Below are positions 1-64,000 of a stretch of DNA of 64,000 nucleotides, piece by piece. Numbering within the stretch: the first letter of the stretch is position 1; every line of letters starts with the position of its first letter. The DNA comes from an uncultured Lentisphaeria bacterium. GTDB lineage: Bacteria > Verrucomicrobiota > Lentisphaeria > Victivallales > UBA1829. Below the pieces are notes generated by a model that saw only the letters and a list, made by a program, of their open reading frames with translations, was not told the origin of the DNA and ran no database searches. The stretch spans positions 254-64,253 of the forward strand of contig CAJMAW010000001.1 in NCBI GenBank assembly GCA_905211485.1. Reading direction: 5' to 3'. The translations under genes and the position numbers were made by a program.

Positions 1-1281
1 GATTTTGGAAATCATATCCTCAGTTTCTTTTTCCTTTTCCTCCTCAATATCCAGGCGCTCAAGAAGCCGTTTTGCAAACCAGATACAGATAATCAGGATG
101 CAATAGAGGAAAGATTCCACCACAAAGAGACTGAATACTCCTGCATATTCAAAGACCAGCCCCCCGCACAACGGAGCAAACATCCACCCCATGGAACGGA
201 TGGACGCCGCCCATCCGAAAACCAGTCCCCTGCTTTCCGGAGGGGTTTTCTTGCAAAGCCAGATCTGCAGGACAGGCTCAAGCCCGCCACCCATGAAAAC
301 CATCATGAAACGCATCAGAAAGAGCCAGTTGACCGTAGTTACAAATGCGTGCGGAAGGATCAGGAAAGCCGTGGCGAAAGCCGAAAAAATAGCAATCATT
401 CCCGGAGAGAAACGATCCGCCAGCCAGCCCATGACAAATCCCGAAACCACTCCCGCAATCCCACTGGCCGCAAAAAGAATTCCGGAAAGAATGGAGGCCC
501 CCTCCAGAGACCCGTGAATGGTTTGAACCAGAACGGCAATGTAGGAGGAGTCAAACTGGCGGACAAACATCACCCCGGCCATCAGCAGAAGAATCGGAAG
601 CACAATTTTCAGTTGCGTCGGTTCTACTTTGAGCGAAGCGAAAAGCGTCTCCCCTTCCAGCTTTTTCGGAGGGACAAATTTTTCCCTGACTCCGAAAAAT
701 ATCAGGGTCAGGGAAATCAGCATCAGTCCCCCGGAAAGGATGAAAGCAGTCCTGTAACCATAATGTTCCGCCGTCCATCCTCCGAGGAAAGCACCGGCAA
801 GAGATCCTGAAAAGACCGCACTGTTCAAAGCACCGAGAGCAAATCCGCTGTGTCTGCTCGGAGTATGAGTTGCCACCAGAGTCTGCGAAGCCGAAACCGA
901 ACCGCTCAGCGCCCCCTGGATCAGACGCAGGAAAACCAGAAAGACCACGGATTGGGCCACCCCCATGAGAGAGAGCACGATCAAGCCCCAGAAATATGCC
1001 CTCAGGAGCATGATGCGTCTGCCGTACCGATCCGCGAGAGCTCCCCATACCGGGGCAAACACCGTCATGGTCAGCGGCGATGCCGCACCGAATGCAGCCA
1101 GCCAGAAAGGGAGATCCGACTGCGATACATGCAGATCCGTCTGCATGAAGTATGCGACAAACGGCAGACCGTAGGAAAATCCCATCATGGCCACGAACTG
1201 GGAAATCCAGATGAACGCCAGATTCCTTTTCCAGTAGGCGGAAGGCCCCGGACGGGCTGCGGAGGAAACGGAGGATTTCAT
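1..1281 (-). CDS. MFS transporter (start in window; 3' end runs off the left edge)
   Basis: Absent from the ORF track because no stop lies in the window. My minus-strand translation from ATG 1281..1279 reads MKSSVSSAARPGPSAYWKRNLAFIWISQFVAMMGFSYGLPF...APVWGALADRYGRRIMLL, which contains MFS motif A (G-x-x-x-D-R-x-G-R-R). It stays open for 427 codons of alternating hydrophobic segments down to position 1. ATGA start/stop overlap with the upstream ORF. Confidence 0.8.
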   Translation of the reverse strand, partial: MKSSVSSAARPGPSAYWKRNLAFIWISQFVAMMGFSYGLPFVAYFMQTDLHVSQSDLPFWLAAFGAASPLTMTVFAPVWGALADRYGRRIMLLRAYFWGLIVLSLMGVAQSVVFLVFLRLIQGALSGSVSASQTLVATHTPSRHSGFALGALNSAVFSGSLAGAFLGGWTAEHYGYRTAFILSGGLMLISLTLIFFGVREKFVPPKKLEGETLFASLKVEPTQLKIVLPILLLMAGVMFVRQFDSSYIAVLVQTIHGSLEGASILSGILFAASGIAGVVSGFVMGWLADRFSPGMIAIFSAFATAFLILPHAFVTTVNWLFLMRFMMVFMGGGLEPVLQIWLCKKTPPESRGLVFGWAASIRSMGWMFAPLCGGLVFEYAGVFSLFVVESFLYCILIICIWFAKRLLERLDIEEEKEKETEDMISKI

Positions 1282-4094
1282 GATCCGCCGTCACCTCCCT
1301 GGAGCCGATCCTTTTCACTCGAATCCTCTGCGGGGACGGAAGTGTTGGCAGAATTTTCCCCGTTATGGAAAAAAGTCAGATCCGTGCAGATGCCGCGGAT
1401 GCCGGAGCATTTTCCGAAATCGTCAAAGACCGGCACGCAGGTCATGAGAATCGGGATGGAATTGCCGGAAGCTGCCATCATGGAGCAGGGAGACATGGTG
1501 AACGGGGCCTTTTCCCGGATGGAGGCGGCAAGACGTTTGTAAAAGACGGAATGAAATTCCTCAGAAAGAAGAATCATGGGGTCGGCGCCAATCAGGTCCC
1601 GTACAGAGCGACCGAGTTTTTGGGAAATATTCTCACTGCAGAAAATGAGGCGTCCCGAGACATCGGTTTCCCAGAAAATGTCATTGGAATATCGGCCGAT
1701 GTCAATGAATCTGAGTTCGAGTTTCCGGAGGGAATTTTCGGTGCGTCTGGCAGTCGTGATGTCGCGGGAAATGCCGCCGACTTCCATGACGGAACCGTTC
1801 CGGATGATGGGATAAAGCGTGTCCAGATAAAAGTTTTCGCTATCGTAAATTTTGACGGAATGCTGGAAGGTGAGGGGACTGCGCATGGCAAACACGTTCT
1901 CCAGCATGGTCTTGTAGAAAGTGACCGTCTCATTGGAATAATAATCTGAAAGCATGGGGGGGGCGGCCGATGATTCCTGTTTCCCGATCCTGCTGGAGAT
2001 CCGAGGATCGTTACTGGCAAGAAAACGTCCGTTCCGGTCAAGCAGGAACATGTGTTCGGGGGTGGATTTGGAGAGACTGCGGTAAAGACCGTCGCTGAGT
2101 TTCAGAAGATTCATCTGCCTGGTGGTCTGAGTTTCATCGAAAAGGGTCCAGAGGGAGACATCGGACTTTACAAGCGAGTTGTTTTTCCGGATCCTGGTCT
2201 GAAACAAAGTCGCGGAGGCCCGGCAGGTGACCGACTTCAGATTCCGTTTCCGGAAAAGCAGTTTGAGATTGCAGAAATTCTTCTCCAGAAGAAGCGATGC
2301 CGCCGCGGAATGAAATTTTGCATATTCGTCTTTGGAGGGGAAAAGATGCTGTGTCGAAAGCAGAAGAAAATCCGTGCGGTCATAACCGAAAAAACGGCCC
2401 ATGGCTTCATTCGCGTCGATCAGTTTGAAGGAATCATCCAGAAGGAACATCGGGAGCGGATTGTGGGCGAAAAAGGCGTCCTTCCATTCCATGAGCCCGA
2501 TGTCGTTTTCGCGCTTTTTCAAAATGAGTTTGATGCAGAGCCACAGGGAAAAAATCAGAAGCCCGAGGAAGAACATGATCCGTACACCGAAAATGTACAT
2601 GGTCGAAGGATAGGAGGAGAAGGAGGCAATAATGATGCTCCAGCCGCGCAGAGCGTTGTTGAAACGCGCCTGCGTAAATACAAGAACTTCGCGGATTTCA
2701 GCATCGCTCCGGTTGATGTGGGAGGTCTTGGAAACCATCGGATCCATTGCCTTGTAAATGGGATCGTTTTCAGAAAGAAGCGAGGCGTCTTTTCCATAAA
2801 TGGAAAACAGGGAACTTGCACGGATCCGGTTTTCTGGTGAAACGAAAAAGTAAAACAGCCCCGAAAGTTCCGGCATGGAAAGCGTATCGGTTTTTACGCA
2901 CAGAACCCCGATGGGAACACCCGTTTCAGAGTCAATCCGGCTGGCCGCATAGAATCCTGCCTGATTGGTCAGAAGTCCCCTGTCGATCATGCATGCGTTT
3001 CCTCCCCCCATGGCTCCGGTAAAATAGGATCGCTGTCTGAAATTCGAGTGCAGGAGAAGACTGTTGCTGGATGCAATGCATTTTCCGTCGCTGTTGAGAA
3101 TATAGAAAATCCCGCGACTGTCCATGAAGGCATGCCTTCCGAGAAGTTCATACGTCTGCGCAATGAGTTCCTGACCGTTGCTTTCCGCAAATTTCTGTAT
3201 CACATCCATGGATGCCATGCTTTCGGCCAGTTCACTGATTCTTTTCATCCTGCCGTCCAGACGAAGCATGAGGGTTTCCGTATTCCTCTGTTCCCGTTCA
3301 GAGACATGTTTTTTCGCGTAATAATGAAAGAGCGAGGGCAGGAAAAAGACAAACAGCGCAAAAAGCAGATTCGCTCCAAAAAAGGAAAGCACTGACTTGA
3401 ACGGATGCGGCTTTTCTTTCTCTGTCATCAGGCAGGAGGCAAAAATGTATGTCACACCCAGATTAACCAGGTACAAAGCTGATTTCACGTAGTCCGGCAT
3501 CGTCACTTTCCAGAAGTCTCCTCTTCCTGCCGGGAAGAGTGTTGGGAAAATCTGAAAGCTCAGACACAGCAGTGAAAGTACCTGAAGGCACAGTAGAAAA
3601 AGGAATCTCCAGCGGTTTTCCTCCAGATGCTCTTCATAGTAAAGCTTCAGAAAGGATCCCGCGGCAAGGAGATGTGCGGGAAGCGCAAGAAAGAAAAAGG
3701 GGTAGGCGATTGTGGATGATCCAGTCAGAGTCATCACCCCGCACGTCAGAAGCATCGCAAACATGATCGCCACCGATGAAATCAGAATGCGGACAAACAA
3801 TATCCGCATCGCAAACATAAGCAGCAGCACGTTGGCAAGAATGAAGAACAGCAGCCTCAGATATCCTGCTATGGACATCTGCGGATAGAATTCCAGATAT
3901 GCCCCCAGCATAAGAACGAATCCTGAAATCAAATAATACATGGAAAAACAGAGGGCACGTTTCCCGTTCAAATTTTCCGGCAGACTCCCTGAAAGGAATA
4001 CAGCCGCAATCATGATTCCGGATGCAATGCAGGAAAAGCTTTCCAGAAAATAAATCGTATCGGAAATATTCGTAAGGGAAATCATTGTTTCCAT
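1278..4094 (-). CDS. Polytopic membrane sensor with Cache-like periplasmic domain and three PAS-like domains; no recognisable output domain
   Basis: 938-aa ORF. The N-terminal ~270 aa has about 8 hydrophobic segments. A Cache-like stretch follows (SYFTGAMGGGNACMIDRG...GFYAASRI...GVLCVKTD), closed by another TM segment (IMFFLGLLIFSLWLCIKLIL). Then come PAS-like repeats (PLPMFLLDDSFKLIDANEAMGRFFGY; HMFLLDRNGRFLASN; IFWETDVSGRLIFCSENISQKLG). No HisKA/HATPase, GGDEF, EAL, HD or HTH motif seen. Overlaps both the moxR-like gene and the MFS gene. Confidence 0.85.
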   Translation of the reverse strand: METMISLTNISDTIYFLESFSCIASGIMIAAVFLSGSLPENLNGKRALCFSMYYLISGFVLMLGAYLEFYPQMSIAGYLRLLFFILANVLLLMFAMRILFVRILISSVAIMFAMLLTCGVMTLTGSSTIAYPFFFLALPAHLLAAGSFLKLYYEEHLEENRWRFLFLLCLQVLSLLCLSFQIFPTLFPAGRGDFWKVTMPDYVKSALYLVNLGVTYIFASCLMTEKEKPHPFKSVLSFFGANLLFALFVFFLPSLFHYYAKKHVSEREQRNTETLMLRLDGRMKRISELAESMASMDVIQKFAESNGQELIAQTYELLGRHAFMDSRGIFYILNSDGKCIASSNSLLLHSNFRQRSYFTGAMGGGNACMIDRGLLTNQAGFYAASRIDSETGVPIGVLCVKTDTLSMPELSGLFYFFVSPENRIRASSLFSIYGKDASLLSENDPIYKAMDPMVSKTSHINRSDAEIREVLVFTQARFNNALRGWSIIIASFSSYPSTMYIFGVRIMFFLGLLIFSLWLCIKLILKKRENDIGLMEWKDAFFAHNPLPMFLLDDSFKLIDANEAMGRFFGYDRTDFLLLSTQHLFPSKDEYAKFHSAAASLLLEKNFCNLKLLFRKRNLKSVTCRASATLFQTRIRKNNSLVKSDVSLWTLFDETQTTRQMNLLKLSDGLYRSLSKSTPEHMFLLDRNGRFLASNDPRISSRIGKQESSAAPPMLSDYYSNETVTFYKTMLENVFAMRSPLTFQHSVKIYDSENFYLDTLYPIIRNGSVMEVGGISRDITTARRTENSLRKLELRFIDIGRYSNDIFWETDVSGRLIFCSENISQKLGRSVRDLIGADPMILLSEEFHSVFYKRLAASIREKAPFTMSPCSMMAASGNSIPILMTCVPVFDDFGKCSGIRGICTDLTFFHNGENSANTSVPAEDSSEKDRLQGGDGGS

Positions 4095-5158
4095 GTGGAT
4101 TCCGTTCTGTTGTTTACGGCTGAAAGCTCGACTCCGGCGGGGAGCCCGCTTTTGCCCGTTCCCGTGGCATCACGGATTTTCAGGGCCAGTTCATAGGGAC
4201 TGATCTTCTCTGCTTTCGCTCGGTAATCCAGAGTGATTCTATGCTGAATGGCCCAGGGAGCGACCTCGTTCACATCCGCAAAACCCGCTGTCGGCCTGGA
4301 ATCCAGAAGCGCCAGGGCGCGGGCGCTTTCCGCAATGGCAATCGCCGCCCTGGGCGATGCTCCGTGACGTATGTAACAGGAAAGTCCCGGAATTCCTGCT
4401 TCAGGATCCGAATTTTTCACCATCCGTGCAATGTAGGAGGCCACCGCGCGAGGTATCCGGATGCGGTCCACCATGGCAAAGGCTTCCTTCAGATCCTCCT
4501 TCCCCATCTCCGGCTTGAAAACGGGTGCTTCCCCCCGGTGACGTTCCAGAACGATCCGTTCCAGTGATGCGACGTCCGGGGCGTCCACATTCAGTTTGAA
4601 GAGAAAACGGTCCAGCTGGGCTTCCGGCAGGGGATAGGTTCCTTCGAGTTCAATAGGGTTTTGTGTTGCCAGGACGAAGAAGGGGTCCGGCAGCGCCATC
4701 GTCTCCCCCATGAGTGTGACGGTCCGTTCCTGCATGGCTTCGAGCAGCGCGGACTGGGTTTTTGGAGAGGCTCTGTTGATTTCGTCTCCGAGCAGCAGAT
4801 GTGTGAAAATCGGTCCCGGCTGGAAACGCATTTCTCTGTGTCCGGAAGCGGTTTCCTGGAGGATATGAGCTCCCAGAATATCTCCCGGCAGCAGGTCCGG
4901 AGTGAACTGAACGCGTTTGAAGGTCAGATCCAGCAGTTGTCCGAGGGCGTTGACCAGTGCGGTTTTCCCGAGTCCCGGGAGTCCTTCGAGCAGGACATGG
5001 CCTCTGGCAAGGATGGCGGTCAGAAGCAGGCGGTGCAGACGGGTCCGTCCGAACAGGCAGGAGTCGAGTTTTTGAAGAATCTGTTCCAGTTTGCGGGAAA
5101 CGGCATTTATTTCATCGGGCTCCGGCATGGTTCCGGATTCCGCTTTGGCGTCGGGCAT
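4082..5158 (-). CDS. MoxR-family AAA+ ATPase
   Basis: Walker A LLEGLPGLGKTALVNALG. MoxR/AAA_3-type block FFVLATQNPIELEGTYPLPEAQLDRF. Start placed at ATG 5158, preceded by AGGAG 7 nt upstream (the ORF-track start at 5212 would add 18 aa). Confidence 0.9.
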   Translation of the reverse strand: MPDAKAESGTMPEPDEINAVSRKLEQILQKLDSCLFGRTRLHRLLLTAILARGHVLLEGLPGLGKTALVNALGQLLDLTFKRVQFTPDLLPGDILGAHILQETASGHREMRFQPGPIFTHLLLGDEINRASPKTQSALLEAMQERTVTLMGETMALPDPFFVLATQNPIELEGTYPLPEAQLDRFLFKLNVDAPDVASLERIVLERHRGEAPVFKPEMGKEDLKEAFAMVDRIRIPRAVASYIARMVKNSDPEAGIPGLSCYIRHGASPRAAIAIAESARALALLDSRPTAGFADVNEVAPWAIQHRITLDYRAKAEKISPYELALKIRDATGTGKSGLPAGVELSAVNNRTESTWKQ

Positions 5159-5312
5159 TTGAGACTCCTGTTTTCTGAATGACAAAAAAACGCATTCCTG
5201 AGAAAACCTCACTGGGGAATATAATACCGCTTTTTCCGGATTGCCATTTCTTTTTTTTGAAAAAGATGCAAAAACTTACGTTTTTCACAATCGTGATTCA
5301 TCATTCTGCAGA

Positions 5313-5768
5313 TCAGAGAAAATCTTTCCGGACGGGAATGGCTTTTTTCCCCTGGAAGCAGATGGGTTCTCCGCAGCGGGAATATCCTGATTTTTCATAG
5401 AAGCCGATGGCATTGAGTGAGCTGTGAAAAGCCAGGGATTTTTTTCCTTCAAAGCGTGCCAGTGCTTCGAGTGTATGCAGGAGTTTTTTCCCGACTCCAG
5501 CTCCGGTAAAATCCGGACAGACGTACAGTGCGAGTGTTCCCAGGGAAAAAGATCCGCAGCAGAATCCTGCGGGATGCCCGTCTTTTTCGGCGAGGAAGAA
5601 GAATTCTTCGCATCGGAGCAGTTCCCGGATCCTGCGCGGTGTTTTGTCCGACGCCCATGCTTCGATAATTTCGGGGGGATAACACTCTCTGCAAAGCTCC
5701 CGGATGCTTCTCTGCCAGAGTTCAGAAAGGATTTTCGCATCGGACTCTTTTGCCTGACGAATTCTCAT
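5313..5768 (-). CDS. GNAT-family N-acetyltransferase
   Basis: 151-aa ORF. Acetyl-CoA-binding-type motif FTGAGVGKKLL, and typical GNAT length and layout (MRIRQAKESDAKILSELW...). Confidence 0.8.
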   Translation of the reverse strand: MRIRQAKESDAKILSELWQRSIRELCRECYPPEIIEAWASDKTPRRIRELLRCEEFFFLAEKDGHPAGFCCGSFSLGTLALYVCPDFTGAGVGKKLLHTLEALARFEGKKSLAFHSSLNAIGFYEKSGYSRCGEPICFQGKKAIPVRKDFL

Positions 5769-5903
5769 GGATATTTCTCCTGAGTCTCATGTGAAAAAGC
5801 GGAACCGTGATTCAAGTCTGAGTGAAATCACAGATTTCTAGGGCAGAACGGATAGAAAGAAAAACAGTTCGCACCGGCAGAATCACCGACTGCATTTTAA
5901 AAA

Positions 5904-5988
5904 TGGTGGTGGGGGATGGATTCGAACCATCGAAGGTGTAACCGGTAGATTTACAGTCTACTGCATTTGGCCGCTCTGCAACCCCACC
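5904..5988 (-). tRNA. tRNA-Tyr (anticodon GTA), CCA encoded
   Basis: Reverse complement reads GGTGGGGTTGCAGAGCGGCCAAATGCAGTAGACTGTAAATCTACCGGTTACACCTTCGATGGTTCGAATCCATCCCCCACCACCA. It has a 7-bp acceptor stem, the anticodon loop CTGTAAA, a long variable arm and a GTTCGAATC T-loop. Confidence 0.93.
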
Positions 5989-5999
5989 TGCAGAAAATC

Positions 6000-6073
6000 T
6001 GGAGCGGGTAGAGGGAATCGAACCCTCACAATTAGCTTGGAAGGCTAATGTTCTACCTTTGAACTATACCCGC
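6000..6073 (-). tRNA. tRNA-Gly (anticodon TCC), CCA encoded
   Basis: Reverse complement reads GCGGGTATAGTTCAAAGGTAGAACATTAGCCTTCCAAGCTAATTGTGAGGGTTCGATTCCCTCTACCCGCTCCA. Clean cloverleaf with anticodon loop CTTCCAA. Confidence 0.93.
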
Positions 6074-6101
6074 ATCGCAAGCCTCATTCACATGAATCTT
6101 T

Positions 6102-6129
6102 AATCTATCATCATTTTCTCAGATGTCAA
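6102..6129 (-). promoter_or_regulatory. Candidate sigma-70-type promoter for the tRNA-Gly/tRNA-Tyr pair
   Basis: Minus strand reads TTGACA-16 nt-TAGATT, about 30 nt upstream of the tRNA-Gly 5' end. Confidence 0.35.
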
Positions 6130-6472
6130 ATGCTTCATCCGGGAAAATCAGGGAAAGTTTTGCAGAGTCTTTTCTTTGCTGCTTTTCCTCTCCGCGGCGG
6201 ATTGGAAAGAGCGGGAGGAAGAACGTGTCCGGGAAAACCTTTCCCCCCGCCTGAATCATCCGGGAGAATGCGCAGAGTGAAAATCAGACGGAAGATCGCA
6301 TGGCGACGGAATGAAACGTTTCCCAAAAGGTGAGAGAAAAGGAAAAAAACACGTGCCCGGGACCCTCTCTTTTCCCCCTCCTGCCGGGTATCATCTGTCT
6401 CTTCCTGCTCCGCCAAAGATGTCCGATCCGGCAGCTTCGGCTCTTCTGTCTTCAGTGTCGGAGGAGCGGGAA

Positions 6473-8518
6473 TCAAATCCCGTCATTCTGCTGCACGGCA
6501 AACTGCGTGTCGTGGAGGCGTTTGTATCTTCCGCCCCTTGCCAGGAGCTCCGCATGAGTGCCGGATTCGACAATGTGCCCCTTGTCCAGCACAATGATCA
6601 GATCCGCATGCTGAATGGTGCTCAGACGGTGTGCTATGGCGAAAACTGTTCTGTTGGACATGACGCGGTTGAGAGCGTCCTGAACCAGTTTTTCCGTGAC
6701 CGTGTCCAGTGCGCTGGTGGCTTCGTCCAGAATCAGGATCGGCGGATTTTTCAGAATGGCCCTTGCAATGGCCACACGCTGTTTTTCACCGCCGCTGAGT
6801 TTGCAGCCTTTTTCCCCGACTTCAGTGTCATAGCCTTCGCGGTGGCGTCCGTCCACAATGAAGTCATGGGCGTTTGCCTGTTTCGCGGCGAGGACGATGT
6901 CTTCCCGGCTGACGTCCCGGCAGCCGTAGGAAATGTTGTTCGCAATGGTGTCGTTGAAAAGAATCGGATCCTGGGTGACAATCCCGATGTGGGCGCGAAG
7001 GGACTTGATCGAATACTTGCGCACCGGAATATCGTCGATCAGCACCTCTCCGGAATTGACGTCGTAAAAACGTGCGATCAGATTGGCAATGGTGGTTTTC
7101 CCGGAACCGGTCTGCCCGACCACCGCAACCATGCTCCCTTTCGGAATCCGGAAAGAGATCCCGTTCAGTATCTGCTTGTCTTCATAGGCGAAGCGGACGT
7201 CCCGGAATTCAATGCCGCGCTCAAACTGCTTCAGTTCCACCGGATGCGGATCTTCTTTGATGGAAGTGTCCGTGTCGATCAGTGCAAAATAGCGGTCCGC
7301 CGCCGCCATGCTCCGCTGGAGATGAGAAACGACTTTCGCCAGATCCTTGATCGGGCGGTAGGCCAGAATTGCCGGTGTCAAAATCACCAGCATTTCCGTG
7401 ATGTTTACACCCTTGCTGTAGGAGTAGAGCAGAAAGATCAGCGTCGCAGCAATAGCGACGACTTCCATCAGCGGCTGCATCATCAGCTGAAGAAAAGTTG
7501 CATGGATCACGGCCCGGAAGTATTTGTCGTTCGCGCGCCGGAACACGTTCATTTCGTGCTTTTCCGTATTGTAAGCCTTGATGATCATGATTCCCGTGAA
7601 CGTTTCATGCATGCGGGAAAGAATGTCGGCGATCTTCGCAAAGGACTTCTTGTAGATCTTGCGGATTTTCCGCGCCAGAATGATGATGGGCAGCACACAG
7701 GCCGGCATCCCGATGAACAGCAGAAGAAGCAGCCCGTAGTTCCCGTAGTTCCAGCTCGCAGTGATGATGGCGGCGGCGCAGGCGACAATTTCGATCGGAC
7801 AGCGCGTCGCGTCCGCTATGGTGTCGGAAACGGAGCTTTCGATGGCGGAGGTGTCATTCGTGCAGCGGCTGATGAGGTGCCCGATGTCCTGCTTCCCGTA
7901 GAATTTCAGCGACTGCCCCAGCAGACACTGGTAGATGTCGTTGCGCATGTCCGTAATGACGCGCGCACCCACCCAGCGCGTGAAATAGTGGTTGACGAAC
8001 GTCGCAATATTTTTCAGCGTCCAGATCAGAATGAAGAGCACCACGTAGATCGCGAAGAACTGCCAGGTGATCCTGCCGAAACTGTCCACGACGGGGAAGG
8101 AAAACTCAAACGGCTTCTCCACTTCAATCGAGGTCTTCCCCACATGGACGGGAAGACCCAGTTTCTCCGAATATTTCCGGAGTTCATTCATGGCCTTGGT
8201 CAGTTTCGGGTCATTGTCCGAAGGATGCAGAAGTTCGGCAACGGCTTTTTCCTTCTCCTCCGCTGTAAGCCCCGGCTTTTCCGTCTCTTCGACAATCCGG
8301 GCCGCGGTCTGATTCAGCTGCTGCCTTGTTGCGGAATCCTGGTCTACAATCATCAGCATATTGGGAATCATCATCATGCTGCCGAAGAGGGAGCCTCCCA
8401 CCACCAGTCCTGCCACAATGCCGATGGTCAGACGGAACCAGTAGGGCTTGCAGCATTTCAGAAGCCTGAAATAGCTGACGGACTTGAAATCTTTTTCATT
8501 TTCGTTGCGTTTGCTCAT
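6473..8518 (-). CDS. ABC exporter, fused permease/ATPase (MsbA/lipid-A-exporter-like) with enlarged first periplasmic loop
   Basis: 681-aa ORF with a six-TM exporter domain followed by an NBD. Walker A GQTGSGKTT, signature LSGGEKQRVAIARA, Walker B ILILDEATSALD. Confidence 0.9.
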   Translation of the reverse strand: MSKRNENEKDFKSVSYFRLLKCCKPYWFRLTIGIVAGLVVGGSLFGSMMMIPNMLMIVDQDSATRQQLNQTAARIVEETEKPGLTAEEKEKAVAELLHPSDNDPKLTKAMNELRKYSEKLGLPVHVGKTSIEVEKPFEFSFPVVDSFGRITWQFFAIYVVLFILIWTLKNIATFVNHYFTRWVGARVITDMRNDIYQCLLGQSLKFYGKQDIGHLISRCTNDTSAIESSVSDTIADATRCPIEIVACAAAIITASWNYGNYGLLLLLFIGMPACVLPIIILARKIRKIYKKSFAKIADILSRMHETFTGIMIIKAYNTEKHEMNVFRRANDKYFRAVIHATFLQLMMQPLMEVVAIAATLIFLLYSYSKGVNITEMLVILTPAILAYRPIKDLAKVVSHLQRSMAAADRYFALIDTDTSIKEDPHPVELKQFERGIEFRDVRFAYEDKQILNGISFRIPKGSMVAVVGQTGSGKTTIANLIARFYDVNSGEVLIDDIPVRKYSIKSLRAHIGIVTQDPILFNDTIANNISYGCRDVSREDIVLAAKQANAHDFIVDGRHREGYDTEVGEKGCKLSGGEKQRVAIARAILKNPPILILDEATSALDTVTEKLVQDALNRVMSNRTVFAIAHRLSTIQHADLIIVLDKGHIVESGTHAELLARGGRYKRLHDTQFAVQQNDGI

Positions 8519-8896
8519 TTCTTGTTCCCGGTCGATGTTGAGGGGTCAGGCGGTCTGCCGTGATTTGCTGTCTGTCTCCGCAGGAGATCCGGTATGCCTC
8601 AGGGGCGGTTCTTCGCTTGGAGATCCCGCCGGACTCTTGTTGAATTTCCCGCATTTTGATTGTATGAATTCCGCAGAAAACTGTAAATCCCGCGTTCAGT
8701 CTGCCAGTCCATAAGATATGATATCAGGAGATGCGGGAAAGAACACTAAGATAACCCTTCTTTTTCTGCTTTTCAAGTTTGCTTGCAGATTTTTCAGTTT
8801 TGCGTGGAGGAAACAGGCCCGGTCACTGTGTCGGGGAAACAGAGACGTGAGAATCTTCAGCCTCTCCCGGAGAAGTTTTCTTTTCCGGGGAGAAGC

Positions 8897-11683
8897 TCAC
8901 TTCCCCGAGAGACGGCAGATGAGACGTTTGAGTTCGCCCGCCCAGAGTACGCACGAAGTCCCCTCGACGATGAGCGCCCATTCTGCGAGGGAGAGAGGCT
9001 CGGTCCGGAAGAACTTTCCCCCAAACTGGACGATCAGAATCTGCATGACGAAAATGAATCCTGCGATCCCCGTGAACACCCGGTTGCCGCGGAGCTTTCC
9101 AAAGGTGGATTCCGAAGTCCCGAAGGTCCTGACATTGAAAAGATTCCAGAACTGAAGCATGACGAATACCGTGAAGAGGATGGAAAGTTCTCTGCCCGAG
9201 ATTCCTCCGTCGTTCTTCTGCCAGAGAAGAAGCATGCCTGCGAAAAGGACGACATAAAAAAACGCCGTCCCTAAGATATCCCGCGCCATGGCCGCCGTTA
9301 CGATGAAGGCGTCAGGAGACCTCGGCGGACGTTTCATGAGTTCCGGATCCGGCGGCTCGGTGGCCAGGGCCAGCGCTGCAAAGGTGTCCATGATGAGGTT
9401 GATCCAGAGCATCTGGATGACCGTCAGGGGCATCGAGACACCCAAGAAGGGACCGCTCAGAGCAATCCCGACGGCCGCAACGTTGATGGTCAGCTGGAAC
9501 ACGAGAAAACGCTGAATGTTCAGATAGAGCGAACGCCCCCAGAGCACGGCGTTCACGATGCTCTGGAAGGAGTCGTCCAGCAGAATGATGTCGGCGGCTT
9601 CCCGGGCGACGGCGGTACCGCTTTTCCCCATGGCGATTCCGACGTCCGCATGATTCAGGGCGGGTGCATCATTGGTCCCGTCGCCCGTCACGGCGACGAC
9701 CTGGCCCTGTTTCTGAAGAGCACAGACCAGTTTCAGTTTGTCCTCCGGCCGTGCCCTCGCAATGATGGAAAGTTCCCGGGCCGCCTGAAGAGTTTCCTCT
9801 TCTCCCTCCAGTGCCAGAAAATCCTTTCCGTTCCAGACTTTTTTCCCTTTTCCCTCTTCTGTTCCCGGGGTGAGCAGGGAAGGATGATCCGCTGCTCCCG
9901 GTCCGGCAGTGTTTACGGCAGTGGGTGCGGGTGACTGATCTTTCTTCCAGAGTCCGATCTGCCGTCCGATTTCGCAGGCGGTCGCGGGAGTGTCGCCCGT
10001 CACGACCTTCACTTCGATGCCCGCATTGCGGCAGGAGGCGACCGCGGCGGGAACTTCCCTGCGCACCGGATCGGCGATGCTGACAAATCCCAGATAGGTC
10101 AGTCCCGCAGCCAGGTTCCGGACATCGCAATCGGCACGGAGCGTTTCCGGATCCCGGCAGGCGAAGGCGAGTGTTCGGCTGCCTTCGGACTGCGCCCGCC
10201 GGAAAGAGGCCGCAACCGCTTCACGTTTCTCCCTGTCCAGCGGGAGGACGTTCCCTGCGGAATCCCGGTAGAAGGCACAGCGCTCCAGAACGATTTCTGG
10301 CGCTCCTTTGACATGGAAATTCTTTTCCGTCAGAGTCGCCATGAATTTCAATTCGCTGCTGAAGGTCCACTGCCGGACGATCTGTTCCGATTCGCGGATC
10401 TTCCGGTAGTCCGCGCCGTTTTTCGCCACCCAGAGCAGCAGCGCTCCTTCCGTCGGATTGCCGAGGACTTCCGTTCCGGCGCTTTGCGTCGTGTCTTTTT
10501 CATCCTTCTTTTCATCCTGTCCGGAGAGATTGGCGGTGGAGTTGACGCAGATGGAATCGCGGAGTCCTGCGGCGGAAGAATCCATGCTGAAATCCGCTTC
10601 TGAAAAAGTTTTTCCGTCCGGCGTGTGAAACCGCCTGACGTGCATCCGGTTCATGGTGAGGGTCCCGGTTTTGTCCGTGCAGATGACGGTGGCGGCTCCG
10701 ATGGTTTCGCAGGCATGAAGTTTCCGCACCAGGCAGTTGCTTGCCACCATGCGTCTCATGCTGCATGCCAGGCTCAGCGTAACGCTCATGGCAAGCCCTT
10801 CCGGCACCGCCACCACGATCAGCGTCACTGCGATCATGAAGAATCCCAGCAGCGTGTTCAGCAGCTCTTTTTCCGAATAGCGGCCGATATCGAGCGGGAG
10901 TTCCCCGGAGAAAAGCGCTTCGGCAAAAAGAATCGCGAACAGCGCCGCGGAAAGGAGAATTCCCGCCGCCGCAATGACCCTGCCAAGGGAGCTGAGCTGC
11001 TTCTGAAGGGGGGTCTGGTTCCCGGAGTCTTCGCTGGCGGCGAGGGCGGTGCGGCCCATAACCGTTTCCGGCCCGACCGCGGTGACTCTTGCGCAGGCAT
11101 GGCCGTCGAGAACCGTGGAGCCGCGGAGAAGCACGTGGTGGGGGTAGGTGGCTTCCTCCAGTTCCGCAAATCCCGGCGCGGAGGAAGGCATTTTGGGAAC
11201 CGGTTCCGGCTCGCCGGTGAATTTCGACTGGTCCACATGGAAATTGACGGCTTCCAGAACTTCGGCGTCCGCCGGAATTTCCTCGCCCGTTTCCAGAAGA
11301 ATGACGTCTTTTGTCACGAGGCTCCGCCTGGGAAGGTTCATGAGTTTCCCGTCGCGGAAAGTTTTGACGGGAATCTCATCATCCACCTGATTCAGGATGT
11401 CGAATTCTCTGCCTGCCCGGTATTCGCTGAGAAAAGAAATCCCTGTTGCCAGAACGACCGCCAGCAGAATGCCCAGTCCTTCCACGAGTCCCCCCGTCGC
11501 TCCAGAGAGAACTGCCGCCAGCATCAGAATCCGGATGACCGGATCGTTGAACTTCCTCAGAAACTGTTTCCACCAGGGATCCCGTTCCGCCCGGGCAAGA
11601 ATGTTCTCCCCGCAGATCCCGCGTTCCTTTTCCGCTTCCTGCGTGCTGAGCCCCTGTTTTCCCCATGAATCGTCAGACGGCAT
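8897..11683 (-). CDS. P-type ATPase, P2 (Ca2+-transporting) type
   Basis: Phosphorylation site ICTDKTGTLT, hinge TGDGTNDAPAL, and PEGLAM in TM4. Start moved to ATG 11683 (MPSDDSWGKQGLSTQEAEK), preceded by AGGGAG. The upstream 73 codons of the ORF are Arg/Pro-rich and look non-coding. Confidence 0.9.
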   Translation of the reverse strand: MPSDDSWGKQGLSTQEAEKERGICGENILARAERDPWWKQFLRKFNDPVIRILMLAAVLSGATGGLVEGLGILLAVVLATGISFLSEYRAGREFDILNQVDDEIPVKTFRDGKLMNLPRRSLVTKDVILLETGEEIPADAEVLEAVNFHVDQSKFTGEPEPVPKMPSSAPGFAELEEATYPHHVLLRGSTVLDGHACARVTAVGPETVMGRTALAASEDSGNQTPLQKQLSSLGRVIAAAGILLSAALFAILFAEALFSGELPLDIGRYSEKELLNTLLGFFMIAVTLIVVAVPEGLAMSVTLSLACSMRRMVASNCLVRKLHACETIGAATVICTDKTGTLTMNRMHVRRFHTPDGKTFSEADFSMDSSAAGLRDSICVNSTANLSGQDEKKDEKDTTQSAGTEVLGNPTEGALLLWVAKNGADYRKIRESEQIVRQWTFSSELKFMATLTEKNFHVKGAPEIVLERCAFYRDSAGNVLPLDREKREAVAASFRRAQSEGSRTLAFACRDPETLRADCDVRNLAAGLTYLGFVSIADPVRREVPAAVASCRNAGIEVKVVTGDTPATACEIGRQIGLWKKDQSPAPTAVNTAGPGAADHPSLLTPGTEEGKGKKVWNGKDFLALEGEEETLQAARELSIIARARPEDKLKLVCALQKQGQVVAVTGDGTNDAPALNHADVGIAMGKSGTAVAREAADIILLDDSFQSIVNAVLWGRSLYLNIQRFLVFQLTINVAAVGIALSGPFLGVSMPLTVIQMLWINLIMDTFAALALATEPPDPELMKRPPRSPDAFIVTAAMARDILGTAFFYVVLFAGMLLLWQKNDGGISGRELSILFTVFVMLQFWNLFNVRTFGTSESTFGKLRGNRVFTGIAGFIFVMQILIVQFGGKFFRTEPLSLAEWALIVEGTSCVLWAGELKRLICRLSGK

Positions 11684-12163
11684 TTCATACTCCCTGCTGC
11701 TGTTTTTATCAAAGTCGCATCTCAAATCCGGACCATCTACATCCATCCCGGGACTTCCCCGTGATCTCTGAATCCGCCTCCGGTTTTTCTTCCCCGTTTC
11801 CCTTCTCCGCTTCGGAAGAGAAAGTCGGGGAAAAGGCCTTCCCGGATGTGCTGGTACTGTACAGGAACTCCATTTGAAATCAACTTTTCCCGGGCCTTCC
11901 AATCCCCCCGGAACTTCCGGTTTAACGAAATTCTAACAAAGTGGAGTGCAGGAGGAAGCCCGTCAGCCGGATCACAGCGGGCAGAGGCGGAGGCGGAACG
12001 GGAACTCCAGTCAGCCCCCGGAAATCACAGGCTGGTGAGGAAAGAGGCGTAAGGAAAGCGAACGCAGGGCAGGCGGAGGAGAAGAAGAAAGTGGTCGGGA
12101 GGGAAAAAGGAAGGGATTTCCCCCCGCTGATTCCTTCACCTTTTCCGCTTTTCCCATTCAGCA

Positions 12164-12223
12164 GATTCCCGGACTACGGGATTCCTGAACTCTCTACGAT
12201 CCTGAACTCTACGATTCCTGGAC
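12164..12223. repeat. Degenerate tandem repeat, four units of ~14-18 bp (GATTCC[C/T]G[G/A]AC..TAC)
   Basis: Read directly as gattcccggactac / gattcctgaactctctac / gatcctgaactctac / gattcctggac, immediately downstream of the stop of the 12237..13076 gene. Confidence 0.6.
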
Positions 12224-12236
12224 AGAGCTGTTTCCT

Positions 12237-13076
12237 TCATCGCTGAGTCGGATTGGAGAACATGTTTTCGGAATTGGAGATGCCCCCGGAGGATCCCAAG
12301 TAAAAATGCCGACTGACGACGAGGGATGGGAAACACTGAGCATGACCGTCATAAAAGACCACGTTGACGAAGAGAGCGTGTCTTCCGCTGTAGAAGTCTT
12401 TTTTGTTGAAGTCGTTCCATTCCGGGATATTGACGCCTGCAATCTGATTGGAAAGCCTGGAATTGGTGATCTGTCCGGCACAGCTTCCGGCGCCGGGGAC
12501 ATAGGGATTGAAGCCGGACATGTCGCGCGGAGAGTCGAAGAGGAAGAGCCTCTTGGAGGGATAGCAGACGGAAGATATTTTCAATCCCCCTCCACGTCCT
12601 CCGCCCCAGGAACTGTCGGAATAAATCCATGTGGTTTGATCACCTCCTCCTGCGCTTCCGCAGCCGAAGATTCCGGCGTAATTGTCGCGTTCTCCGCCGG
12701 AAACGCAGCGGAGAATCTTGGACTTGCTGCCGCCGGGGAGGAATTTGCCGAGAATTTCATCATAACGGATCATATTGGGATAAGTCTGATAGAGTCTTTC
12801 CGGGACGACGTATTCGTCATAGGCGTTGATGTATAGGTATTGAAGCTGCCCGATCTGTTTCAGATTGTTGAGGCAGTGAATCCGCTTTCCCGCTTCCCTC
12901 GCCTGGTTGAGCGCGGGCAGGAGAAGCGCCGCGAGAAGCGCTATGACCGCTATGACGACCAGAAGTTCAATCAAAGTGAAGGGGCGTAGAAATAAAACGT
13001 TCCGCTTTGTCGGGATTCTCTTCCCTGAGCGGACGCCGTTTCCCGTTTTGTCGGCATTCCAGGCTCTTTTCTGCAT
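12237..13076 (-). CDS. Prepilin-type N-terminal cleavage/methylation domain protein, DUF1559 (H-X9-DG) family
   Basis: [44 protein letters not shown] at the N-terminus. C-terminal [15 protein letters not shown] fits H-X9-DG. Confidence 0.9.
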
Positions 13077-13303
13077 GGCAAATTCCTTCCTGATTGTATG
13101 AATAAAGCGGGCGAGACGAAAGGCGTCTCACTGTCCGTCTCCGGATCTCACTGGTCCGGAATCTCTTCTGTACAGTGTGGATAAAATAACACAGGCATTC
13201 CTTCCTTTCAATGGCGAAGCGTCTGGATTCCGTTTTTTCCTTTTCAAAAAAACAGAAAAAACGGAATCCTAGGGGCGGGGAGGAGCTTTCCTGCGCAGGC
13301 GAA

Positions 13304-15433
13304 TCAGTCAGAGCCTTTTTCTGATTTGCTTGTTTCCGCTTCCTTCTGCGGGGGATCGGAGAAGAAGCTCAGAAGCCCGGCGATCAGAGTTTGGACTTCC
13401 TCCGTGTTTTCCGGATGGCAGGAGGCGATTTGCTGTTTCCAGTTTGCCGGAGGGGAGGGGATCCAGCGGTAACGGTCGAGTTCAAATGAATAACGGGGAA
13501 AGCGCATGCGTACCAGACGGTGATAGAAGGGCTCCGCTTCTTCCGGATTCCGGTTTCTCAGAACGAGTCCGCCGGCAAGATGAGAGAGAAAACGCAATTC
13601 CGGATTCCCGCTCAGTTCTCCGGCTTTGCGGAAATATCCGGCTTCCCGAATGCGGTAATGAAAGCGGGAAAGACGGAACGGGGAGGACGGGGGAAAGGTA
13701 GACTGAGACGGGGGAACGGAAAGAATTCCGGAGTCCGGAGTTTTTGTTTCCGGGGGGATTTTCTGGGCGCTCGGGTAAGAGTCGTAACGGCCTTCGCAGA
13801 TGAAGTAATCGGGGTGGAGTTCATATCCGAAAAGCTCGATGTCGTACAGGAGCATGAGTTGTCCGAGCCGGAAGTAGGCGAGGGAGCGTTCTCCGGAGGG
13901 GATTGTGCCGTTCCCGGAGATCTCTGTCAGACCGGCAAATTCTTCAGCTGTCCTGCGGAGCTTGTCCGGAAAAAAGGGGGCCGCTTCGGAAAAACGGTTT
14001 CCGCGCATCAGACGGCGCGCGAGAAGATGGCAGAGGCGCCGCCGCATCGGAGACGGAATCTGAGGATTGTCCCGATGGGCTTCGACAAATTCCAGAAGTT
14101 CCGGAAGACAAAGTTTTACCTCCGCAATCCATGCCGCATCGCTCCATGATCCGCCCATGAGGAAACTGTAGAGGGCCTCCTGGTAGAGATGTTCCGCACA
14201 TTGAAGAGCTCCGAGTTCTCCACTGACGACTTCGCGCATGCTGTGGACAAGGTTGTCCGGGACATCCACATATTCCTCCTCCGGCCGGAAGATCCCTTTC
14301 CACGGGAAAAACATCCCGTAATATTTCCCAGACGGTGTGAAACGGATGGGCAGTTCTTCTCTTTCGGGCTGTTTCCCTTCTCCTTTTTCCTCCTCCTCTT
14401 CTGGCGTCACTCCCGCCGTCTCCGGGGTGAGACGCCCGGCGCTCCCTTCCTTTTTCTGAACGGGCGGCAGGCGGTTCAGAAAAAGCCATTTCCGGAGCAG
14501 ATGGGCCGATTTGCGGTAATCCCCTTCTCTCCGTGCGAGACGCGCCTTCAGATACAGACGGACGGGGGAATCTTCCGCAGTTTTTCGGAGCATTTCTCTG
14601 CAAAGTTCGAAGTCCCCGTTCTGAAATGCCCGGACGGCGAGAAAGTCGGCGCAGACAAACGGACGACTTCCGAGTTTTTCCTTTTCTTCCCGTCCCTTCC
14701 GGATCAGTTCCGGATAAAACAGAATGGCGACTTCCGCCGTCAGCGGATCCCTGAGAAAGATTTCCGGATCATATCTGCGCATCATGCTTCCGAGTTCGTC
14801 CCAGAGTTCCTTGGAACGATCGTTCCCGCAGCCTGCCGCAAGGACCAGATAACGCAGGCGCTCCACCGGATCCGATGCGTAGAAATAATTGCTGCGGAAA
14901 CTCCGGCCTGCCAGATTCTCCGGATCCGGGATGCCTCCGTTGACGGCCTTCCGGAGCTTCTGATACCATTCATAGGCTTCGGCCGGGTTTTCCTTCGCAT
15001 GCAGATTTCCCAGCAGATAAAGCGTTCTGGCTGTGCAGAGACGCCGTTCGGATTCCGGGAGAGAGAGCAGATGCTTCCAGTCCTCCGGGAAACGGTTTTC
15101 CGGGTCCCGCCGAAGCGCTTCCCAGCCGGACTGGAAAAGCCGGAATTCCGTTCTGTTTTCCTCCGGTCCTGGCCCGGGATCCATCTGCTGCGGCCCGGAA
15201 TCCGGACTTTTCAGCATGATGCAGTCGGGAAAATAATGCCGGGCAAGTTTGCCCAGAAGAAAGCGGAGATTCAAATCCGGGGAAAACGCGGCCTCCCCCT
15301 GATGATGAGCCAGAAAGCTGGGAGGAAAAGCTTCGCTGCAGGCGGAAAGCCGGGGGTTCTCCGCTCCGGACAAAAGCCCGGCGGTCACGGCCGTGATCAA
15401 AGTGAATTTCAATCGGAAGGGGATGGAATCCAT
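13304..15433 (-). CDS. Secreted hypothetical protein (710 aa), TPR/helical-repeat-like
   Basis: Start set at ATG 15433 (MDSIPFRLKFTLITAVTAGLLSGAENP, signal-peptide-like). The upstream 162 codons of the 871-aa ORF overlap the preceding gene and are Arg/Pro/Gly-rich. No catalytic motif recognised. Confidence 0.75.
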   Translation of the reverse strand: MDSIPFRLKFTLITAVTAGLLSGAENPRLSACSEAFPPSFLAHHQGEAAFSPDLNLRFLLGKLARHYFPDCIMLKSPDSGPQQMDPGPGPEENRTEFRLFQSGWEALRRDPENRFPEDWKHLLSLPESERRLCTARTLYLLGNLHAKENPAEAYEWYQKLRKAVNGGIPDPENLAGRSFRSNYFYASDPVERLRYLVLAAGCGNDRSKELWDELGSMMRRYDPEIFLRDPLTAEVAILFYPELIRKGREEKEKLGSRPFVCADFLAVRAFQNGDFELCREMLRKTAEDSPVRLYLKARLARREGDYRKSAHLLRKWLFLNRLPPVQKKEGSAGRLTPETAGVTPEEEEEKGEGKQPEREELPIRFTPSGKYYGMFFPWKGIFRPEEEYVDVPDNLVHSMREVVSGELGALQCAEHLYQEALYSFLMGGSWSDAAWIAEVKLCLPELLEFVEAHRDNPQIPSPMRRRLCHLLARRLMRGNRFSEAAPFFPDKLRRTAEEFAGLTEISGNGTIPSGERSLAYFRLGQLMLLYDIELFGYELHPDYFICEGRYDSYPSAQKIPPETKTPDSGILSVPPSQSTFPPSSPFRLSRFHYRIREAGYFRKAGELSGNPELRFLSHLAGGLVLRNRNPEEAEPFYHRLVRMRFPRYSFELDRYRWIPSPPANWKQQIASCHPENTEEVQTLIAGLLSFFSDPPQKEAETSKSEKGSD

Positions 15434-16749
15434 TGGTGTATTTCTCCTGTTTTCAGTGTTTCTCCCGGTTTGGGGATGATTCCGCGGATGCTTTCCGGGA
15501 CGCATCCGGGAACAGTGGGGGAAACGGGATGTATGCCGTGGAAGAAAAACGCTTCTCCCTTCCCGCCTCCCAGAATCTGTGTATATTCCTCTTCTCCCGG
15601 AATCCCGTGATTGGTCCAGAAAATATCGGTTCTGGATCCGCTTGTCCGGAAGGTGGTTTCGATCTCTCTCAGGGGAGGGGAGCCTCCGTCCAGACGCCGC
15701 AGGTTCTCCAGTTCCAGACAGAGCCGATCGCCCGGCATCGGCAGACGGAACCAGACGACGCGAATGTCCGGATGCCGTTTCCGGAAACGCAGAAGCTCCT
15801 CCCAGTCCGGAACGGCAAAGCGGATGATTTCCCCTTTTCCCCGGGGCGGGCGGTTTTCCGCGCTGAGCCTCAGAAAGCGGCCTGTCCTCTCCGAATAATG
15901 CAGCCGATAAGCGTAGCACGGGAGCGCCATCCGGAATGTCTTTCCCAGGTCAAGAGCCTGTCTGAGCGCCTTTTCCGCCGCCGCGGAGTCGAACAGACGG
16001 TATTCTGAAGGAAGATCCGGGGGCCTTTCCAGCGCGTGCAGCTGCAAGACATAGAAGGAAATCAGGGGAAACAGCTCCTCAAGTTCCTCTCTGTGACGCA
16101 GATGGCAGGGAAGAAGCGTGACGGAGAATCCCTTGTCCGGAACCCGTGCCCGCAGCCGTTTCAGAAACTCCGCATAGTCCCGGAGACGCGATTCGGGAAC
16201 ATCGCAGTCGATCTGGATCTCGGGGGACTGTTCTCCCCTGAGAATCTCTGCAAATCTTTCCGTGAAAGTCTTCTGAGAATGAAACGATTCCTCCCGGGAC
16301 CCGCCATTGTCTCTGCTGTTTCCGCCGTCTCTGGCGTCTCCGCCGCCGCCATTTCCGGAATTTTCCCCGGCTCCTTTTTCCGGGAACTCTTCCCTCCAGA
16401 CTTCCGCATCCAGCCGGAACACGGGAATGCTCCTTACGGAGGCGGGAGCACGTAGAAGACGTCCTCCCTCATTTTTGCGGAATTCTCCGCGCAGAGCGTA
16501 GATCTGCCAGTCCGCCGCGCAGGAGGTCAGGACCTCATCCGTTCCGGCGTTCCGTTCCCTGTGCCAGAAATAGACCGCGCTTTTTTCCGCTCCGGAGAGA
16601 GGGTGCACTGGGAAAAGAACAACGGCCGCTCCGGAAAAACATGCGGCAAGGCACATGAGGAATTTCCGTTGCTTCCGACAGAAGAAACGGAATGCGGCGG
16701 ACGGTGCCGCCGATTCGGACCGTTTCCCGCATTCGAATTCTGCAGACAT
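15409..16749 (-). CDS. Secreted hypothetical protein, possibly DUF3142-like
   Basis: 446-aa ORF with an N-terminal hydrophobic segment (FLMCLAACFSGAAVVLFPV). The blocks VYFWHRERNAG and EIQIDCDVPESRLRDYAEFLKRLRARVPDKGFSVTLLPCHL resemble my recollection of the DUF3142 family. It contains the Gly/Asn/Asp-rich insertion NSGNGGGGDARDGGNSRDNGG. The family label is tentative. Confidence 0.7.
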   Translation of the reverse strand: MSAEFECGKRSESAAPSAAFRFFCRKQRKFLMCLAACFSGAAVVLFPVHPLSGAEKSAVYFWHRERNAGTDEVLTSCAADWQIYALRGEFRKNEGGRLLRAPASVRSIPVFRLDAEVWREEFPEKGAGENSGNGGGGDARDGGNSRDNGGSREESFHSQKTFTERFAEILRGEQSPEIQIDCDVPESRLRDYAEFLKRLRARVPDKGFSVTLLPCHLRHREELEELFPLISFYVLQLHALERPPDLPSEYRLFDSAAAEKALRQALDLGKTFRMALPCYAYRLHYSERTGRFLRLSAENRPPRGKGEIIRFAVPDWEELLRFRKRHPDIRVVWFRLPMPGDRLCLELENLRRLDGGSPPLREIETTFRTSGSRTDIFWTNHGIPGEEEYTQILGGGKGEAFFFHGIHPVSPTVPGCVPESIRGIIPKPGETLKTGEIHQWIPSPSD

Positions 16750-17406
16750 CTTCTCTTCATTTCCCTTTTTCGCGGACTACTGTTTCCTCCCTTCGGCGGA
16801 GCTTCGGCGGAATGAAATTCTTCTCCGTTCTTTCCTGACGGAATATCAGCACGGAAGAGGAAAAGCCGTCTTTTCTTCCTGCTTCATTCGCCATCCTGTC
16901 CTTTCATTTCATCCGCTGTTCCATGGATGGCCGTCTTGAGGGGAGGGATGAATATAGGAGCGTTTTATGAAAATGCAAGGATGGGATTTTGTCCGTCCGT
17001 TTTAAAAATCCGTCACCGGAATGGTTCACCGGAATCCTGCTCAGAAAATCCGTCTCAGATTAGGGGAAGAGGAGGTTCCGCGAATTCGGGAGAATCCGTT
17101 TTTCCCCTTATTCAGATGGGGCGTCCTGTCGGGGAAAAACACGGGAACGGCTTGTAAAGGCTGCCGCCTGAGTTTATCTTAGAAAAAACGCCTTAGGATC
17201 CTTAGGTTATGGAAGAAGGCGGATGCGTACTGACATCATAAACAAAAAACGTATTCTTCGGACTTGTTTTTTTCTTTTCTGCTTTACTTCGCCCCCCGTT
17301 TTCTTTCTCAGATCCGAGAAGAGTCGACAAGTCGGCGGAGTGAAGAAAGCGACACAGCTATTGAGAAGAAACCGGAAGAAAAAAATATCTGGCAGGAGGA
17401 AACAGA

Positions 17407-19493
17407 ATGTCATACTCTGTTGACGAACATATGGATTCCCGTCCTGATGGCAGCCGTGATTCCGCGGGTGCTCCCGCGCCTTTCGGAGCGCTTCCGAACA
17501 GGCGGCAGCTTGCGTGGCAGGAAATGGGTATGTACGCCTTCATCCATTTCGGGGTCAATACGTTCACCGGGCGCGAGTGGGGCGACGGAAGCGAAGCGGA
17601 GGAACTTTTTCACCCCACGGCCCTGGATTGTGAACAGTGGTGCCGGATTCTCCGCGATGCCGGATTCAAGGGGGTTGTTCTGACGGCGAAGCATCATGAC
17701 GGTTTCTGTCTCTGGCCCAGCCGTTTTACGACTCATTCGGTCCAGTCTTCCAAATGGCGCGGCGGCTGTGGTGATGTGGTCGGCGATCTGGCAGCGGCCG
17801 CGAGGAAATACGGGTTGAAGCTTGGGGTGTATCTCTCCCTCTGGGACCGCCATGAAAAGACCTACGGGCAGGGAGGTCCGTACAATGAATTCTACCTGGC
17901 CCAGCTTAGGGAACTGCTCGGCGCCTTCGGCGGAGAAAACGGCAGGGACATTTTCATCGTGTGGTTTGACGGCGCCTGCGGAGAAGGAAACGCCAGCAAT
18001 ATGACTTTCCCGGCATTGCGGAGCTGATCCATGAACTGGCCCCGGAAGCCGTCATACTCGGGCATCTGGGGGAATACCGCGACATCCGCTGGTGCGGCAA
18101 CGAAAAAGGCTTTGCCGGATCTCCGAACTGGGCAACATTGAACGATTACAGCAAGGGGCCCGGAGGCGGCCTTCTGAACGGACACGTCAACGGAATTCAC
18201 TGGTGGCCTTCGGAAGTGGACGTTTCCATTCGCCCCGGCTGGTTTTATCACCCGGAGGAGGATCCCCTGGTGCATTCGCTGGAACACCTCCTGGAGATTT
18301 TCTACCACTCTGTGGGACGCGGATCCTGCCTGAATCTGAATATCCCTCCCGACCGCCGCGGACTGATTGCCGATCCCGACGCCGAACGGCTCCATGAATT
18401 CCATCTGGTGCTGAAACGGACATTTGAACACAATCTGGCAGCGGGGGCGGAAGTTACGACCTCCAGCGAACGCGCTCCGGACTTCCGCGGAGAACGGATG
18501 ACGGATGGAAATCCGGAAACGTTCTGGGCGGTGGAGGATGGTGTTACCGAATGTGAAGCCGTTCTCGAATTCGGGGAAATCCGTCGTCTGAATGTGGTGT
18601 CTCTGAAGGAATATACGCAGCTCGGGCAGCGCGTGGCGGCATTTACCGTCGATTTCAGAAACTCTTCCGGAGAATGGGAGAAGCTGCTGGAGGACAGCAC
18701 GATTTCCTTCCGGAAAATTCTCCGCACGAAAACGGTCGAGACCGCCGCCCTCCGGCTCCGGATCACCCATGCTCTCGCCTGTCCCTGCATCCGAGAATTC
18801 TCCGCATACTATCAGCCTCCGATCCTGAGCGCGCCTTCCATCTCACGCGATCCGGACGGAACGATCCGCATCAGCGCTCCGAATGATGAGGTTTCCATTC
18901 ACTATACGCTGGACGGTACTCGGCCCACAGTTTCCTCCCCTCTGTACACCGGGCCCTTCCAGATCCGGGATTCCGGTTTTCTCCGGGCCGTTTCTGTGCT
19001 ACGGCCCGGTTGCGGGGCAAACGCCTTTCCTGAAATCCGGAGCAACCCGGAAGCCAGTCTCCGTTTCGGCAGAGTCCTGGAACACTGCCGCGTCCTGGGG
19101 GCGGACAGTGAGTTGGATGAGGCTCATTCCCGTGATCATGCCGTTTCCGCCGACGACCGGATCTGGATGACGGCGCAATCCGGATCGTATCCTCACTGGA
19201 TTTCCATTGACATCGGCGAAACACAGCTTGTCCGCGGCATCCTTTTCACCCCTTCCGTCTTCCGCGGGACCTGTCTGGGGCCGATTCGCCGTTACCGGAT
19301 TCTTGCGGGCGATTCCACGGACCTGATCCGGACTCCTGTGGCGGAGGGAATCTTCGACAACATGCAGAACAATCCCGTTCCGCAGGCCATTGTATTCTCC
19401 AGCCCGCTTTCCGCCCGTTACTTCCGTTTCGAGGCTTTGGAATCGGCGGACGGCGGATGCCAAGCCTCCGCGGCACGGATTGAAATTCTCTGA
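17407..19493 (+). pseudogene. GH29 alpha-L-fucosidase with two C-terminal F5/8-type-C (discoidin/CBM32-like) domains, interrupted by a 1-nt frameshift near 17988-17991
   Basis: ORF 17407..18027 carries GMYAFIHFGVNTFTGREWGDG...TAKHHDGFCLWPS...IVWFDGACGEG. The homology continues in another frame from 17991 (RQQYDFPGIAELIHELAPEAVILG...IRWCGNEKG...WWPSEVDVSIRPGWFYH), which is in frame with ORF 18138..19493. The two frames are separated by only two nucleotides at an AAA run. Confidence 0.8.
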
Positions 19494-19572
19494 TCTTTTC
19501 TCTTTGTCCCGCCGTTTGCGGAAGAAAATGGACGGACGGGCATATGGCGCCGTGGAGAAAAAAGTGGTTTGT

Positions 19573-19591
19573 TGTGGATAAAGGTGGATAA
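19573..19591. promoter_or_regulatory. Two tandem DnaA-box-like sites, 10 bp apart
   Basis: TGTGGATAA is the reverse complement of the consensus TTATCCACA. It is followed by GGTGGATAA (8/9 match). Together they form the direct repeat GTGGATAAAG x2. Confidence 0.35.
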
Positions 19592-19720
19592 AGGAAAACG
19601 GGATCTCAGCGCCTGTGCTTAGTGCCGCTTCTCCGGAACGTGAGACGCGGGGGATGTGAGATTACATGAGAGGATGTGACGACAATATGGAACTGTGAAC
19701 ACTCGGAAGAAAGGTATGAT

Positions 19721-19811
19721 TGGCGGAGAGAAGGAGATTCGAACTCCTGGTCCGGAAAAACCGGACAACGGTTTTCGAGACCGCCGCCTTCGACCGCTCA
19801 GCCATCTCTCC
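19721..19811 (-). tRNA. tRNA-Ser (anticodon CGA), CCA encoded
   Basis: Reverse complement reads GGAGAGATGGCTGAGCGGTCGAAGGCGGCGGTCTCGAAAACCGTTGTCCGGTTTTTCCGGACCAGGAGTTCGAATCTCCTTCTCTCCGCCA. It has a long variable arm and the anticodon loop CTCGAAA. Confidence 0.93.
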
Positions 19812-20238
19812 GTTCCAATGATGATGGAAGACATAATATGCCTCCTGTAAAACATTTTTTCAAGTCATCCGCCGGGAAAATCCTCTGAATCTGTCCTGAA
19901 AAAAACTGTTTGATAAAACGATCCGCAGGACTATATTACATTCCCTGAGCCGCACTTCCTCCCTGCAGCGGAGAATTTGCGGAAGTTTGCAGGAATCTGA
20001 AAAAGTTTTGTGCAGGAAAATTTTTCCGGAGGGACTCCCTCTCCTTTAGGCTCCTCTTCCGCCGTCACTCCGTCTCCGTTCGGAGGACGGGTGAGAACCG
20101 GGACATTTTGTGCGCGCGGCGCCTTCTCTTCCTCCCCGTGCGCATGACGGACCCCGGATCTCGGGAAAAGGATGCTTCTTTGAAAGTGAAAAATCTTGCG
20201 GATGGTGACGGGGGAAGGGAAAGGACTGTTTTTTTCCG

Positions 20239-21234
20239 ATGCCGAAGAAAATTATCTTGATTGCTCTGCTGTGCGCGTGCGCACTGATCGCGGGAATGCT
20301 TTATTTCGCCAAACGCGGAGAAGCCCGGGAGCAGAATCATCAGCTTGTGATGTACGGGAATGTGGACATCCGTCAGGCATCGCTCGGCTTCCGTGTGTCC
20401 GGGCGCATCCGGAAGCTGTATGTGGATGAGGGCGATTCGGTCAAAACGGGTCAGCTTCTGGGGGAGCTGGATCCGGCCGTCTTTGAAGCCGCGTGCGCGC
20501 TTGCGAAAGGGGAACTGGCTCAGGCTCAAGCAAGATACGACAAACTGAAGAACGGATACCGCGCGGAGGAGATCGCCCAGGCGAAGGCTCTGGTGGAGGA
20601 AACCACCGCGCTGCTGAAAGACGCCGCTTCGGATCATGAGAGAAATTCGGATCTGATTGCGAAAAATATTGTTTCGACAAAGGATTTTGATGCGTCCCTG
20701 TCCAAACGCGATCAGGCCAGGGCGCGTCTGGACCTGACCCTTGCGCGTTATGAACAGATGAAAAACGGGTACCGTGTGGAGGAAATTGAAGAGGCCAGAG
20801 CCGCGGTCGAGTCGGCGCGCGCGCTTCTGGACGCACGGGAAATCGATCTCAAGGATGCGCATCTGTATGCGCCTTCGGAAGGAATCGTGCAGACCCGGGT
20901 GCTGGAAGAGGGGGTGATCGCGGGGGCGGGGAATACGGTCTTCACGCTGACGCTGAATGATCCCGTCTGGGTGAGAGCCTATGTTTCGGAGAAGGAACTC
21001 GGGCTGATTCATCCCGGCATGGAGGTGGAACTGTATACCGACTCCAGGAAGGGCGTTGCCGCGAAGGGGAAAATCGGATTTATTTCTCCCGTTGCCGAGT
21101 TTACTCCGAAGACGGTTGAGACAGCCACGCTCAGGACGGATCTGGTCTACCGCCTGAGAGTCGTTGTGGAGAATCCGGACGGTTCCCTGCGCCAGGGGAT
21201 GCCGGTCACGCTCAAAATCAAACTGGACCGCTGA
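20239..21234 (+). CDS. HlyD-family membrane-fusion protein (YbhG-like)
   Basis: N-terminal TM anchor, a lipoyl-like hairpin (VSGRIRKLYVDEGDSVKTGQLLGELD), coiled-coil repeats and a beta-barrel end. First gene of a YbhGFSR-type operon. Confidence 0.88.
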   Translation: MPKKIILIALLCACALIAGMLYFAKRGEAREQNHQLVMYGNVDIRQASLGFRVSGRIRKLYVDEGDSVKTGQLLGELDPAVFEAACALAKGELAQAQARYDKLKNGYRAEEIAQAKALVEETTALLKDAASDHERNSDLIAKNIVSTKDFDASLSKRDQARARLDLTLARYEQMKNGYRVEEIEEARAAVESARALLDAREIDLKDAHLYAPSEGIVQTRVLEEGVIAGAGNTVFTLTLNDPVWVRAYVSEKELGLIHPGMEVELYTDSRKGVAAKGKIGFISPVAEFTPKTVETATLRTDLVYRLRVVVENPDGSLRQGMPVTLKIKLDR

Positions 21235-21236
21235 CT

Positions 21237-23147
21237 ATGACGATGTCCGACATTGTCGAAATCACCGGTCTGACAAAGACCTTCAACGGTCAGACGGCTC
21301 TGGACAATCTGAGCCTTTCCCTTCCGCAGGGGAAAATCACCGGCCTGGTCGGACCCGACGGAGCCGGGAAAACCACCCTGATCCGCGTCATCACGGGATT
21401 GATGAAACCGGATTCCGGTTCGGTCCGCGTTGCCGGATGGAATGTCTTCTCCGGGGAGAAGTCGAACCTCGTCGGCCGGATCGGATATATGCCGCAGAAA
21501 TTCGGTCTTTATGAAGACCTCAGTGTCCTGGAGAATCTCCGCCTTTACGCCCGGCTTCACGACCTTTCCGCGGAAGAGGAGGCAGGCGCCTTTGAAAAAA
21601 TGCTCGAATTCACCGATCTCAAACGCTTTACCGGCCGTCTTGCGGGAAGACTCTCCGGCGGAATGAAGCAGAAGCTGGGACTGGCATGCGCACTGCTGGG
21701 GCATCCGGGACTTCTGCTGCTGGATGAACCCGGAGTCGGAGTCGATCCCGTTTCGCGCAGAGAGCTCTGGGCGATGGTGAAGAGTCTGATGGACGGCAGA
21801 ATGAGCATCCTGTGGTCCACTTCCTATCTCGACGAAGCGGAACGGTGTGACAAGGTTATTCTGCTGAACGAGGGGAAAATCCTTTTTTCGGGCGTCCCGG
21901 CGGATCTGACTTCCCGCCTCGAAGGGCGCGTGATGCTGTTTCAGCCGAAGAGTGGAGACAAGAGAAGAGCGCTGGGGGGATTCCTCCGCCGGAATGACGT
22001 CGCGGATGCAGTGATCCAGGGCGCTTCCATCCGCCTTGTCTTCCGCTGTCCGGGGAATCCCGGAACGGAGGAAACAGATGAAACTTCGGAACTTCCGGAA
22101 ATGGAGAAACTTGCAGGAATAGCGGCTCAGCCTGTGGAAACGGTCCGTTCCTCAGAGCTTTCCGGAGTCCGTCCCTTTTCCACGGAGGAGAAGGAGGCTG
22201 AAGACGGAGTGTTTCTTCCCGTCCGGCCCCGTTTTGAGGATGCGTTCATGGATCTCCTTGGTGGAAGTCCTCCTCCCGATTCCGCGCTCGCGGGATTTTT
22301 CCCAGACTGCGGCAGAGGATCCGAAATCGTGGTCCGTGCAGATTCCCTGACGAAACGATACGGTTCCTTCACCGCCGCCGACAGGATTTCCTTCCGGATC
22401 CGCCGCGGAGAGATCTTCGGTCTGCTCGGCCCGAACGGGGCGGGGAAGTCCACCACCTTCAAAATGCTCTGCGGACTGATCAGGGCAAGTTCCGGATCGG
22501 CTTCGATTGAAGGATTCGATCTGATGAAATCCGCGTCGCTCGCCCGCAGCCGCATCGGCTATATGGCGCAGAAGTTTTCTCTTTACGAAGGATTGAGCCT
22601 GAAGCAGAATCTGGATTTCTTTGCCGGAATTTACGGACTCTCAGGAAAACGGGCGGCGGAAAGAATCGGACGCATGACGGAAATCTTCGGTTTCAAGGAG
22701 TATCTGAATGAAAACGCCGGAGATCTGCCGCTGGGATTCAAACAGCGCCTTTCACTCGCGTGCGCCGTAATGCACAATCCTTCGGTGCTGTTCCTGGATG
22801 AACCGACTTCCGGAGTTTCACCTGTCACGCGGAGGGAATTCTGGATCCATATCAACAGCCTGGTGGAGAAGGGGGTCACAGTCATGATTACGACGCATTT
22901 CATGGAGGAGGCTGAATACTGCGACCGGATCAGCCTGATCTACCGCGGGGAGGCCATTGCGGAAGGAACTCCGGATGAACTGAAGTCGAGAGTACGCGAT
23001 GAATTCGTCCGTCCGGACCCGACGATGGAGGACGCGTTTATCGAACTCGTGTCTGGCGGCTCTTCCGCATCTTGCGGCTCTTCCGCATCTTGCGGCTTGT
23101 CTTTCTCTTGCTCCCCGTCCTTGCCCGGAAAGAAAGGAGCGGAATGA
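21237..23147 (+). CDS. ABC transporter ATPase with two fused NBDs (YbhF-like)
   Basis: Walker A GPDGAGKTT and GPNGAGKST. Signatures LSGGMKQK and LPLGFKQR. Walker B LLLLDEP and VLFLDEP. Confidence 0.92.
   Translation: MTMSDIVEITGLTKTFNGQTALDNLSLSLPQGKITGLVGPDGAGKTTLIRVITGLMKPDSGSVRVAGWNVFSGEKSNLVGRIGYMPQKFGLYEDLSVLENLRLYARLHDLSAEEEAGAFEKMLEFTDLKRFTGRLAGRLSGGMKQKLGLACALLGHPGLLLLDEPGVGVDPVSRRELWAMVKSLMDGRMSILWSTSYLDEAERCDKVILLNEGKILFSGVPADLTSRLEGRVMLFQPKSGDKRRALGGFLRRNDVADAVIQGASIRLVFRCPGNPGTEETDETSELPEMEKLAGIAAQPVETVRSSELSGVRPFSTEEKEAEDGVFLPVRPRFEDAFMDLLGGSPPPDSALAGFFPDCGRGSEIVVRADSLTKRYGSFTAADRISFRIRRGEIFGLLGPNGAGKSTTFKMLCGLIRASSGSASIEGFDLMKSASLARSRIGYMAQKFSLYEGLSLKQNLDFFAGIYGLSGKRAAERIGRMTEIFGFKEYLNENAGDLPLGFKQRLSLACAVMHNPSVLFLDEPTSGVSPVTRREFWIHINSLVEKGVTVMITTHFMEEAEYCDRISLIYRGEAIAEGTPDELKSRVRDEFVRPDPTMEDAFIELVSGGSSASCGSSASCGLSFSCSPSLPGKKGAE
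23058..23101 (+). repeat. Perfect 18-bp tandem duplication (GGCTCTTCCGCATCTTGC x2 plus a partial third unit) inside the 3' end of the ABC ATPase gene
   Basis: Read directly. It encodes GSSASCGSSASCGLS just before the stop. Confidence 0.85.
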
Positions 23148-24271
23148 AAAAAATGAGTTTCCCCAGACTCAAAGCTTTGATGGCGAAGGAAACATGTCAG
23201 ATTTTCCGGGATCCCGGAAGCATTCTGGTGGCCTTTGTCCTGCCCGTGATCCTGATCATCATCTATGCCTATGCGGTTTCTCTTGACATGAACTGTCTGA
23301 GAATCGGGCTTGTGATTCAGGATGAAGGCAGTGCCGTGCGCGCTCTGGCGGGCGCCTTTGTCAGCGATCCTTTTCTGGAGGTGAAGGTCGATACGCGCAG
23401 GGAAGCGTTTGAAAAAGAGCTGATGAGCACGGAACTCCGCGGGATTGTCGTCATTCCCCCCGACTTCTCCCGGAAACTGGAGCAGGGGATTTCCATCCCC
23501 CCGCTGCAGGTCATTGCTGACGGAAGCGAACCCAATACGGCAAAATATGTGTCGAACTACGCTTTCGGCGTATACCGGAACTTTCTGGAGCAGAATTCCA
23601 TGCTGCGCGGGACGGGGAAGCGTCAGGATGTCTCTGTCGAAAGCCGGGTCTGGTACAATCCCCAGCTGGAGAGCAGGGATTTCCTTCTCCCGGGAGCCCT
23701 CGCCCTCATCATGACCGTCACCGGAACTCTTCTGACTGCGCTGGTCATTTCCAGAGAATGGGAACGCGGAACCATGGAGGCGCTTCTCACCACTTCCGTG
23801 ACCCGCGCCGAACTGCTGCTCGGGAAACTCATCCCGTATTTCATTCTGGGAATGCTTTCGATGATCATGTCCGCGGCGGGAATCATTTTGGTTTTCGGCG
23901 TGCCGTTCCACGGGTCGCTGCTGCTGCTTTTCAGTGTGGGAGCGGTCTTCATGCTGACGGCTCTGGGGCTGGGACTGCTGATTTCGACCGTTGCGCGCAA
24001 TCAGTTCGTTGCCTGTCAGCTGGCACTTCTCCTCGCCTTCATGCCCACACTCATGCTTTCCGGTTTCATTTTTGAAATCAACTCCATGCCGGGTGCAATT
24101 CAGATCCTGACGAAGATCATTCCGGCAAAATACTTCATCTCCTGTCTGCACAGCCTTTTCCTTGTGGGAAATGTCCGGGAGATCCTGATCCCGAACGTGA
24201 TCTTCATGGCCCTTGTGAGCGTGCTGCTCATTCTCCTGACTTTCTGGAGAACCCGCCGGAATCTGGAGTGA
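23144..24271 (+). CDS. ABC-2 type permease (YbhS-like)
   Basis: Start set at ATG 23144 (MKKMSFPRLKALMAKETCQIFRDPGS), forming an ATGA overlap with the ATPase stop. Large first periplasmic loop followed by 5 C-terminal TM segments. Confidence 0.88.
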   Translation: MKKMSFPRLKALMAKETCQIFRDPGSILVAFVLPVILIIIYAYAVSLDMNCLRIGLVIQDEGSAVRALAGAFVSDPFLEVKVDTRREAFEKELMSTELRGIVVIPPDFSRKLEQGISIPPLQVIADGSEPNTAKYVSNYAFGVYRNFLEQNSMLRGTGKRQDVSVESRVWYNPQLESRDFLLPGALALIMTVTGTLLTALVISREWERGTMEALLTTSVTRAELLLGKLIPYFILGMLSMIMSAAGIILVFGVPFHGSLLLLFSVGAVFMLTALGLGLLISTVARNQFVACQLALLLAFMPTLMLSGFIFEINSMPGAIQILTKIIPAKYFISCLHSLFLVGNVREILIPNVIFMALVSVLLILLTFWRTRRNLE

Positions 24272-24543
24272 GAAATGAAAGACGGCTTCCCCCCCCGGAA
24301 ACAGCCTTTTTCCCCATTCCCCGCCCCCCCCTCCCGCGTAAACCGGGAAGGAATGCCTGAGAAGATATATGGAATGCCTGAAGAAAAAGAGAGAAATGAA
24401 GAACATGAAAGAAAATATAAGGATGAAAACGGGATCCGTCCCTGAATCCTTGAATCATTCTGAATCATCAGGAAGAAGTTAAGACGTGAAGGACCCGGGA
24501 AACATCACTTTCCCCGAGTCATTGGAAGGAGTATTTGGAGTCA

Positions 24544-25716
24544 ATGGTGTTTCTTCGGATTAAGACACTTGTCATCAAGGAAATGCAGACCATCCTGCGG
24601 GATGTGAAGACGCGGATCATTATTATTGTCCCGCCTCTGCTTCAGCTCTTCATTTTTTCTTTTGCCTCGACCATGGAGATCCGGAATATTTCCCTGGGGA
24701 TTCTCAACCGGGACACCGGACCCGAGGCTTCGCGCCTGACGGAATCCTTCCGGAATTCCCCATATTTCACAAGTCTTACCTTCCTGGAAACCGAAGCGCA
24801 GGCGGAAACATTCATGGATACTCAGCAGGGAGTGGGGGTGCTGCACTTCCCGCCGGATTTCTCCCAGCGCCTGCAGAACGGGGAGAAGAGTTCCGTTTTG
24901 CTTACTCTGGACGGACGCAAAAGCAACGTTGCCCAGATCGTCAGCGGCTATGTGACGGAAATCATTGCTTCGCGCGTTCTCTTCCGCAATGCGATTACCG
25001 GCGGCGCCACCGCTTCTTCTTCTTCTTCTTCTTCCTCCTCTTCCGACTCCCTGCAGAAGGAATTCCTGGACTACCAGCCTTTCGTCATCACGCGGAACTG
25101 GTACAATCCGAATCTGGAATATATGTGGTTCACTCTCCCGTGCCTGATCGGGATTCTCTGCATGGTGATGGGTATCACCATCCCGGCGCTTTCCGTTGCC
25201 AGGGAACGGGAGTTCGGCACCTTCGACCAGCTGCTGGTTTCCCCTCTGAGTACCACCGAAATCCTGATCGGGAAAACCGTCCCTTCGCTCCTGATCGGAC
25301 TCGTTCAGGCAACGGGAATGTTTCTTGCCACAGTGCTCTGCTTCCGGATTCCCTTCATCGGTTCGCTCCTGATGCTGTATCTGAGCATTGCGGTATTCAT
25401 CTGTTCGGTGACCGGAGTGGGCCTGTTCATTTCCTCTCTGAGCAAGACGCAGCAGCAGGCGATACTCGGGGTTTTTGTCTTCACCGTTCCTGCCGTGATG
25501 ATTTCCGGATACGCTACTCCCGTCGAAAACATGCCGGAATGGCTCCAGTGGATTTCCCTGGCGGATCCGCTCCGGTATTTCCTCGTTCTGATCAAGGGGA
25601 TTTTCCTGAAGAACATGACCTGGAACGTCGCCTTTGAAAATCTTCTTCCCCTTGCGGGGCTGACAGTGGTTTTTCTGCTCTTCGCCGGATGGTTTTTCAA
25701 ACGGAAACTGGATTGA
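24544..25716 (+). CDS. ABC-2 type permease (YbhR-like)
   Basis: MVFLRIKTLVIKEMQTILRDVKTR... with the same topology as the preceding permease. ATG 24544 has GGAAGGA 13 nt upstream (the track start at 24535 is TTG). Contains a run of 9 Ser. Confidence 0.85.
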   Translation: MVFLRIKTLVIKEMQTILRDVKTRIIIIVPPLLQLFIFSFASTMEIRNISLGILNRDTGPEASRLTESFRNSPYFTSLTFLETEAQAETFMDTQQGVGVLHFPPDFSQRLQNGEKSSVLLTLDGRKSNVAQIVSGYVTEIIASRVLFRNAITGGATASSSSSSSSSSDSLQKEFLDYQPFVITRNWYNPNLEYMWFTLPCLIGILCMVMGITIPALSVAREREFGTFDQLLVSPLSTTEILIGKTVPSLLIGLVQATGMFLATVLCFRIPFIGSLLMLYLSIAVFICSVTGVGLFISSLSKTQQQAILGVFVFTVPAVMISGYATPVENMPEWLQWISLADPLRYFLVLIKGIFLKNMTWNVAFENLLPLAGLTVVFLLFAGWFFKRKLD

Positions 25717-25786
25717 CGAGACGGGCAGCTTTTCTCCGACATCTCTTTTTTCCCCCCGCTTTCTGTTTCAGTTCCAGGAAACGGAT

Positions 25787-27307
25787 TCAGGAAACGGAGA
25801 AGATAAAGAGCATTGCGCGGAAGATTCCGATGGTCAGGACCACCGAGGCCGGAATGGTGATCAGCCACCCGAGAATGATTTTGGAGAGCACCGCCAGATG
25901 CACATTCCGCGCTCCCTTGGAAAGACCCGCTCCGGTGATGGCGCCTGTCGCGGCATGGGTTGTACTGATCGGGAGGCCGAGAGCGGACGCCCCCACCACA
26001 GTCGTCGCGACGGAGAAATCGACGCAGAATCCGCTGGCGTTGCTGATGGTTGTGATTTTTTCCCCCAGCGTTTTCATGACTCTGTGCCCGAGGACGGAGA
26101 TTCCCGCTGCCATGGCCAGTCCCCCGAGAATCAGGATCCAGAGCGGCATGGCGGTATCGAAGGATTCCGGAATCCCGTTCGCCTCCACCACCATGCAGAT
26201 GGCGAGAACCGGGCTGATGCTGTTGGCGACGTCATTGGACCCGATGGCGAAGGCGACATAGCAGGAACTGCCGATCTGAAGGTTTTTGAAGGCGTTCTGC
26301 ACCCCGTGCGGCGTATCGTCGCAGGCTTTGAGCCATCGGTGGATGAAGGCGCGGCACTGGAAATAGATGGGGACCAGAAGCAGAAGACAGATGGACAGGA
26401 CATGCCAGCGCTTCAGATAGAAGATGGCCGGAGCGTAACCGGAGAATTCGCTGGAAAGGTTTTTTGCGGTCATGGACATTTTCCGGGCGGTTCTTTCGAT
26501 GTCGTCGGCCATCAGGCTGAGCTTTTCGCTGTTGACGGGGGTTTCCTCTTCCTGAAGCGCGCGGTCCATTTTATCCATGAGGATCTGGATGTGCTGGGTG
26601 CCGTAGGCGATTCTGTCGGCCCGGTCGGTCTGGCGGTCGCGGCGTTCGACGGCGGATTTGGAGGCAAAGAGCTTGTCCGCGTCGATCCCGATGCTGTTCT
26701 TGAGCGATGTCAGGGTAAAGAGGGCGTAAATTCCCCCCACGATCGTCACCGCCACCACAATCGGCAGCCAGAAGCGAACCCTTTTGATCGTTCCCGGTCC
26801 CGAACCGATGACGAAGCCTTCGATGAAACGGCTCAGCGAGAGGGAGAGAACCGCCGCTATCAGAGGCGAAAGCACCCATGCCAGCGCAATCATTCCCAGA
26901 ACATCCCACTGCACGGTCTCCCAGCCCGCGATGAAGATGCTGATGCCCGTGAGACTGCCCACGATTGCATGCGAGGAACTCACCGGAAGGGATGTCAGAG
27001 TCGAAATGAACACGAAGACTCCTGACGCCATCAGCACGCTGATCATGGCGATGATGTACTCCTGCGGATTGTTGAACGTTGTCGGCGGGATCAGTCCGGA
27101 AACCAGTTTGACCGCCACGTTCCCACCGAGAATGAGGGCTCCCGCAAAGGTCACGAGACTGCCGATGAAGATTGCCGTCCGCATTTTCAGAGCCTTGGAC
27201 CCGACGACCGGAGCGAAGGCGTTGGCTATGTCGTTTCCCCCGTTGTTGAACGCCATGAACGAGGCCGCCAGGGCTGCAAGGACGATATAAATAATGCCGT
27301 GTTCCAT
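25787..27307 (-). CDS. Inorganic phosphate transporter, PiT family
   Basis: Duplicated PiT signatures GGNDIANAFAPVVGS and GSNDVANSISPV, with a large hydrophilic central loop. Confidence 0.9.
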   Translation of the reverse strand: MEHGIIYIVLAALAASFMAFNNGGNDIANAFAPVVGSKALKMRTAIFIGSLVTFAGALILGGNVAVKLVSGLIPPTTFNNPQEYIIAMISVLMASGVFVFISTLTSLPVSSSHAIVGSLTGISIFIAGWETVQWDVLGMIALAWVLSPLIAAVLSLSLSRFIEGFVIGSGPGTIKRVRFWLPIVVAVTIVGGIYALFTLTSLKNSIGIDADKLFASKSAVERRDRQTDRADRIAYGTQHIQILMDKMDRALQEEETPVNSEKLSLMADDIERTARKMSMTAKNLSSEFSGYAPAIFYLKRWHVLSICLLLLVPIYFQCRAFIHRWLKACDDTPHGVQNAFKNLQIGSSCYVAFAIGSNDVANSISPVLAICMVVEANGIPESFDTAMPLWILILGGLAMAAGISVLGHRVMKTLGEKITTISNASGFCVDFSVATTVVGASALGLPISTTHAATGAITGAGLSKGARNVHLAVLSKIILGWLITIPASVVLTIGIFRAMLFIFSVS

Positions 27308-27325
27308 GATTTTCTTCCGTTTTTA

Positions 27326-28465
27326 TCACTGGTGAAACTGAGTCCGGCGCGCCGCTCCCTCTCCGTTTCCGCGCTCCGCAGATCCGGCTGCGGAGGAGGT
27401 TTTTGCACCGAAACGTTTTTTCCATTCCTTCAGGATGGCGGGTTTGTGCTGCGCAGTCCACTCAATGTCGTTTTCGGGGAGGGTGAGACGTCTTCCCCAG
27501 GCGGAATCTCCGATTTCCCTGTCAATTTCCCTGTCCGAGACGGCCGGATAGGATCTGGAATACATCTTCATCATGGTTCCGGAGAAGGTCCAGTCCATGA
27601 ATTTCCTGACGGCGTCCTCCTTTTCCTTTCGGTCTTCTTTCTTTTTGACGATGGCATTGGCCTCAATGCCCCATGCCGGCCCGTCGACGGGCGCGTGGAC
27701 GCTGATGGGCGCTCCTTTCTTCTGTTCGGCGAGACAGCGGTTCAGAATCGAAATCCCCACCATGCATCCGCTCCTTCCCGCCAGACGCGGCGGAATGGTG
27801 GAACTCGGTACATATTTCCGGACATTCTTATCGAGTTCCTCCAGATATTTCCATCCTTTTTCCTCCCCCATGCTCCGCAGAATGTGCGAGACGAAACTGA
27901 GTCCCTTGGCACTCGTTTCCGGATCCACCGCGATAATATTGTTCCGGAACGCCGGGTCCAGCAGGTCCTCATGGCTCCGGGGAGAGCGGAATCCTTCCTT
28001 GTACTGCTCATAATTGCTGACGGCGAAGGCGGATGCGTATGCTCTCATGCCGGTCCAGGAGGGCACTTCCCGCCCGGAATCGTAAAAGCGGGGATTGAGG
28101 TGCTCCAGTCTCCGGCAGGCGTAGGGAGTCAGAAGCCCCTGGTCCCGGGCCTGGGACAGTGTGACGGCCGAAACGCCCCAGAGCAGGTCCGGCCTGTCCT
28201 TTTCCGGTCTTCTGAGCGCATCGAGGATCTCGTTCTCCCTCAGGAATTCGATTTCCGGCTTGATGTCTGGATGGTGCCGTTTGAAGTCGGTCAGGTACAG
28301 AAACACTTCGCTTTTATTCAGAGTGGTGGCAACTTTGATTTTTTCCCCCTGGTCACCCGCTGTCCCTCCGCAGGCGGAAAGCAGGGAGGAAAGAGAAAAA
28401 AGAACGAAAAGAAGAAGGGCGGCAAAAGAGAAAAAACGGATCCGTGGGACTTGTCTGTTGTTCAT
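27326..28465 (-). CDS. ABC-type periplasmic solute-binding lipoprotein (Fe3+/thiamine/2-aminoethylphosphonate-binding-like family), no cognate permease or ATPase nearby
   Basis: Lipobox-like LSSLLSACGG. The layout resembles PhnS/FbpA-type class II binding proteins (PDLLWGVSA...WTGMRAYASAFAVSN...DLLDPAFRNNIIAVDPETSAKG). Only 18 bp upstream of the PiT gene. Confidence 0.7.
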   Translation of the reverse strand: MNNRQVPRIRFFSFAALLLFVLFSLSSLLSACGGTAGDQGEKIKVATTLNKSEVFLYLTDFKRHHPDIKPEIEFLRENEILDALRRPEKDRPDLLWGVSAVTLSQARDQGLLTPYACRRLEHLNPRFYDSGREVPSWTGMRAYASAFAVSNYEQYKEGFRSPRSHEDLLDPAFRNNIIAVDPETSAKGLSFVSHILRSMGEEKGWKYLEELDKNVRKYVPSSTIPPRLAGRSGCMVGISILNRCLAEQKKGAPISVHAPVDGPAWGIEANAIVKKKEDRKEKEDAVRKFMDWTFSGTMMKMYSRSYPAVSDREIDREIGDSAWGRRLTLPENDIEWTAQHKPAILKEWKKRFGAKTSSAAGSAERGNGEGAARRTQFHQ

Positions 28466-28771
28466 AAGCCGAGGGTCTCTGTTTATTGAAACTGTCGCGG
28501 ACCATACTATAGCACGGGGGATCTTTCTTTAAAACCCCGCCTCAGAAAAAAATCTTTTTTTTCTCTCTCTTCCGCCCGGATGGAGGCGGATCACCGGGAA
28601 AATATGACAAAAAATGATGGATGGTGTAAGATTTTCCTGGTTTGTTGTGGTATATTAAAAAAACGGAAGATGGACCGGAAACGCTTGTGGACGGGTTTTC
28701 TGCTTTTTTTTGTCTTTTCCCTCCGCGTGATGTCAGAGGGAAAATAAGGAAAAAGAACGAAGGTGGCGTAA

Positions 28772-30397
28772 ATGCGTGAAGAACAGCAGCAGAAAAACAC
28801 TCTGGATTCGTTGACCGAGCTTTTCGTGAGACGGAATCCCATGCGCTGCGCCTGCGTCACAATGACCGGGAGACAGAAACTCTGTTACGCCGCCGGTTTC
28901 CTCCTTCTTCTCTTCCTTCTGAAATTCCGCTGGGACTGTTTTGTGTTTCTTGTGAGCCTGTTTCTGATGCTCTGCTACGGCGCAGCCGCACTGCTGCGGA
29001 TGGGAGCGGCGCTGTTTTCCCTGGCGGGAAGCGGAGAGGTCCGTTTTGCGCGGGAGGAAACCAGGCGGACTCCCGATGAAGACCTGCCCGTCTATACCCT
29101 TCTTCTCCCGCTCTACCGGGAATCCGCCGTGGCGGAAAAAATTCTGGCGCGGATCGGAAGACTGGATTATCCGAAGGAAAAACTGGATGTGAAACTGCTC
29201 CTGGAAGCGGATGATTCCGAAACGCGCGCCGCACTTCAGAGACGTCCTCTGCCCGTCTGGTGCGAAATCGTGAATGTCCCGGACGGGCGTCCGCGGACCA
29301 AACCGCGCGCCTGCAATTACGGGCTCGCAGCTGCACGGGGGAAATACTGCGTCATTTATGATGCGGAGGACGCTCCTGAACCGGATCAGCTCCGGAAAGC
29401 CGTCCTTGCTTTTGAGAAGGAGGATTCGGACGGCAGACTTCTCTGCGTCCAGGCGAAACTCAATTATTACAATGCGCGCCAGAACTGGCTGACGAAGTTT
29501 TTCACCGTGGAATACAGCACGTATTTTGATCTGACTCTGGGCGGTCTTCAGCGATTCCGTCTTCCCATGCCGCTCGGCGGCACGTCCAATCACTTCAAGA
29601 CGCGCGAACTTCGGGAAATCGGGGGATGGGATCCCTTCAACGTCACGGAAGACTGCGACCTGGGAATCCGGATTTACGAGGACGGCTACCGGACCGTGCT
29701 GCTCGATTCCACCACCTGGGAGGAGGCCAATTCCCGCCTCTGGAACTGGATGCGCCAGCGTTCCCGCTGGGTGAAGGGGTTCATTCAGACGCATCTTGTC
29801 CATTTCAGGCATCCGCTGGAGACGATCCGGAGACTGAGCCTGCGCGGAGCTGCGGGGTGTTACATTCTTGTGGGCGGGTCCGTGCTGATGATGCTGCTGA
29901 ATCTGGTGTACTGGCCGCTGATTTTGCTGTACGGGGTTCTTCTGATTCACGGGATGGCTTCCGGGGAATCGCTGATGTCTTTGATGACGGGGCCGCATAC
30001 GGGGGAGGAACTGTATCGGGGGATTCAGATCGGGAATTTTTCCATCCGTGCGTGGCCGCTGATTTATGCGGGGGAGGGGGAGAATGTGTTTCAGTCGCTG
30101 ATGTCGCAGGTGTTTTTCTGCGGGAGCGTGCTGTTGTTTCTGTCCAATCTGTTTCTTGTGCTGGTGCATCTGGCTGCGTGTCTGCGGAGGAGATTTTATT
30201 TTCTGATACCGTGGGCGCTGCTGATGCCGTTTTACTGGGTTCTGATTTCCATCGGCGCGTGGAAGGGAGCCTGGCAGTTTGTCACGAATCCCTTCTACTG
30301 GGAAAAGACGATTCATGGACTGGATCACGGAACAAAATGGAATGCAATGGGATATACAGGAATAGAACATCATGGAGTCGAACATGCGGAACCTTGA
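28772..30397 (+). CDS. Membrane-embedded family-2 glycosyltransferase, processive beta-glycan-synthase type
   Basis: Two N-terminal and at least four C-terminal TM segments flank a GT-A domain. Motifs are YDAEDAP (DxD), VTEDCDLG (TED) and [10 protein letters not shown] (Q/RxxRW). Confidence 0.88.
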
Positions 30398-31115
30398 ATC
30401 CGGAGGAAAAAGCCGACCGTTTACATTGATTGAACTGCTTGTGGTGATTGCGATCATTGCACTGCTGGCGGGCATGCTCCTCCCGGCTCTGAGCGCGGCG
30501 AGGGAGAAGGCGCGCCAGACCAGCTGTCTCAACAATCTCAAGCAGCTCTCCATCGGGATACGGACGTACCAGATGGATTACAAGGACAGTTTCCCCTCAT
30601 GGCTTTCGCGTCTGGAACCTGCCTATATCAAGGACGGCAAGCTCTTCGCCTGTCCCTCCGATCCCAAGAAAAATGCCAACGACGACGGAAACTACAGCGA
30701 CAGCACTTGGAAACGCTCCTCCAACCGTCCCCCGGGATCCGACAGCTATGACACCATCGACGCCACCTTCGATTCCCCCGACAACAGTAAAGTCTGCCCC
30801 GCCTACGAACCCCCGAACGAAGATGTCCCCTGGGTCAGCTACATCTATGAATTCTGCGGCGGACTCTGGGCCTGGAGCGAAGGCGATTCCTACAATGAAG
30901 CGGGAGACAAGGTCCCACTGGGGGACGGTTCTTTTCAGAATGTCAAACTCAACGTTCTTCTCGCCCGTCCGGACTGGGCCAGCAAGCTCCCGATGATCCG
31001 CTGCTTCTGGCATGTCCGCAGCGAAAGTGTCCTGGAACCGGTGATGAATGTCTCCAGTCTGGGCAATGTGTTTTACAGCAAATCGGACTGGCAGCAGGGC
31101 ACCTGGTCGCCCTGA
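30372..31115 (+). CDS. Prepilin-type N-terminal cleavage/methylation domain protein (DUF1559-like, divergent C-terminus)
   Basis: [43 protein letters not shown]. Overlaps the GT2 stop by 26 nt (14 nt if the start is ATG 30384). Confidence 0.88.
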
Positions 31116-31325
31116 GCCTGAGCCGGGAAACTTTTTATATCAGAGTTGTGTCAAAGTAGATCAAAAGTTTTTTGTTTTTTTGAGATCAAAAGAAGTTATC
31201 CTCCTCCATTGCTTCCCTTGTCTCCCGTCCCGTTCCTTTCCTTCTCCGGAACGCAGTCGGAAAGATCCCGGGAAGAGGGAAAAAAAGAGAGCGGTGACGT
31301 GGGAGAAGAGGCAAGGCTCCTTCGG

Positions 31326-34145
31326 ATGACGATGAAATCAGACAAAATTTTTTCATATACTCTCTTATTCTTATGCGCCCTGTTTTTCCCGGCATTTTCC
31401 CGGGGAGCGGAGGAGTATGAATGGATTTTCCGCGACGCCGTGGGAAAGGAATCCGTGCTTGTTTCCATGCCGCAGTCCGGGGCGGAAGGGGAGGAAGCCG
31501 GAAATGAGAAGAACACTTCATCCGCGGAAGCTGCCGCTGAGGGAACTCCTTCCGGGAATGCTTCTCCGTCGGAGGAGAATTTGTCCGTTGCCTTCCGGAT
31601 GCCGGGGAACGTTCTGCTTTTCCGCCGTGCCGGACGTCTTTCCTTCCGGCATGAGAAAGAGCTTTTTGATTCTTCGCGCTTTTTTATGCGTGTCCGAGTC
31701 TCGGGACCTCTGAAGAAACCACTGAAAGCCTGGATTTTCGCGAAGGACAAGGACGGCAACTGGTATCAGACGGAAAAGGAATACACGCTTGTTCCCGGCG
31801 AATGGCAGACTCTGGAGGCTGTGACGGATCAGGCAGGGCGTCATTTTCTCCCCGTCGGGCACAATGGCGCCTGGAATGGATCCATTGCTTCCGGGGCCTA
31901 TGAGATCGGACTTTCCCTTTACGGAGAGGAAACGGAGTCCGGTCTGACCCTGGAATGTTCCGCGGCCGGATTTTCCGGGAAGAGGAAGCGTCCTCCGCTT
32001 CGGATAGTCCGCTGGGATCTTCCGGAAAAAATTGAGAAGAACCGGACCTTTGAATCGCGTTTCCAACTGAGCCGGGAGTATTTCAATCCCTTTGATCCGG
32101 ATGAGATAGAGGTGAATTATGAGATTGCGCTTCCGGGGAACACTCTTTCTGTCACGGCACCGTTTCATGAAATTTTCCGTCTTCCGGAAGAGTATTTCAA
32201 TCCTTTCCTTTTTCGGTGGAAGGAGATAGCAGCTTCTCTCAAGCTGACGCCCTCCTCCTCTTCTTCTTCAGCGCTTTTCAATCTGCGCTATCCCGCGTAT
32301 TACGGGCAGGATTTTGAAAGGTACCGGCATTTCACTCGGGAAAGCGTGTTTCCTTCCGGCGCGCCGTACTGGGCGTTCCGGATGATTCCGCATCAGAGCG
32401 GTCCGCTCCGTTTGCGTCTGCATGTGCTGGACCGGAGCGGGGAGGAAGCGGAGGAACTTTTTTCCGCATGGCAGGAAGTCCATGTGGAAGATTCCGCTTA
32501 TCCGGGAGTGATCCGGGTCAGCACGGAAAATCCCCGCTTCTATGAATTTTCGGACGGTTCCTTCTTCTATCCCGTCGGGCTGAACATTCACACGAATACG
32601 GACCTCCGGAGCGAATTCAAATTCAACTGGGGCCATCTCCCCGACCGCGGCACCTATGATTACGACGAATACTTTGAAGCCTGCGGCCGCGCCGGGATCA
32701 ATCTGATTGAAATCTGGATGGCTTCCTGGACCTACGCCCTCGAATGGGACAGCGCCAGAACCTATTATTACGGAGTCGGACGCTACAACATGGCGAATGC
32801 CTGGAAGCTGGATCATCTGTTCCGCCTTGCGCGTGACAACGGGATTTATCTCAACCTTGTTCTGGACGCGCACGGCAAGCTTTCCACCGCCAACGATCAG
32901 GAGTGGGAAGACAATCCCTACAACGCGCATGCCGCCTTCGCCGCTGCCAATGGCGGCTTTCTGAAACGCTCCCAGGATTTCTGGGTCCATCCGGATGCTC
33001 AGAGAGCCAATTGGAAACGGAACCGCTACATCCTGGCGCGCTGGGGCGCGGAAGCCAATCTTTACGCCGTGGAATTCTGGAGTGAAGTCAATCTCGTTGC
33101 AGACGGCTGGAACCGATACCGTCAGGGATATATGACCGCCTGGCACCGCAGAGCAGCGCGGGAGGTCCGGGAACTCGATCAAGGCGGACACTTGATGTCC
33201 ACGCACATCTGCGGCGATTCCGGCACCGTCCTGAGCATGCGCCAGCTCGGGATCGAGCCGCCCGAGTTCACCCATATCGCCTGCAACGCCTACCGCGGCA
33301 CGAACGTTCATATCGTCGACCAGCTCCGGAAACACGGGCGGGAGCTCTTCTTTGCTTCCAAGCCCATGATGATCATGGAGTACGGCGGGACAAACTTCGG
33401 GTCCAAGGACAATCAGGTCCGCGCGGACATTCACGGCGGACTCTGGGGCGCTCCGTTTACTTATCAGGCCGGGACTCCTTCGCTCTGGTGGCATGATTTC
33501 GTCCATATCAAAAACATGTATCCGCATTTTCTGGCGTTCTCCAAATTCATGAAAGGCGTGGACCTGCGAGAAGCGGGGAGTGTCCTGAGGGAAGGGCGGA
33601 TCCTTCTGGAGGAAAATGCGCCGCCTTTCACTGTCCCTTCCTGGAATCTGCCTCATGCGGGAACAAGTTCCGGAGGGGGGAAGGAGGACGCTTCTTCCCA
33701 CAGGGGGAACAGCAGGACAGAGGAGGACGGGGGATTCCGGCGCTTTCCGCATCAGTGGCAGCTTTCCTCTCTGCTGAACACCCCTGCTTCCCGCTATTTT
33801 GAACGCCGGATTGCGAGCTGGCTCCCCGCATCGGAGTACATGGATTTCTTTCTGATGCCTCTGGGATCGGACAAGGCGGTCGGCTGGGTGTATGACCGTG
33901 CTCAACTTCTGGTGTATCCAGCGGATCCCGGGGCGGCGCGTCTGTTCAGCGGAGTGCTTCTCCCGCTGGACCTGCCGCTGGAGCCGGGCGATTATCTGCT
34001 GCGTTTTTATGATACGCTGACCGGGGAGCCCGCATCTTCCTGCGTGATCCGTTGTGATGGAGCGCCGCGTCTGCTGAAACTGCCTCCGTTCCGTGTGGAT
34101 CTGGGGGTGAAACTCGATAAACTTCCCGGGGGGGGTGAAGCATGA
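31326..34145 (+). CDS. Secreted putative glycoside hydrolase (DUF5060-like Ig domain plus clan GH-A/GH5-like TIM barrel)
   Basis: Start set at ATG 31326 (MTMKSDKIFSYTLLFLCALFFPAFSRGAEE, signal peptide). FESRFQLSREYFNPFDPDEIEVNYEI is DUF5060-like. The barrel region includes FFYPVGLNIH...INLIEIWMASW. Candidate catalytic Glu residues lie in EFWSEVN and MIMEYGG. Confidence 0.7.
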   Translation: MTMKSDKIFSYTLLFLCALFFPAFSRGAEEYEWIFRDAVGKESVLVSMPQSGAEGEEAGNEKNTSSAEAAAEGTPSGNASPSEENLSVAFRMPGNVLLFRRAGRLSFRHEKELFDSSRFFMRVRVSGPLKKPLKAWIFAKDKDGNWYQTEKEYTLVPGEWQTLEAVTDQAGRHFLPVGHNGAWNGSIASGAYEIGLSLYGEETESGLTLECSAAGFSGKRKRPPLRIVRWDLPEKIEKNRTFESRFQLSREYFNPFDPDEIEVNYEIALPGNTLSVTAPFHEIFRLPEEYFNPFLFRWKEIAASLKLTPSSSSSSALFNLRYPAYYGQDFERYRHFTRESVFPSGAPYWAFRMIPHQSGPLRLRLHVLDRSGEEAEELFSAWQEVHVEDSAYPGVIRVSTENPRFYEFSDGSFFYPVGLNIHTNTDLRSEFKFNWGHLPDRGTYDYDEYFEACGRAGINLIEIWMASWTYALEWDSARTYYYGVGRYNMANAWKLDHLFRLARDNGIYLNLVLDAHGKLSTANDQEWEDNPYNAHAAFAAANGGFLKRSQDFWVHPDAQRANWKRNRYILARWGAEANLYAVEFWSEVNLVADGWNRYRQGYMTAWHRRAAREVRELDQGGHLMSTHICGDSGTVLSMRQLGIEPPEFTHIACNAYRGTNVHIVDQLRKHGRELFFASKPMMIMEYGGTNFGSKDNQVRADIHGGLWGAPFTYQAGTPSLWWHDFVHIKNMYPHFLAFSKFMKGVDLREAGSVLREGRILLEENAPPFTVPSWNLPHAGTSSGGGKEDASSHRGNSRTEEDGGFRRFPHQWQLSSLLNTPASRYFERRIASWLPASEYMDFFLMPLGSDKAVGWVYDRAQLLVYPADPGAARLFSGVLLPLDLPLEPGDYLLRFYDTLTGEPASSCVIRCDGAPRLLKLPPFRVDLGVKLDKLPGGGEA

Positions 34146-36838
34146 TGCCGGCGAAATATTCTGATTCTGATGCTTTGTCCGCATGGAGCCGCATTTTTTC
34201 TTTTCTGCTGCTTCTAGTGTTTTTCAGCGTTTTGGCCTCGGTCTTTTTCAGGGTTTCCGCGGCGGAGACTCCGGGAGACGGCAAGGAGGCTTTTCCCGCG
34301 CAGTCCCGGCAGCCGGAGTCTGAGGAAGGTCCGCCGCCCCTTCTTCCGTCGTCTGGTGAGCCGGGCGGCGTCCGAAGCGGGAAAGACGGCGGGGAGGAGG
34401 CCCCTGCCGCTTTCCCCTCCGCTGTCCCATGGCATTGCGGAGAGGCTCTTTACAGGCTGGAGGTGTTTCTTCCCGCATCCGGCAAAGCCGCGATTGCCGA
34501 CGACCGACGCATCTGCCTTCCCGCCGGATTCGGTCACGGGGTGAAAGTCTATGACGCATCGGGCCTGAAAATGCCTGCACATCAGTACTCCGACGGCGGA
34601 GTTCTTCTTCCTCCAGTAGACCGGGATTCTGTGCTTTATCTTTATTTCGGATTTTCCACCCCCTGCGAGCCGGAATCCATGCCGGACGCGCCTGGGAACG
34701 AAAGGCTGACCCTTTTCCAGAGCGAACAGCGCATGGCTTTGACTCCGGATCAGTGGCGTCCGACGGAAATATCCAAATGCAACGACGCCATCCGCAATAC
34801 CGCCCGTCATTCCAAACCTTGGCAGAAGTGCGACGGGGGAAAAGACTGCCCCCTTCTCCGCAACGTGTTTTCGCGCTGCCGGAATTCCCTGATGCCCTTC
34901 TGCGCCAGGAATGTGGCTTTCCGCGGATTTCATGCGAAGTCGGATCTGTATAAGACACCGTTCCCTTCGACTCTCAGCTGCTGCAAAACCTTTGCCATGC
35001 TTCCCGATTACGCACTTCTCCCGAAGAACCATTTCCCCTGCCGGAAAAATCAGACGGACTCCGCCCTGAGGAATTACTGGAAGGTTCGTGACCGCAACCT
35101 GGCGCAGATTGACCGGATCCGCCGGACCGATCCTGAAGAGGGCCTGGAAGAGACTCTCTTCGACGCTTTCAACGGGAATCCCCGGCGCCTGGAAAGCGGC
35201 CAGATTTTCCTGCCCAAGCGTCCCTTTGACACCGGCTGGCGCTTCACCGTTCTCTTCCGCGGGAATCTCTATGTTCCCGAGAGCGGTGAATATGAATTCA
35301 AAGTCAAGGCGAATTCCACCCGGATTCTGCGCATCGACGGGAAACGCGTGATCCGTTCCTTCGGCGAAACTCCGAACACCGAAATCATCGGGACGGAGGA
35401 ATCTGCCTGCATTCCGCTGGAAAAAGGGATTCATCCCCTGGAACTGGTCTATTGCAAACAGTCGGTGTCGACCTGGATTTCGGCTTCGTGGCGGAAGAAG
35501 GGGGAGGGGGATTTTGAAACGCTGAACGAAGAGAATTTTTCCCCCGCGACTCCGGCGGAACCCCTGTCTCTGAGCTCGCGGACGGGGCTCCGCTATCCGC
35601 TGCTGCTGCGTCATGATAAATACGCTCTGTACACGGGAAAATACGAAAAGTATTCTCTGAACGCCTTTGAATCCGCGGATGTGCCCGGCAATCCGGGAAT
35701 CCGTGCCTGGCGTCTGAACGGGAAGGAATATCCCGGGCAGATGAATGTGGTCGCGCTCAAGGAGGAAGCGGAGAATTCTTCCGCTGCGGGAAAGATGACT
35801 TCCGCTTCTCCGTCTGATGAAAAGGAGATGAAAATACAAAACGCGAACGATAACGGAAATGAAAGTGGAAGCGGGAATGGAAATGGGAATGGCAATGTGC
35901 TGTATGCTCTTCCGGATTCTCCGGATTTCGCGCCGCTTCCGATTTATCTTCCGGAGCGGAGCACGCCCCGGATTCCGGTTCGCCCGGATCTCTCGCTGAA
36001 GATCTGGGCGCCGTATTTTCTGTATGAGGACGAGACGCTGGATTTTTATACGGAAATTCGTTCGCGTCTTCCACTTGCGCTGAATGCGGGATTGAAGGCG
36101 TCGGCGGGAAGGAGCCTGACTTCTTCCCATGATGTGTTGAACCGTCCCCTGCTTCTTGCGGTGCCTTCGCTGCAGCAGGAGCATGTGGACCGTTTTGCGC
36201 AGGATGTGCTTCTGAAGTATCCGATGAAGGTGGACGGGGCGTCTTTCCGTTCGCAGCCTTCTTTTTCGGAATTTTCGCTGTTCATTCCCGGGCTGGAGTT
36301 TGAACGGAGGAAAGTGGCGGTGCTGCCGCTTCGTTTTCTCGGGCGTTTGAACTTTGCTGCAGATGGGTTTTACGATGGGGATATCCGGGTTGTTCCTCTT
36401 CTGCACCGTCCGACCCTGCATGATCTGAGAGCCTGGCAGCTGCCGAAAGCCATTTCCCGCGAATTCAATTCCGTGAAGAAGGTTCTGGTGATTGCCGAGG
36501 ATTTCGGTTCGTTCCGCGAAGATCTGGAAAAGGAACTGGCAAAAGACGCTGTGGCACTGGAATTCCTATCCTGGAAAAGGAGTCCGGCAGAGAGCGGGCG
36601 CGAGAGTCTGGAAAGCCTTCCCTCCCTTTTTGAAGGAATCCGGAAGAGTTCCGCTGATACGGCGCTTCTGATTCCCATGACTCAGTCCCGGCGTAAAACG
36701 GTTTCCATGCGTGATGAAGCGCGGGCGATCGCATTTCTTCTCCAGGCGCTGCGCGAACTTTCTTCTGTGCGTTCGATCAAGCTTGCGCCGCCGCTGCCCT
36801 CCCATCCTGATTTCGCGGATCCCGTTTCGGATGAATAA
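34142..36838 (+). CDS. Membrane-anchored or secreted PA14-domain protein with C-terminal SGNH-like region
   Basis: ATGA overlap with the upstream gene. N-terminal anchor IFSFLLLLVFFSVLASVFF. The PA14-like block is FTVLFRGNLYVPESGEYEFKVKANSTRILRIDGKRVI...HPLELVYCKQSVSTWISASWRKKG. The C-terminal region VLVIAEDFGS...ALLIPMTQS is reminiscent of the SGNH fold. Confidence 0.75.
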   Translation: MMPAKYSDSDALSAWSRIFSFLLLLVFFSVLASVFFRVSAAETPGDGKEAFPAQSRQPESEEGPPPLLPSSGEPGGVRSGKDGGEEAPAAFPSAVPWHCGEALYRLEVFLPASGKAAIADDRRICLPAGFGHGVKVYDASGLKMPAHQYSDGGVLLPPVDRDSVLYLYFGFSTPCEPESMPDAPGNERLTLFQSEQRMALTPDQWRPTEISKCNDAIRNTARHSKPWQKCDGGKDCPLLRNVFSRCRNSLMPFCARNVAFRGFHAKSDLYKTPFPSTLSCCKTFAMLPDYALLPKNHFPCRKNQTDSALRNYWKVRDRNLAQIDRIRRTDPEEGLEETLFDAFNGNPRRLESGQIFLPKRPFDTGWRFTVLFRGNLYVPESGEYEFKVKANSTRILRIDGKRVIRSFGETPNTEIIGTEESACIPLEKGIHPLELVYCKQSVSTWISASWRKKGEGDFETLNEENFSPATPAEPLSLSSRTGLRYPLLLRHDKYALYTGKYEKYSLNAFESADVPGNPGIRAWRLNGKEYPGQMNVVALKEEAENSSAAGKMTSASPSDEKEMKIQNANDNGNESGSGNGNGNGNVLYALPDSPDFAPLPIYLPERSTPRIPVRPDLSLKIWAPYFLYEDETLDFYTEIRSRLPLALNAGLKASAGRSLTSSHDVLNRPLLLAVPSLQQEHVDRFAQDVLLKYPMKVDGASFRSQPSFSEFSLFIPGLEFERRKVAVLPLRFLGRLNFAADGFYDGDIRVVPLLHRPTLHDLRAWQLPKAISREFNSVKKVLVIAEDFGSFREDLEKELAKDAVALEFLSWKRSPAESGRESLESLPSLFEGIRKSSADTALLIPMTQSRRKTVSMRDEARAIAFLLQALRELSSVRSIKLAPPLPSHPDFADPVSDE

Positions 36839-36841
36839 TTT

Positions 36842-37036
36842 GTGTCCCTGCTCCGAGAATACAAACGCGAGTATGGTGTGGACTTTCTGGAACTGAATGC
36901 CGATTACCGGAAAATGTCGGATTTTTCGTCTGCCTATGGACCGGAGAGACCCGCTCTGCCCGATTCGCTCTTCCCCGCAGGAAAATCACAGGAGATAGCG
37001 GAACTTCTCCATGCCTATCTGCTGAATCGGAGATGA
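36842..37036 (+). CDS. 64-codon ORF in the same frame as the PA14 gene, separated from it by a single TAA; probable C-terminal continuation
   Basis: 36842 minus 34142 equals 2700, which is divisible by 3, so the frames match. The sequence FVSLLREYKREYGVDFLELNADYRKM...DSLFPAGKSQEIAELL looks like the last blocks of an SGNH-type domain. Confidence 0.4.
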   Translation: MSLLREYKREYGVDFLELNADYRKMSDFSSAYGPERPALPDSLFPAGKSQEIAELLHAYLLNRR

Positions 37037-37282
37037 AGTTTTTTTTTGCCGTTGTTGCTCTGGGAAACATCTTTTTGCGTCCGAGCTTTTTCCCCCTTTC
37101 CGAGGGTCTCCGGCCATGTGGGGAAAATATTCTTTCCACTTCTGGCTGCATTGGAAAAAAATGAAAAACAGGCTATATTACAAGCTTGAGGTCTTCCGGA
37201 GCCTGTCGCCGTCTTTCCCGGATCGCGGGAGCTTGTGAGAAAATCCGGAAGGATGGATCAACATACAAGGAAAGCATTTTGC

Positions 37283-39364
37283 ATGATGGAAAAGTACTAC
37301 CTGGGAATTGATATCGGTTCAACCACGTTCAAAGCGGTTCTGCTGACGGAGGACGGGAAGGTCTTCCACAGTACATACCAGCGGACGAAGCCTGTTGATT
37401 CCGGGAGACTGACCTGCAGCGGGCGCTGTTCGAGCTGCGGCGCGTGCAACATGGGATCCGTGAAAAAGATTGTGGAGGCATTTCTGGCGGAGGCGGGAAT
37501 TGCTCAGGAAGCGGTATGCTGTACAGTGGTGACCGGCAGTCAGATTGTTGAGGATACGCGTCGTTTTATCCATTATGATTTTCAGGTCAGCGAAGTTTCC
37601 GCCCATGTGGCGGGAGCGCGTCATTTTCATCCGGAGGTGAAAGCGATTCTGGATGTCGGGGGGCAGGACAGCAAGGCGATGATTTACAACGAGGCCATGG
37701 GAATGTGGACCTCGAAAATGAGCGGGATCTGCGCCGCGGGGACCGGGGCGTTTCTGGACAGCGTCGCGGCGAAGCTCAATGTTCCTGTGGAACAGATGGC
37801 CGAGAAGGTGGATTATGATTCGGATCTGGAGTTTTCCAGCATCTGTGCGGTGCTCAGCGCTACTTCCATCAACAAATTCAAGAATCGTTTTCCTCTCGGT
37901 CAGATCATAGCGGGAGCCTGCCGCGCGCAGGCGAGGACCATTATTTCCGGTGTCGGGGAACTGCTGTTCAATTATAAGGGCGACATTGTGTTTCAGGGGG
38001 GAGTCGCTTCCAACCGGGCCGTCGCGCATTATCTGCATGAGATCACGAACAACAATGTGATTATTCCGGAATATCACCGTGTGATGGGTGCGCTCGGCGC
38101 GGCCTGTCTGGCCCGGCAGTATGCGGGGCTGAAGGACCGTCTGGTGCTGAAACGGGTGGAGTATCCCTCTGCCGAAGTGCCGCTCAAGTCCGTGGCGATG
38201 CGTTCCAACATGACGCGCAAGGACTTTTTCTCCAAGAGCAACATGCCCACCGTGTGGCGGAATCTCTTTTTCCCCACTGAGATTCTGAACGCTCTCGGCG
38301 TGAAAATGCTGACCCTTGAAACCTATGCTGCGCTGTTTGCCAGAAATTCCAAGCGTGTGAAAAAAGCCTTTGACATAGCGGCATACAAGGGATTTGCGGG
38401 GGAAACCTGTTCCTTTCTGCGTGTTCTGGAGGGAATTGAACTGAATCCGCCCGGATTTGCGGTGTCCACCTCCCAGCCCTGCCAGCAGGGGGAGAGAATC
38501 TTTCAGGACCTGGCGCGGCAGTATCATTTCACGGACAAGTTTTATTCTCTTCACACACCGGTGAACATGAATGATGAAAATGCGGTTGAAACCATCGCGG
38601 AGGGGCTGCAGAAATCGGTTTCCCTGATGGAAAAGGCGCTGAATCTGAAGATGGATCCCGGCCGTTTGTCGGAAGCGTGTCATTTTTCAAATCTTGCGGC
38701 GGAGATTTCCAAGAAGTGCAACGAGCTCCGCTGGTACAGCCCCCCGCTCATCCGCGGGGCTGAAGGAATTTACAACGCCATCCTCTTTTCCCAGCTCTGG
38801 GGCCGCAGGGAACTGATTGACATCCAAAAACAGTTTTATGAGGAACTTCTTGCCAGAAAAGAGATTATGGAAAAACGCTATCGCATTGAGGATACGCATC
38901 GTCTGCTCTGGCTCCATCTGCCGCCTTTTTACGACACAAAGATTTTGGATTATCTGGAATCCGGATGCAATGCGCCGATTGTTTTTGAAGAGGTCAACTT
39001 CGTCGACTGGCTGGATCTGGATCCGGACGATCCGTACCGTTCGCTGGCACGGAAGCTCCTGACTGTCGGGTATCTGGATCCCAAGCTGAGGGTCCATTAC
39101 ATCAGTTCCAACGCCGAAAAGGCCAAGCTGAACGGCTGCGTGCTCTACAACCACGGTTTCGGGCGCTGCTCTCTTGCAGACAGCTGTTTCACCAAGCATC
39201 TCCGCGAAGAATTGAGAAAAGTCAATCTCCCGCTCCTGATCCTGGACGGGGACTGCATGGATCCGACGACCGATCCCTGCAGCACTTCCACGAAAATTAC
39301 TGCGTTTGTCGAATCCTTGAATTCCAAGAAGTATCACAATATTTTCGGGCCGGTGAAATCATAA
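37283..39364 (+). CDS. Fusion protein: BcrAD/BadFG (HgdC-type) activase ATPase plus a 2-hydroxyacyl-CoA-dehydratase-family domain
   Basis: N-terminal ASKHA motifs are YYLGIDIGSTTFKAVL, ILDVGGQDSKAMIY, GICAAGTGAFLD and FQGGVASNRAV, with a Cys-rich insert CSGRCSSCGACNMG. The C-terminal ~390 aa is HgdB/D-component-like (GETCSFLRV...NHGFGRCSLADSCF). Start ambiguous (GTG 37235, ATG 37253 or ATG 37283). Confidence 0.8.
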   Translation: MMEKYYLGIDIGSTTFKAVLLTEDGKVFHSTYQRTKPVDSGRLTCSGRCSSCGACNMGSVKKIVEAFLAEAGIAQEAVCCTVVTGSQIVEDTRRFIHYDFQVSEVSAHVAGARHFHPEVKAILDVGGQDSKAMIYNEAMGMWTSKMSGICAAGTGAFLDSVAAKLNVPVEQMAEKVDYDSDLEFSSICAVLSATSINKFKNRFPLGQIIAGACRAQARTIISGVGELLFNYKGDIVFQGGVASNRAVAHYLHEITNNNVIIPEYHRVMGALGAACLARQYAGLKDRLVLKRVEYPSAEVPLKSVAMRSNMTRKDFFSKSNMPTVWRNLFFPTEILNALGVKMLTLETYAALFARNSKRVKKAFDIAAYKGFAGETCSFLRVLEGIELNPPGFAVSTSQPCQQGERIFQDLARQYHFTDKFYSLHTPVNMNDENAVETIAEGLQKSVSLMEKALNLKMDPGRLSEACHFSNLAAEISKKCNELRWYSPPLIRGAEGIYNAILFSQLWGRRELIDIQKQFYEELLARKEIMEKRYRIEDTHRLLWLHLPPFYDTKILDYLESGCNAPIVFEEVNFVDWLDLDPDDPYRSLARKLLTVGYLDPKLRVHYISSNAEKAKLNGCVLYNHGFGRCSLADSCFTKHLREELRKVNLPLLILDGDCMDPTTDPCSTSTKITAFVESLNSKKYHNIFGPVKS

Positions 39365-39525
39365 AATCCCTTCGGAATCACTTTCCCTCATTTGCCGGGC
39401 ATTGTTTCCGGAAGGGAAGAGAGAGGGCAAGAAGGGGGGAAGGCCTTCTTCTTTTTTGTTGACTTCAGTTGACTTCAATTGAATGAACTTTCGTTTTTGT
39501 GAATGGATGAAGTGAGGTGACAGCC

Positions 39526-39891
39526 ATGATTAGGAAACAGTCGGATTATTTCCCGGAGCGCCGTCATGAAATGCGAGGCGGCAGAGGCGATGCCCTGTTC
39601 CAGCATATCTGGAAGCCCGGTGAAGAAATGAAATCGTGCACAAGGCTTTTTTCAAAAATCATTCTCGAGCCCGGAAATTCGATCGGTTTTCATGTCCATG
39701 AAGGGGAGGAGGAAATCTTTTTCGTTCTCAGGGGGCGTGCGGAAGTGGATGACAACGGCGTCCGGAAGATTCTCGAACCCGGAGACAGCATTCTCACACG
39801 CGGCGGGGAAGGGCATTCCATCGCCGCTTCCGGGAATGAGACTCTGGAAGTTCTTGCCGTCATCGGCACCTATCCCGGGAAATCTTCCTGA
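39526..39891 (+). CDS. Cupin-domain protein
   Basis: GNSIGFHVHEGEEEIFFVLRGRAEVDDNG...PGDSILTRGGEGHSI matches the two-motif cupin pattern. ATG 39526 has GAGGTG 8 nt upstream. Confidence 0.8.
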   Translation: MIRKQSDYFPERRHEMRGGRGDALFQHIWKPGEEMKSCTRLFSKIILEPGNSIGFHVHEGEEEIFFVLRGRAEVDDNGVRKILEPGDSILTRGGEGHSIAASGNETLEVLAVIGTYPGKSS

Positions 39892-40615
39892 CACCCCGCC
39901 TCACACGAAAGGGGGCGTGCGCTCTGGCGATTTTTCCCTCTTTTCTCTCCCCTCTGTATGGCACGGAAAAGAGGAAGAGAGAAACGGCCTGAAGACAAAG
40001 TAATGCCGGGGAATCATCCCGCTCCGGGGAGCGGGGATTTCAAGAAGAGCAGAAGCATTGTATCCCCTTTTTTCTTTTCCGGGAATGCGGGATTTATTCC
40101 ATTGGGGTTAATACCTCGCTCCTTGGGGTGACCTTTTTGTTCTTTGCTTTTTCCATTTTTGCGTCCAGCTCGTTTACGAGCTGTGTAAGAGCGGGCGTAA
40201 TACCGGGTGGCTTGCCGCGCGGATAGCTTGTTGCTCTGAAGCAAAAATTTTATTTCCTGTTCCCCTGGATTGCATCCGGCTTGTGAACGCTCTCGCTTTA
40301 TCTCCAGGGGGAGAGAAAAAGCGCCTCGGCATTTTCATGATCTGGCGTCATACGTTCTCCAGTGCTCTGTTACGGATTTGTTTCCCCTCGTGAATTGATT
40401 TTTTGAAATATTCTTCAGAAGGGGGGGAGGGGGAAAGGGCGCTTGAAAGCCGTTTTTCCCAGAGAAGGTATCTGGGGGAAAAAGAAGAAGCGGGGGGAAA
40501 AAACACTCAGAACACTCTGAAGAGCAGAGAACCAGGCTTTTCCGATCTGTTCTGTAAAGGCGTGGGAGACACTGTGCTGTGTAGTACGCGCCGTGAGCTG
40601 CGTTTATTCCCAGTG

Positions 40616-42955
40616 TCAGCGGCTGTCTGATTTGGATGTGTTGAAAAGCTGAATCAGTTCCGCTTTCCATTTTTCGTATTCGGGGGCGCCTTCCAGCTGG
40701 CGGAGGAGTGTCTGAGCCATGATTTCAGCGCGTTTCCGATCTCCGGGGAGTGCGTAGCGGATTCTCCGGATTGTATTTTCGCGGAGGAGGCGGACTTGTT
40801 CATAGAGTTCGGTATTGGCCGGCTGGAGTTTCAAGGCGTTTCCCGGATTGCCCTTCAGGAGTTCCAGGGCGGACTTCACTTCCTTTTCCTCGCCCGGGCT
40901 CATGGAGTTTTTAGCGGAAAGGATCTGCCAGAGGGTATCCGTGGAGAACTGTGTCCAGGGCTTCTGGTGGATTTTGCCGTCCTCCTGATAATCGATGTAC
41001 CCGCCGGAAATGACGACGATTTTCGCTCCGCTGCCGAAGGATGTGAGCGCATACTTTGTTCCGCTTCCCGTGACAGCCGTATCAATTCTGGAGATACGTG
41101 CGTTTTCCGTTTCGCATTTCCGGATCCAGTCCTTCAGTTCCGGAGAGCGGATGGATTCCATTGTGAGCATGACGTCGATATCGTTGAAACGGCGTTGTTC
41201 TCTGAGTTTCAGAATCTGGGTTCGGATGTCGTCTTTCCTGATTTTCAGGAGAAGCGGGGAAACTGCCTCGTACTTCCGTCTGAAGGACTCTGCGGCGGCA
41301 CTTTGAGTCTTGAGTTCCTTTTTCAACGTGAGGATTTCCTCGTTCAGCAGAGCCAGCTGCTGCGGATCCGTATCAGAGTTTTGCTGCGGAGAAGAAGGAG
41401 ACGAAGAGGATTCGGAAACGCCTGCGGGTTCTCCGGAAGCCTGATCCGTTCCTGATTCCGCAGATGGTTCCGGCTGCTGCTGTCCCGTGGAGGGCTGAGA
41501 GGTTTCCTTTGCGGAGGCCAGAGCCGTTTTCAGATCCGTATTCTCCTGACGGAGGGCGGCAAGATCCGAGAGCGCGGCATCTTTTTCCGTTTCCAGACGG
41601 GAAACGGACGCTTCCAGTGCCTCCTGGCTGCGTTCCAGCATGATGCTTCTGATTTTCGCCGCAAAATACTGTTCCGCCGTATTCTGGATCGGAGTGACTT
41701 TTTTGAGCAGGGCTTCCCCTTCTGTGAGAATGACCTGAAGCTCCATGGACCTGTCCGCCGCGAAGCGTTCAAAACTGGCGGCATCCTCCAGGAGCTTTTT
41801 TTCCTTTTCGGTCATCCGGTTTCCGAAAAGGAAACTCAGAATGATGAGCAGGATCAGCAGCAGGGGCAGGGCAATGAGGACAAGCTTCATATAGTCGTAG
41901 CGGGATTTGATCTGCTGCTCCATCTTCTTGACATGGCGTTTTTCGGCAATGGACTCATGCTGAATGTCATAGTCCAGCCTTTTGATGGAGATGGTGTGGA
42001 CGTCCGGGATCAGGCTTTTGTTCGGCGCGGTTTTCTGGCGGATCATCCAGATTTCATTGAGGAGCGCCTCCATGTCCTGGAAACGGTCGTCCGGATGTTT
42101 CGCCATCATTTTGTGAACGAGGGCGTCCACTTTGGGGGGAATGTTCGGATCCAGGTGATGGAGTGCTTCCGCGTTTTCCTCGAAATGCTGTCTGGCGACG
42201 CTCTTGATCGTTTCCGCACAGAAGGGCAGACGGCCGGAAAGCATCTGGTAAAGCGTGACGCCCAAACTGTAGATGTCGCTCCTCGTATCGAGTTTTTCCC
42301 CGCAGAACTGTTCCGGACTCATGTAGGAGGGACTCCCCGAAATTTCCATGCCCTCCCTCCATTCGCTCTGGTTGATGGCAAGCCCGAGATCCGTGAGCTT
42401 GACGATTCCGTCTTCGGTGATCATGATGTTGTCCGGCTTCACGTCGCGGTGAATCAGCCTGCTTTCATCCCAGGCGTAATAGAGCGCCTCCGCAACCTGC
42501 TGGACAATATGAAGTGCTTCATCCACCGGAATTTTCTTTTCCCGACGGAGACGGCTTTTGAGAGTCTCGCCGCTGATATAAGTCATGGCCATGAAATAGA
42601 CTCCGTTGTCCTCCCCGACTGCATAGGACTGAACCAGATTGGTATGGCTCAGCTTTGCCGCGGCCCTGGCTTCTCTCAGAAAGTCGCGAGTTCCTTTGGC
42701 CGTGATATATTCGGGAAACAGGATTTTCAGCGCCACGGGCCGGTCAAGTGAAATCTGCGTCGCTTTGTAGACCGCTCCGATGGAACCGGCCCCGAGTTTG
42801 CTGTTGAGCACAAAATCCCCCACAATGCATCCTTCGTCAAACGGATTGGAAGGTACGAGAATGCTTTTCCCGCAGCTGGTGCAGTTGGTGCGGTAACCGC
42901 GTGCGGAATCATCCACGCTCATTGCATAAAAACAAAAAGGACAACTGAATCTCAT
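40616..42955 (-). CDS. Hanks-type Ser/Thr protein kinase with N-terminal zinc ribbon, one TM segment, coiled coil and a C-terminal domain of unknown function
   Basis: CPFCFY...CTSCGK provides two CxxC pairs. Kinase motifs are GAGSIGAVYKA, HRDVKPDNIMI, DLGLA and SPSYMSPE. TM segment LVLIALPLLLILLIILSFLFG. The track start at 42991 is TTG; I use ATG 42955. Confidence 0.88.
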   Translation of the reverse strand: MRFSCPFCFYAMSVDDSARGYRTNCTSCGKSILVPSNPFDEGCIVGDFVLNSKLGAGSIGAVYKATQISLDRPVALKILFPEYITAKGTRDFLREARAAAKLSHTNLVQSYAVGEDNGVYFMAMTYISGETLKSRLRREKKIPVDEALHIVQQVAEALYYAWDESRLIHRDVKPDNIMITEDGIVKLTDLGLAINQSEWREGMEISGSPSYMSPEQFCGEKLDTRSDIYSLGVTLYQMLSGRLPFCAETIKSVARQHFEENAEALHHLDPNIPPKVDALVHKMMAKHPDDRFQDMEALLNEIWMIRQKTAPNKSLIPDVHTISIKRLDYDIQHESIAEKRHVKKMEQQIKSRYDYMKLVLIALPLLLILLIILSFLFGNRMTEKEKKLLEDAASFERFAADRSMELQVILTEGEALLKKVTPIQNTAEQYFAAKIRSIMLERSQEALEASVSRLETEKDAALSDLAALRQENTDLKTALASAKETSQPSTGQQQPEPSAESGTDQASGEPAGVSESSSSPSSPQQNSDTDPQQLALLNEEILTLKKELKTQSAAAESFRRKYEAVSPLLLKIRKDDIRTQILKLREQRRFNDIDVMLTMESIRSPELKDWIRKCETENARISRIDTAVTGSGTKYALTSFGSGAKIVVISGGYIDYQEDGKIHQKPWTQFSTDTLWQILSAKNSMSPGEEKEVKSALELLKGNPGNALKLQPANTELYEQVRLLRENTIRRIRYALPGDRKRAEIMAQTLLRQLEGAPEYEKWKAELIQLFNTSKSDSR

Positions 42956-43277
42956 GGCGTGCTGCACATCTTTCCGGTTTGCAGAACTCAACTCTCAAAA
43001 ACCCCATAAATATGACACCGGAAACGTTATTTTCAAATTTTCCCGTTCTTCTTTCCCAGGAAAGATGTCTCCTTCCCTTTCTTTCCCGGAGGGGGCAGGT
43101 CCGGCGATCCTTTCCTTTCCCTCTCTTCTCATTCTTCCTGTTACTCCTGCATTCCTCTTCTTCGCGTCCTCCCCCTCCGCGGCGCGAAAATCAGGGACTT
43201 TACGGATGGAACGCTTTCATTTGCCTTCACTTCGTGTATATTAACGGAATATGAAGATGTGGAGGACAGGAAAATAC

Positions 43278-44099
43278 ATGCTCAAACCCTATCTCAATGA
43301 CCCTTTTGCTTCCCGCTGGCTTTCCTCCGGCAATTCATCCTCCGCCCTGTTTGAGCACGCGTTTTCTCTGGAGGGCCAGGTTTTCCGGAATGTCAAGAAC
43401 CGAAAGACACTGCGTTTTTTCCTGGAGGGGAAACCCTACTTCGTCAAACTTCACCGCGGCGTGGGCTGGAGGGAAATCTTCAAAAACCTCTTTCAGCTGA
43501 AAAAGCCCGTCCTTGGTGCAGCCAACGAGTATCTTGCCATCCGGAAATTCGAGGCGCTGGGGCTGGACACCATGAAAATCGCCGCCTTCGCCGAACGGGG
43601 GCTCAATCCCGCCTCCCGCGAATCTTTCCTGGTGACCGAGGAACTCTGCAATATGACCAGTCTGGAGGACTTCTGCTCCGGGTGGAAAGACAACCCGCCC
43701 CCTTCCGGATTGAAGCACCGCCTGATTTCGGAACTCGCGCGGATCTGTTCCGTCATGCACGGTGCGGGCGTCAATCACCGGGACTGCTACATCTGTCATT
43801 TTCTGCTGGACCGCAGCTCGTTTGAAAAAGGGGAACTGCGTTTATTCGTGCTGGACCTGCACCGTGCGGAGATCCGGAGACGGATTCCCCGGAGAATGCA
43901 GGTCAAGGATCTTGCCGGCATTTTTTTCTCGTCCATGGATCTGGGACTCGGGAAAAGAGACGCCCTGCGCTTTATCGCGGCCTATTCCCGGGGAGGTGCG
44001 CCCGTGGACAAGTCCCTCTGGCGGGATGTCCTGAACACGGCGGTCAAACTGTACCGCAAGGAATTCTCCCGTTCTCCCGAACTTCCCCCGGCGCAATAG
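43278..44099 (+). CDS. waaP: Lipopolysaccharide core heptose(I) kinase
   Basis: Colinear with my recollection of E. coli WaaP/RfaP (LEGQVFRNVKNRKTLRF..GKPYFVKLHRG...PVLGAANEY...GVNHRDCYICHFLLD). ATG 43278 aligns with the E. coli N-terminus; the ORF opens at 43251. Confidence 0.88.
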   Translation: MLKPYLNDPFASRWLSSGNSSSALFEHAFSLEGQVFRNVKNRKTLRFFLEGKPYFVKLHRGVGWREIFKNLFQLKKPVLGAANEYLAIRKFEALGLDTMKIAAFAERGLNPASRESFLVTEELCNMTSLEDFCSGWKDNPPPSGLKHRLISELARICSVMHGAGVNHRDCYICHFLLDRSSFEKGELRLFVLDLHRAEIRRRIPRRMQVKDLAGIFFSSMDLGLGKRDALRFIAAYSRGGAPVDKSLWRDVLNTAVKLYRKEFSRSPELPPAQ

Positions 44100-44208
44100 G
44101 AAGGACGAAGGCGGGTTTTCCCCTGAAAATCTTCCTCCTCCCTTGCCTTTGGACACAGGTCCCCGAGTTTCTTCCCACCTTTGCTTTCCTCCGGAGTTTC
44201 TTCCTTTT

Positions 44209-45072
44209 TCAGCGGAAGGAGGCGATGTTCTTTCCCAGCGGACGGCTGACTCTCACGGAGGAGGGAATCACAACCCTCTGGAATCCGAATTCCGGGATTC
44301 CGAAGAGCATTGCGTAGCCGGGCCTGTAATGCTCCGGAATTCCCAGAAAGCGGAAGACTTCCGGAGCAGCCGAATGAAAGGCGGACATGGCTCTTCCGCA
44401 CCAGAGCGTCCCGATGTTTCTGCTCTGCGCATACAGTTCAAAATAGCTCAGCGCGATGATCGGGTCGATTTCGGCGCACGGCGCGTCCTCCGGGCTTGAC
44501 ACCAGCAGAAGGTGCGGCGCCCTACGGAAAATCGGATCCTCTCCTTTCAGAATCGCCTGTTTCGACGGCGCGAATTTCATTGCCGGGGCGGAGTCCGGAG
44601 CTTTTTCCAGCAGTTCAAGAACTTTGGAATTGGTGTACTCGCGCAGTGTGTCCATGCTTTCCAGATTGTCGACCACGGCAAAATGAAGACGGTGATTGTT
44701 GACGCCTGTCGGGGAGAAACGCATGGCGTCCAGCAGTTCCCGGAGCGTTTCCTGCGGCACGTTTTCGCGCTTGTAATGGCGGAAGGAGCGCCGGCCCCGC
44801 AGCAGATCCCGCATTCTTTCCGGATCCGGGAAGATCCCGGGGGCCGGACAGCTGTCCGGAGAAATGCCGTCGATGGAAAGAGCTCCTTCCGGACAGATCA
44901 TGACGCAGTGTGCGCAGTGAATGCATCTGGCCGATCCTCCGTCCTCTGCCTCTTCCGGATATCCTCCCTCTTTCCCCATGGAAAGAACGCGGTTGACGCA
45001 TTTTTCAACACAGAGTCCGCAGCGTATGCATTTCCCATGGTCGATTTTCAGTTCGATGGATTCTTTATACAT
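44209..45072 (-). CDS. Nitroreductase-family protein with N-terminal 2x[4Fe-4S] ferredoxin domain
   Basis: CIRCGLCVEKC and CIHCAHCVMICP, followed by RRSFRHYKRENVPQETLRELLDAMRFSPTGVNNH (nitroreductase fold). Confidence 0.85.
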   Translation of the reverse strand: MYKESIELKIDHGKCIRCGLCVEKCVNRVLSMGKEGGYPEEAEDGGSARCIHCAHCVMICPEGALSIDGISPDSCPAPGIFPDPERMRDLLRGRRSFRHYKRENVPQETLRELLDAMRFSPTGVNNHRLHFAVVDNLESMDTLREYTNSKVLELLEKAPDSAPAMKFAPSKQAILKGEDPIFRRAPHLLLVSSPEDAPCAEIDPIIALSYFELYAQSRNIGTLWCGRAMSAFHSAAPEVFRFLGIPEHYRPGYAMLFGIPEFGFQRVVIPSSVRVSRPLGKNIASFR

Positions 45073-45537
45073 AAGAACATTCCTCCTTTTGCCTTCTGGT
45101 TGAATCCCGACAGGGAAATGTATACGGGCTGCTTCCTTTTTTCAAGTCCTCTGCCGGGAAAGCGGAGGGAGAGGAAAAGAAAAGAAAAAAAGGAAAAGAA
45201 ACAGTTCGGGAGGGAAAAAAGCAAGATTTCCCATTTTCCTTCCCTTCTTCCCCCCCCCCGGAAACAATCCGTTTCCGGGAGTCCGCTCTGAAGGAAAATG
45301 AGCTTGCAAGCAGGAGCTTCCTGTATTATATTCCGCAAGAGAAAGAGACGGCAGCTCCCGGGGAAATTCCGGCTTCCGCCTTCTGCGGCGTTATTACCGC
45401 GGCTGCTCTCTTTTTCGCGGAGAGACACGTGGATCTCTGGAGAAGAGACACCTCTCTCTCTCTGAGAAAACGCTGAAAAACAGAAAATGTATCAGGGATA
45501 AATCTGAAATCAGGAAAGAATACTTGGCTTCTTTGCA

Positions 45538-46695
45538 ATGAATCTGGCGTTTGCACTCTTCAAATACTTTCCCTTCGGAGGCCTCCAGCGCGACATGATG
45601 CGCATGGCGGAGAAAGCCGTCGCGCGCGGACATCAGGTGACGGTTTTTGTGTCGGAATGGAAGGATGCGCCTCTTCCCGCGGAGACGTCCGGGCTTTCCG
45701 TGCGCTTCCTGAAAACCCGTGCTCTGACGAATCACGGGGCCATGAAGGACTTTGAACGCCGTTTTCAGGAGGAGGTCCGTCTTCTTCCGGGACGATTCGA
45801 TCTGACCGTCGCTTTCAACCGGATTGCCGGATGCGATTTTTATTTTGCCGCGGATAACTGCCTTGCTGCGGAACTTCCGAAGAAACACAGTCGGCTCTCC
45901 CTTCGTTTCCATCCCCGTTACCGGGTCTTTCTGCAGATGGAATCCGCCATTTTCAGCCCCCGTTCGGAGACCCGGATCCTTTACATTGCTCCGCGCCAGA
46001 AAACGGACTATTCTGCCTGTTACGGAACGCAGGAACAGCGCTTTTTCCTTCTGCCTCCGGGGATGAATCCGGCCTGTCGTCGGCCGGAGACGGTTGCGGC
46101 TGCGGAGAGTCTCCGTGTTTCAAAACGTGCGGAACTCGGCCTTTCGCAAAACGATCTGGCACTTCTTCTTCTGGCTTCCAATTTTGATCTGAAGGGTGGA
46201 GACCGCGTCATCCGCGCGCTGGCGTCCCTTCCACCCGGGTGGAAGGATCGTTGTGTTCTGTGCCTGGCGGGACCGGGTTCCGTGAAACGCTGCATGGCTC
46301 TGGCATCGGCGCTGGGCGTGTCGGAGAAAATCCGCGTCCTCGGCGGCAGAAACGATGTGCCGGAGCTGCTGCTCGCTTCGGATCTGATGGTGCATCCGGC
46401 TCGGGAAGAATCCGCGGGAAGCGTTCTGGTCGAAGGAATTGCTTCGGGACTCCCTGTCCTCTGCAGCGGAGAATGCGGTTTTTCTCCCTATGTGCGCGAG
46501 TCCGGAGGCACGGTGCTCTCCGAACCCTTCTCCCAGCAGGAGCTGAATGAGCAGTTGAAATCCATGCTGCCCGGTCTGGAGGAAATTTCGCATTCCGTGC
46601 GTTCGTATGCCGGATCTGCCGATTTCTGCCGGAGGGAGGAAGTGGCGCTGGAATATCTGGAATCCGCTTTCCTCTCCGTCTCATCCCGGAAGTGA
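45538..46695 (+). CDS. waaG: GT4 lipopolysaccharide core glucosyltransferase I
   Basis: MNLAFALFKYFPFGGLQRDMMRMAEKAVARGHQVTVF and HPAREESAGSVLVEGIASGLPVL are colinear with my recollection of E. coli WaaG/RfaG. Confidence 0.85.
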   Translation: MNLAFALFKYFPFGGLQRDMMRMAEKAVARGHQVTVFVSEWKDAPLPAETSGLSVRFLKTRALTNHGAMKDFERRFQEEVRLLPGRFDLTVAFNRIAGCDFYFAADNCLAAELPKKHSRLSLRFHPRYRVFLQMESAIFSPRSETRILYIAPRQKTDYSACYGTQEQRFFLLPPGMNPACRRPETVAAAESLRVSKRAELGLSQNDLALLLLASNFDLKGGDRVIRALASLPPGWKDRCVLCLAGPGSVKRCMALASALGVSEKIRVLGGRNDVPELLLASDLMVHPAREESAGSVLVEGIASGLPVLCSGECGFSPYVRESGGTVLSEPFSQQELNEQLKSMLPGLEEISHSVRSYAGSADFCRREEVALEYLESAFLSVSSRK

Positions 46696-46800
46696 GAAAG
46701 GGCGCTGGAAGGAGGGGAAGGGAAGGAAAAAGAGGAGGAGGAGGGGGGAGGTACAAGCGTTTTCTTTCTCTCTTCTCGGCAGCATGATTCCGGAAGGAAT

Positions 46801-47838
46801 TTACAGCCATCCCGGCACGGCATTGAGTCCGTATCTGCGGAGGAAGTCCGCGGCTGTCCTCAAGTCGTTGTCGGAGGGAGGGGTGATTCCCTCCATGAAA
46901 TGCCCGGCGATCCCGAGCGCGGCATATTTGGCCCCTGCCAGCCGATGATAGACAAGAAGCCGGACTCTCCACGGATTCAGACCCCTGAGAAATTCCCCGC
47001 TCTGCCTCAGATCCTTTTCGGAATCGTTGATTCCGGGGATGAGGGGAATGCGGATTTCGATTACGGCTCCTTCACGGGCAAGGAAGAGCAGATTTTCCCG
47101 GATGAGAGCGTTTTCCTGTCCGGTCAGGGCTTCATGGACTTCGGGATCGGGGTGTTTCCAGTCGGCGAGGAAGAGATCCGTATACGGGAGAAGGTCTTCC
47201 AGCGCTCTCCGCGGGGCGAAACAGCTGCTGTCCAGGGCGGTATGGATTCCCTGCGTCCGGCATGCGGAGAAGAATGCCCGGCAGAACTCCGCCTGAAGAA
47301 GCGGTTCGCCTCCGGAAAGAGTCACTCCGCCTCCGGATTCGTCATAAAATTCCCGGTCGCTCAATGCCTCTTCGAGCATTTCGGACACGCTTTTTTCCTT
47401 CCCGTACAGTCGGAGTGCTCCGGAAGGGCATACCTCTTCACATTTCCCGCATGCGGTACAGAGTTTCCGGTGGAATTGGTGGCGGGTAAATGCAGGCGAT
47501 TCCTCATCCCATGCAGACTTCCGTCCTGCGGACCGCTGGGTTTGCCCGAGGAATCTCTGCGTTCCCGGGAGGATCCTATGGGCTCCGGAGGGGCAGACTT
47601 TCTCGCATTCTCCGCAGAGGATGCAGTTCTGTTCATAAAAGGCCATCTGCGCAGTGGGGGAAAAGGTTTCGGGGTTGTGGCACCAGCGGCAGCGGAGAGG
47701 GCAGCCCTTCAGGAAAAACGTGGTCCGGATTCCGGGACCGTCGTGTACGGAAAAGTGGCGGATGTCCGCAAGAACGGCTCTCCTCTCCACCACGGCGGGG
47801 GCGGGGTGAGGGGAGGGACGGCGAAGGGGGAACACCAT
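46801..47838 (-). CDS. Glycyl-radical enzyme activating enzyme (radical SAM, with two auxiliary ferredoxin-type clusters)
   Basis: CPLRCRWCHNPE (CX3CX2C). CILCGECEKVCPSGA and CTACGKCEEVCPSGA. GGVTLSGGEPLL. Start set at ATG 47838, preceded by AAGGAGAAGGAGAAG. The ORF remains open upstream to 48303, so the true start is uncertain. Confidence 0.85.
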   Translation of the reverse strand: MVFPLRRPSPHPAPAVVERRAVLADIRHFSVHDGPGIRTTFFLKGCPLRCRWCHNPETFSPTAQMAFYEQNCILCGECEKVCPSGAHRILPGTQRFLGQTQRSAGRKSAWDEESPAFTRHQFHRKLCTACGKCEEVCPSGALRLYGKEKSVSEMLEEALSDREFYDESGGGVTLSGGEPLLQAEFCRAFFSACRTQGIHTALDSSCFAPRRALEDLLPYTDLFLADWKHPDPEVHEALTGQENALIRENLLFLAREGAVIEIRIPLIPGINDSEKDLRQSGEFLRGLNPWRVRLLVYHRLAGAKYAALGIAGHFMEGITPPSDNDLRTAADFLRRYGLNAVPGWL

Positions 47839-48085
47839 CTTCTCCTTCTCCTTTTCTTTTCCCTTGATTTCCCCTGATTCGTTTTCTTTTTCTTTTTTTC
47901 CGTTTCCGTCTCCATATCCGTTTCCGCGGCTGTTTTCTTTTCCTTCCAGAAAGTCTTTTTTCGCCTCTTTCCCATAGTTTCCGGAAGGGAGGGGGGGAGG
48001 AAGGGAGTCCGGAGGATGAGGAAATTCCCCTCCCGACAGGGGAAGAGAAACGGACGGCGAATCCGTGCAGGACGCTTCCTTTGAT

Positions 48086-50365
48086 TCATTCCCGGATTCT
48101 TGAGGCTCGTTCAATGTAGGCATCCTGCTCCTTTCGCGAGAGATCATTCCAGCGGACGTTCCAGCCGCAGACGCGGACCTGGAGCGATTCATATTTTTCC
48201 GGGTGTTTCTGTGCATCCAAAAGTGTTTCCTGATCGAAGAGGTTGAAATGAAGAGCAATCCCGTTTCTCTTTCTGTAGATTTCAAGGAGTGAGAAAAGAA
48301 CATTCAGTCCATCTTCTCCGGAGACTGTGGCGGGATGCATCATGACATCGAGGGAAAAGTCCCCCGGGAAACGGGAGGAATCGATTTCCGTCACGGATCG
48401 CAGCAGTGCGGCGGTTCCGTTGACGTCTGTCCCCATGACGGGAGAAAGGTTTTTGGAGAGTTCCTCCCCTTTCTTTCTCCCGTCCGGCGTGGCGGAAGTT
48501 TTTTCTCCGAGTGTGATGAACGATCTTGCCGCATGCCCGCTCGCCATCCAGAATCCGCCCCGGCTGTTGGGGCGCAGATTGATTTTGGAACTGAGAAAAT
48601 TTGCCAGCATTTCGGCAAGAAAATCACTTTCCTTGTCTCCGTTTCCGTACTTTGCCGAGTCGTGCCGGATCCGGAGGCGAAGCGCTTCGCGGCCCTCCCA
48701 GTTGCTCCGGAGCGTTTCCGCCATTTCGGAGAGAGAGAGAACTTTTTCCCTGAAAACGAATTTCCGGATCGCCGACAGGGAATCGACCGCGCTTGCGAAA
48801 CCGGAATAAAGCATGAGAGTGTTGTTGTAGAGACAGCCGGTGGAAAAGGCGTCGCGCGCCGTTTCGAGACTGTGTTTGATCGCGGCGCAGAGCACTGCCC
48901 CGGGATTGATCGCCGAAAGATGTTTTTCAAATTCGTTGACCTGTCCGACGGTAATTTCAATCATTTCATTCACGAAATGCAGGTAATTCCGGTAAAAAGA
49001 ATCGAAGTCGCCGATATTTCCGATCTCATCACCCCGGATTCCCGAGTCAATTCCCGTCATCGGATCCCTTCCGTTGTTCAGCAGAAGTTCGATTCCTTTG
49101 GGCAGGTTCAGATAGCAGGGCGCTGTGGCGTTGGAGGCGCCGGCAGCGCCGAATTCATAGCAGCCGCAGACATGGCAGGTACGCGCTTCCTCTTCCGTAT
49201 GCCCGCAGGACATCATCGCGCGTTTGATCCCGTCCTCCGAGACAAAAACCAGACTGCTGTTTCCATGCCGGATCATCTCGAATGCCTTCAGAAGAAAGTC
49301 GCGCGGCGTCCGGGCGGAATATTTCAGCTGGATCTTCGGCGAAGTGATTGAAAGGGAATCGAAGACGTCCAGAATCAGAAAGGAGAGTTCGTTGATTACG
49401 CTTGAAGAGTCTTTCTCCGTTCCCCCCAGATAGAAGGGGTGTCCCCAATAATTATTGATGGAGGCGAACTGAAGCATGAAGCAGCCCAGAAGTCTCCGGA
49501 TCTCCTCTTCCGTGAAGGTTCCGGAACTCAGGTCCCGTTTATAATACGGATATAGAATGCGGTCCAGATTCCCCAGCGAACGCACCTGCATGTGATCGAC
49601 ATGTTCGCCAAAAAGAAAATAAAGAAAGATGAGCAGGAGCGCCTCGTACAGATTTCCCGGTGCGGCGCAGGAAAGGTGACGCAGTGCGGTGGCGAGCCTG
49701 GAGATTCTGCTGCTGCTTTTGTTCCCGTCCGCTTTTCCTCCTCCTCCGCGGCTGGAGAGGTCTTGCTCCTGCCCCGCCCTTTTTTCCGCATAGCGGGCGA
49801 AGCGCAGGAGAGTTTCGAGAATGGCGCTGCAAGTAATTTCGACTGATTCAAAATAGATCTCGGATTCCGGAGTGTTTTTGTTTTCCAGACTCCTTTGGGC
49901 ACGGTATTTCTTTGCCCGTTCGAGCAGGCCTTTGAATCCCAGGCTGAGAATGTCGTCCCAGTCCGGCACGGAGTGATCGAAGTCTTTCCATACGGCATAG
50001 ATTCCGGCGCGGTTGAATTCCGCGATCCTGGAGCTCGTTTCCGGGAGGAGGCGTTCATTGACTTCCGTCTCCCAGCGCCGGAGCAGGGGTGCCGCGGGGC
50101 GTCTGTCCCGGTTCCAGCATCCGAATGCGGGAAAGGGATCCGCCGCGTGGACGCCCGTCTGCATGTTGCGGCAGAGATATTCAAAGACTCTGGCCTTGAG
50201 CAGAGGGTGGGGAAGTTCCTTCAGGGAATCGGCGAGAAGGAGAACATCGTTGCGGAGAGTTTCGTTGTCCCTGCCTGTTTCCGGGTCGAGAAAGCATTCC
50301 GGATTGCGGAACTTGGAAAGCAGGATCTTTTTTTCCTCCGGAGAAATGGGAAATTCGTTCTGCAT
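48086..50365 (-). CDS. Glycyl-radical enzyme, PFL2/eliminase-like, substrate unknown
   Basis: The C-terminal motif LQVRVCGWNVRWNDLSRKEQDAYIERA has the RVxG glycyl-radical pattern. The candidate thiyl loop HVCGCYEFG fits G-C-x-E. 759 aa. Confidence 0.85.
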   Translation of the reverse strand: MQNEFPISPEEKKILLSKFRNPECFLDPETGRDNETLRNDVLLLADSLKELPHPLLKARVFEYLCRNMQTGVHAADPFPAFGCWNRDRRPAAPLLRRWETEVNERLLPETSSRIAEFNRAGIYAVWKDFDHSVPDWDDILSLGFKGLLERAKKYRAQRSLENKNTPESEIYFESVEITCSAILETLLRFARYAEKRAGQEQDLSSRGGGGKADGNKSSSRISRLATALRHLSCAAPGNLYEALLLIFLYFLFGEHVDHMQVRSLGNLDRILYPYYKRDLSSGTFTEEEIRRLLGCFMLQFASINNYWGHPFYLGGTEKDSSSVINELSFLILDVFDSLSITSPKIQLKYSARTPRDFLLKAFEMIRHGNSSLVFVSEDGIKRAMMSCGHTEEEARTCHVCGCYEFGAAGASNATAPCYLNLPKGIELLLNNGRDPMTGIDSGIRGDEIGNIGDFDSFYRNYLHFVNEMIEITVGQVNEFEKHLSAINPGAVLCAAIKHSLETARDAFSTGCLYNNTLMLYSGFASAVDSLSAIRKFVFREKVLSLSEMAETLRSNWEGREALRLRIRHDSAKYGNGDKESDFLAEMLANFLSSKINLRPNSRGGFWMASGHAARSFITLGEKTSATPDGRKKGEELSKNLSPVMGTDVNGTAALLRSVTEIDSSRFPGDFSLDVMMHPATVSGEDGLNVLFSLLEIYRKRNGIALHFNLFDQETLLDAQKHPEKYESLQVRVCGWNVRWNDLSRKEQDAYIERASRIRE

Positions 50366-50551
50366 GGGATGATGATCTGTCCTCTTTTTTTCTGCCGTGT
50401 GTGATGGCGTCCTCTGAATGCCGTTCGTTATGGAAAGTATAGGCTCTCCGGAAAAAATGGAATGTGAAAAAAAGGAGATTTCTTATCTGTTTGTGACTTT
50501 CAGAGGGAAATCCGCTTCAGATCTTCCCCTGGGCAGGAAGCGGGAAGGCGG

Positions 50552-50602
50552 AAAAGAAAAAAAAGAGGCATGGCCGCCCGGAAGAAGAGAGGCGGCCATG
50601 CC
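50552..50602 (-). terminator. Rho-independent terminator
   Basis: Minus strand reads GGCATGGCCGCC-12 nt-GGCGGCCATGCC, a perfect 12-bp stem, followed by TCTTTTTTTTCTTTTC. It lies 44 nt downstream of the 50646 stop. Confidence 0.7.
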
Positions 50603-50645
50603 GGCGGATGCGTTGCACATCCGCACAGGGAGGGAAGAAAGAGAC

Positions 50646-51335
50646 TTATTTGAAGTTGCCGTGTGCGTCGAATGTCAGTTTTCCGTCATTGACGTACACG
50701 CCGCATGCTTCCTGATAGTATTTTTCTGGATCGTCGGACAAACTGTTCTGGGAGATGTTTCCCTTTCTGCGCACTGCGACTTTGACCACTCCTTTTTCCC
50801 AGAGCTCTTTGTCCGGCAGACTGTCAATCATGACAATCTGCTGCCCCTTCTTGAGGAGCTTTGCCGTTTTGGTATCAATTCCGAAAACGGAGAAGAGCAC
50901 GTCCGCCGACTCGACTGCAGGCGACTCCTTGGAGGCTTTCCCGACTGCGGAAAACATTCTTTCCTCCGGACTGAGCGGCTCCTGTTCAAAGAGAGCGATG
51001 TATTCGGTATTGCTGCACCCGAAATTCTTGATCGCCTCATTCATTTTTCCGACTCTCTCCGCATCACCCCAGCCCAGAACCACCGCCTGCTTTGCATTCG
51101 GGAAGTGATCCTTCATGACCCGGGCAATGACATAGGCCTGACCGTCAAACAAAATATTCGCCGTCCGGTCGGAAAGACGTGAGGAGACCGTATAATGCGT
51201 CACCGCATAGTAGACGAGACCTCCGCACATCAGCACCACCAGCACAATGCCCAGCTGATGCTTCTGTGTCTTCTTCAGGAAATAAACCCCTGCAATACCG
51301 CAGAGAATTGCAATTGCAAGTATCACATTTTCCAT
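50646..51335 (-). CDS. Hypothetical membrane-anchored protein (two N-terminal TM segments)
   Basis: 229-aa ORF. ILAIAILCGIAGVYFL and LGIVLVVLMCGGLVYYAV are followed by a soluble alpha/beta-looking domain. 43 bp downstream of the DUF1559 gene. Confidence 0.7.
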   Translation of the reverse strand: MENVILAIAILCGIAGVYFLKKTQKHQLGIVLVVLMCGGLVYYAVTHYTVSSRLSDRTANILFDGQAYVIARVMKDHFPNAKQAVVLGWGDAERVGKMNEAIKNFGCSNTEYIALFEQEPLSPEERMFSAVGKASKESPAVESADVLFSVFGIDTKTAKLLKKGQQIVMIDSLPDKELWEKGVVKVAVRRKGNISQNSLSDDPEKYYQEACGVYVNDGKLTFDAHGNFK

Positions 51336-51378
51336 AAATCTACCTCATTTGCTTTAAAATCATTCCAATGAAATGAGA

Positions 51379-52206
51379 TCAGCCTGCGGACTGAGTGTAG
51401 CAAACCGAACAGCCCGTGTCTTCTTCGGTCGCATGTCCAAGTGTATCGGAGAGTGCGGGGACTTCGATGAGGCGGTCATAGAAGGCGCCTCTGGCTGTCG
51501 CAGTATAAGTTTCCATTCCGCCGTCGGCATTGACCAAGTTCAGATAGCTGCCGCCGTCCATGTTGTTGCAGAAGCCGACGATGGGTTCGTCGAAGCCCGA
51601 CATTTCATTCATCACAGGATTCACGCCGTGACGGAATTCCACATGTTTGAAACCGCTGGTCGTTCCCAGTCCCATGCTCGATCCTTCGCTCATGAACACT
51701 CCGCCCGGATTCTTTTCATAGTTCCTGGAATCCGATCCCAGATAATGCGGATTGATCCCGTAGGAAGCTCCGTATCCGTTCACAGCAACGGTCTTGAGGG
51801 GCTTCAGATCATACGCCGTATCCGGTCCCATTGGAATGCTTGGACACCACCACTGTTTCACATAAGGCCCGTCTCCGCCGTACCCTGTATTGAGAGACTG
51901 AGAGGCAGCCTGAGCATATCCGAGTTTCTCCAGAACAGCCCAGGTCATATAACGGTTGGCTCCATCCGAAGCGAAATCCACCTGGACGCCTCTCGGAGGC
52001 ATGAACTGATTGTCCGCATAATAAATCGCGAACATGGTAAAGTTCTGTTTCATGTTGGAAACGCAGTTGATGGCCTGTGCCTTCGCACGTGCCGCCGCCA
52101 GCGCTGGCATCAGCATCCCCGCCAAAATGGCGATGATCGCTATGACGACAAGTAGTTCAATCAGTGTGAAACTTTGACTTCTGAAAAGACCGTGATTCTT
52201 TTTCAT
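51379..52206 (-). CDS. Prepilin-type N-terminal cleavage/methylation domain protein (DUF1559-like)
   Basis: [42 protein letters not shown]. Confidence 0.88.
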   Translation of the reverse strand: MKKNHGLFRSQSFTLIELLVVIAIIAILAGMLMPALAAARAKAQAINCVSNMKQNFTMFAIYYADNQFMPPRGVQVDFASDGANRYMTWAVLEKLGYAQAASQSLNTGYGGDGPYVKQWWCPSIPMGPDTAYDLKPLKTVAVNGYGASYGINPHYLGSDSRNYEKNPGGVFMSEGSSMGLGTTSGFKHVEFRHGVNPVMNEMSGFDEPIVGFCNNMDGGSYLNLVNADGGMETYTATARGAFYDRLIEVPALSDTLGHATEEDTGCSVCYTQSAG

Positions 52207-52810
52207 TTGTTTTCTCCCGATTGTTTTTCCCCCGCACGAATGAGACCAGTCCGTGCCTCAGGTTTTGACGACATTCAAAAAGACCTGCTGTAAAAAAACT
52301 TTAAATCAATAGCCGAGATTCTTCCTTCCCGATCTTCCGCACCTCCTTCCCTGATGAATATACGCATCCGATAAAAAAATCGGTTCTGCCGTTTCTTCCT
52401 TTTTCTTGTCTTTGCCAAGCATGATTCCTGTGGCGGGAATGAATGCTGTCCTCTTTTTCAGTCGTGTCCAGCCGTGTCGTTCTTTTCATCCATGCCGCAC
52501 CCTGTTATTGTTAATTATACAAAGAAATAAAGAATCTGTCAATGACTTTTTTCTTAATTGTGAGAAAAATATTTTAAAATTTTTCTCTTTTTTGATTGTT
52601 TTTCGGGGGTTTTTTATTGAAGCAGGCAGAAACAATGATTTTTTATAATTCTTTTTTCTCTTTCTCGTGAATCAAAAGTGAGAAAGGGCTCCTGGAGGGA
52701 AGGCCGGATGCCGGGGTGCGGGAAGAAAAAGAAAGAGATTCCCGGAAAAGGGATTGTGACAGAATCGTCATGAATTCAAACTGGAGAATGAGTACAGGAG
52801 AAATGGAAAG

Positions 52811-52845
52811 AAAAAAAGCCGGGAACGAGATTTCCCGTTCCCGGC
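52811..52845 (-). terminator. Rho-independent terminator
   Basis: Minus strand reads GCCGGGAACG-8 nt-CGTTCCCGGC, a perfect 10-bp stem, followed by TTTTTTT. It lies ~110 nt downstream of the 52958 stop, after a second GC-rich hairpin (52888..52926). Confidence 0.7.
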
Positions 52846-52957
52846 CTGCAGTATTTCCGATGTTTTTCCCCCTTCTCATTTTGTATGCCGCCGCCCCCTG
52901 TGGTGAGTGTTCAGGGCGGCGGCTTGCAGAGAGAACGGGGAGGAAAAAACGACAGGA

Positions 52958-55900
52958 TTATTTGTCTTCCTCCTTGTCGTAAACGGCGCTGTAGTCCTTG
53001 ACGCGGACCGAGGGCTCGGACTTCTTGAAATCCAGCAGATCGAGTTTGTTTCTGTTGACTTCGATTCCGATGCCGCGGAGTTTGATCGGCATGTCGATCT
53101 TCTTGTTTCCGCCTTCGGAGACCCACTGCTCGGAGACTGGTCCGGGGCTGTGGTCGTTGAAGAGATCGGTATCGCGGAGAGGATGCGCCACGAAGTTCCA
53201 TCCGTCGAAGTTGACGGAGAGATTTCCTGGCCAGTCAAGGATGTCGCATCCCCATCCGGAGGTGCTGAGAGTCTTCCAGACTTCGCCTTCCGCATCTTCG
53301 ATTTCAAAGAGGATCCGTCCCCAGCTGGAGTTTCCTTTCACCCAGACTCCGACCGCGGCGGGATTGCCTTCGACGGGAACGGGTTCCTTGAACATCAGGT
53401 GGGTGTATTCCGAGATGTATTTCCCGGTGTCCTTGTTTTTGGAGAGGTCCAGAGTCGCCTCGATGCAGTCTCCTTTTTCCTCGTCCTTGACCGCCTTCAC
53501 GATGAAATCGGAGGGTTTGGTGATCGGGAGGAATTTGGTGTGCGTGCTTTCATAGCTCTTGTCCGGAGCGGCGGTGATGCCGTCGAGCGAGCTGAGGGGG
53601 GCGACGACTTTGGATTTTGCGGCGCGAGCCTCGTCCTTCGGGAACGCTCTGTCAAGAATCGAGACCGATTTCACTCCCTTGTCCGAGAGCAGATAGACCG
53701 GAGACGTTCCCGCATCCACGGTGATCTCATTTCCGGACTTCCTGCTTTCCGCCCCATACATCGTGAATTCCCTGACGGACGCTTTCCCGTTGAATTCAAC
53801 CTTGAATTTCACCGTCCCGCGGGAAGCCCAGAGCGCGATGGCCTTCTGGCCGTCTGCGCGATTGAATTCCAGAGCATAGACCGTGGTGGATCCGGTCGGG
53901 ATCTGACGGTTGAATTTGACGCGGTCAAACACATTGGTCAGCGCCGCATACGCTACATACGCGCGTTTCGGATACACATACGGCCCGCGGGTGATGATTC
54001 CGCTTCCGCCCCAGAGTCCGTTGTAGTATCCGCTGGAACAGTCGAAGAAGATCCCGGGGCTGATCAGGAAGAAATCATTGGCCAGGGAGATCAGCACGTC
54101 GCGCATATACCATTCCGCCTGCTGCTGTTCCCCCATGTCGCGTTCGCAGCGGTAGGTGAATTCCCAGGATCCGTTCGCGGGGATTTTCCGCTTGCCGAGC
54201 TTTTCGGCAATGTCCTTGGAAATCATCATGCCCTGGAAACCGACTTCCTGCAGCTTTTCCGGGACAATGACCTGCGAAGGCGTTTCGATCCCGATGTAGT
54301 CATAGTACTGCGGATCGGCTCCTCCGCGCAGCGGGAGTGTGGTAGCTCCGATGGAAGCGCTGCTGTTCCCGATCTGGATTTTCAGTTTCGGGAAATGCTT
54401 CCGGATGATTTTGCCGGCGGCGTTGATGTACTTTCCGAGGTTTTCCGCACGCTCTTTGAGCGCCGGATCGGAAGGCACGTCCATGTTGAGCATTTCTTCC
54501 GGAATACCGTAGCCGGGAGCGGTTTCATGCCAGATGAGGATGTGATCGGATTTCGGGCGTTTGTCCAGATTTTCCTGAATCGTCATCCTGGCATATTCCT
54601 CGCCGGAGACGGTGATCCTCTTTTTCGGATCCTTCGGATCGCGGATCTGTTTTTCCTTGAACTCGCCCGTTGCGGGGTCGAGATCTCTGATTCCGAGGGG
54701 GAACATCAGATTCAGCGTGGTGGTGACGTTGAAACGGTCCATTTCCTCCTGGGAAAGTTTCGCAGTTGCCCAGCTGGCCTTGCGGATTCCGGCTTTCTGG
54801 AACAGGGGACCGGCGACTTCAAAATCGCCGAGACTGCCGTGTGCGTCGAACCACCATGTCGCAAAGGGGGAGGTGTATTTATCCGCTTTGCGTTCGTCTT
54901 TCGCAAGAATGGCGAAGCGCGCCGGATGTGTCAGAATCACGTTGCCTTTTTCATCGGCAAGAGTCATGTTCAGGTCGAAGTACCCGACTTTGTCTTTCGG
55001 AAGGGAGATTTTGAGGGTTTTCTCCTCTCCGGCTTTGGCGAACTGCCAGTCAGCGGAAGAGCCCGCGACTTTTTTCACGTCAGCGTCAAACGCTTCCCAG
55101 ACCAGTTTCCCTTTGGCCGGACGCAGAGACTTCAGCACTACCGATGTCTCCGGATTTTCCGCCTGGGTGAAGACGTTCCCCGGCTGTTTCTGCTCGATAT
55201 CCATCAGAATCGGCGCCTGCTCCAGCGTGATTCCGAAGATCTGCACCGCACTTGTGGAATACGGCGTGGGTTTCCCCGTGCGGTCGATCTGTTCAAAGTT
55301 CTCCCACGGTTTCCCGAAGAAGTCCAGGTTGAGATGCTTTTGTCTTGCGGGAAGATCCAGCACGCTTCCCGTCCCGAGTTCAATCTCGGCAAGATAGAGC
55401 GGTGTTTCCACGCCTTTGATCTTCACGCTTCCGACCTGTTTCATGTTGGCGGGCAGGGCTTCTCCCTTGCGCGGGAAGACGGTGTGCGTATCGGCCATCA
55501 TGTTCTGGCCGCTTCCATTCGGGTAGATGTAGTATCCGATGCGAGTCGTCAGGAACGGATCCTTTGCGGGGTCGGGATCCACGGCGCAGAGGATCCAGGC
55601 CTTGGTATAGTCAGCCGGAGGAAGCAGGTAATGCACTTCGCTCAGGAGTCCGTCGAAGGGCGAACGTCCCAGATATTCCTCGACTTCCAGCGCCCATTCC
55701 CCCATTCCCTGGCGTGCAATGCCGACATCGGAGGAATGTTCCGGGGATGCCACGAACATCGGAATCCCGTTTATATTCGAAAAACCCTCTTTCAGACTGC
55801 TTTGCGCATCAACGAATGCCTTGGCTTTCGGCCGGGCGGTGATGTCAAGCGGATAGTATTTCGGATCGGCTTTCAGGGCCGGGGAATCCGAACGGGCGTC

Positions 55901-57085
55901 CTTGTAGGAGGCACCCTTCTTGAAGAAGAACTCTGCACTCTGCAAGGCTGCGCCCTTGTCGTTCAGGATTCCCGCGTAAGAGCCGTCCAGGAAGAGCCGG
56001 GTATTCTGACCGTCCCGGCGGAATTCGATGCGGAGGGGATGTTCCGAGGCTTTCGGCAGTTTCTCCCAGTCGCGGATGATGTCCACATATTCCGGAACGA
56101 CGCTGTAGCTGCTGTGATAGCGCCGCAGAAGGGGGCGGACATAAACGTTCTGAAGAAGATTCTTATCTCCTTTGACACTCAGGAAAGCATCAGGCAGATC
56201 GATTTTCGTTCCTTTCGCCTGTTCGCCGACAGGGGCCATCAGGGAATGCTTCCGGATCCCTTCTGTGTTGATGGAAAGTTCCGTCTCCGTCCCGTCGCTC
56301 CACTTGAGAATTCCTTTGACCGCATCCTTTTCCGTTCCCGTGATCACGGTGATTCCTCCGGCTTTTTCAGGACGGATGGTCACGGGAGTGCTTTCCGATG
56401 CGGCTGTCTGGAATCCTTTTTTGTCCGTCAGACTTTTCAGGGAGGCTGTCAGATCCAACACGCTGCTGTCCTTCAGTGCCCCGGGGCTGCGGAGAAGGAA
56501 ATGCGATACCGCAAACTGTTTCTCCGGTTCCGCAAAAATATTGAAGCCCTTCAGCTGGAAGGAACCCAATGCGGCAGTGAAGAGTTTTTTATACTGTCTG
56601 TCCGCAGTCACATAGACATCCAGTTTGCCTCCGGAGAATTTGAGAGCCGCCTTTTCCCATTGTCTGGTCCGATGCGGCACCTGGAAGGCCGTTTTGGCTG
56701 TGTCGAGCGACACTTCCTTCGGGGTGAAGACAACGACTTTATCCTTGCCGTCCGCTCCCTTCAGATATACTTTGAATTCTCCCTTGTCGTTATTGAAGCG
56801 GAAATCGAAAAGCAGATCGAAGGCGGAAAGGGTTTTCCCGGCAGCTCCTTGAAAATCCTTGAAGATGAATCCGGGTTCCTTTGCATTGACATTCAGTTCC
56901 GCATTGTCCGCCCAGATCGGATCGTTGCCGACCGAGAATCCTTTCCCCTCCGGACACAACGGCGCCTGTTCCGTGTAGTTCCGGAAGTTCTCCCGGAAAT
57001 ACTCGGCGGGTTCCGCTGCTGAGAGGTACGGAATGACAGGGAGTGAAAGTCCTGCAAGCAGAATCGCATTGCAAATCTTCGGCAT
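52958..57085 (-). CDS. Very large secreted protein (1375 aa), putative multi-domain glycan-active protein
   Basis: Signal peptide MPKICNAILLAGLSLPVIPYLSAAEP. The N-terminal region is beta-sandwich-like. The central region has alternating beta/alpha character (IQIGNSSASIG...YIGIETPSQ...WEFTYRCERDMG). The C-terminal region is beta-rich. No family recognised with certainty. Confidence 0.8.
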   Translation of the reverse strand: MPKICNAILLAGLSLPVIPYLSAAEPAEYFRENFRNYTEQAPLCPEGKGFSVGNDPIWADNAELNVNAKEPGFIFKDFQGAAGKTLSAFDLLFDFRFNNDKGEFKVYLKGADGKDKVVVFTPKEVSLDTAKTAFQVPHRTRQWEKAALKFSGGKLDVYVTADRQYKKLFTAALGSFQLKGFNIFAEPEKQFAVSHFLLRSPGALKDSSVLDLTASLKSLTDKKGFQTAASESTPVTIRPEKAGGITVITGTEKDAVKGILKWSDGTETELSINTEGIRKHSLMAPVGEQAKGTKIDLPDAFLSVKGDKNLLQNVYVRPLLRRYHSSYSVVPEYVDIIRDWEKLPKASEHPLRIEFRRDGQNTRLFLDGSYAGILNDKGAALQSAEFFFKKGASYKDARSDSPALKADPKYYPLDITARPKAKAFVDAQSSLKEGFSNINGIPMFVASPEHSSDVGIARQGMGEWALEVEEYLGRSPFDGLLSEVHYLLPPADYTKAWILCAVDPDPAKDPFLTTRIGYYIYPNGSGQNMMADTHTVFPRKGEALPANMKQVGSVKIKGVETPLYLAEIELGTGSVLDLPARQKHLNLDFFGKPWENFEQIDRTGKPTPYSTSAVQIFGITLEQAPILMDIEQKQPGNVFTQAENPETSVVLKSLRPAKGKLVWEAFDADVKKVAGSSADWQFAKAGEEKTLKISLPKDKVGYFDLNMTLADEKGNVILTHPARFAILAKDERKADKYTSPFATWWFDAHGSLGDFEVAGPLFQKAGIRKASWATAKLSQEEMDRFNVTTTLNLMFPLGIRDLDPATGEFKEKQIRDPKDPKKRITVSGEEYARMTIQENLDKRPKSDHILIWHETAPGYGIPEEMLNMDVPSDPALKERAENLGKYINAAGKIIRKHFPKLKIQIGNSSASIGATTLPLRGGADPQYYDYIGIETPSQVIVPEKLQEVGFQGMMISKDIAEKLGKRKIPANGSWEFTYRCERDMGEQQQAEWYMRDVLISLANDFFLISPGIFFDCSSGYYNGLWGGSGIITRGPYVYPKRAYVAYAALTNVFDRVKFNRQIPTGSTTVYALEFNRADGQKAIALWASRGTVKFKVEFNGKASVREFTMYGAESRKSGNEITVDAGTSPVYLLSDKGVKSVSILDRAFPKDEARAAKSKVVAPLSSLDGITAAPDKSYESTHTKFLPITKPSDFIVKAVKDEEKGDCIEATLDLSKNKDTGKYISEYTHLMFKEPVPVEGNPAAVGVWVKGNSSWGRILFEIEDAEGEVWKTLSTSGWGCDILDWPGNLSVNFDGWNFVAHPLRDTDLFNDHSPGPVSEQWVSEGGNKKIDMPIKLRGIGIEVNRNKLDLLDFKKSEPSVRVKDYSAVYDKEEDK

Positions 57086-57579
57086 GTTACTCTCTCTCTT
57101 TCTCTCTAGATTGTTTACTTGGGGACTCTTTGATTTATTTTTAGAAAAACACGTGAAAGGATAGCTCTGATTTTTCCTTTTTTCAAATCAAAAATTCTTT
57201 TCTTCAATTCTTTTTTTCAGAAATCTGTCATGGTCAGACGAAAAATCTGTATCTGAATCCGCCTTCTTCCCAAGTCTCGGCTCGTCTTTCCTGAAGATCC
57301 GGGAAGATTGCATGAAAATGCGAAAATTAGATTCCTGACACGAAGCGGGACGAAGCGGGACGGGAAAGAACAAATCCCTGTTGGTGCATGTGTGTGCTGC
57401 CTGGCAGGAAGAATACCCGGGCTCTTTCTTCCTTTTCCCTCTTTTCCCCTCCACCACCGTTTCTGCGCGCGGGGGGACGTAAGGGAAGGAAAAGGTCCTT
57501 TCATTCAAGACAGTGAATCTGAGTAAAAGATGAATAGAGAGAGGCGAATACGATCATCGTAAATAAGGTGGATATTGCC

Positions 57580-58692
57580 TCAGCCTGCTTTGCGGATGAG
57601 GAAGAACCATCCGTACAGGGCGAATGCCACCGTCGGTGCCAGTCCTCCAACGATGGGGGGGAGGATTCCCTGCTTGCCGAGCAGCATGAAGACTTCCGTC
57701 ATGATCTGGTACAGCACAATGATTCCCACGGCGGCGGTGATGGCTGTAAAGATTCCGGAACGTTCATTTTTCGCAGCAAGAGGAAGTGCCAGAAATACAC
57801 AGAGAAAACAGACCCACGGGAATGCCAGACGGTAATAAAAGATTGTTGTGTAAATGTTTCTCAGTGTCGGAGCCATGTTTTTACTGCTTTGGAGAATATC
57901 GTAAATGATCCAGGTAGGCAATTCCTCCGGGGGTTTGATGGAGTTGATGATGTTGTCTGGCGTTTCAGGAATTTCATCTCTGGAAATGGTGAGTTTTTCG
58001 AGTTCTTCAGGCTGTCCGGGCAGATAGAACTGGCTGTAAGGGGTGCGGAGCACTCCTTTGAATTCCCAGCCTTTTCCTTCAATGAAGCGGGCTTCCTCCG
58101 CGCGGATGTCCTGAGAGAGAACCTGACGGCCTTCCGATTCGCCGGTCCCGTCCACATAAATTTTCAGGATGATGTTTTTCTGGACTCCCTCCGCATCAAA
58201 TTCCTGAAAAAGCCAATCTCTTTTCTTGTCGCTGCTCCGGTACTGAAGCATGCTGTGCATCCATTTCTCGTAATCGGGGTTCTGCACGGTTTCGATGAGA
58301 ATGGTCGATTCCCGTTCGCAGTCCGGCACCACCTTTTCGTTGAACCAGAAATTCACCAGAGTGACCGCGAACGCTACCATATAGATCGGAAATGCGGAAC
58401 GGAAGAGGGAAATCCCTGAGGCTCTCATCGCCGTGATTTCCCTGTGCCTCCCGAAATTCGCCAGCGTGTACATGCACGAGAGCAACACAGTGATCGGAAG
58501 AATGAACCGGATGTTCCCAGGCATCTTCAGTATAAAATACCTTGCTGCCAGAGACACGGGCGACTTATGATCCAGAAATTCGTTCAGGTCGTTGAACATG
58601 TCTCCCACCAGAAACAGCAGACAGAAAGCAAAGAGCAGCGCTGTGAACGGCACCAGAAATTCGCGCAGGACGTAAAAGTCCAGAATCGGCAT
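57580..58692 (-). CDS. LptF/LptG-family (YjgP/YjgQ) LPS export permease
   Basis: MPILDFYVLREFLVPFTALLFAFCLLFLVGDMFN, a periplasmic beta-jellyroll-sized insert, and three C-terminal TM segments. Start set at ATG 58692. Confidence 0.85.
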   Translation of the reverse strand: MPILDFYVLREFLVPFTALLFAFCLLFLVGDMFNDLNEFLDHKSPVSLAARYFILKMPGNIRFILPITVLLSCMYTLANFGRHREITAMRASGISLFRSAFPIYMVAFAVTLVNFWFNEKVVPDCERESTILIETVQNPDYEKWMHSMLQYRSSDKKRDWLFQEFDAEGVQKNIILKIYVDGTGESEGRQVLSQDIRAEEARFIEGKGWEFKGVLRTPYSQFYLPGQPEELEKLTISRDEIPETPDNIINSIKPPEELPTWIIYDILQSSKNMAPTLRNIYTTIFYYRLAFPWVCFLCVFLALPLAAKNERSGIFTAITAAVGIIVLYQIMTEVFMLLGKQGILPPIVGGLAPTVAFALYGWFFLIRKAG

Positions 58693-59000
58693 CTGGCTGA
58701 ATGTTCTCGGCGTATTGCTCAAATATTTGAGGGATGGACTGTTTCTGTTGTTCAATGGATTCTTTCCCGCCATTTTTTAGAGAAATTGGATGCTTTCCCA
58801 CGCTTCCCGGTAAGATAGCGCATTTTTCCATTTTCGCAACCCCCGGCATCCGGTTTTGAAAATAAAAAAGACGTTCCCGGAAATCTCCGAGAACGTCTTA
58901 CCCGCCATTCCTTTTTCTCTCCGTCCGGCTTTTTCCCCATGGGGGGAGAAAAGATTCGGGGGAAAATCAGGAAGGCTGCTTTTTTCACCTGGGGGAAGGC

Positions 59001-59168
59001 TCAGCCTCTGCGGCGCTGTGAACGGCGCTTTTTTTCGCTGGGCTTTTCGAAGTGCCTCCGGTTGCGGAGTTCCTTCAGGGTTCCTTCCTTGTCGAGCTTT
59101 TTCTTCAGCCGGCGCAGGGCGCGGTCGATCGGCTCGCCTTTTTTCAGACGGACTTCCGTTGCTTCCAT
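59001..59168 (-). CDS. rpsU: 30S ribosomal protein S21
   Basis: Below the ORF-track length cutoff. My translation is [55 protein letters not shown], 55 aa, matching the S21 pattern (ALRRFKK...EKPSE..KR). Confidence 0.9.
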
Positions 59169-59324
59169 ATTCTTTTGTTCACCCCCCTTCAGAAACTGAA
59201 TCTATTCATGGGCTTGTATCCCGTTTCCCTTTTTTCTTCAGTGAGAGGGAAGAAAAAAGGGCTTTCTGTTCTTTTTCTGTATCTCAAAGTCTGTATGTCA
59301 AACACGCAAAAACAAAAATGATTA

Positions 59325-62207
59325 TTATTCGTTGGCGAAACCGGCTTCGTCCGCGAGCATTGCGCGGAGCTTGCTTAGAGCCTGGTTCTGGATCTGCCGG
59401 ACACGTTCCCGGGTGCGTCCGATTTCCTGGCTGACTTCCTCCAGAGTTCGGGAACGGGCTCCGTCGAGTCCGAAACGCATTTTCAGGATCATCCGTTCGC
59501 GTTCGTCCAGATCGCGCAGAAGATCCATCAGGCGGCCGACGGATTCCACATCACTGAGAATCCGGTCCGGTGTCATGGCTCCGCGGTCGGGAATAATATC
59601 CTGGAATTCTCCGTCTTCCCCCTGCTGGATGGGGTCGTGCAGAGAGAAGGTCCGCAGATCTGCAAGACGAAGACCCGCCACGGTTCTTTCACTGTAGTCC
59701 AGGTTTTCTGCAATTTCGGCGTCGGTCGGTTCGCGCCCGAGTTTTTCCGTGAGCTTCATCCGGACGGATTTGATTTTGTTGATCTTCCCCGCCGACTGCA
59801 CAGGAATGCGGATGGTGCGGCTCTGATTCGCCAGCGCACGGCGCATGGACTGTTTGATCCACCAGGCCGCATACGAACTGAATTTCGCTCCTTTCGCGGG
59901 ATCGAATTTCTCCACCGCACGCATCAGACCGATATTCCCTTCGGAAATCAAATCCAGAAGCGGAAGCCCCAGGCCCTTGAAGTCGTGCGCAATTTTGACG
60001 ACAAGACGGAGATTCGCCTTGATCAGCGTTGCTCTCGCCTTGTCGTGGGCAATGTTGTCCTCGCCGTGGATCATCGCAGCAAGGTCCACTTCCTGATCCT
60101 TGGTCACCAGATCGATCTGGCCGATGTCGTGCATATACACTTTCATCGTGTCGTTTTTGGTCACCGAACCGTGTTTCGCGGCGACCTTCGCATTTTTCCG
60201 GTCCAGAGAAAGATCTTTTTCAGCGTTCTGAAGATCTAGCGAATTCAGGTCAATGTCGATATCCTCGATCACGGGTTCTTCCTCGGTCCGGGGAGAATCA
60301 ATCTGCTTTTCCACTTCAATGTCGACAAGCAGTTTCTCAGGCACTTTGACTTTTTTCGGAGGTCTGGGCGGCGGAACTGAAGAGGGCATTCCCCCCTCCT
60401 TCTCAGCCGTCTTCGCGGGCTTGTCCTTCCCGTCTTTCGCTTCCGCCGGAAGCGATGAAGATGAGGGCGCTGCTGTTTCGGCAGAAGCTGCGGAAGCCGT
60501 CTTCCCTGTCTTTTTTGCCGGGGCGGGAGCGGCATCGGCTTCTTTGCCGCCTGCGGATGATGCGGACGGAACAGACTTCTCTTTTTTCGTTTCCTGCTTC
60601 TGTTCCCGGACAGGCAAATTTTCCTGCGAGGACTTTCCCTCTTTTTTCAGAGAAGCCTGATCTGCCTGGGACTTCTTCGCCGTCTGCTTTGCAGGCGCGG
60701 AGCCCTGAACGGGAGACGAGGAAGCTTCCGGAACGTCTTTCCCCCCGTCCGACGATGCCGGAGAACTGCTGCTTCCCCCTGCCTTTTTCTTTGTCCTGAG
60801 CTCCGCAGCTCCGGCTTCCTGCCGATTCTGAGCGGCAGCAACAGAAGGAAGAAGGCCTTCCATCTGTTTCTTCCCGGACTTCTTCGCGTTTTTCGGCGAC
60901 ACGGCGGACCCGTCGGATTTTTTCTGGTTCTGAAGAGTTTCTTCCGGATCTTTCGAGACCGTCTTTCCCGCGTTTCCGTTTTTTTGAACGGCGGCGCGGG
61001 GAGAAGCGGTTTCCAGATCTTTCCCCGCTTTCTTTCCCGTATCCTTCCCGCTTTTCTTCGAGCGGGAAGAATCTTCGGCTCCGGAAGAGGAAGAGTCCTT
61101 CGACTCTGTTTCCGGACTTGCCTGAACAGGCGGGACAGCGGCCTTGCCCTTCTGCGTTCTCCCGGCTTTCAGATCCGGAACGGCAGACGCCCCGTCAGAC
61201 TTTTTCTGGTTCTGAAGAGTTCCTTCCGGGTCTTTTGAGACCGCCGTTCCCGTGTTTCCAGCTTTCTTCTGAACGGCGGACTGGAGAGAGAAGACGGGCT
61301 TCTGATCTTTTTCCGCTTTCTTCTTCGTTTCTTTTTTTTCAGTCTTGCCGGTTTCGGAAGGAGTCTGGAGCGGAGCCGCCGCAGGACTCCCCTTCTGTTT
61401 TTTCCCAGTTTTCGGAGCCGGGGGGGCAGCCGACACGACGGAAGCGGAGTGCGACGCTGCGGCAGGAGAAACAGATTTTTCCGGAACGCTCCTGCTCTTC
61501 TTCTTGCCGTCATTCAGATTCCGGGCCGCAGAGAGAGTGGAGGTATCCTTTTTTTTCTCTGTCTTTTTTTTCTCTGTCTTTTCCGGTTTTTCTTTGCCTT
61601 TTTCCGTTTTTCCTGTCCCGGGGAGAGCGGCAGAAGTTTTCTGCATCTTTTTTTGTGCCGGGGAGGAGGATTTCACTTCATTTTCCGGTTCCGGCGATTT
61701 TCTTTTCTGTGCATTCTGGGCAGCCGGGGGTACTTTGACTTTGACTTTCGCCTCCGCCGCGGCTTTTTTTCCGGCTGCGGGGACCGATGCGGCTGCTTCC
61801 TGTTTCCTTCCTGTGCCTTTCCCGGTGGATTTTTCAGATGCGGAGGAAACGCTTGCGGTATTTTCTCTGCTGTTTTCCTTCTTCGTTTTCTCAGCGGTTT
61901 TCGTTTTTTCAGCGGGGACTGCTGTCTTGGAAACGGCCTTGCTCTTTTTCGCCGCTGCAGGCTGTTTTTCTACGGAACTCTGCACGGCGGGACGTTTTGA
62001 GGATGCTGTTTTTTCTGTTTTTTTCTGTTCAGAAGTCATGGAAGCGGATTTTTTCACAGGAGCCTCCTGTGTCTTTTTTGAGGGCGCGGCAGGGGGCACA
62101 AGCGGAGTTTTTTTCACAGCGGTCTGCGAAAGTTTTTTTTCTGACACAGTCGGTTTTTCTTTAGAGGAAACAACCTTCTTCTTCTGGGAATCCGAAGCAG
62201 ATTTCAT
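59325..62207 (-). CDS. rpoD: RNA polymerase sigma-70 family factor (RpoD-like) with a ~620-aa basic low-complexity N-terminal extension
   Basis: The C-terminal 273 aa carries regions 1.2 to 4.2 (VYMHDIGQIDLV; ANLRLVVKIAHDF; LDLISEGNIGLMRAVEKFD; YAAWWIKQSMRRAL; TIRIPV; TLEEVSQEIGRTRERVRQIQNQALSKLR). The preceding ~620 aa is K/A/S/P/T/E/G-rich. Confidence 0.9.
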   Translation of the reverse strand: MKSASDSQKKKVVSSKEKPTVSEKKLSQTAVKKTPLVPPAAPSKKTQEAPVKKSASMTSEQKKTEKTASSKRPAVQSSVEKQPAAAKKSKAVSKTAVPAEKTKTAEKTKKENSRENTASVSSASEKSTGKGTGRKQEAAASVPAAGKKAAAEAKVKVKVPPAAQNAQKRKSPEPENEVKSSSPAQKKMQKTSAALPGTGKTEKGKEKPEKTEKKKTEKKKDTSTLSAARNLNDGKKKSRSVPEKSVSPAAASHSASVVSAAPPAPKTGKKQKGSPAAAPLQTPSETGKTEKKETKKKAEKDQKPVFSLQSAVQKKAGNTGTAVSKDPEGTLQNQKKSDGASAVPDLKAGRTQKGKAAVPPVQASPETESKDSSSSGAEDSSRSKKSGKDTGKKAGKDLETASPRAAVQKNGNAGKTVSKDPEETLQNQKKSDGSAVSPKNAKKSGKKQMEGLLPSVAAAQNRQEAGAAELRTKKKAGGSSSSPASSDGGKDVPEASSSPVQGSAPAKQTAKKSQADQASLKKEGKSSQENLPVREQKQETKKEKSVPSASSAGGKEADAAPAPAKKTGKTASAASAETAAPSSSSLPAEAKDGKDKPAKTAEKEGGMPSSVPPPRPPKKVKVPEKLLVDIEVEKQIDSPRTEEEPVIEDIDIDLNSLDLQNAEKDLSLDRKNAKVAAKHGSVTKNDTMKVYMHDIGQIDLVTKDQEVDLAAMIHGEDNIAHDKARATLIKANLRLVVKIAHDFKGLGLPLLDLISEGNIGLMRAVEKFDPAKGAKFSSYAAWWIKQSMRRALANQSRTIRIPVQSAGKINKIKSVRMKLTEKLGREPTDAEIAENLDYSERTVAGLRLADLRTFSLHDPIQQGEDGEFQDIIPDRGAMTPDRILSDVESVGRLMDLLRDLDERERMILKMRFGLDGARSRTLEEVSQEIGRTRERVRQIQNQALSKLRAMLADEAGFANE
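60909..61279 (-). repeat. Two ~85-bp near-identical segments (60909..60993 and 61192..61279) inside the sigma-factor tail
   Basis: Read directly as ccgtcggattttttctggttctgaagagtttcttccgg... versus ccgtcagactttttctggttctgaagagttccttccgg.... They encode ..TVSKDPEETLQNQKKSDGSAVSP.. and ..AVSKDPEGTLQNQKKSDGASAVP.. Confidence 0.75.
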
Positions 62208-62409
62208 CAGCTGCTTTTTCTCCTTGCACTATTTCCTGTTGCGCAATTGCCTTTTTATGATGGACTGTTATATTGTTGTCCGTTTCTTTTCTACGGCGGA
62301 GAAGCATCTTTTTTTCCCCCCCCCCCTCTTTTTTTCCGGGGGGAATCCGCACGGGAAAGAAGCAGAAAAACAACAGGGACAGTTCGCACATATAAAACCA
62401 TATTATATA

Positions 62410-64000
62410 ATGGGAAACAGGAAAAGTCAAGTGGAGAGGAAGAAATATCTCTGGAAAAAGCATCTGCTTTCCTGGCTTGAGCGTCTCCCGCACGGAGAAG
62501 GGAAGGCGGAATTTGTTGATGAATCTCTTCTGGCCTTTCCGCTTTTTTCTCTGCTGATGCATGCGGATCGTCCGCTTCTTGTGGTTTCTCCGGCGCTTTC
62601 CCTTGCCGAACGTGTGAAGGAGGATCTGACTCTGCTTTCGGAAGTGCTCTCCACCAATTTCCGCATCGGCGGTCTTCCGGAGGGGTCGACCCGTTCCCAG
62701 GCGCTTGCAGGAAGCGACGCTCCGCGTGCGGAAGTCCTCTATCGGACACTGACAGATCCTCCTGCACTGACTTCTGTTTCCCTTTCCGCTCTTCTGGCTC
62801 CGGCTCCCGCTCCCAGGAAAATGAGGGAGAGCGGTCTGCTACTCCGGCCAGGAATGGAAATCTCCATCCCGGCTCTCGCTGAAAAACTTCTTGAAATGGA
62901 TTATGATGACGAACTGGAAGTGGTGCGTCCGGGCGAATTTGCGCGCCGGGGCGGAATTGTGGATCTCTTTTCCCCTTCCGAAAAACTGCCCGCCCGAATC
63001 GAATTCTGGGGGGATGTGATTGATTCCATCCGCCTCTTCCGGCCGGACACACAGATTTCCTGTGCTCCGGCGGAGGAATACAGGGTGATTCTGCGTTCGG
63101 GGTCCGCTCCGGCGGGGGAGGATCCGTCTTCTGATTCCGCGGATTTTGCGGATTATTTTGAGGATCCTCTCCTTGTTGTGATTCATCCTGCCGAGTGCAT
63201 GAGGCATCTGGAACAGTTCGGGACAGCGGAAAACCTTGCCCGCTGGGAAACTCTCCTGAAGCGCGCCGGGCTCCGGAAAATCTTTTTTCCGGATGCCGCA
63301 GAAGCTGCCGCACTTGAAAAAGATCTTTCCGCTCCCGCCTGTTATCCCGCCTTCGCGCATATTGTGAAGTCGCTGCCCGAGGGGGCGGAGGAATCCTGTT
63401 CCGAACTGGCCAGACAGCTTGGGGCGGCGCAGATCCGTTCCTGGTGCCGGGAAGGCTGTCACGTTGTCCTGCTGGGCCGCAGCACTGCCGATGCCGCCTA
63501 CATCCGGAGCTGGCTGGAGGAGGCCGGGCTGCTTCATCCGCAGGAAGAAGACGGAGTCCTTCAGATAGATCACTGCCCTTTTCCGCGCGGCGTTTTCCTT
63601 CCGGAAGAGAATCTGGCCGTCCTGACGGAACAGGAACTGTTTTCCCTTCCCGGGAAGATGAGAAGTTCCACGGTTTCCAGGAGCAGAGCGGAGGACCTTC
63701 CGCCGTCCGCCCGCGGCACCGACAGCGACATGTTCACGACCATGGGGGAACTCGAGGAGGGCGGATACGCCGTCCACATCAATTACGGGATCTGCCTCTA
63801 CCGGGGGCTGAAGACACTCTCCTCCTCCGACGGCGGGACGGAGGAGGTGCTGGAACTGGAATTCGCCGACGACACCATTGTGAATGTCCCCGTCTGGCAG
63901 GCCGACTGCGTTTCCAGATACATCGGCTCCAAGAAAACCGCTCCCCCTCTCAGCCGGATCACGACTTCCCGCTGGAACCGTACCAAATCCGAAGCCGCTT
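62410..64000 (+). CDS. mfd: Transcription-repair coupling factor (N-terminal part; runs off the right edge)
   Basis: Not in the ORF track because there is no stop in the window. My translation from ATG 62410 gives ...VVRPGEFARRGGIVDLFSPSEKLPARIEFWGDVIDSIRLFRPDTQ (UvrB-homology module) and later LEEGGYAVHINYGICLYRGL...VNVPVWQADCVSRYIG (CarD/TRCF RNAP-interacting domain). Confidence 0.88.
   Translation, partial: MGNRKSQVERKKYLWKKHLLSWLERLPHGEGKAEFVDESLLAFPLFSLLMHADRPLLVVSPALSLAERVKEDLTLLSEVLSTNFRIGGLPEGSTRSQALAGSDAPRAEVLYRTLTDPPALTSVSLSALLAPAPAPRKMRESGLLLRPGMEISIPALAEKLLEMDYDDELEVVRPGEFARRGGIVDLFSPSEKLPARIEFWGDVIDSIRLFRPDTQISCAPAEEYRVILRSGSAPAGEDPSSDSADFADYFEDPLLVVIHPAECMRHLEQFGTAENLARWETLLKRAGLRKIFFPDAAEAAALEKDLSAPACYPAFAHIVKSLPEGAEESCSELARQLGAAQIRSWCREGCHVVLLGRSTADAAYIRSWLEEAGLLHPQEEDGVLQIDHCPFPRGVFLPEENLAVLTEQELFSLPGKMRSSTVSRSRAEDLPPSARGTDSDMFTTMGELEEGGYAVHINYGICLYRGLKTLSSSDGGTEEVLELEFADDTIVNVPVWQADCVSRYIGSKKTAPPLSRITTSRWNRTKSEAA

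What the first reader, a model, noticed from the sequence alone, without database searches (positions are those of the whole stretch)
28772..37036. Candidate novel glycan synthesis/processing module: membrane GT2 synthase + pseudopilin-like protein + GH-A-like hydrolase + PA14/SGNH-like protein
Seen in sequence: there are four consecutive same-strand genes. The first is a polytopic GT2 with DxD, TED and RQRSRW motifs, the architecture of processive synthases such as BcsA, PgaC, NodC and hyaluronan synthase. Its stop is overlapped by a prepilin-N-terminal/DUF1559-like gene. After a 210-bp spacer comes a signal-peptide protein with a DUF5060-like Ig domain and a TIM-barrel region with plausible acid/base and nucleophile Glu residues (EFWSEVN, MIMEYGG). 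Its stop overlaps (ATGA) a membrane-anchored PA14 protein with an SGNH-like tail. Established knowledge: known synthase-dependent exopolysaccharide systems pair the synthase with a c-di-GMP receptor, a periplasmic TPR scaffold or hydrolase and an outer-membrane porin, and none of those is recognisable here. Inference: this could be an undescribed synthase-dependent polymer system in which a pseudopilin-like protein and PA14/SGNH proteins handle the polymer in the periplasm. Alternatively it could be a coupled glycan remodelling unit typical of PVC bacteria.
Basis: partly seen in the sequence, partly recalled or inferred. Interest (0 to 1): 0.7.

Follow-up and report, generated by a model that had tools for sequence, protein, structure and literature searches.

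The report
Lentisphaerota polysaccharide synthase four-gene module
Four adjacent genes in a gut Victivallales genome form a conserved, lineage-specific unit that probably makes and trims a beta-linked envelope or extracellular polysaccharide, with helper proteins not seen in the studied systems; no polymer has been shown.

Summary
The four genes are present as described. One thing was missed: the fourth gene has an in-frame TAA stop at 36836-36838, 66 codons before the family's normal end at 37036.

- **G1** is a BcsA-like membrane GT2 with DAED, TED and QRSRW motifs.
- **G2** is a pilin-type N_methyl/DUF1559 protein.
- **G3** has no Pfam hit. It is a clear homologue of ManDH5, a solved GH5 beta-mannanase, and both catalytic Glu are invariant.
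- **G4** has a PA14 domain and a GDSL/SGNH-derived tail that lacks the catalytic Ser.

G1-G2 and G3-G4 are two tight pairs. In Lentisphaerota they lie together in about half of the assessable loci, in at least four arrangements. There is also a true G3::G4 domain fusion and a single ORF joining G1 and G3.

Outside the PVC bacteria, G1's relatives carry N-terminal MshEN (c-di-GMP-binding) domains, and some sit beside BcsB. The Lentisphaerota branch has neither.

Best reading: a synthase-dependent beta-glycan system with an unusual partner set. This makes it a new variant of a known kind. The polymer, its export route and the roles of G2 and G4 are inferred, not shown.

The parts
28772..30397 (+). 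G1: membrane GT2, BcsA-like synthase (541 aa). Two N-terminal and about four C-terminal hydrophobic segments. DAED at 29360-29371, TED at 29645-29653, QRSRW at 29756-29770.
   Evidence: Pfam Glyco_trans_2_3 81.9 bits and Glyco_tranf_2_3 73.3 bits. Best NCBIfam hits are CelA and PgaC, both far below cut-off. PDB BcsA 4hg6/5ej1 E 3e-10 over residues 96-431. A family profile matches E. coli BcsA 7lby at E 1.6e-13. Hydropathy, motif coordinates. Homologues are 50-70% identical across Lentisphaerota and 38-50% in other phyla.
30372..31115 (+). G2: pilin-type protein (247 aa) with the FTLIE N-terminal helix (30420-30434) and its own Cys-containing globular domain. Its start overlaps G1's stop; an alternative start is at 30384.
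   Evidence: Pfam N_methyl 26.5 bits; DUF1559 43.4 bits over profile positions 2-36 only. TIGR02532 19.9 bits against a cut-off of 16.3; GspG 37.6 bits against a cut-off of 88.85. Orthologues next to the GT2 align over the full length at 32-47% identity, E 1e-28 to 1e-52. The two paralogues in this window match only the first ~45 aa.
31116..31322 (+). 207-nt spacer between G2 and the likely G3 start.
   Evidence: Sequence read. No Rfam family at gathering score. One weak promoter-like match begins just past the spacer's end, inside G3's first codons (31332-31361), and is not above chance expectation.
31323..34145 (+). G3: secreted multidomain GH5-like glycanase (940 aa counted from MTMKSD). 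Order of parts: signal peptide; extra beta-sandwich (~aa 87-220); DUF5060-type Ig domain; (beta/alpha)8 barrel with acid/base E588 (33084-33086) and nucleophile E686 (33378-33380); disordered S/G-rich stretch (aa 768-838); C-terminal beta-sandwich.
   Evidence: PDB 9gmj/9gpc E 1e-45. AF2 model pLDDT 81, pTM 0.81. Foldseek top hits are ManDH5, a GH5 beta-D-mannanase of Dictyoglomus thermophilum, at E 1e-39 and TMt 0.86-0.88. E588, E686 and S587 are invariant in 33 homologues. Coordinates.
34142..36838 (+). G4: secreted or anchored PA14 protein (898 aa here). Order of parts: N-terminal hydrophobic segment; beta domain; Cys-rich helical region; PA14 (35240-35515); NG-rich low-complexity stretch (35852-35896); beta-sandwich; GDSL/SGNH-derived alpha/beta domain starting at about 36482.
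   Evidence: Pfam PA14 32.9 bits. 41 of 50 family members hit PA14 and 10 of 50 hit Lipase_GDSL_2, in the C-terminal domain. Block I reads xDFG, with no Ser, in all 50 members; the block V His is present only in some. The AF2 model is poor (pLDDT 54) except for the C-terminal third. Foldseek gives local matches to PA14 of MpAFP and to SsfX3, which is a beta-sandwich plus GDSL fold.
36836..37036 (+). Premature in-frame TAA (36836-36838), followed by the 66 codons that form the normal end of G4 in relatives.
   Evidence: Translation. L002 and P0241/P0242 read SDEKFVSLL and reach 966-969 aa.

Best explanation
The four genes form a Lentisphaerota-specific version of a synthase-dependent polysaccharide system.

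**Proposed roles.**
- G1 is a BcsA-like inverting GT2 in the inner membrane. It polymerises a beta-linked glycan from a nucleotide sugar and threads it across the membrane.
- G2 is a dedicated pilin-fold protein co-translated with G1. It sits in the inner membrane by its N-terminal helix. It acts as the periplasmic partner of the synthase, the place BcsB holds in some relatives.
- G3 is a periplasmic retaining GH5-type endo-glycanase specific for the product. It trims or releases the chain, as BcsZ or PslG do.
- G4 is physically coupled to G3. It binds the chain through PA14 and a catalytically dead SGNH-like domain.

**Shown:** the domain identities, the catalytic residues, the conserved neighbourhood and the fusions.

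**Inferred:** processivity, the polymer, the roles of G2 and G4, and how or whether the chain crosses the outer membrane. A beta-mannan-like or other beta-1,4 glycan is the leading guess for the polymer.

In this window's strain G4 is truncated by a nonsense codon.
For: **G1.** It has DAED, TED and QRSRW motifs. It aligns with BcsA from the GT core into the membrane helices.

**G1-G2 pair.** G2 follows G1 directly in 13 of 15 Lentisphaerota genome loci, and also in L082 and L165. G2 is an orthologous subfamily of its own.

**G3.** It is homologous to the GH5 mannanase ManDH5. The acid/base residue aligns with ManDH5's E303 (mutated to Q in 9gpc). Both Glu are invariant.

**G3-G4 pair.** G4 follows G3 in 29 of 31 assessable metagenome loci.

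**Linkage of the pairs.** The two pairs are linked in the window/L002, L003, L004, L088, L090, L093, L094 and L125 (G1-G2-G3-G4). They are linked in L021 and L082 (G3-G4-G1-G2). They are divergent in L008, L013, L015, L085, L110, L115, L124 and L129. L014 reads G1-G3-G4.

**Fusions.** The L008 ORF (1688 aa) and P0278 (1657 aa) are G3::G4 domain fusions with no signal peptide between the parts. P0237/L083 is one 1308-aa ORF joining G1 to G3 through G3's hydrophobic leader.

**Chemistry.** Inverting GT2 enzymes make beta-linkages, and GH5 enzymes cleave beta-linkages. This consistency rests on established knowledge, not on a test here.

**Context.** No catabolic genes are conserved around G3-G4. 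Relatives of G1 elsewhere carry MshEN domains and neighbour BcsB, which marks the family as exopolysaccharide synthases. Xag-type clusters are genetically tied to biofilm polysaccharide (PMC3609779, PMC4643136).
Against: - No product, activity or expression data exist.
- No outer-membrane exporter, TPR scaffold or c-di-GMP receptor is in the module.
- The pairs are unlinked in about half of the loci: GT2 was within reach in only 7 of 15 loci with at least 8 kb on both sides. In one 5.6-Mb genome they lie 0.5 Mb apart.
- (Q/R)xxRW also occurs in non-processive lipid glucosyltransferases (my own knowledge). Pfam Glyco_transf_21 hits G1 weakly.
- G3 has Ser where GH5 has the Asn of the N-E motif, so its substrate may not be mannan.
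- The G1::G3 ORF keeps a signal-like helix that could be cleaved.
- DUF1559-type genes are very numerous in these genomes, with three in this window alone.
- No structure of G1 was predicted, so the channel is unverified.
Confidence: 0.55

Rival explanations
1. The product stays in the periplasm or envelope, as osmoregulated periplasmic glucans or cyclic glucans do. G1 makes a short beta-glycan. G3 acts as a processing or transglycosylating enzyme that sets the length or the branching. G4 holds the chain. No outer-membrane exporter is needed.
For: No porin, TPR protein or secretin is conserved next to the genes in any of about 160 loci. The synthase and the glycanase can lie in one ORF. G3 is always secreted, and it is fused to G4 in some lineages. 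OpgH/OpgG and Cgs are precedents (my own knowledge).
Against: G1's relatives elsewhere pair with BcsB and c-di-GMP receptors, which are typical of secreted biofilm polymers. PA14 and extra beta-sandwich domains suit long chains. Nothing here tests where the product is located.
Confidence: 0.2
2. These are two unrelated units that are often neighbours. G1-G2 makes some envelope glycan. G3-G4 is a catabolic enzyme pair for dietary beta-mannans or similar glycans, in a phylum rich in glycan degraders.
For: The pairs are separate in about half of the loci and lie 0.5 Mb apart in one genome. The nearest characterised relative of G3 is a degradative mannanase. PA14 is common in glycosidases.
Against: Linkage recurs in at least four different arrangements, which vertical inheritance alone does not explain. 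A G1-G3 single ORF exists. L014 has G3-G4 directly after G1. No transporter, regulator or other glycosidase is conserved beside G3-G4; the neighbours are a tRNA synthetase and a BrkB-like protein. Looser GT2 plus G3-like links also appear in a Planctomycetota MAG (L025) and in unclassified contigs (L136, L142, L153, L155, L160).
Confidence: 0.15
3. G1 is not processive. It puts a single sugar on a lipid (diacylglycerol, ceramide or polyprenyl phosphate), making a glycolipid or a lipid-linked donor.
For: There is a weak Glyco_transf_21 hit, 26.5 bits. A xagB-like gene was auto-annotated as beta-monoglucosyldiacylglycerol synthase (PMC4643136). In other phyla the commonest neighbour is a polytopic membrane protein with faint similarity to putative GT-C transferases.
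Against: G1 has two N-terminal and about four C-terminal membrane segments and aligns with BcsA past QxxRW. No ArnC, GtrB or DPM-type family is hit at E <= 0.01. Relatives neighbour BcsB and carry MshEN domains. The coupling to an endo-glycanase-like GH5 and to PA14 implies a chain.
Confidence: 0.08

Closest known systems
Bacterial cellulose synthase system (BcsA-BcsB-BcsZ, with BcsC)
   Same: Both have a membrane GT2 with D, DxD, TED and QxxRW motifs. G1 aligns with BcsA from the GT core into the membrane region. Both have a periplasmic partner gene translationally coupled to the synthase, and a dedicated periplasmic glycanase in the same cluster.
   Different: This module has no PilZ, BcsB or BcsC. 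CelA scores 55.7 bits against a cut-off of 699. The partner is a pilin-fold protein. The glycanase is GH5-like, not GH8. There is an extra PA14/dead-SGNH protein.
Xag-type clusters (xagABCD of Xanthomonas; bcsB-xagBCD-like cluster of stalk-forming iron oxidisers)
   Same: One source (JGI) names several 52-54% identical homologues of G1 'glycosyltransferase XagB'. xagB-like genes sit next to BcsB-like genes (PMC4643136), as G1's non-PVC relatives do. The Xag polysaccharide supports biofilm (PMC3609779). Xanthomonas biofilm is dispersed by a beta-1,4-mannanase (PMC8042644), which echoes the mannanase-like G3.
   Different: No Xanthomonas XagB sequence could be compared here, so the link is a lead, not a test. 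XagA, XagC and XagD have no counterparts in the module. The Xag polymer is chemically undefined.
MshEN-fused GT2 synthases, including NfrB of the E. coli N4 glycan receptor system
   Same: Both belong to the BcsA-like GT2 class. About 45 of G1's non-PVC relatives have MshEN-like regions in the same frame. NfrB is gated by c-di-GMP through MshEN (PMC8669472).
   Different: MshEN is N-terminal in G1's relatives and C-terminal in NfrB. G1 and all its PVC relatives lack it. No NfrA-like porin is present. The NfrB model is hit only through the MshEN part.
ManDH5, GH5 beta-D-mannanase of Dictyoglomus thermophilum (PDB 9gmj, 9gpa, 9gpc-9gpg)
   Same: Both have a DUF5060-type Ig domain, a (beta/alpha)8 barrel and a C-terminal beta-sandwich. 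Sequence match is E 1e-45; Foldseek gives E 1e-39 and TMt 0.86-0.88. The acid/base and nucleophile Glu align.
   Different: Structural alignment identity is 21-22%. G3 has an extra N-terminal beta-sandwich and a disordered insert. It has an invariant Ser in place of the Asn before the acid/base Glu. Its genomic context is biosynthetic. Its substrate is untested.
Periplasmic SGNH-fold proteins of synthase-dependent systems (AlgX and AlgJ of alginate, WssI of acetylated cellulose); recalled from memory
   Same: Both combine an SGNH-type fold with a carbohydrate-binding beta domain in a periplasmic protein encoded beside a synthase.
   Different: The G4 family has no Ser nucleophile, and most members lack the His. 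No MBOAT partner is present. Homology to AlgX was not tested.

Membership tests
Processive membrane GT2 synthases (BcsA/PgaC/HAS/NodC class) | GT-A core with D, DxD, catalytic TED and QxxRW motifs | tested here: met
   DAED 197-200, TED 292-294 and QRSRW 329-333 are present and invariant in 22 homologues. Pfam GT2 families hit.
Processive membrane GT2 synthases (BcsA/PgaC/HAS/NodC class) | Membrane helices on both sides of the GT domain that form a glycan channel | tested here: inconclusive
   Hydropathy gives 2 N-terminal and about 4 C-terminal segments. The alignment with BcsA extends to residue 431. No structure of G1 was predicted, so the channel was not seen.
Processive membrane GT2 synthases (BcsA/PgaC/HAS/NodC class) | Makes a polymer rather than a single transfer | not testable with these tools
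   Needs biochemistry.
Cellulose synthase BcsA (equivalog) | Scores above the curated CelA/BcsA model cut-off; C-terminal PilZ; BcsB partner | tested here: not met
   TIGR03030 scores 55.7 bits against a cut-off of 699.1; NF008558 scores 30.3 against 992. No PilZ or BcsB is in the module.
Polyprenyl-phosphate sugar GT2 (ArnC/GtrB/DPM1 type) | N-terminal GT domain with only C-terminal helices and no QxxRW; matches to those family models | tested here: not met
   No such NCBIfam or Pfam family at E <= 0.01. QRSRW and N-terminal helices are present.
XagB | Orthology to Xanthomonas XagB | not tested
   The only evidence is a source's name on homologues P0061 and P0094.
Type IV pilin / T2SS pseudopilin | N-terminal methylation motif with hydrophobic helix and Glu at +5 | tested here: met
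   PF07963 scores 26.5 bits (cut-off 21.2). TIGR02532 scores 19.9 (cut-off 16.3). FTLIE lies at aa 17-21.
Type IV pilin / T2SS pseudopilin | Gly at -1 for prepilin peptidase cleavage | tested here: not met
   Pro is at -1 here. Only 1 of 15 G2 orthologues has Gly. Unrelated paralogues in these genomes also lack it, so this is a trait of the lineage, not of G2.
Type IV pilin / T2SS pseudopilin | Membership of a named pseudopilin equivalog (GspG and similar) | tested here: not met
   GspG scores 37.6 bits against a cut-off of 88.85. All matches cover the N-terminal ~60 aa only.
DUF1559 (PF07596) | Match along the DUF1559 profile | tested here: inconclusive
   The score of 43.4 bits is above the cut-off, but only profile positions 2-36 of 268 match. 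The globular domain is specific to G2 orthologues.
GH5 / clan GH-A glycoside hydrolase | (beta/alpha)8 barrel with acid/base Glu and nucleophile Glu | tested here: met
   E588 aligns with the ManDH5 residue mutated in the E303Q entries, and E686 with its nucleophile. Both are invariant in 33 sequences. The barrel is modelled at high confidence, with TMt 0.86-0.88 to ManDH5.
GH5 / clan GH-A glycoside hydrolase | Asn directly before the acid/base Glu (N-E motif) | tested here: not met
   Ser587 is invariant in the G3 family (WSE), where ManDH5 has WNE.
GH5 / clan GH-A glycoside hydrolase | Pfam Cellulase (PF00150) match | tested here: not met
   The window protein has no hit at E <= 10. Homologue P0202 reaches 26.0 bits against a cut-off of 23.5.
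beta-Mannanase activity | Hydrolysis of beta-1,4-mannan | not testable with these tools
   Only homology to ManDH5 is available.
PA14 domain | Pfam PA14 above cut-off | tested here: met
   32.9 bits against a cut-off of 24, at aa 367-458. 41 of 50 family members hit it. There is a local structural match to MpAFP PA14.
SGNH/GDSL hydrolase | Homology to the GDSL fold | tested here: inconclusive
   The window protein has no hit. 10 of 50 relatives hit PF13472, and one is above cut-off (35.7 against 32.9), over profile positions 53-163 only. A weak Foldseek match to SsfX3 was found. The AF2 model is of low confidence.
SGNH/GDSL hydrolase | Block I Ser nucleophile and block V His | tested here: not met
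   Block I reads xDFG with no Ser in all 50 members. His is present in a minority and absent in the window's lineage. The block V region lies beyond the premature stop in the window.

The most novel reading that the evidence does not exclude
A pilin-fold protein (G2) has been recruited as the obligatory periplasmic subunit of a processive polysaccharide synthase. It would take the place BcsB holds in some related systems. Alternatively, it would couple the synthase to a pseudopilus-type machine that pushes the polymer out. Together with a GH5-PA14-pseudo-SGNH complex, this would be a previously undescribed way of building and exporting a synthase-dependent polysaccharide in PVC bacteria. It would also give a first function to a member of the huge DUF1559 family.
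Probability: 0.2. Interest if true: 0.8.

Novelty: new variant of a known kind. Interest (0 to 1): 0.5.

Why it matters
**An undescribed system in an exopolymer-producing phylum.** Lentisphaerota include gut Victivallis and marine Lentisphaera, which from memory are known for slime and transparent exopolymer. No polysaccharide synthesis system has been described for the phylum in the literature I could search.

**A compact set of candidate genes.** The module offers four genes, natural fusions that point to a physical complex, and a cognate glycanase that could serve as a probe for the polymer.

**A broader, uncharacterised family.** G1 belongs to a widespread family of MshEN-fused GT2 synthases. 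They occur in Actinomycetota, Chloroflexota, Clostridia, candidate phyla and others. Their common neighbour is a polytopic membrane protein, and some also have BcsB. Their product is unknown, and the Lentisphaerota branch has shed both the c-di-GMP domain and BcsB.

**A first function for DUF1559.** If G2 proves to be a synthase subunit, it would give a first function to one member of the very large DUF1559 pilin-like family of PVC bacteria.

Tried and rejected
- **P0077.** It carries GT2 plus N_methyl/DUF1559 Pfam domains and looked like a G1::G2 fusion. The GT2 part breaks off at residue 444 and only the pilin's first ~65 aa follow. It is frameshift-like and was not used as evidence.
- **Gly at -1.** I asked whether the missing Gly before FTLIE marks G2 as an uncleaved anchor. 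Unrelated paralogues in these genomes lack Gly too, so it does not discriminate.
- **Periplasmic C-terminus of G1.** I inferred this from the G1::G3 ORF and charge counts. I dropped it because the fusion keeps G3's hydrophobic leader (aa 531-556) as an extra membrane pass.
- **Literature on the PDB homologue.** Searches for DUF5060, 9GMJ and ManDH5 found no paper. The function comes from the PDB entry titles only.
- **Signals in the DNA.** Promoter and terminator scans were not above expectation. Rfam found only three tRNAs, elsewhere in the window.
- **Catabolic context for G3-G4.** None was found. The conserved neighbours are housekeeping genes.
- **Literature on a Lentisphaerota system.** A search for a described polysaccharide system in this phylum found nothing relevant.


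Full report
**1. What is there**

The window comes from an uncultured Victivallales (Lentisphaerota) genome. The reference MAG contig CAKUDG010000001.1 (L002) carries the same genes: G1 at 100%, G3 at 92% and G4 at 94% identity.

Four ORFs lie on the + strand: G1 28772-30397, G2 30372-31115, G3 31146-34145 (likely start at the MTMKSD signal peptide, 31323) and G4 34142-36838. G2's start lies inside the end of G1. G3 and G4 overlap as ATGA. A 207-nt spacer separates G2 from G3. The spacer holds no Rfam family and no convincing promoter or terminator.

**2. The four proteins**

*G1.* G1 hits the GT2 Pfam families. Its best curated-family hits are CelA and PgaC, both far below their cut-offs. Its best solved relatives are BcsA of Rhodobacter and E. 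coli, and the alignment runs from the GT core into the membrane region. Hydropathy shows two N-terminal and about four C-terminal membrane segments. No polyprenyl-phosphate transferase family is hit.

*G2.* G2 has the pilin N-terminal methylation motif. Its DUF1559 match covers only the first 36 profile positions. The rest of the protein is a Cys-containing domain shared only with the genes that follow the GT2 in other genomes: full-length matches at 32-47% identity, E 1e-28 to 1e-52. Two other pilin-like genes in this window match only in the helix.

*G3.* G3 has no Pfam hit at all. It matches PDB 9gmj at E 1e-45. A confident AlphaFold model (pLDDT 81, pTM 0.81) superposes on that entry with TMt 0.86-0.88. 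The PDB titles identify the entry as ManDH5, a GH5 beta-D-mannanase of Dictyoglomus thermophilum. The Glu of EFWSEVN aligns with the residue changed in the E303Q entries. The Glu of MIMEYGG aligns with the nucleophile. Both are invariant in 33 homologues. So is a Ser that replaces the usual Asn of the N-E motif. G3 adds an N-terminal beta-sandwich and a disordered insert to the ManDH5 plan.

*G4.* G4 has a PA14 domain. Its family is small: 57 cluster representatives at E <= 1e-30 among 1.84 billion. It evolves fast, at 22-36% identity between loci. Ten of 50 members hit Lipase_GDSL_2 in the C-terminal alpha/beta domain. A weak fold match is to SsfX3, which is a beta-sandwich plus GDSL fold. 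However, block I reads xDFG without Ser in all 50 members, and the block V His survives only in some. The tail is therefore SGNH-derived and, by the canonical residues, inactive.

In the window, G4 ends at a TAA where relatives have Lys.

**3. Is the arrangement conserved?**

*Anchoring on G1.* In one genome per species, G2 follows G1 directly in 13 of 15 Lentisphaerota loci. G3 and G4 lie within the held flanks in 7 of those.

*Anchoring on G3.* In metagenomes, G4 follows G3 in 29 of 31 assessable close loci. The GT2 is within reach in 7 of 15 loci with at least 8 kb on both sides.

*Arrangements.* The order differs between lineages:
- G1-G2-G3-G4;
- G3-G4-G1-G2 (L021 and L082, the latter from a 5.69-Mb genome);
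- divergent G4-G3 | G1-G2 (for example L008, L013 and L015);
- G1-G3-G4 (L014).

In another 5.6-Mb genome the two pairs lie 0.5 Mb apart.

*Fusions.* There are two kinds. G3::G4 occurs as one periplasmic polypeptide (L008 ORF and P0278). G1 and G3 occur in one 1308-aa ORF (P0237/L083), in which G3's hydrophobic leader is kept as an extra membrane pass.

*Other neighbours.* Genes conserved beside G3-G4 in the split lineage are housekeeping genes (a Glu/Gln-tRNA synthetase and a BrkB-like protein), not catabolic ones.

*Reading.* There are two tight pairs. They are repeatedly kept or brought together, and partly fused. That is more than vertical inheritance of one gene order would give.

**4. 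The wider family of G1**

G1 has 38-50% identical relatives in Planctomycetota, Verrucomicrobiota, Chloroflexota, Actinomycetota, Clostridia, Ignavibacteria, candidate phyla and others.

Outside the PVC group, about 45 of them carry one to three MshEN-type c-di-GMP-binding regions in the same frame, upstream of the GT domain. Of these loci, 37 have a polytopic membrane protein next door, and 11 have a BcsB (PF03170) gene.

All Lentisphaerota versions lack the MshEN region, and none has BcsB.

One source names some homologues 'glycosyltransferase XagB'. Xag-like genes beside BcsB-like genes have been noted in stalk-forming iron oxidisers (PMC4643136). The Xanthomonas xag cluster supports biofilm (PMC3609779). 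That biofilm is dispersed by a beta-1,4-mannanase (PMC8042644). I could not compare a Xanthomonas XagB sequence, so this remains a lead.

**5. How it most likely works**

G1 is most likely an inverting, processive synthase for a beta-linked glycan. G3 is a retaining beta-glycanase of the GH5 type. The two chemistries fit each other (established knowledge of GT2 and GH5), as BcsA and BcsZ do.

I therefore read the module as a synthase-dependent polysaccharide system. The c-di-GMP domain of its relatives, and the BcsB some of them carry, are absent here. The partner set is a dedicated pilin-fold protein (G2), a product-specific glycanase (G3) and a PA14/pseudo-SGNH chain-binding protein (G4).

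The polymer may be mannan-like, given ManDH5 and the Xanthomonas parallel. The invariant Ser for Asn next to the acid/base Glu warns that the sugar at the -1 subsite may differ.

Nothing in the module explains passage of the outer membrane. A periplasmic product is therefore a serious rival. Two independent units, or a lipid glycosyltransferase, are less likely.

**6. Novelty**

I found no description of this module, of the G2 or G4 families, or of the MshEN-GT2/BcsB family's product in the searchable literature.

The kind of system is known: a synthase plus a periplasmic glycanase. The partner set and the loss of the usual regulatory domain are new, so I call it a new variant of a known kind.

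Interest is moderate. It would be high only if the pilin-like protein proves to be a synthase subunit or an export device.

Noticed in passing
window 36836-37036: G4 carries a premature in-frame TAA; relatives and the species' reference MAG have AAA (Lys). The last 66 codons of the family's C-terminal domain are cut off in this strain. The cause could be a nonsense mutation, a population variant or an assembly error.
   Followed up: yes
L026, L034, L049, L078 and about 45 other loci (for example L026:8948-16786): This is a widespread, apparently uncharacterised system outside the PVC bacteria. It combines a GT2 synthase fused to 1-3 N-terminal MshEN c-di-GMP-binding regions with a polytopic membrane protein (no Pfam hit; faint LA_3751-like similarity). 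It often also has BcsB, and sometimes a GGDEF-like or response-regulator gene. It occurs in Actinomycetota, Chloroflexota, Clostridia, Ignavibacteria and candidate phyla.
   Followed up: partly
window 12237-13076 (-) and 51379-52206 (-): Two further pilin-type (FTLIELLVV) DUF1559-like genes lie in the same 64-kb window. They share only the N-terminal helix with G2.
   Followed up: partly
window 30408-30434; L003-L021, L082: In these Lentisphaerota genomes the residue before the FTLIE pilin motif is almost never Gly, in G2 orthologues and unrelated paralogues alike. Classical prepilin peptidases require Gly at that position. Either these proteins are not cleaved, or the lineage's peptidase has a different specificity.
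   Followed up: partly
window 33624-33836 (G3 aa 768-838); P0198 (L082:10001-13912), P0212: G3 has a disordered S/G-rich insert between the barrel and the last beta-sandwich. In some relatives the same place holds an insert of about 500 aa with coiled-coil character, giving proteins of 1269-1303 aa.
   Followed up: no
window 35852-35896: An Asn/Gly-rich low-complexity stretch in G4 (NGNESGSGNGNGNGN) differs in length between close strains (P0241, P0242) and is absent in more distant homologues.
   Followed up: no
L025:9809-16532 (Schlesneria MAG); L136, L142, L153, L155, L160: Looser versions of the association occur outside Lentisphaerota or in unclassified contigs. They combine a GT2 of the same family (43-47% identity), a distant G3-like protein (26-31%) and a pilin-like gene within a few kb, without a G4 homologue.
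   Followed up: partly
window 52907-57085: Very long ORFs lie on both strands of the same stretch (1371 aa on +, 1375 aa on -). At most one can be a gene. Not examined.
   Followed up: no
window 5907-6073 (-), 19724-19811 (-): Three tRNA genes are the only Rfam matches in the window.
   Followed up: no

Follow-up and report, generated by a model that had tools for sequence, protein, structure and literature searches.

A conserved single-chain fusion of an activase ATPase and an HGD-D domain in Lentisphaerota, a predicted ATP-driven member of the BCR/HAD superfamily

The 64-kb stretch of DNA analysed here at its full length (the window) encodes a gut Victivallales fusion protein that holds, in one chain, both halves of an ATP-powered Fe-S electron-injecting system, which as a rule is made of three separate proteins. 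The protein is probably a self-contained member of the benzoyl-CoA reductase/2-hydroxyacyl-CoA dehydratase (BCR/HAD) superfamily, with an ATP-dependent archerase and an alpha-type [4Fe-4S] domain joined in a single polypeptide, and its sequence features are most likely those of an ATP-driven enzyme, ketyl-radical or reductase in type, that works as a self-contained homodimer. The fusion family is real and conserved across the phylum, and it is a further variant in an enzyme class already known, not a separate kind of system. BCR/HAD enzymes perform chemistry that is among the most reducing in biology, and very few of them have a known reaction.

The reading frame of the fusion gene is open from a GTG codon at 37235, and the ATG-ATG start at 37283 agrees with the N-termini of homologues (MxxYYLGIDIGSTT). 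Pfam analysis of the fusion protein identified BcrAD_BadFG on aa 7-277 (model positions 1-271 of 271, E = 1.5e-30) and HGD-D on aa 328-679 (model positions 2-342 of 342, E = 7.4e-41), and the protein passed the NCBIfam model for acyl-CoA dehydratase activases, TIGR00241, with 129.7 bits (cut-off 125.4). The AF2 monomer model had a pLDDT of 86.9 and a pTM of 0.88, and its secondary structure showed the linker as coil over aa 287-301, followed by the first HGD-D helix. The features of the gene and of its surroundings are listed in Table 1. Sigma-70-like sites around the fusion gene were no more numerous than in shuffles.

Table 1. Features in and around the fusion gene, with coordinates counted from the first nucleotide of the window
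Feature	Coordinates	Strand	Evidence or remark
Sigma-70-like promoter match, weak candidate	37151..37179	+	TTGGAA-17-TATATT, 9/12; upstream of fusion gene
Fusion gene, 693 aa (activase ATPase, linker, HGD-D catalytic domain)	37283..39364	+	ORF, Pfam, NCBIfam, homologue matches
N-terminal ASKHA 'archerase' ATPase domain (aa 1-286)	37283..38140	+	Pfam BcrAD_BadFG, phmmer, Foldseek
Cys4 insert CSGRCSSCGAC (C45, C49, C52, C55; C-x3-C-x2-C-x2-C)	37415..37447	+	aa 45-55
GICAAGTGA, cluster-helix start; C150, first bridging [4Fe-4S] ligand	37724..37750	+	aligns to NDKCAAGTG of HgdC/HadI; invariant
SSICAV; C188, second bridging [4Fe-4S] ligand	37835..37852	+	aligns to SSTCTV of HgdC/HadI; invariant
Inter-domain linker, 34 aa (aa 287-320)	38141..38242	+	between the two Pfam domains
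C-terminal HGD-D domain, catalytic (alpha / BzdO / HadB) type	38243..39361	+	profile search, Foldseek
LTLETYA; E346, counterpart of BzdO catalytic Glu65	38309..38329	+	direct alignment LTLETYAA / LTGEPYAA
ETCSFLR; C376, first [4Fe-4S] ligand, counterpart of BzdO Cys95	38402..38422	+	alignment
SQPCQQGER; C400, second [4Fe-4S] ligand, counterpart of BzdO Cys128	38471..38497	+	alignment
HGFGRCSL; C629, third [4Fe-4S] ligand	39152..39175	+	direct alignment to third HadB Cys (NRSCKLM)
DGDCMDPTTDPCST; C658 and C666, further invariant Cys, end of last beta-strand	39245..39286	+	alignment
Terminator-like hairpin and T-run between fusion and cupin genes	39429..39453	+	
Monocupin gene, 121 aa, TM1287-like	39526..39891	+	ATG start; ORF open from 39517

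A first-pass annotation of this DNA had proposed a complete ASKHA/BcrAD-BadFG ATPase module fused to a single dehydratase-like domain, and both parts of the proposal were confirmed, the first by the full-length Pfam match, TIGR00241 and the HadI and HgdC folds, and the second by the full HGD-D match and the conservation of all the expected cluster ligands. In phmmer searches the ATPase domain matched HadI (PDB 4eht) at 8.8e-26 and HgdC (PDB 1hux) at 2.3e-20, and in Foldseek comparisons with these two proteins the TM(target) values were 0.83-0.88. The nucleotide motifs DIGSTT, DVGGQDSK and QGGVA were invariant in the family alignment, and each ATPase protomer possesses the two bridging-cluster Cys residues, C150 and C188, in positions matched to the ligand motifs of HgdC and HadI.

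The Cys-rich sequence CSGRCSSCGAC, which had been pointed out as an extra cluster within the ATPase, proved to be both invariant and family-specific. It falls in an alignment gap relative to HadI and HgdC, did not vary among 74 family members or in a sister clade from Desulfobacterales, and was not found in any PlsA-like, reverse-order or stand-alone relative scanned; a variant, C-x3-C-x2-C-x3-C, is present in the Desulfobulbaceae protein P0134. The loop had low AF2 confidence, as expected of a cofactor loop. The insert is a predicted extra metal site, Fe-S or Zn, which could serve as an auxiliary Fe-S cluster for electron entry or as a structural Zn site.

The HGD-D domain is assigned to the alpha type and not to the beta type because its profile favoured HadB alpha (7.7e-46) and BzdO (3.8e-40) over HadC beta (3.5e-12) and BzdN (3.6e-16); Foldseek TM(target) values against HadB reached 0.81. 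Like component D of the HAD enzymes, it is a PF06050 domain with a three-Cys site, C376, C400 and C629 being aligned to the HadB ligands. A catalytic role has been described for Glu65 of BzdO (PMC11971306), and neither the family nor the sister clade varies at its counterpart, E346. Because the clusters of HadB and BzdO have the same coordination (PMC11971306), we infer from the HadB alignment that C629 corresponds to Cys380 of BzdO. The cluster-binding cysteines, on whose presence the fusion reading had been made to depend, are all there: C150, C188, C376, C400 and C629, as well as E346, are the same in all of 74 family members and in the sister clade.

C400 is followed by QQGER, a family-specific active-site signature in which G403 stands where BzdO has His131. 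The Desulfobacterales sister clade has exactly this signature; P0134 and the stand-alone relatives have other residues here. C658 and C666 are also invariant in the family and the sister clade, and C658 occurs in many stand-alone relatives and is absent from HadB, BzdO and the double-cubane-cluster proteins (DCCPs). These two residues are a possible fourth ligand or part of a possible second sphere; C658 as a fourth ligand might abolish the open iron site.

The same architecture was observed in all of the 120 best database matches and in all 80 species-level loci, with 62-99% identity, which speaks against a chance arrangement, and the fusion gene is present in more than 80 Lentisphaerota species, in neighbourhoods unrelated to each other. 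Identities of 62-83% across species-level genomes labelled Victivallales, Lentisphaeria or Kiritimatiellia imply a selected, functional enzyme. The family is conserved as a stand-alone gene, without pathway context: at least 80 species-level genomes have it, most of them labelled Lentisphaerota, a poorly studied phylum of gut and environmental bacteria. Nothing specific was returned by literature searches on the fusion architecture, on ACP-dependent HAD-like enzymes or on a link to Lentisphaerae.

No second copy of the ATPase or of the HGD-D domain was detected by tblastn in the entire window, and no second HGD-D or activase gene within 8 kb on either side of the fusion gene at about 90 loci. 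The genes called and the ORFs scanned with Pfam around the fusion gene included neither a CoA-transferase nor an acyl-CoA dehydrogenase, and neighbour clustering revealed no conserved neighbour of either kind across orthologous loci. The earlier statement that a CoA-transferase, an acyl-CoA dehydrogenase and a second subunit are missing nearby is therefore correct. The suspicion that a second subunit and a CoA-transferase might adjoin the gene in orthologous loci, which would make the present locus a fragment of a classical operon, is ruled out by the tblastn and clustering results from the same 90 or so loci. The nearest stand-alone relative, by comparison, sits in a normal operon of alpha, beta and activase genes.

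The conserved neighbour families of the fusion gene identified by clustering were cupin and LysA only, and no neighbour family was present in more than 15 loci except cupin and one antisense-ORF artefact. The clustering was a coarse screen: at 19 of 84 loci antisense shadow ORFs took the place of the true gene, 'cluster 1' being an artefact of this kind, and the result is backed by the tblastn tests for second copies.

The Lentisphaerota family has a sister clade in a different phylum, made up of Desulfobacterales proteins (P0122, P0271-P0273 and P0390) in which AMP-binding and PP-binding domains are combined with the ATPase and HGD-D domains. Identity to the fusion protein is 52-54% over the whole 690-aa unit, without any change in the Cys4 insert, the cluster ligands, E346 or the C-QQGER signature; the sister proteins differ in having N-terminal adenylation and carrier-protein domains, the latter with the carrier-protein Ser motif GFDS[MI]. 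Four distinct four-domain sequences, 54-60% identical to P0122, were present in Desulfobacterales MAGs, and one sister-clade gene adjoins a beta-oxidation-like cluster. The adenylation domain belongs to the generic ANL ligases. Its top PDB matches were 4-coumarate-CoA ligases, its best NCBIfam match was a long-chain fatty-acid-CoA ligase, with all NCBIfam matches below cut-off, and among its closest database relatives are loading modules of the fatty-acyl type and Aas-like fusions with an acyltransferase. No A-PCP gene was found in the window or near the Lentisphaerota fusion genes.

Because a clade with an identical active-site signature is fused to adenylation and carrier domains, the analysis suggests a phosphopantetheine-bound acyl thioester as the substrate of the family, probably linked to an acyl-carrier protein or to CoA. 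Through these domains the substrate becomes directly accessible to experiment.

A Desulfobulbaceae clade represented by P0134 has the same domain order and a Cys4 insert, with P in place of E346 and QHML in place of QQGE, and this clade was left out of the functional inference. The P0134 gene adjoins IorA/IorB-like genes and a GNAT gene.

In the mechanism that we propose, two fusion chains would dimerise, and their two N-terminal ASKHA domains would share one bridging [4Fe-4S] cluster, to which each chain would contribute C150 and C188. The bridging cluster would be reduced from outside by a low-potential donor, either ferredoxin or flavodoxin, and ATP binding and hydrolysis would push this electron on to the [4Fe-4S] cluster of the C-terminal domain, which is predicted to be held by only three Cys residues (C376, C400 and C629), leaving an open iron beside E346. 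The C-terminal cluster would then either turn the thioester carbonyl into a ketyl radical by reduction or deliver a hydrogen atom. The description of the protein as self-activating is loose, as the ATPase still requires the external low-potential electron donor.

In catalytic dehydratases the activator acts transiently. Since the permanent 1:1 tethering of the ATPase resembles BCR and the lipid ester reductases PlsA and Ger more than the dehydratases, we incline, by analogy, to a net reduction coupled to ATP, or a reductive elimination, over a redox-neutral dehydration. A homodimer would give two ATPase to two HGD-D domains, the stoichiometry of benzoyl-CoA reductase. That there is only one catalytic-like domain, as the first-pass annotation stressed, is true of the chain and is no anomaly: double-cubane proteins are homodimers (PMC7317905), and PDB 9gai, a Foldseek match, is a 1:1:1:1 complex of ATPase and catalytic subunits. 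As a minimal single-gene machine, a predicted homodimer of a 693-aa chain would be convenient for work on the structure and mechanism of ATP-coupled electron transfer.

A more far-reaching proposal, which we regard as rather unlikely, is that the family and its sister clade are the first BCR/HAD ATP-driven radical enzymes to act on a carrier-protein-tethered thioester in place of a CoA ester, with the Cys4 insert as a built-in auxiliary Fe-S cluster taking up electrons for the permanently docked ATPase, a housekeeping role in O2-independent acyl alpha-functionalisation or reduction in Lentisphaerota, and the cupin processing the product in one sub-clade. The enzymes might then, for example, convert 2-enoyl and 2-hydroxyacyl thioesters into one another or carry out a reductive dehydroxylation, and ketyl-radical or Birch-type chemistry would be extended to ACP-bound substrates.

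Similarity to the class I benzoyl-CoA reductases (BzdNOPQ, MbdONPQ; PDB 8s02, 9gai) raises the alternative of a reductase that dearomatises an aryl thioester in a Birch-type reaction. These enzymes also have two ATPase and two HGD-D protomers in permanent association, and their catalytic subunit has a [4Fe-4S] cluster with three Cys ligands, an open site and a Glu, with C376, C400 and E346 as the counterparts of Cys95, Cys128 and Glu65 in BzdO. The profile match to BzdO, a further match to MbdO (3.8e-28), the 4-coumarate-CoA ligase matches of the sister adenylation domain and the occurrence of the sister clade in Desulfobacterales are in line with this alternative. It is nevertheless improbable: class I enzymes consist of four different subunits instead of a predicted homodimer of one fusion, a BzdN-type double-cubane partner was not found by tblastn in the window, no aromatic-degradation context was seen at the Lentisphaerota loci, and the NCBIfam BCR models scored 26-60 bits against cut-offs of 313-578. 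In addition, the alignment retained only the Glu of the Glu65/His131 pair, the His position being Gly403; HadB also lacks this His.

Both domains have their best sequence and fold matches in Clostridioides difficile (R)-2-hydroxyisocaproyl-CoA dehydratase and its activator (HadBC/HadI; PDB 3o3m, 4eht), with the two bridging-cluster Cys of HadI and the three-Cys [4Fe-4S] site and Glu of the HadB alpha subunit conserved, and the NCBI name is '2-hydroxyacyl-CoA dehydratase'. Even so, there is little probability that the protein is a classical dehydratase for amino-acid or lactate (acrylate-pathway) fermentation with the genes for its beta subunit and its CoA-transferase at another site in the genome. 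Identities in Foldseek alignments were 17% to HadB (HGD-D) and 26-27% to HadI (ATPase), the HadB model NF052455 scored 45.5 bits against a cut-off of 750, and HadB has C-NQV where the fusion has C-QQGER. One chain with an additional Cys4 insert stands in place of three proteins, and the pair of adjacent HGD-D genes expected of a HAD heterodimer was found neither in the window nor at the roughly 90 loci searched, where beta subunit and conserved CoA-transferase or dehydrogenase neighbours were equally missing; the operon of the stand-alone relative illustrates how a classical locus looks. HAD activators are, moreover, separate proteins that act sub-stoichiometrically. The only gut Lentisphaerae reference species has acetate and formate as its sole reported products (PMC9403272).

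Plasmalogen synthase (PlsA) and glycerol ester reductase (Ger) also unite archerase and BCR/HAD reductase modules in single polypeptides (PlsA/PlsR and Ger), and they are the sole fused members with known reactions, the ATP-driven reduction of non-CoA carbonyl substrates (PMC12838417, PMC13159169). The earlier claim that such fusions lack an assigned reaction therefore holds for the present family and not for these two. The conserved, stand-alone and 'housekeeping-like' occurrence of the fusion gene, and the fatty-acyl-type and Aas-like relatives of the sister adenylation domain, could be taken to indicate a half-size analogue that makes ether or vinyl-ether lipids, which we judge highly improbable. 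PlsA and Ger proteins, of about 1400 aa, have two BcrAD_BadFG domains followed by DUF2229 (the BBD architecture; PMC13159169) and further fragments, whereas the fusion has a single ATPase domain and no DUF2229 (Pfam). Its HGD-D domain has no detectable similarity to their reductase part (E = 0.67 against the PlsA-like protein P0149, BLASTP), and its ATPase, 30-35% identical to PlsA-like proteins, is no closer to them than to HadI and HgdC (26-29%, Foldseek alignments). Architecture and the lack of reductase-part similarity rule out membership of the PlsA/Ger group.

A DCCP fused to its reductase and reducing small molecules is extremely improbable, for although DCCP/DCCP-R and E. coli YjiM/YjiL belong to the same superfamily with a homodimeric catalytic component, fused class III forms are on record (PMC7317905) and DCCP 6eno was matched at 1.1e-33, the seven-Cys motif CX19CX18-19CX29CX166-170CX32-34CX32C, which supplies six ligands of the [8Fe-9S] cluster (PMC7317905), has Cys at only 3 of 7 positions here (other ligand positions are non-Cys, e.g. 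N572), NF040772 scored 37.4 bits against a cut-off of 350, and class III DCCPs are proteins of about 550 aa from Firmicutes (PMC7317905). The Cys motif and the NF040772 score rule this reading out, and relationship to the YjiL/YjiM pair is likewise rejected, YjiM scoring only 31 bits (BLASTP).

For the preferred reading of a self-contained BCR/HAD enzyme, the cupin is an accessory partner gained in one sub-clade, outside the core machine. The proposed linkage of the two genes held in part: a cupin gene does lie downstream, at a distance of 161 nt with a hairpin intervening, but a cupin directly 3' of the fusion gene is conserved in only 32 of 78 loci, all within one half of the family tree. 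In the sister clade, no cupin was present downstream where sequence was available (L088, L091); at two other loci (L005, L089) the sequence stops at or just past the gene. The gap between the two genes is about 5-30 nt in most orthologous loci. The cupin protein matched Cupin_2 (Pfam, E = 3.3e-18) and PDB 1o4t (3.5e-23), and it has the metal-binding motifs HxH...E and a second His. The cupin gene was also called in an identical contig.

Initiation at the ATG-ATG start of the fusion gene, which joins an HgdC-type activase ATPase to a 2-hydroxyacyl-CoA-dehydratase-like (HGD-D) domain, gives the N-terminus common to all homologues (MxxYYLGIDIGSTT). Both domains matched full-length Pfam models, and the protein passed the NCBIfam activase model TIGR00241 (129.7 bits versus a cut-off of 125.4). 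In the AlphaFold2 model (mean pLDDT 86.9, pTM 0.88; alignment of 74 sequences), the two domains are predicted to be separated by a linker of approximately 34 residues. The coordinates of the gene and the activase-HGD-D fusion reported in the first-pass annotation were confirmed by the ORF, Pfam and TIGR00241 analyses, and the cysteine cluster reported there was present.

Positions of the fusion gene, its parts and other features of the window
Feature	Window position	Strand	Details
Prepilin-type protein and two following genes	30372-36838	+	N_methyl + SBP_bac_10; two proteins of ~900-1000 aa
Fusion gene	37283-39364	+	ORF open from GTG 37235; 693 aa
BcrAD_BadFG ATPase			aa 7-277; E 1.5e-30
CSGRCSSCGAC (Cys4 insert, ATPase part)	37415-37447	+	aa 45-55
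HGD-D domain			aa 328-679; E 7.4e-41
Terminator-like hairpin and T-run	39429-39453	+	between fusion and cupin genes
Hairpin with following repeated element	39429-39500	+	element 3' of hairpin, just upstream of cupin gene
Cupin gene	39526-39891	+	121 aa from ATG; Cupin_2 E 3.3e-18
Ferredoxin-nitroreductase fusion	44209-45072	-	287 aa
Radical-SAM activase	46801-48303	-	500 aa; two ferredoxin-type clusters
Glycyl-radical enzyme	48086-50365	-	759 aa; PFL-like + Gly_radical
Glycyl-radical/activase pair	46801-50365	-	
Mirror ORFs	52907-57022 / 52958-57085	+ / -	~1370 aa
Sigma-70 factor	59325-62207	-	conserved regions 1.2-4 confined to aa 686-949

The two-domain architecture was found in all of the best 120 database matches to the fusion protein, which were approximately 690-720 aa long, 60-83% identical (at least 65% in all but one) and, where named, carried the names Lentisphaeria, Victivallales or Oligosphaeraceae. 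Victivallis vadensis has an orthologue. The best 80 loci in one-genome-per-species contigs were 62-99% identical to the fusion, and contig CAKUDG010000001.1, which belongs to the MAG of an uncultured Victivallales bacterium from the human gut, matched the window at 99% identity. When a library was clustered at 50% identity, one full-length entry represented the whole family; apart from it, only the four-domain protein P0122 (54%) exceeded 50% identity over the entire unit, and the next full-length relatives reached only about 30-33%, indicating a compact family that evolves slowly and stands apart from other sequences.

The separate activators HadI and HgdC were closest to the ATPase domain both by phmmer (8.8e-26 and 2.3e-20, respectively) and by Foldseek (TM(target) 0.83-0.88). 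C150 (ICAAGTG) and C188 (SSICAV) aligned to the HgdC/HadI cysteines ligating the [4Fe-4S] cluster that bridges the subunits, and the phosphate- and adenosine-binding motifs were, like both cysteines, invariant in the family. The Cys4 insert lies between strand 3 and helix 1, where HadI and HgdC have a gap, and none of its four cysteines varied among 74 family members or in a Desulfobacterales sister clade. P0134, a distant fusion with the same domain order, has the variant CAISCDTCMHPC, and no PlsA-like protein, reverse-order fusion or stand-alone relative that was scanned contained the motif. The loop was modeled with low AlphaFold confidence, as may be expected of a cofactor site. The putative metal could be an Fe-S cluster or Zn; Zn is a serious alternative because a structural Zn site rich in cysteines is known from ASKHA kinases of the ROK family.

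For the HGD-D domain, a profile combining family members with their closest stand-alone relatives matched PDB chains of catalytic subunits strongly (HadB alpha, E 7.7e-46; BzdO, 3.8e-40; DCCP, the double-cubane cluster protein, 1.1e-33; MbdO, 3.8e-28) and those of accessory subunits weakly (BzdN, 3.6e-16; HadC, 3.5e-12; MbdN, 3.7e-12), and Foldseek was concordant (HadB, TM(target) up to 0.81). In the BzdNO structure, the [4Fe-4S]-OH2 cluster of BzdO has three ligands, Cys95, Cys128 and Cys380, and the acid/base groups are Glu65 and His131; coordination in HadB is the same (PMC11971306). Direct alignments placed Cys95 at C376, Cys128 at C400 and Glu65 at E346 of the fusion, whereas the position of His131 is occupied by G403. 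C629 is probably the equivalent of Cys380, as the direct alignment is to the third cysteine of HadB. Mapping of the cluster ligands had been left to later work in the first-pass annotation; by alignment, C150 and C188 as well as C376, C400 and C629 were all present, and the latter three and E346 did not vary within the family or the sister clade. Two further invariant cysteines, C658 (in DGDC) and C666, follow the last HGD-D strand, and a C-QQGER signature following the second [4Fe-4S] ligand is unique to the family and the sister clade.

The absence of a CoA-transferase, an acyl-CoA dehydrogenase and a second subunit from the window, noted previously, was borne out: no second ATPase or HGD-D copy was detected by tblastn anywhere in the 64 kb, and no CoA-transferase or acyl-CoA dehydrogenase was found among the Pfam-scanned ORFs and called genes. 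The possibility that the locus is a fragment of a classical operon, also raised previously, was ruled out in approximately 90 loci, in which tblastn with each domain as the query detected no second copy of either domain within +/-8 kb, and neighbor clustering found no conserved CoA-transferase and no gene family in more than 15 loci except the cupin and one artefact arising from antisense ORFs. The fusion gene is therefore a stand-alone unit. In contrast, the nearest stand-alone HGD-D relative is located in a textbook HGD-D, HGD-D and activase operon. After the cupin and the artefact, the most frequent neighbor of the fusion gene encodes a LysA-type decarboxylase (in a few loci DapF as well), following the cupin gene in some genomes.

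The cupin gene, previously placed approximately 160 bp downstream, was present at a gap of 161 nt. Its linkage is real, in that 32 of the 78 loci with room for one have a co-directional cupin gene directly 3', but it is clade-specific and says little about the chemistry of the fusion enzyme: in a neighbor-joining tree of the fusion proteins, the linked loci fell in one half, with some losses, and the cupin was absent from the basal half and from the sister clade. The cupin gene may have its own promoter in this genome, because the hairpin and a repeated TTGACTTCA(G/A)TTGA element precede it here, compared with a gap of usually about 5-30 nt in the orthologues. Among solved structures, the cupin is best matched by TM1287 (1o4t), itself of unknown function and labelled 'putative oxalate decarboxylase' by structural genomics.

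In P0122 (1375 aa), the domain order is AMP-binding, PP-binding, BcrAD_BadFG and HGD-D. This architecture is no assembly accident, since three further distinct proteins (P0271, P0272 and P0273), 54-60% identical to P0122, share it; the MAGs that yielded members of the P0271 cluster were of Desulfobacterales or Deltaproteobacteria, and MCP3923755.1 is one Desulfobacterales example of the four-domain type. All four proteins contain the carrier-protein motif GFDS[MI], their genes stand alone in their loci, and they match the family exactly in the Cys4 insert, in the cluster ligands, at E346 and in the C-QQGER signature. This Rosetta-stone fusion to AMP-binding and PP-binding domains argues that the substrate of the shared catalytic unit would be a phosphopantetheine-bound carboxylic-acid thioester. 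The adenylation domain is an ANL ligase of generic type: in the database it was closest to PKS loading modules and to proteins combining AMP-binding, carrier and PlsC-acyltransferase domains, its best PDB matches were 4-coumarate-CoA ligases and luciferases, and its best NCBIfam match, a long-chain fatty-acid-CoA ligase, was below the cut-off. In one MAG (GCA_024226555.1, JAAELO010000380.1, 14699-24374), a beta-oxidation-like cluster is located approximately 1.7 kb downstream of the four-domain gene, beyond a gene for an unannotated 312-aa protein; it encodes an SDR, a thiolase paired with a DUF35/ChsH2-type protein, acyl-CoA dehydrogenases (three) and a CoA ligase.

P0134, a 759-aa Desulfobulbaceae protein 31-34% identical to the fusion according to the alignment used, is probably a different enzyme, because active-site residues differ (E346 to P). 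Its gene (Logan SRR13052532 contig, 1-4407) lies 3' of IorA/IorB-like 2-oxoacid:ferredoxin oxidoreductase genes and 5' of a GNAT acetyltransferase gene.

The fusion protein is a member of the benzoyl-CoA reductase (BCR)/2-hydroxyacyl-CoA dehydratase superfamily and of the archerase family. A classical dehydratase was rejected, the beta subunit, separate activator and CoA-transferase being absent and the score far below the equivalog cut-off. The seven-Cys double-cubane motif characteristic of DCCP and YjiM (PMC7317905) is not present in the HGD-D domain, where Cys occupies just three of the motif positions and other residues fill the rest (e.g. N572); the fusion scored 37 bits against the double-cubane NCBIfam model (cut-off 350) and 31 bits against YjiM. 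Nor is it a four-subunit class I BCR or a lipid ester reductase of the PlsA/Ger type, whose BBD architecture it lacks; BLASTP of the HGD-D domain against a PlsA-like protein gave E = 0.67.

The first-pass annotation had held that such fusions were known but lacked an assigned reaction; fusions had indeed been noted, in cluster I and class III (PMC7317905), but PlsA and Ger are fused as well, so fusion as such is not new. Literature searches found no paper on a Cys4-ATPase and alpha-type HGD-D family. What is new is the order of a Cys4-bearing ATPase followed by an alpha-type HGD-D domain, the conserved stand-alone status of the gene in Lentisphaerota, and a sister clade bearing an adenylation and carrier-protein module on the same unit.

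Two fusion chains are proposed to dimerise into an assembly of two ATPase and two HGD-D domains, the stoichiometry seen in MbdONPQ (PDB 9gai); DCCP likewise has a homodimeric catalytic pair (PMC7317905). The bridging cluster would be reduced by ferredoxin or flavodoxin, ATP hydrolysis would drive an electron into the three-Cys cluster, and the thioester carbonyl would bind or face the open iron beside E346, the reaction being started by a ketyl radical or by hydrogen-atom transfer. BCR, PlsA and Ger, the members known to be permanently coupled or fused, are stoichiometric reductases, and the activator of the redox-neutral dehydratases is a separate protein that acts transiently; by this analogy, we lean towards a net reductive reaction. 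The most far-reaching reading, in which the radical enzyme would depend on a carrier protein and possess an auxiliary cluster, is considered rather unlikely. The fusion itself was confirmed, and its earlier interpretation as a self-activating ketyl-radical enzyme was partly supported.

Downstream of the fusion gene, at a distance of approximately 7.5 kb (about 7 kb from the cupin gene), a glycyl-radical enzyme and an adjoining radical-SAM activase are encoded; they mark the organism as a strict-anaerobe type possessing several radical enzymes. A possible low-potential redox partner is a nitroreductase-family domain fused to a 2x[4Fe-4S] ferredoxin domain; it showed no conserved adjacency to the fusion gene in the other loci examined. 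One of the two large proteins encoded directly upstream of the fusion gene, after the prepilin-type N-methylation protein, carries a PA14 domain, and this arrangement was not conserved in the other loci examined. The mirror ORFs had no Pfam match on either strand. The sigma-70 factor has an N-terminal extension of approximately 680 aa, and the DNA around its gene is strongly AT-skewed (-0.39 at 60-62 kb).

Follow-up and report, generated by a model that had tools for sequence, protein, structure and literature searches.

A short glycyl radical enzyme and its activase: a candidate C-O-cleaving eliminase linked to carbohydrate breakdown through its relatives

We identified a gene pair encoding a glycyl radical enzyme (GRE) and its own activase in a 64,000-nucleotide stretch of DNA (hereafter the window). 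The interpretation that we favor, with reasonable but not high confidence, is that the pair is a functional module, whose GRE is most likely a C-O-cleaving 1,2-eliminase with a probable carbohydrate-derived substrate and belongs to a large family of short GREs. The host is a gut Victivallales bacterium.

The gene pair and its boundaries

The features of the pair are listed below; residues were matched to trans-4-hydroxy-L-proline dehydratase (HypD) and B12-independent glycerol dehydratase (GD).

50552..50626 (-), tandem-hairpin intrinsic terminator (sequence reading, RNA fold)
48086..50365 (-), GRE gene, 759 aa (ORF, Pfam matches)
49958..49984 (-), DFDHSVPDW motif with His131 (alignment to GD His164, HypD His160)
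49709..49756 (-), lineage-specific Gly/Ser-rich insert SSRGGGGKADGNKSSS, residues 204-219 (family alignment)
49562..49591 (-), beta-1 strand MQVRSLGNLD with Gln260 and Arg262 (alignment)
49139..49174 (-), Cys loop HVCGCYEFGAAG (sequence reading)
49160..49162 (-), putative thiyl-forming Cys402 of the CXE motif (alignment to GD C433, HypD C434)
49154..49156 (-), Glu404 of the CXE motif (alignment to GD E435, HypD E436)
48518..48544 (-), beta-8 strand ASGHAARSF with His611 and Ala613 (alignment)
48140..48184 (-), Gly loop LQVRVCGWNVRWNDL (sequence reading)
48164..48166 (-), radical site Gly734, in RVCGW (sequence; alignment to GD G763, HypD G765)
46801..48123 (-), GRE-activating enzyme gene (TIGR02494, start analysis)
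47839..48123 (-), low-complexity stretch rich in E/G/K/P/S, between the GRE stop and the activase core (twin comparison)
47680..47703 (-), radical-SAM cluster motif CPLRCRWC, CX3CX2C (sequence; Pfam Radical_SAM, Fer4_12)
47590..47625 (-), ferredoxin-type CX2CX2CX3C motif 1, CILCGECEKVCP (sequence; Pfam Fer4 families)
47425..47460 (-), ferredoxin-type CX2CX2CX3C motif 2, CTACGKCEEVCP (sequence; Pfam Fer4 families)
45538..46695 (+), GT4 glycosyltransferase, convergent and downstream of the pair (ORF, Pfam)

The G-C-x-E, CX3CX2C and two ferredoxin motifs of the original prediction were all located, and both genes are intact with all catalytic residues present. The GRE, which ends in LQVRVCGWNVRWNDLSRKEQDAYIERA, matched the Pfam PFL-like (E=1.2e-93, residues 103-609) and Gly_radical (E=1.3e-20, residues 637-740) families, and its AlphaFold model (pLDDT 92.8) resembled all GRE eliminases and isomerases (Foldseek TM 0.82-0.88). 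Three features had been singled out as unusual. The N-terminal ~250 aa are indeed divergent in sequence, but were modeled confidently as part of a normal GRE fold (AlphaFold, Foldseek). The protein is shorter than most (759 aa versus 765-850 aa in characterized relatives), but not uniquely so, since E. coli PflD has 765 aa. The Gly/Ser-rich insert is present, but it is not a family feature because it was found, in the same form, only in the window genome and its 97% twin; other family members lack it, and the same site in Kiritimatiellae members holds different inserts. With pLDDT below 50 at residues 209-217, this insert is a disordered, lineage-specific loop.

The activase passed the GRE-activase model TIGR02494 (317 bits versus a cut-off of 174). 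Its 500-aa ORF from 48303 is over-long, and start analysis placed the real start at either ATG 48123 (440 aa, 38 nt overlap with the GRE gene) or ATG 47838 (345 aa). The former, preceded by AAGGAG, was the sole in-frame start that the window has in common with both twins, and the latter was present in the window only. The activase leader differed from that of the 97% twins by in-frame indels only (135, 6 and 3 nt), and in one twin (L008) no in-frame start codon was found downstream of the GRE stop. The low-complexity stretch is probably translated, as an extension at the activase N-terminus. The spacer between the two ferredoxin motifs (47425..47625) is also ~26 aa longer than in relatives, as judged against a relative's activase.

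The predicted insulation of the pair was borne out on both sides. In the terminator, which insulates the pair from upstream genes, the second of two adjacent hairpins has a 12-bp perfect stem (50602..50567) and precedes a T-run that extends to 50552; the whole folds with -42.4 kcal/mol (z = -7.47), better than any of 200 shuffles. Downstream lies the convergent GT4 gene. No transporter, regulator, microcompartment or aldehyde dehydrogenase genes were detected within ~8 kb of the pair, no 1,3-propanediol dehydrogenase genes around it, no GRE small-subunit genes adjacent to it, and no CMD, AraC, SSF or YidJ-like homologs anywhere in the window.

Placement among characterized glycyl radical enzymes

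The window GRE scored under every curated NCBIfam cut-off (107-309 bits versus 678-1150), including that of the PFL2/glycerol-dehydratase subfamily TIGR01774 (298 bits versus 678). In our alignment it was 24-28% identical to HypD, GD, 1,2-propanediol dehydratase (PD), HplG, PflD, YbiW and Archaeoglobus fulgidus PFL2 (AfPFL2), which are mutually 30-58% identical; Foldseek structural alignments with characterized enzymes gave 20-23%. In a neighbor-joining tree rooted on PflB and calculated without bootstrap support, the family branched outside all seven reference enzymes. CutC, IslA/IseG, HpsG, HpyG/HpzG, the decarboxylases and the X-succinate synthases were compared only through HMM scores and Foldseek identities, not in this tree or alignment. 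Since the cut-offs failed, identity was low and the substrate-contact residues differ from those of the characterized enzymes aligned, the protein does not cluster tightly within a characterized clade. The original prediction is supported in its core: the GRE is of the eliminase type (G-C-x-E rather than Cys-Cys), is paired with a dedicated activase and lies outside every characterized clade.

The best match was HypD (C. difficile, PDB 6VXC/6VXE; 243 bits with the single sequence, 403 bits with the family profile), which shares the fold (TM 0.85), the Gly loop, Cys-x-Glu and His160/His131, and whose activase has two extra ferredoxin motifs of the same type. However, identity is only 27.6%, the score against NF043068 is 309 bits versus a cut-off of 1100, and the P5C reductase context is absent here. 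The HypD substrate residues are not retained (by alignment, Asp278 corresponds to Gln260 and Thr645 to Ala613), and the Lys326/Ser334 loop is shortened or replaced, Ser334 aligning with Tyr306 and Asp339 with Phe311. Similarly, GD (PDB 1R8W/1R9D) and PD (PDB 5I2A/5I2G) share the fold (TM 0.85-0.87), Cys-x-Glu and His164/His166, but are 26% identical to the window GRE, and microcompartment, aldehyde dehydrogenase and 1,3-propanediol dehydrogenase genes are absent here. At the aligned positions, GD His281 is replaced with Gln260, Ser282 with Val, Tyr640 with His611, Ser642 with Ala613, and Asp447 with Ala415, the last position being variable in the family. AfPFL2 (PDB 2F3O), whose function is debated, resembles the window GRE in having Gln where Gln260 lies and G-W following the radical glycine, but lacks Arg262 and His611, is 25.7% identical, and grouped in the tree with characterized PFL2-type enzymes rather than with the window family.

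G401, C402 and E404 were invariant in two sets of family members (n=25 and n=36). G734 and W735 are invariant across the family and near-universal across a wider radiation of short GREs, and H131, also invariant, aligned with the His of HypD, GD, PD, HplG, YbiW and PflD. Among pocket residues, which were assigned by sequence alignment, Q260 and R262 are invariant within the family; Q260 is specific for this subfamily, whereas R262 is near-universal over the whole radiation. Arg262 looked like a substrate anchor at first sight, but says little about the substrate because it is conserved across the whole radiation with its varied pockets.

Proposed chemistry and alternatives

Judging from sequence, the window GRE most likely cleaves C-O bonds, as a 1,2-eliminase or an isomerase, in a carbohydrate-derived substrate. 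Our model for it is the direct-elimination mechanism proposed for GD and PD. The activase would cleave S-adenosylmethionine at its CX3CX2C cluster, and the resulting 5'-deoxyadenosyl radical would take a hydrogen from Gly734. The stored glycyl radical would then make a thiyl radical on Cys402, which would abstract hydrogen from a hydroxyl-bearing substrate carbon; passage of the hydroxyl proton to Glu404 would give a ketyl radical, the group on the neighboring carbon would leave with the help of His131, and the product radical would recover hydrogen from Cys402. A His at the His131 position is kept in all C-O/C-N-cleaving enzymes aligned, and in GD and HypD it is a proposed proton donor for, or positioner of, the leaving group (PMC13450708, PMC7077986). 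Dehydration is one option for the enzyme; the other is expulsion of an ether, ester or ring oxygen by a lyase or isomerase. The residue roles, the type of leaving group and the class of substrate are all inferred.

The eliminase and isomerase outcomes would fit the same sequence signature. A ring- or ether-opening isomerase like PflD and YbiW (1,5-anhydrohexitol-6-phosphate isomerases; PDB 8ID0, 8ID7), to our knowledge the only characterized GREs acting on sugars, is an unlikely but serious alternative. Here the ketyl would expel a ring or ether oxygen from a compound such as an anhydro-sugar or glycoside derivative, and the product would be an isomer of the substrate with no small molecule lost. 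PflD and YbiW are similar in length to the window GRE, the CXE motif and His are common to these enzymes and HplG (alignment; PMC13450708), and their ether-oxygen leaving group shows that C-O bonds besides C-OH can be cleaved (PMC13450708). The location of relatives among carbohydrate genes and the absence of downstream aldehyde-handling genes are also consistent with an isomerase. On the other hand, E. coli PflD and YbiW share only 24-26% identity with the window GRE, the PflD equivalog PRK09983 gave 227 bits versus a cut-off of 1109, and the PTS, sugar phosphatase and aldolase genes that adjoin E. coli pflD and ybiW are absent from both the window and the relatives.

The original prediction had also considered a sulfonated substrate. 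A lyase that cleaves the C-S or C-N bond of a sulfonate or quaternary amine (IslA/IseG, HpsG or CutC type) appears quite improbable, even though these enzymes have the CXE motif (PMC13450708), Arg262 and His611 are potential anion-binding residues, and some relatives have a sulfur-related neighbor, a sulfatase. The latter is of the sulfate-ester type and not a sulfite-metabolism gene, and neither a sulfite reductase nor a TRAP transporter was seen in the relatives' annotated loci. Scores were far below the NCBIfam cut-offs for HpfG and HpsG (251 and 238 bits versus 1000) and CutC (212 versus 1050), identity to the IslA, IseG, HpsG and CutC structures was 20-21% (Foldseek), and the window GRE retains His131, at a site that we take to be Asp in CutC and Gln in C-S lyases. 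Moreover, the Arg/Gln/Arg sulfonate triad is reported to be specific for the IseG cluster (PMC6453916).

Membership in another GRE class (pyruvate/ketoacid formate-lyase, arylacetate decarboxylase or X-succinate synthase) would agree with the general PFL-like fold, but is very improbable. The loop reads G-C-Y-E versus the Cys-Cys of PFL, PflB has Ser at the Glu404 position and is 20% identical, TIGR01255 gave 107 bits versus 994 and the HPAD and IAD decarboxylase models 191-218 versus 1100-1150, the BSS, MASS and HPAD structures scored lowest among non-PFL GREs, and adjacent small-subunit genes are lacking. Equally doubtful is the reading that the pair, orphaned from its former operon partners, is decaying or no longer catalytic: the AraC regulator and accessory genes found in most relatives are missing from the window, both proteins carry odd low-complexity insertions and the GRE has the longest terminal branch among the PVC members in the family tree, but neither reading frame is disrupted, no family-invariant residue is missing, the activase-leader indels are all in frame, the insert is identical in the twin, and dN/dS between the window GRE and this twin is 0.12.

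Relatives and the short-enzyme family

The absence of pathway context, correct for the window, does not extend to the family, whose members are linked to carbohydrate genes. The window carries no accessory genes of its own, so all of this context is borrowed from relatives no more than 56% identical to the window GRE. Among 73 loci of relatives, 56 have an activase no more than two genes away from the GRE; of the 52 loci that extend for two or more genes to either side, 43 do. Relatives also have a divergent AraC regulator (AraC in 37 of the 73 loci), and some loci have a CMD protein. Glycoside hydrolases and carbohydrate esterases are numerous among the other neighbors, which include GH5, GH10 and GH78 glycosidases, SASA, AXE and GDSL esterases, and Gfo/Idh/MocA oxidoreductases. 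In the closest clade, the GRE-activase pair adjoins a YidK-like symporter, which scores above the NCBIfam equivalog cut-off and has 45% identity to the E. coli protein. Between GRE and activase genes of relatives, a cytoplasmic sulfatase resembling YidJ occurs (39% identity over the full length); YidJ-like or YidK-like neighbors were present in only ~8 of the 73 loci. These accessory genes are homologous to the uncharacterized E. coli yidJ-yidK-yidL module, which also has a divergent AraC-type regulator. However, the regulators are alike in the DNA-binding domain only, the E. coli locus has no GRE, and the window has no yidJKL-type genes. Certain relatives in which the family signature is retained carry fused GH2-like, AXE1, SASA or PF06439 domains; these fusion proteins start with signal-peptide-like segments, which are hard to reconcile with cytoplasmic activation.

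The AraC, transporter, CMD, sulfatase, glycosidase and esterase context supports the original suggestion of a sugar-derived substrate. For the favored eliminase, the probable substrate is a hydroxy compound that derives from carbohydrate and is taken up by the cell; its source may be sulfated or acetylated glycans.

The conserved family (~736 aa) is present in Victivallales, Phycisphaerae, Kiritimatiellae and some Clostridia. More than 140 clusters (50% identity) of 680-750-aa GREs outscored the first canonical-length protein, and the family belongs to this radiation of short GREs, which has no characterized member. The window GRE represents a large uncharacterized family of short GREs tied to carbohydrate breakdown.

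The glycyl radical enzyme and its relation to characterized enzymes

The glycyl radical enzyme (GRE) gene of the window and its Cys loop, the latter read directly from the sequence, are located as follows:

48086..50365, minus strand: GRE gene, 759 aa, with Pfam PFL-like (PF02901) and Gly_radical (PF01228) domains
49139..49174, minus strand: Cys loop, HVCGCYEFGAAG

PF02901 matched residues 103-609 (E=1.2e-93) and the glycine-radical domain PF01228 residues 637-740 (E=1.3e-20); the C-terminal end of the protein is LQVRVCGWNVRWNDLSRKEQDAYIERA. Its Gly loop, RVCGW, fits the pattern RVxG[FWY], with Gly734 as the radical glycine. The Cys loop contained a C-x-E motif (G401-C402-Y403-E404), in which C and E were invariant in alignments of both 25 and 36 family members. 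This motif is a mark of GRE 1,2-eliminases and isomerases (PMC13450708, sections 5.6-5.7), whereas PFL has an adjacent Cys-Cys pair. Gly734, Cys402, Glu404 and His131 were invariant across the family alignments and corresponded to G763, C433, E435 and H164 of glycerol dehydratase (GD) and to G765, C434, E436 and H160 of trans-4-hydroxy-L-proline dehydratase (HypD); Cys402 was also aligned with C419 of PflB. An AlphaFold model was confident (pLDDT 92.8, pTM 0.92) and, when compared with solved structures, was about equally similar to all GRE eliminases and isomerases (TM 0.82-0.88, 20-23% identity). The ten-stranded PFL-like barrel and the C-terminal glycine-radical domain, which together place a protein in the superfamily, were both present (Pfam and model). 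Judged from its fold, Gly loop, catalytic Cys and cognate activase, the predicted protein is a member of the PFL-like division of the GRE superfamily, and the GRE with a glycyl-radical signature and a G-C-x-E loop that the original prediction had described is indeed encoded here.

A 97% identical GRE copy with the same neighbors was found in an uncultured Victivallales MAG from human gut (locus L008, CAKUDG010000001.1). The window gene and its twin differed at 53 synonymous and 22 non-synonymous sites (dN/dS 0.12), indicating purifying selection. The Gly/Ser insert (residues 204-219) that had been listed among the odd features of the protein is present, but is limited to the window genome and that of the twin; the model shows it as disordered, within a helical hairpin where Kiritimatiellae members have other inserts. 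It is a tolerated surface loop and not a functional hallmark.

The window GRE scored below every curated NCBIfam cut-off tested.

Scores of the window GRE against curated NCBIfam models (bits; cut-off in brackets)
TIGR01774, PFL2/glycerol dehydratase subfamily: 297.6 (678.2)
NF043068, HypD: 309 (1100)
NF048009 and NF048011, C-S lyases/sulfopropanediol dehydratases: HpfG 251, HpsG 238 (1000)
NF007437, PflD/YbiW: 227 (1109)
Indoleacetate decarboxylase: 218 (1100)
TIGR04394, CutC choline TMA-lyase: 212 (1050)
HPAD: 191 (1150)
TIGR01255, PFL: 107 (994)

HypD was the best match among all solved structures (243 bits, 6.3e-71), with GD, 1,2-propanediol dehydratase (PD), HpzG, PflD and others close behind; the structure comparison covered all characterized GREs with structures, and none was close. 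We aligned 25 family members with HypD, GD, PD, HplG, A. fulgidus PFL2, E. coli YbiW, PflD and PflB. The window GRE was 24-28% identical to each characterized eliminase or isomerase, which were 30-58% identical among themselves, and 20% identical to PflB. In a neighbor-joining tree rooted on PflB, calculated without bootstrap support and with CutC and the C-S lyases outside its reference set, the family was monophyletic and fell outside the group of all seven PFL2-type references.

Substrate-contact positions of HypD (PMC7077986) and GD and the aligned residues of the window GRE, pocket residues being assigned from alignments only
HypD Asp278 / GD His281: Gln260
GD Ser282: Val261
HypD Phe280 / GD Ile283: Arg262
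HypD Ser334 / GD Phe333: Tyr306
HypD Asp339: Phe311
GD Asp447: Ala415 (variable within the family)
GD Tyr640: His611
HypD Thr645 / GD Ser642 (Val in PD): Ala613

According to these alignments, the substrate-contact positions of both enzymes are occupied otherwise in the window GRE. A HypD function is contradicted by the replacement of Asp278, Ser334, Asp339 and Thr645, and the HypD loop bearing Lys326 is missing as well. The GD/PD pocket (His281, Ser282, Asp447, Tyr640 and Ser642) reads Gln, Val, Ala, His and Ala, and no microcompartment or diol-pathway neighbors of the GD/PD type occur around the gene. PflD and YbiW are 24-26% identical, and their PTS, phosphatase or aldolase context is absent at the window locus. 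CutC structures, and those of C-S lyases/sulfopropanediol dehydratases (7KQ3, 5YMR, 6LON), are only 20-21% identical; an Arg/Gln/Arg sulfonate-binding triad is reported among the C-S lyases (IslA/IseG, HpsG), and specifically for the IseG cluster (PMC6453916). We also considered Arg262 as a substrate-specific anion anchor and rejected it: this residue is conserved throughout a wide radiation of short GREs despite differing pockets and, as a hallmark of the whole radiation, provides no evidence for one particular substrate.

No enzyme matching the window family is among those in a superfamily review of June 2026 that catalogues every characterized GRE and notes that entire clades are still without experimental validation (PMC13450708). 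A search for literature on GREs in Lentisphaerae, Victivallales, Kiritimatiellae, Planctomycetes or Oligosphaera gave no relevant results. By identity, tree and aligned residues, tight clustering within a characterized GRE clade with identical substrate residues was not observed, and the window GRE is an uncharacterized addition to a known GRE type, with no characterized member in its branch.

After the twin, the next relatives were just 46-56% identical and formed a tight family of about 736 aa in Victivallales/Lentisphaeria, Phycisphaerae/Planctomycetota and Kiritimatiellae; members at about 40% identity were also present in Oscillospiraceae and Christensenellales. Oligosphaera ethanolica DSM 24202 is one cultured carrier, whose homolog is accompanied by a CMD gene (locus L041). 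A family signature (D128-x-D130-H131, Q260-x-R262, Y306-W307, C402-x-E404, T414, H611-x-A613-R614, E635-x-S637-x-N639 and G734-W735), every position of which occurs in the window GRE, was kept in relatives down to about 40% identity. When 1.84 billion cluster representatives were searched exhaustively with phmmer, 1,496 proteins were found at E<=1e-30, among which more than 140 clusters (50% identity) of 680-750-aa GREs outscored the first protein of canonical length (about 785 aa). D128, H131, R262, C-x-E, S637, N639 and G-W were near-universal across this radiation; Q260, Y-W, H-A-R and E635 were confined to the window subfamily (about 40 clusters), and other subfamilies differed at these positions. 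Some loci (L058, L059 and the first GRE of a tandem pair in L062) contained paralogs with Gly replacing the Glu of C-x-E (C-G). Tandem GRE-GRE-activase arrays were present in L062, L072, L076 and L084.

The activase gene and the window locus

A second minus-strand ORF, ending at 46801, contained CPLRCRWC (CX3CX2C) and two CX2CX2CX3C ferredoxin motifs, and passed the curated GRE-activase model TIGR02494 (317 bits, cut-off 174). A listed 500-aa version of this ORF was rejected as over-long, and two starts were considered (ATG 48123, 440 aa; ATG 47838, 345 aa). The relevant features are:

47839..48123, minus strand: low-complexity E/G/K/P/S-rich stretch between the GRE stop and the activase core
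47461..47589, minus strand: 43-aa spacer between the two ferredoxin-type motifs, compared with about 17 aa in one relative's activase (an insertion of roughly 26 aa)

ATG 47838 (MVFPL...) has a good Shine-Dalgarno sequence and is absent from the 97% identical twins; in twin L008, no in-frame ATG, GTG or TTG was found between the GRE stop and the activase core. Only one start, ATG 48123, is common to all three copies; it has AAGGAG in front of it and lies inside the GRE gene, so that the two genes share 38 nt. The leader region is poor in T, so that an open frame by itself is weak evidence; the three copies of the stretch differ only by in-frame indels (135, 6 and 3 nt). From this indirect evidence, the activase of the window probably has an N-terminal extension (about 95 aa) that is variable and of low complexity; the stretch, its indels and the shared overlapping start together suggest that this extension is disordered and that translation is coupled with the GRE gene.

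The pair of genes is bounded as follows:

50602..50567, minus strand: 12-bp perfect stem of the second of two adjacent upstream hairpins, followed by a T-run to 50552
45538..46695: GT4 glycosyltransferase gene (Pfam), downstream and convergent

The two hairpins together folded at -42.4 kcal/mol (z = -7.5 vs shuffles). A simple terminator scan returned a weak 5-bp stem, which was rejected after direct reading and folding gave the 12-bp stem; the scan had missed the latter because the loop exceeds its limit.

Neighbors in the window include a pseudopilin-like protein, a 229-aa membrane protein, a 1375-aa protein, the LPS kinase RfaP, a nitroreductase-ferredoxin fusion and a Ser/Thr kinase. None of them points to a pathway in Pfam or NCBIfam annotation, the upstream 229-aa and 1375-aa proteins had no annotation in either database, and CMD, AraC, SSF and YidJ-like genes were sought in the window and not found. 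Other genes observed in the window were:

50646..57085, minus strand: three genes above the terminator, encoding the 1375-aa protein, a 275-aa prepilin-type protein (N-methylation motif) and the 229-aa protein with a hydrophobic N-terminus; gene order kept in the 97% twin only
44209..45072, minus strand: 287-aa protein with an N-terminal 2x[4Fe-4S] ferredoxin domain fused to a nitroreductase-family domain
40616..42991, minus strand: 791-aa Ser/Thr protein kinase, zinc-ribbon-like (CxxC...CxxC) at the N-terminus and of low complexity throughout its long C-terminal half
37235..39364, plus strand: 709-aa protein in which a BcrAD/BadFG-type activator ATPase is fused to an HGD-D domain (2-hydroxyacyl-CoA dehydratase component), a second radical-enzyme system of the window, unrelated to the GRE

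The predicted activase-type partner, with its CX3CX2C motif and two ferredoxin-type clusters, was thus recovered, as were the strong upstream terminator and the convergent downstream gene. The lack of pathway context that had also been proposed holds in the window and fails for the relatives, where AraC regulators, transporters, a sulfatase, glycosidases and esterases occur.

Gene context and domain fusions in relatives

Gene context was examined at 73 non-redundant loci that encode a full-length family member. We called the ORFs ourselves, by a crude procedure that in high-GC DNA gave many antisense artifacts (e.g., cluster c3, the antisense of the activase). The activase was within two genes of the GRE in 56 of these loci, and in 43 of the 52 in which at least two genes flanked each side. 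A divergently transcribed AraC-family regulator was present in 37/73. Its candidacy as a YidL ortholog was rejected, the likeness being limited to the DNA-binding domain. About a tenth of the loci (7/73: L003, L004, L005, L016, L028, L041 and L055) contained a PcaC-like CMD protein (PF02627, about 125-135 aa, no CxxC) adjoining the GRE or activase gene; it scored below the PcaC equivalog cut-off (74 vs 156 bits), and a lactone- or enol-processing step is possible. In Pfam-annotated contigs and cluster representatives, nearby genes encoded GH5, GH10 and GH78 glycosidases, SASA, AXE-like and GDSL esterases, Gfo/Idh/MocA oxidoreductases and LacI regulators, and no microcompartment or aldehyde dehydrogenase genes were found near the relatives' GREs. 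In many genomes, as in the window, AraC-GRE-activase or a bare GRE-activase pair lay amid unrelated genes.

The operon of the closest clade (55% identical) had genes for a Na+/solute symporter and an NhaC-type transporter at its flanks. The former passed the NCBIfam equivalog for E. coli YidK and was 45% identical to it. Three other lineages had a Cys-type sulfatase near the operon; it is signal-less and shares 39% identity with E. coli YidJ along its entire length. The E. coli genes yidJ and yidK make up an operon next to yidL, which encodes an AraC-type regulator, and the module is uncharacterized. The corresponding genes in relatives are:

L088:13302-14918: YidK-like symporter, after the activase gene
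L004:10245-11738 (same as L067) and L055:10231-11703: YidJ-like sulfatase, between the GRE and activase genes
L028:2-691: partial YidJ-like sulfatase at the edge of the locus, about 7 kb upstream

Seven of the 150 best representatives were long proteins in which an N-terminal carbohydrate-active domain was followed by a C-terminal GRE of the short-GRE radiation.

N-terminal domains of the fusion proteins (cluster representatives)
P0134: GH2 mannosidase-like
P0135 and P0136: AXE1 acetyl-xylan esterase
P0137: no Pfam match; possibly a glycoside-hydrolase-like barrel, from motifs only
P0138: PF06439 (3-keto-disaccharide hydrolase)
P0144: SASA esterase
P0233: GH78-like

Fusion loci included L104:8001-12707 (GH2 mannosidase-like), L105:8001-12602 (unannotated N-terminal domain) and L106:1114-4164 (SASA esterase). 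The GRE parts were 37-41% identical to the window GRE, and P0134, P0137, P0138 and P0144 retained the subfamily signature. An artifact of TGA read-through was rejected for most fusions, since no Trp was present at the P0134, P0137 and P0138 junctions, several clusters had multiple full-length members on different contigs, and the ORFs were continuous on 18-61-kb contigs rich in carbohydrate-active genes. The fused domain families were also found elsewhere as separate neighbors of the GRE. By the Rosetta-stone argument, these fusions suggest carbohydrate-derived substrates for the family. Paradoxically, they have signal-peptide-like segments at their N-termini, a feature difficult to square with the need for activation by a radical-SAM enzyme in the cytoplasm.

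Proposed reaction and significance

The catalytic residues are present in the protein; what they do, which group leaves and what class of substrate is used are inferences. The activase would generate a radical on Gly734, which would move on to Cys402; the Cys402 thiyl would then take hydrogen from a hydroxyl-bearing substrate carbon, Glu404 would deprotonate the hydroxyl to give a ketyl radical, the substituent on the adjacent carbon would be expelled with the assistance of His131, and Cys402 would return hydrogen to the product radical. A His at the position of His131 was kept in every C-O- and C-N-cleaving eliminase or isomerase aligned, and we take this site to be Asp in CutC and Gln in C-S lyases; we therefore favor an oxygen leaving group, either hydroxide or the oxygen of an ether, ester or ring. 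The surroundings of the family, rich in carbohydrate genes, its fusions with esterases and glycosidases, and neighbors resembling YidJ and YidK hint at a sugar or sugar derivative from decorated glycans.

A sugar-derived substrate, one of two guesses in the original prediction, is therefore in the direction to which the relatives' context and fusions appear to point. The other, a sulfonated substrate, is not supported, given the low C-S lyase scores and the retained His. The initial observation was real and its interpretation essentially right.

A more specific and, in our judgment, rather unlikely reading is that the family and the short-GRE radiation form a radical C-O lyase system that acts on decorated sugars without requiring oxygen, cutting an ether, ester, sulfate-ester or glycosidic bond beside a free hydroxyl; candidate substrates would be O-methyl sugars, anhydro-sugars, acetylated or sulfated monosaccharides and small glycosides. 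If true, such a C-O lyase would give anaerobes an equivalent of oxidative sugar demethylases or of other glycan chemistry that depends on O2, and would explain the place of the relatives in polysaccharide-utilization loci and their fusion with glycoside hydrolases and carbohydrate esterases.

GREs open to anaerobes chemistry that otherwise needs oxygen or B12 and, to our knowledge, every newly assigned GRE (CutC, HypD, IslA, PflD/YbiW) has uncovered a gut or environmental pathway. Taken alone, the window copy, intact and context-free, is of modest interest; its greater interest is as a representative of, and an entry to, a glycan-linked GRE branch of more than 140 clusters (50% identity), none of them characterized. 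Its members are found mainly in PVC bacteria that degrade glycans and in Clostridia of the gut and rumen, and are physically linked, at times fused, to carbohydrate-active enzymes. Assignment of its substrate would reveal a radical step added to anaerobic glycan breakdown, and would let thousands of "pyruvate formate-lyase family" annotations be corrected.
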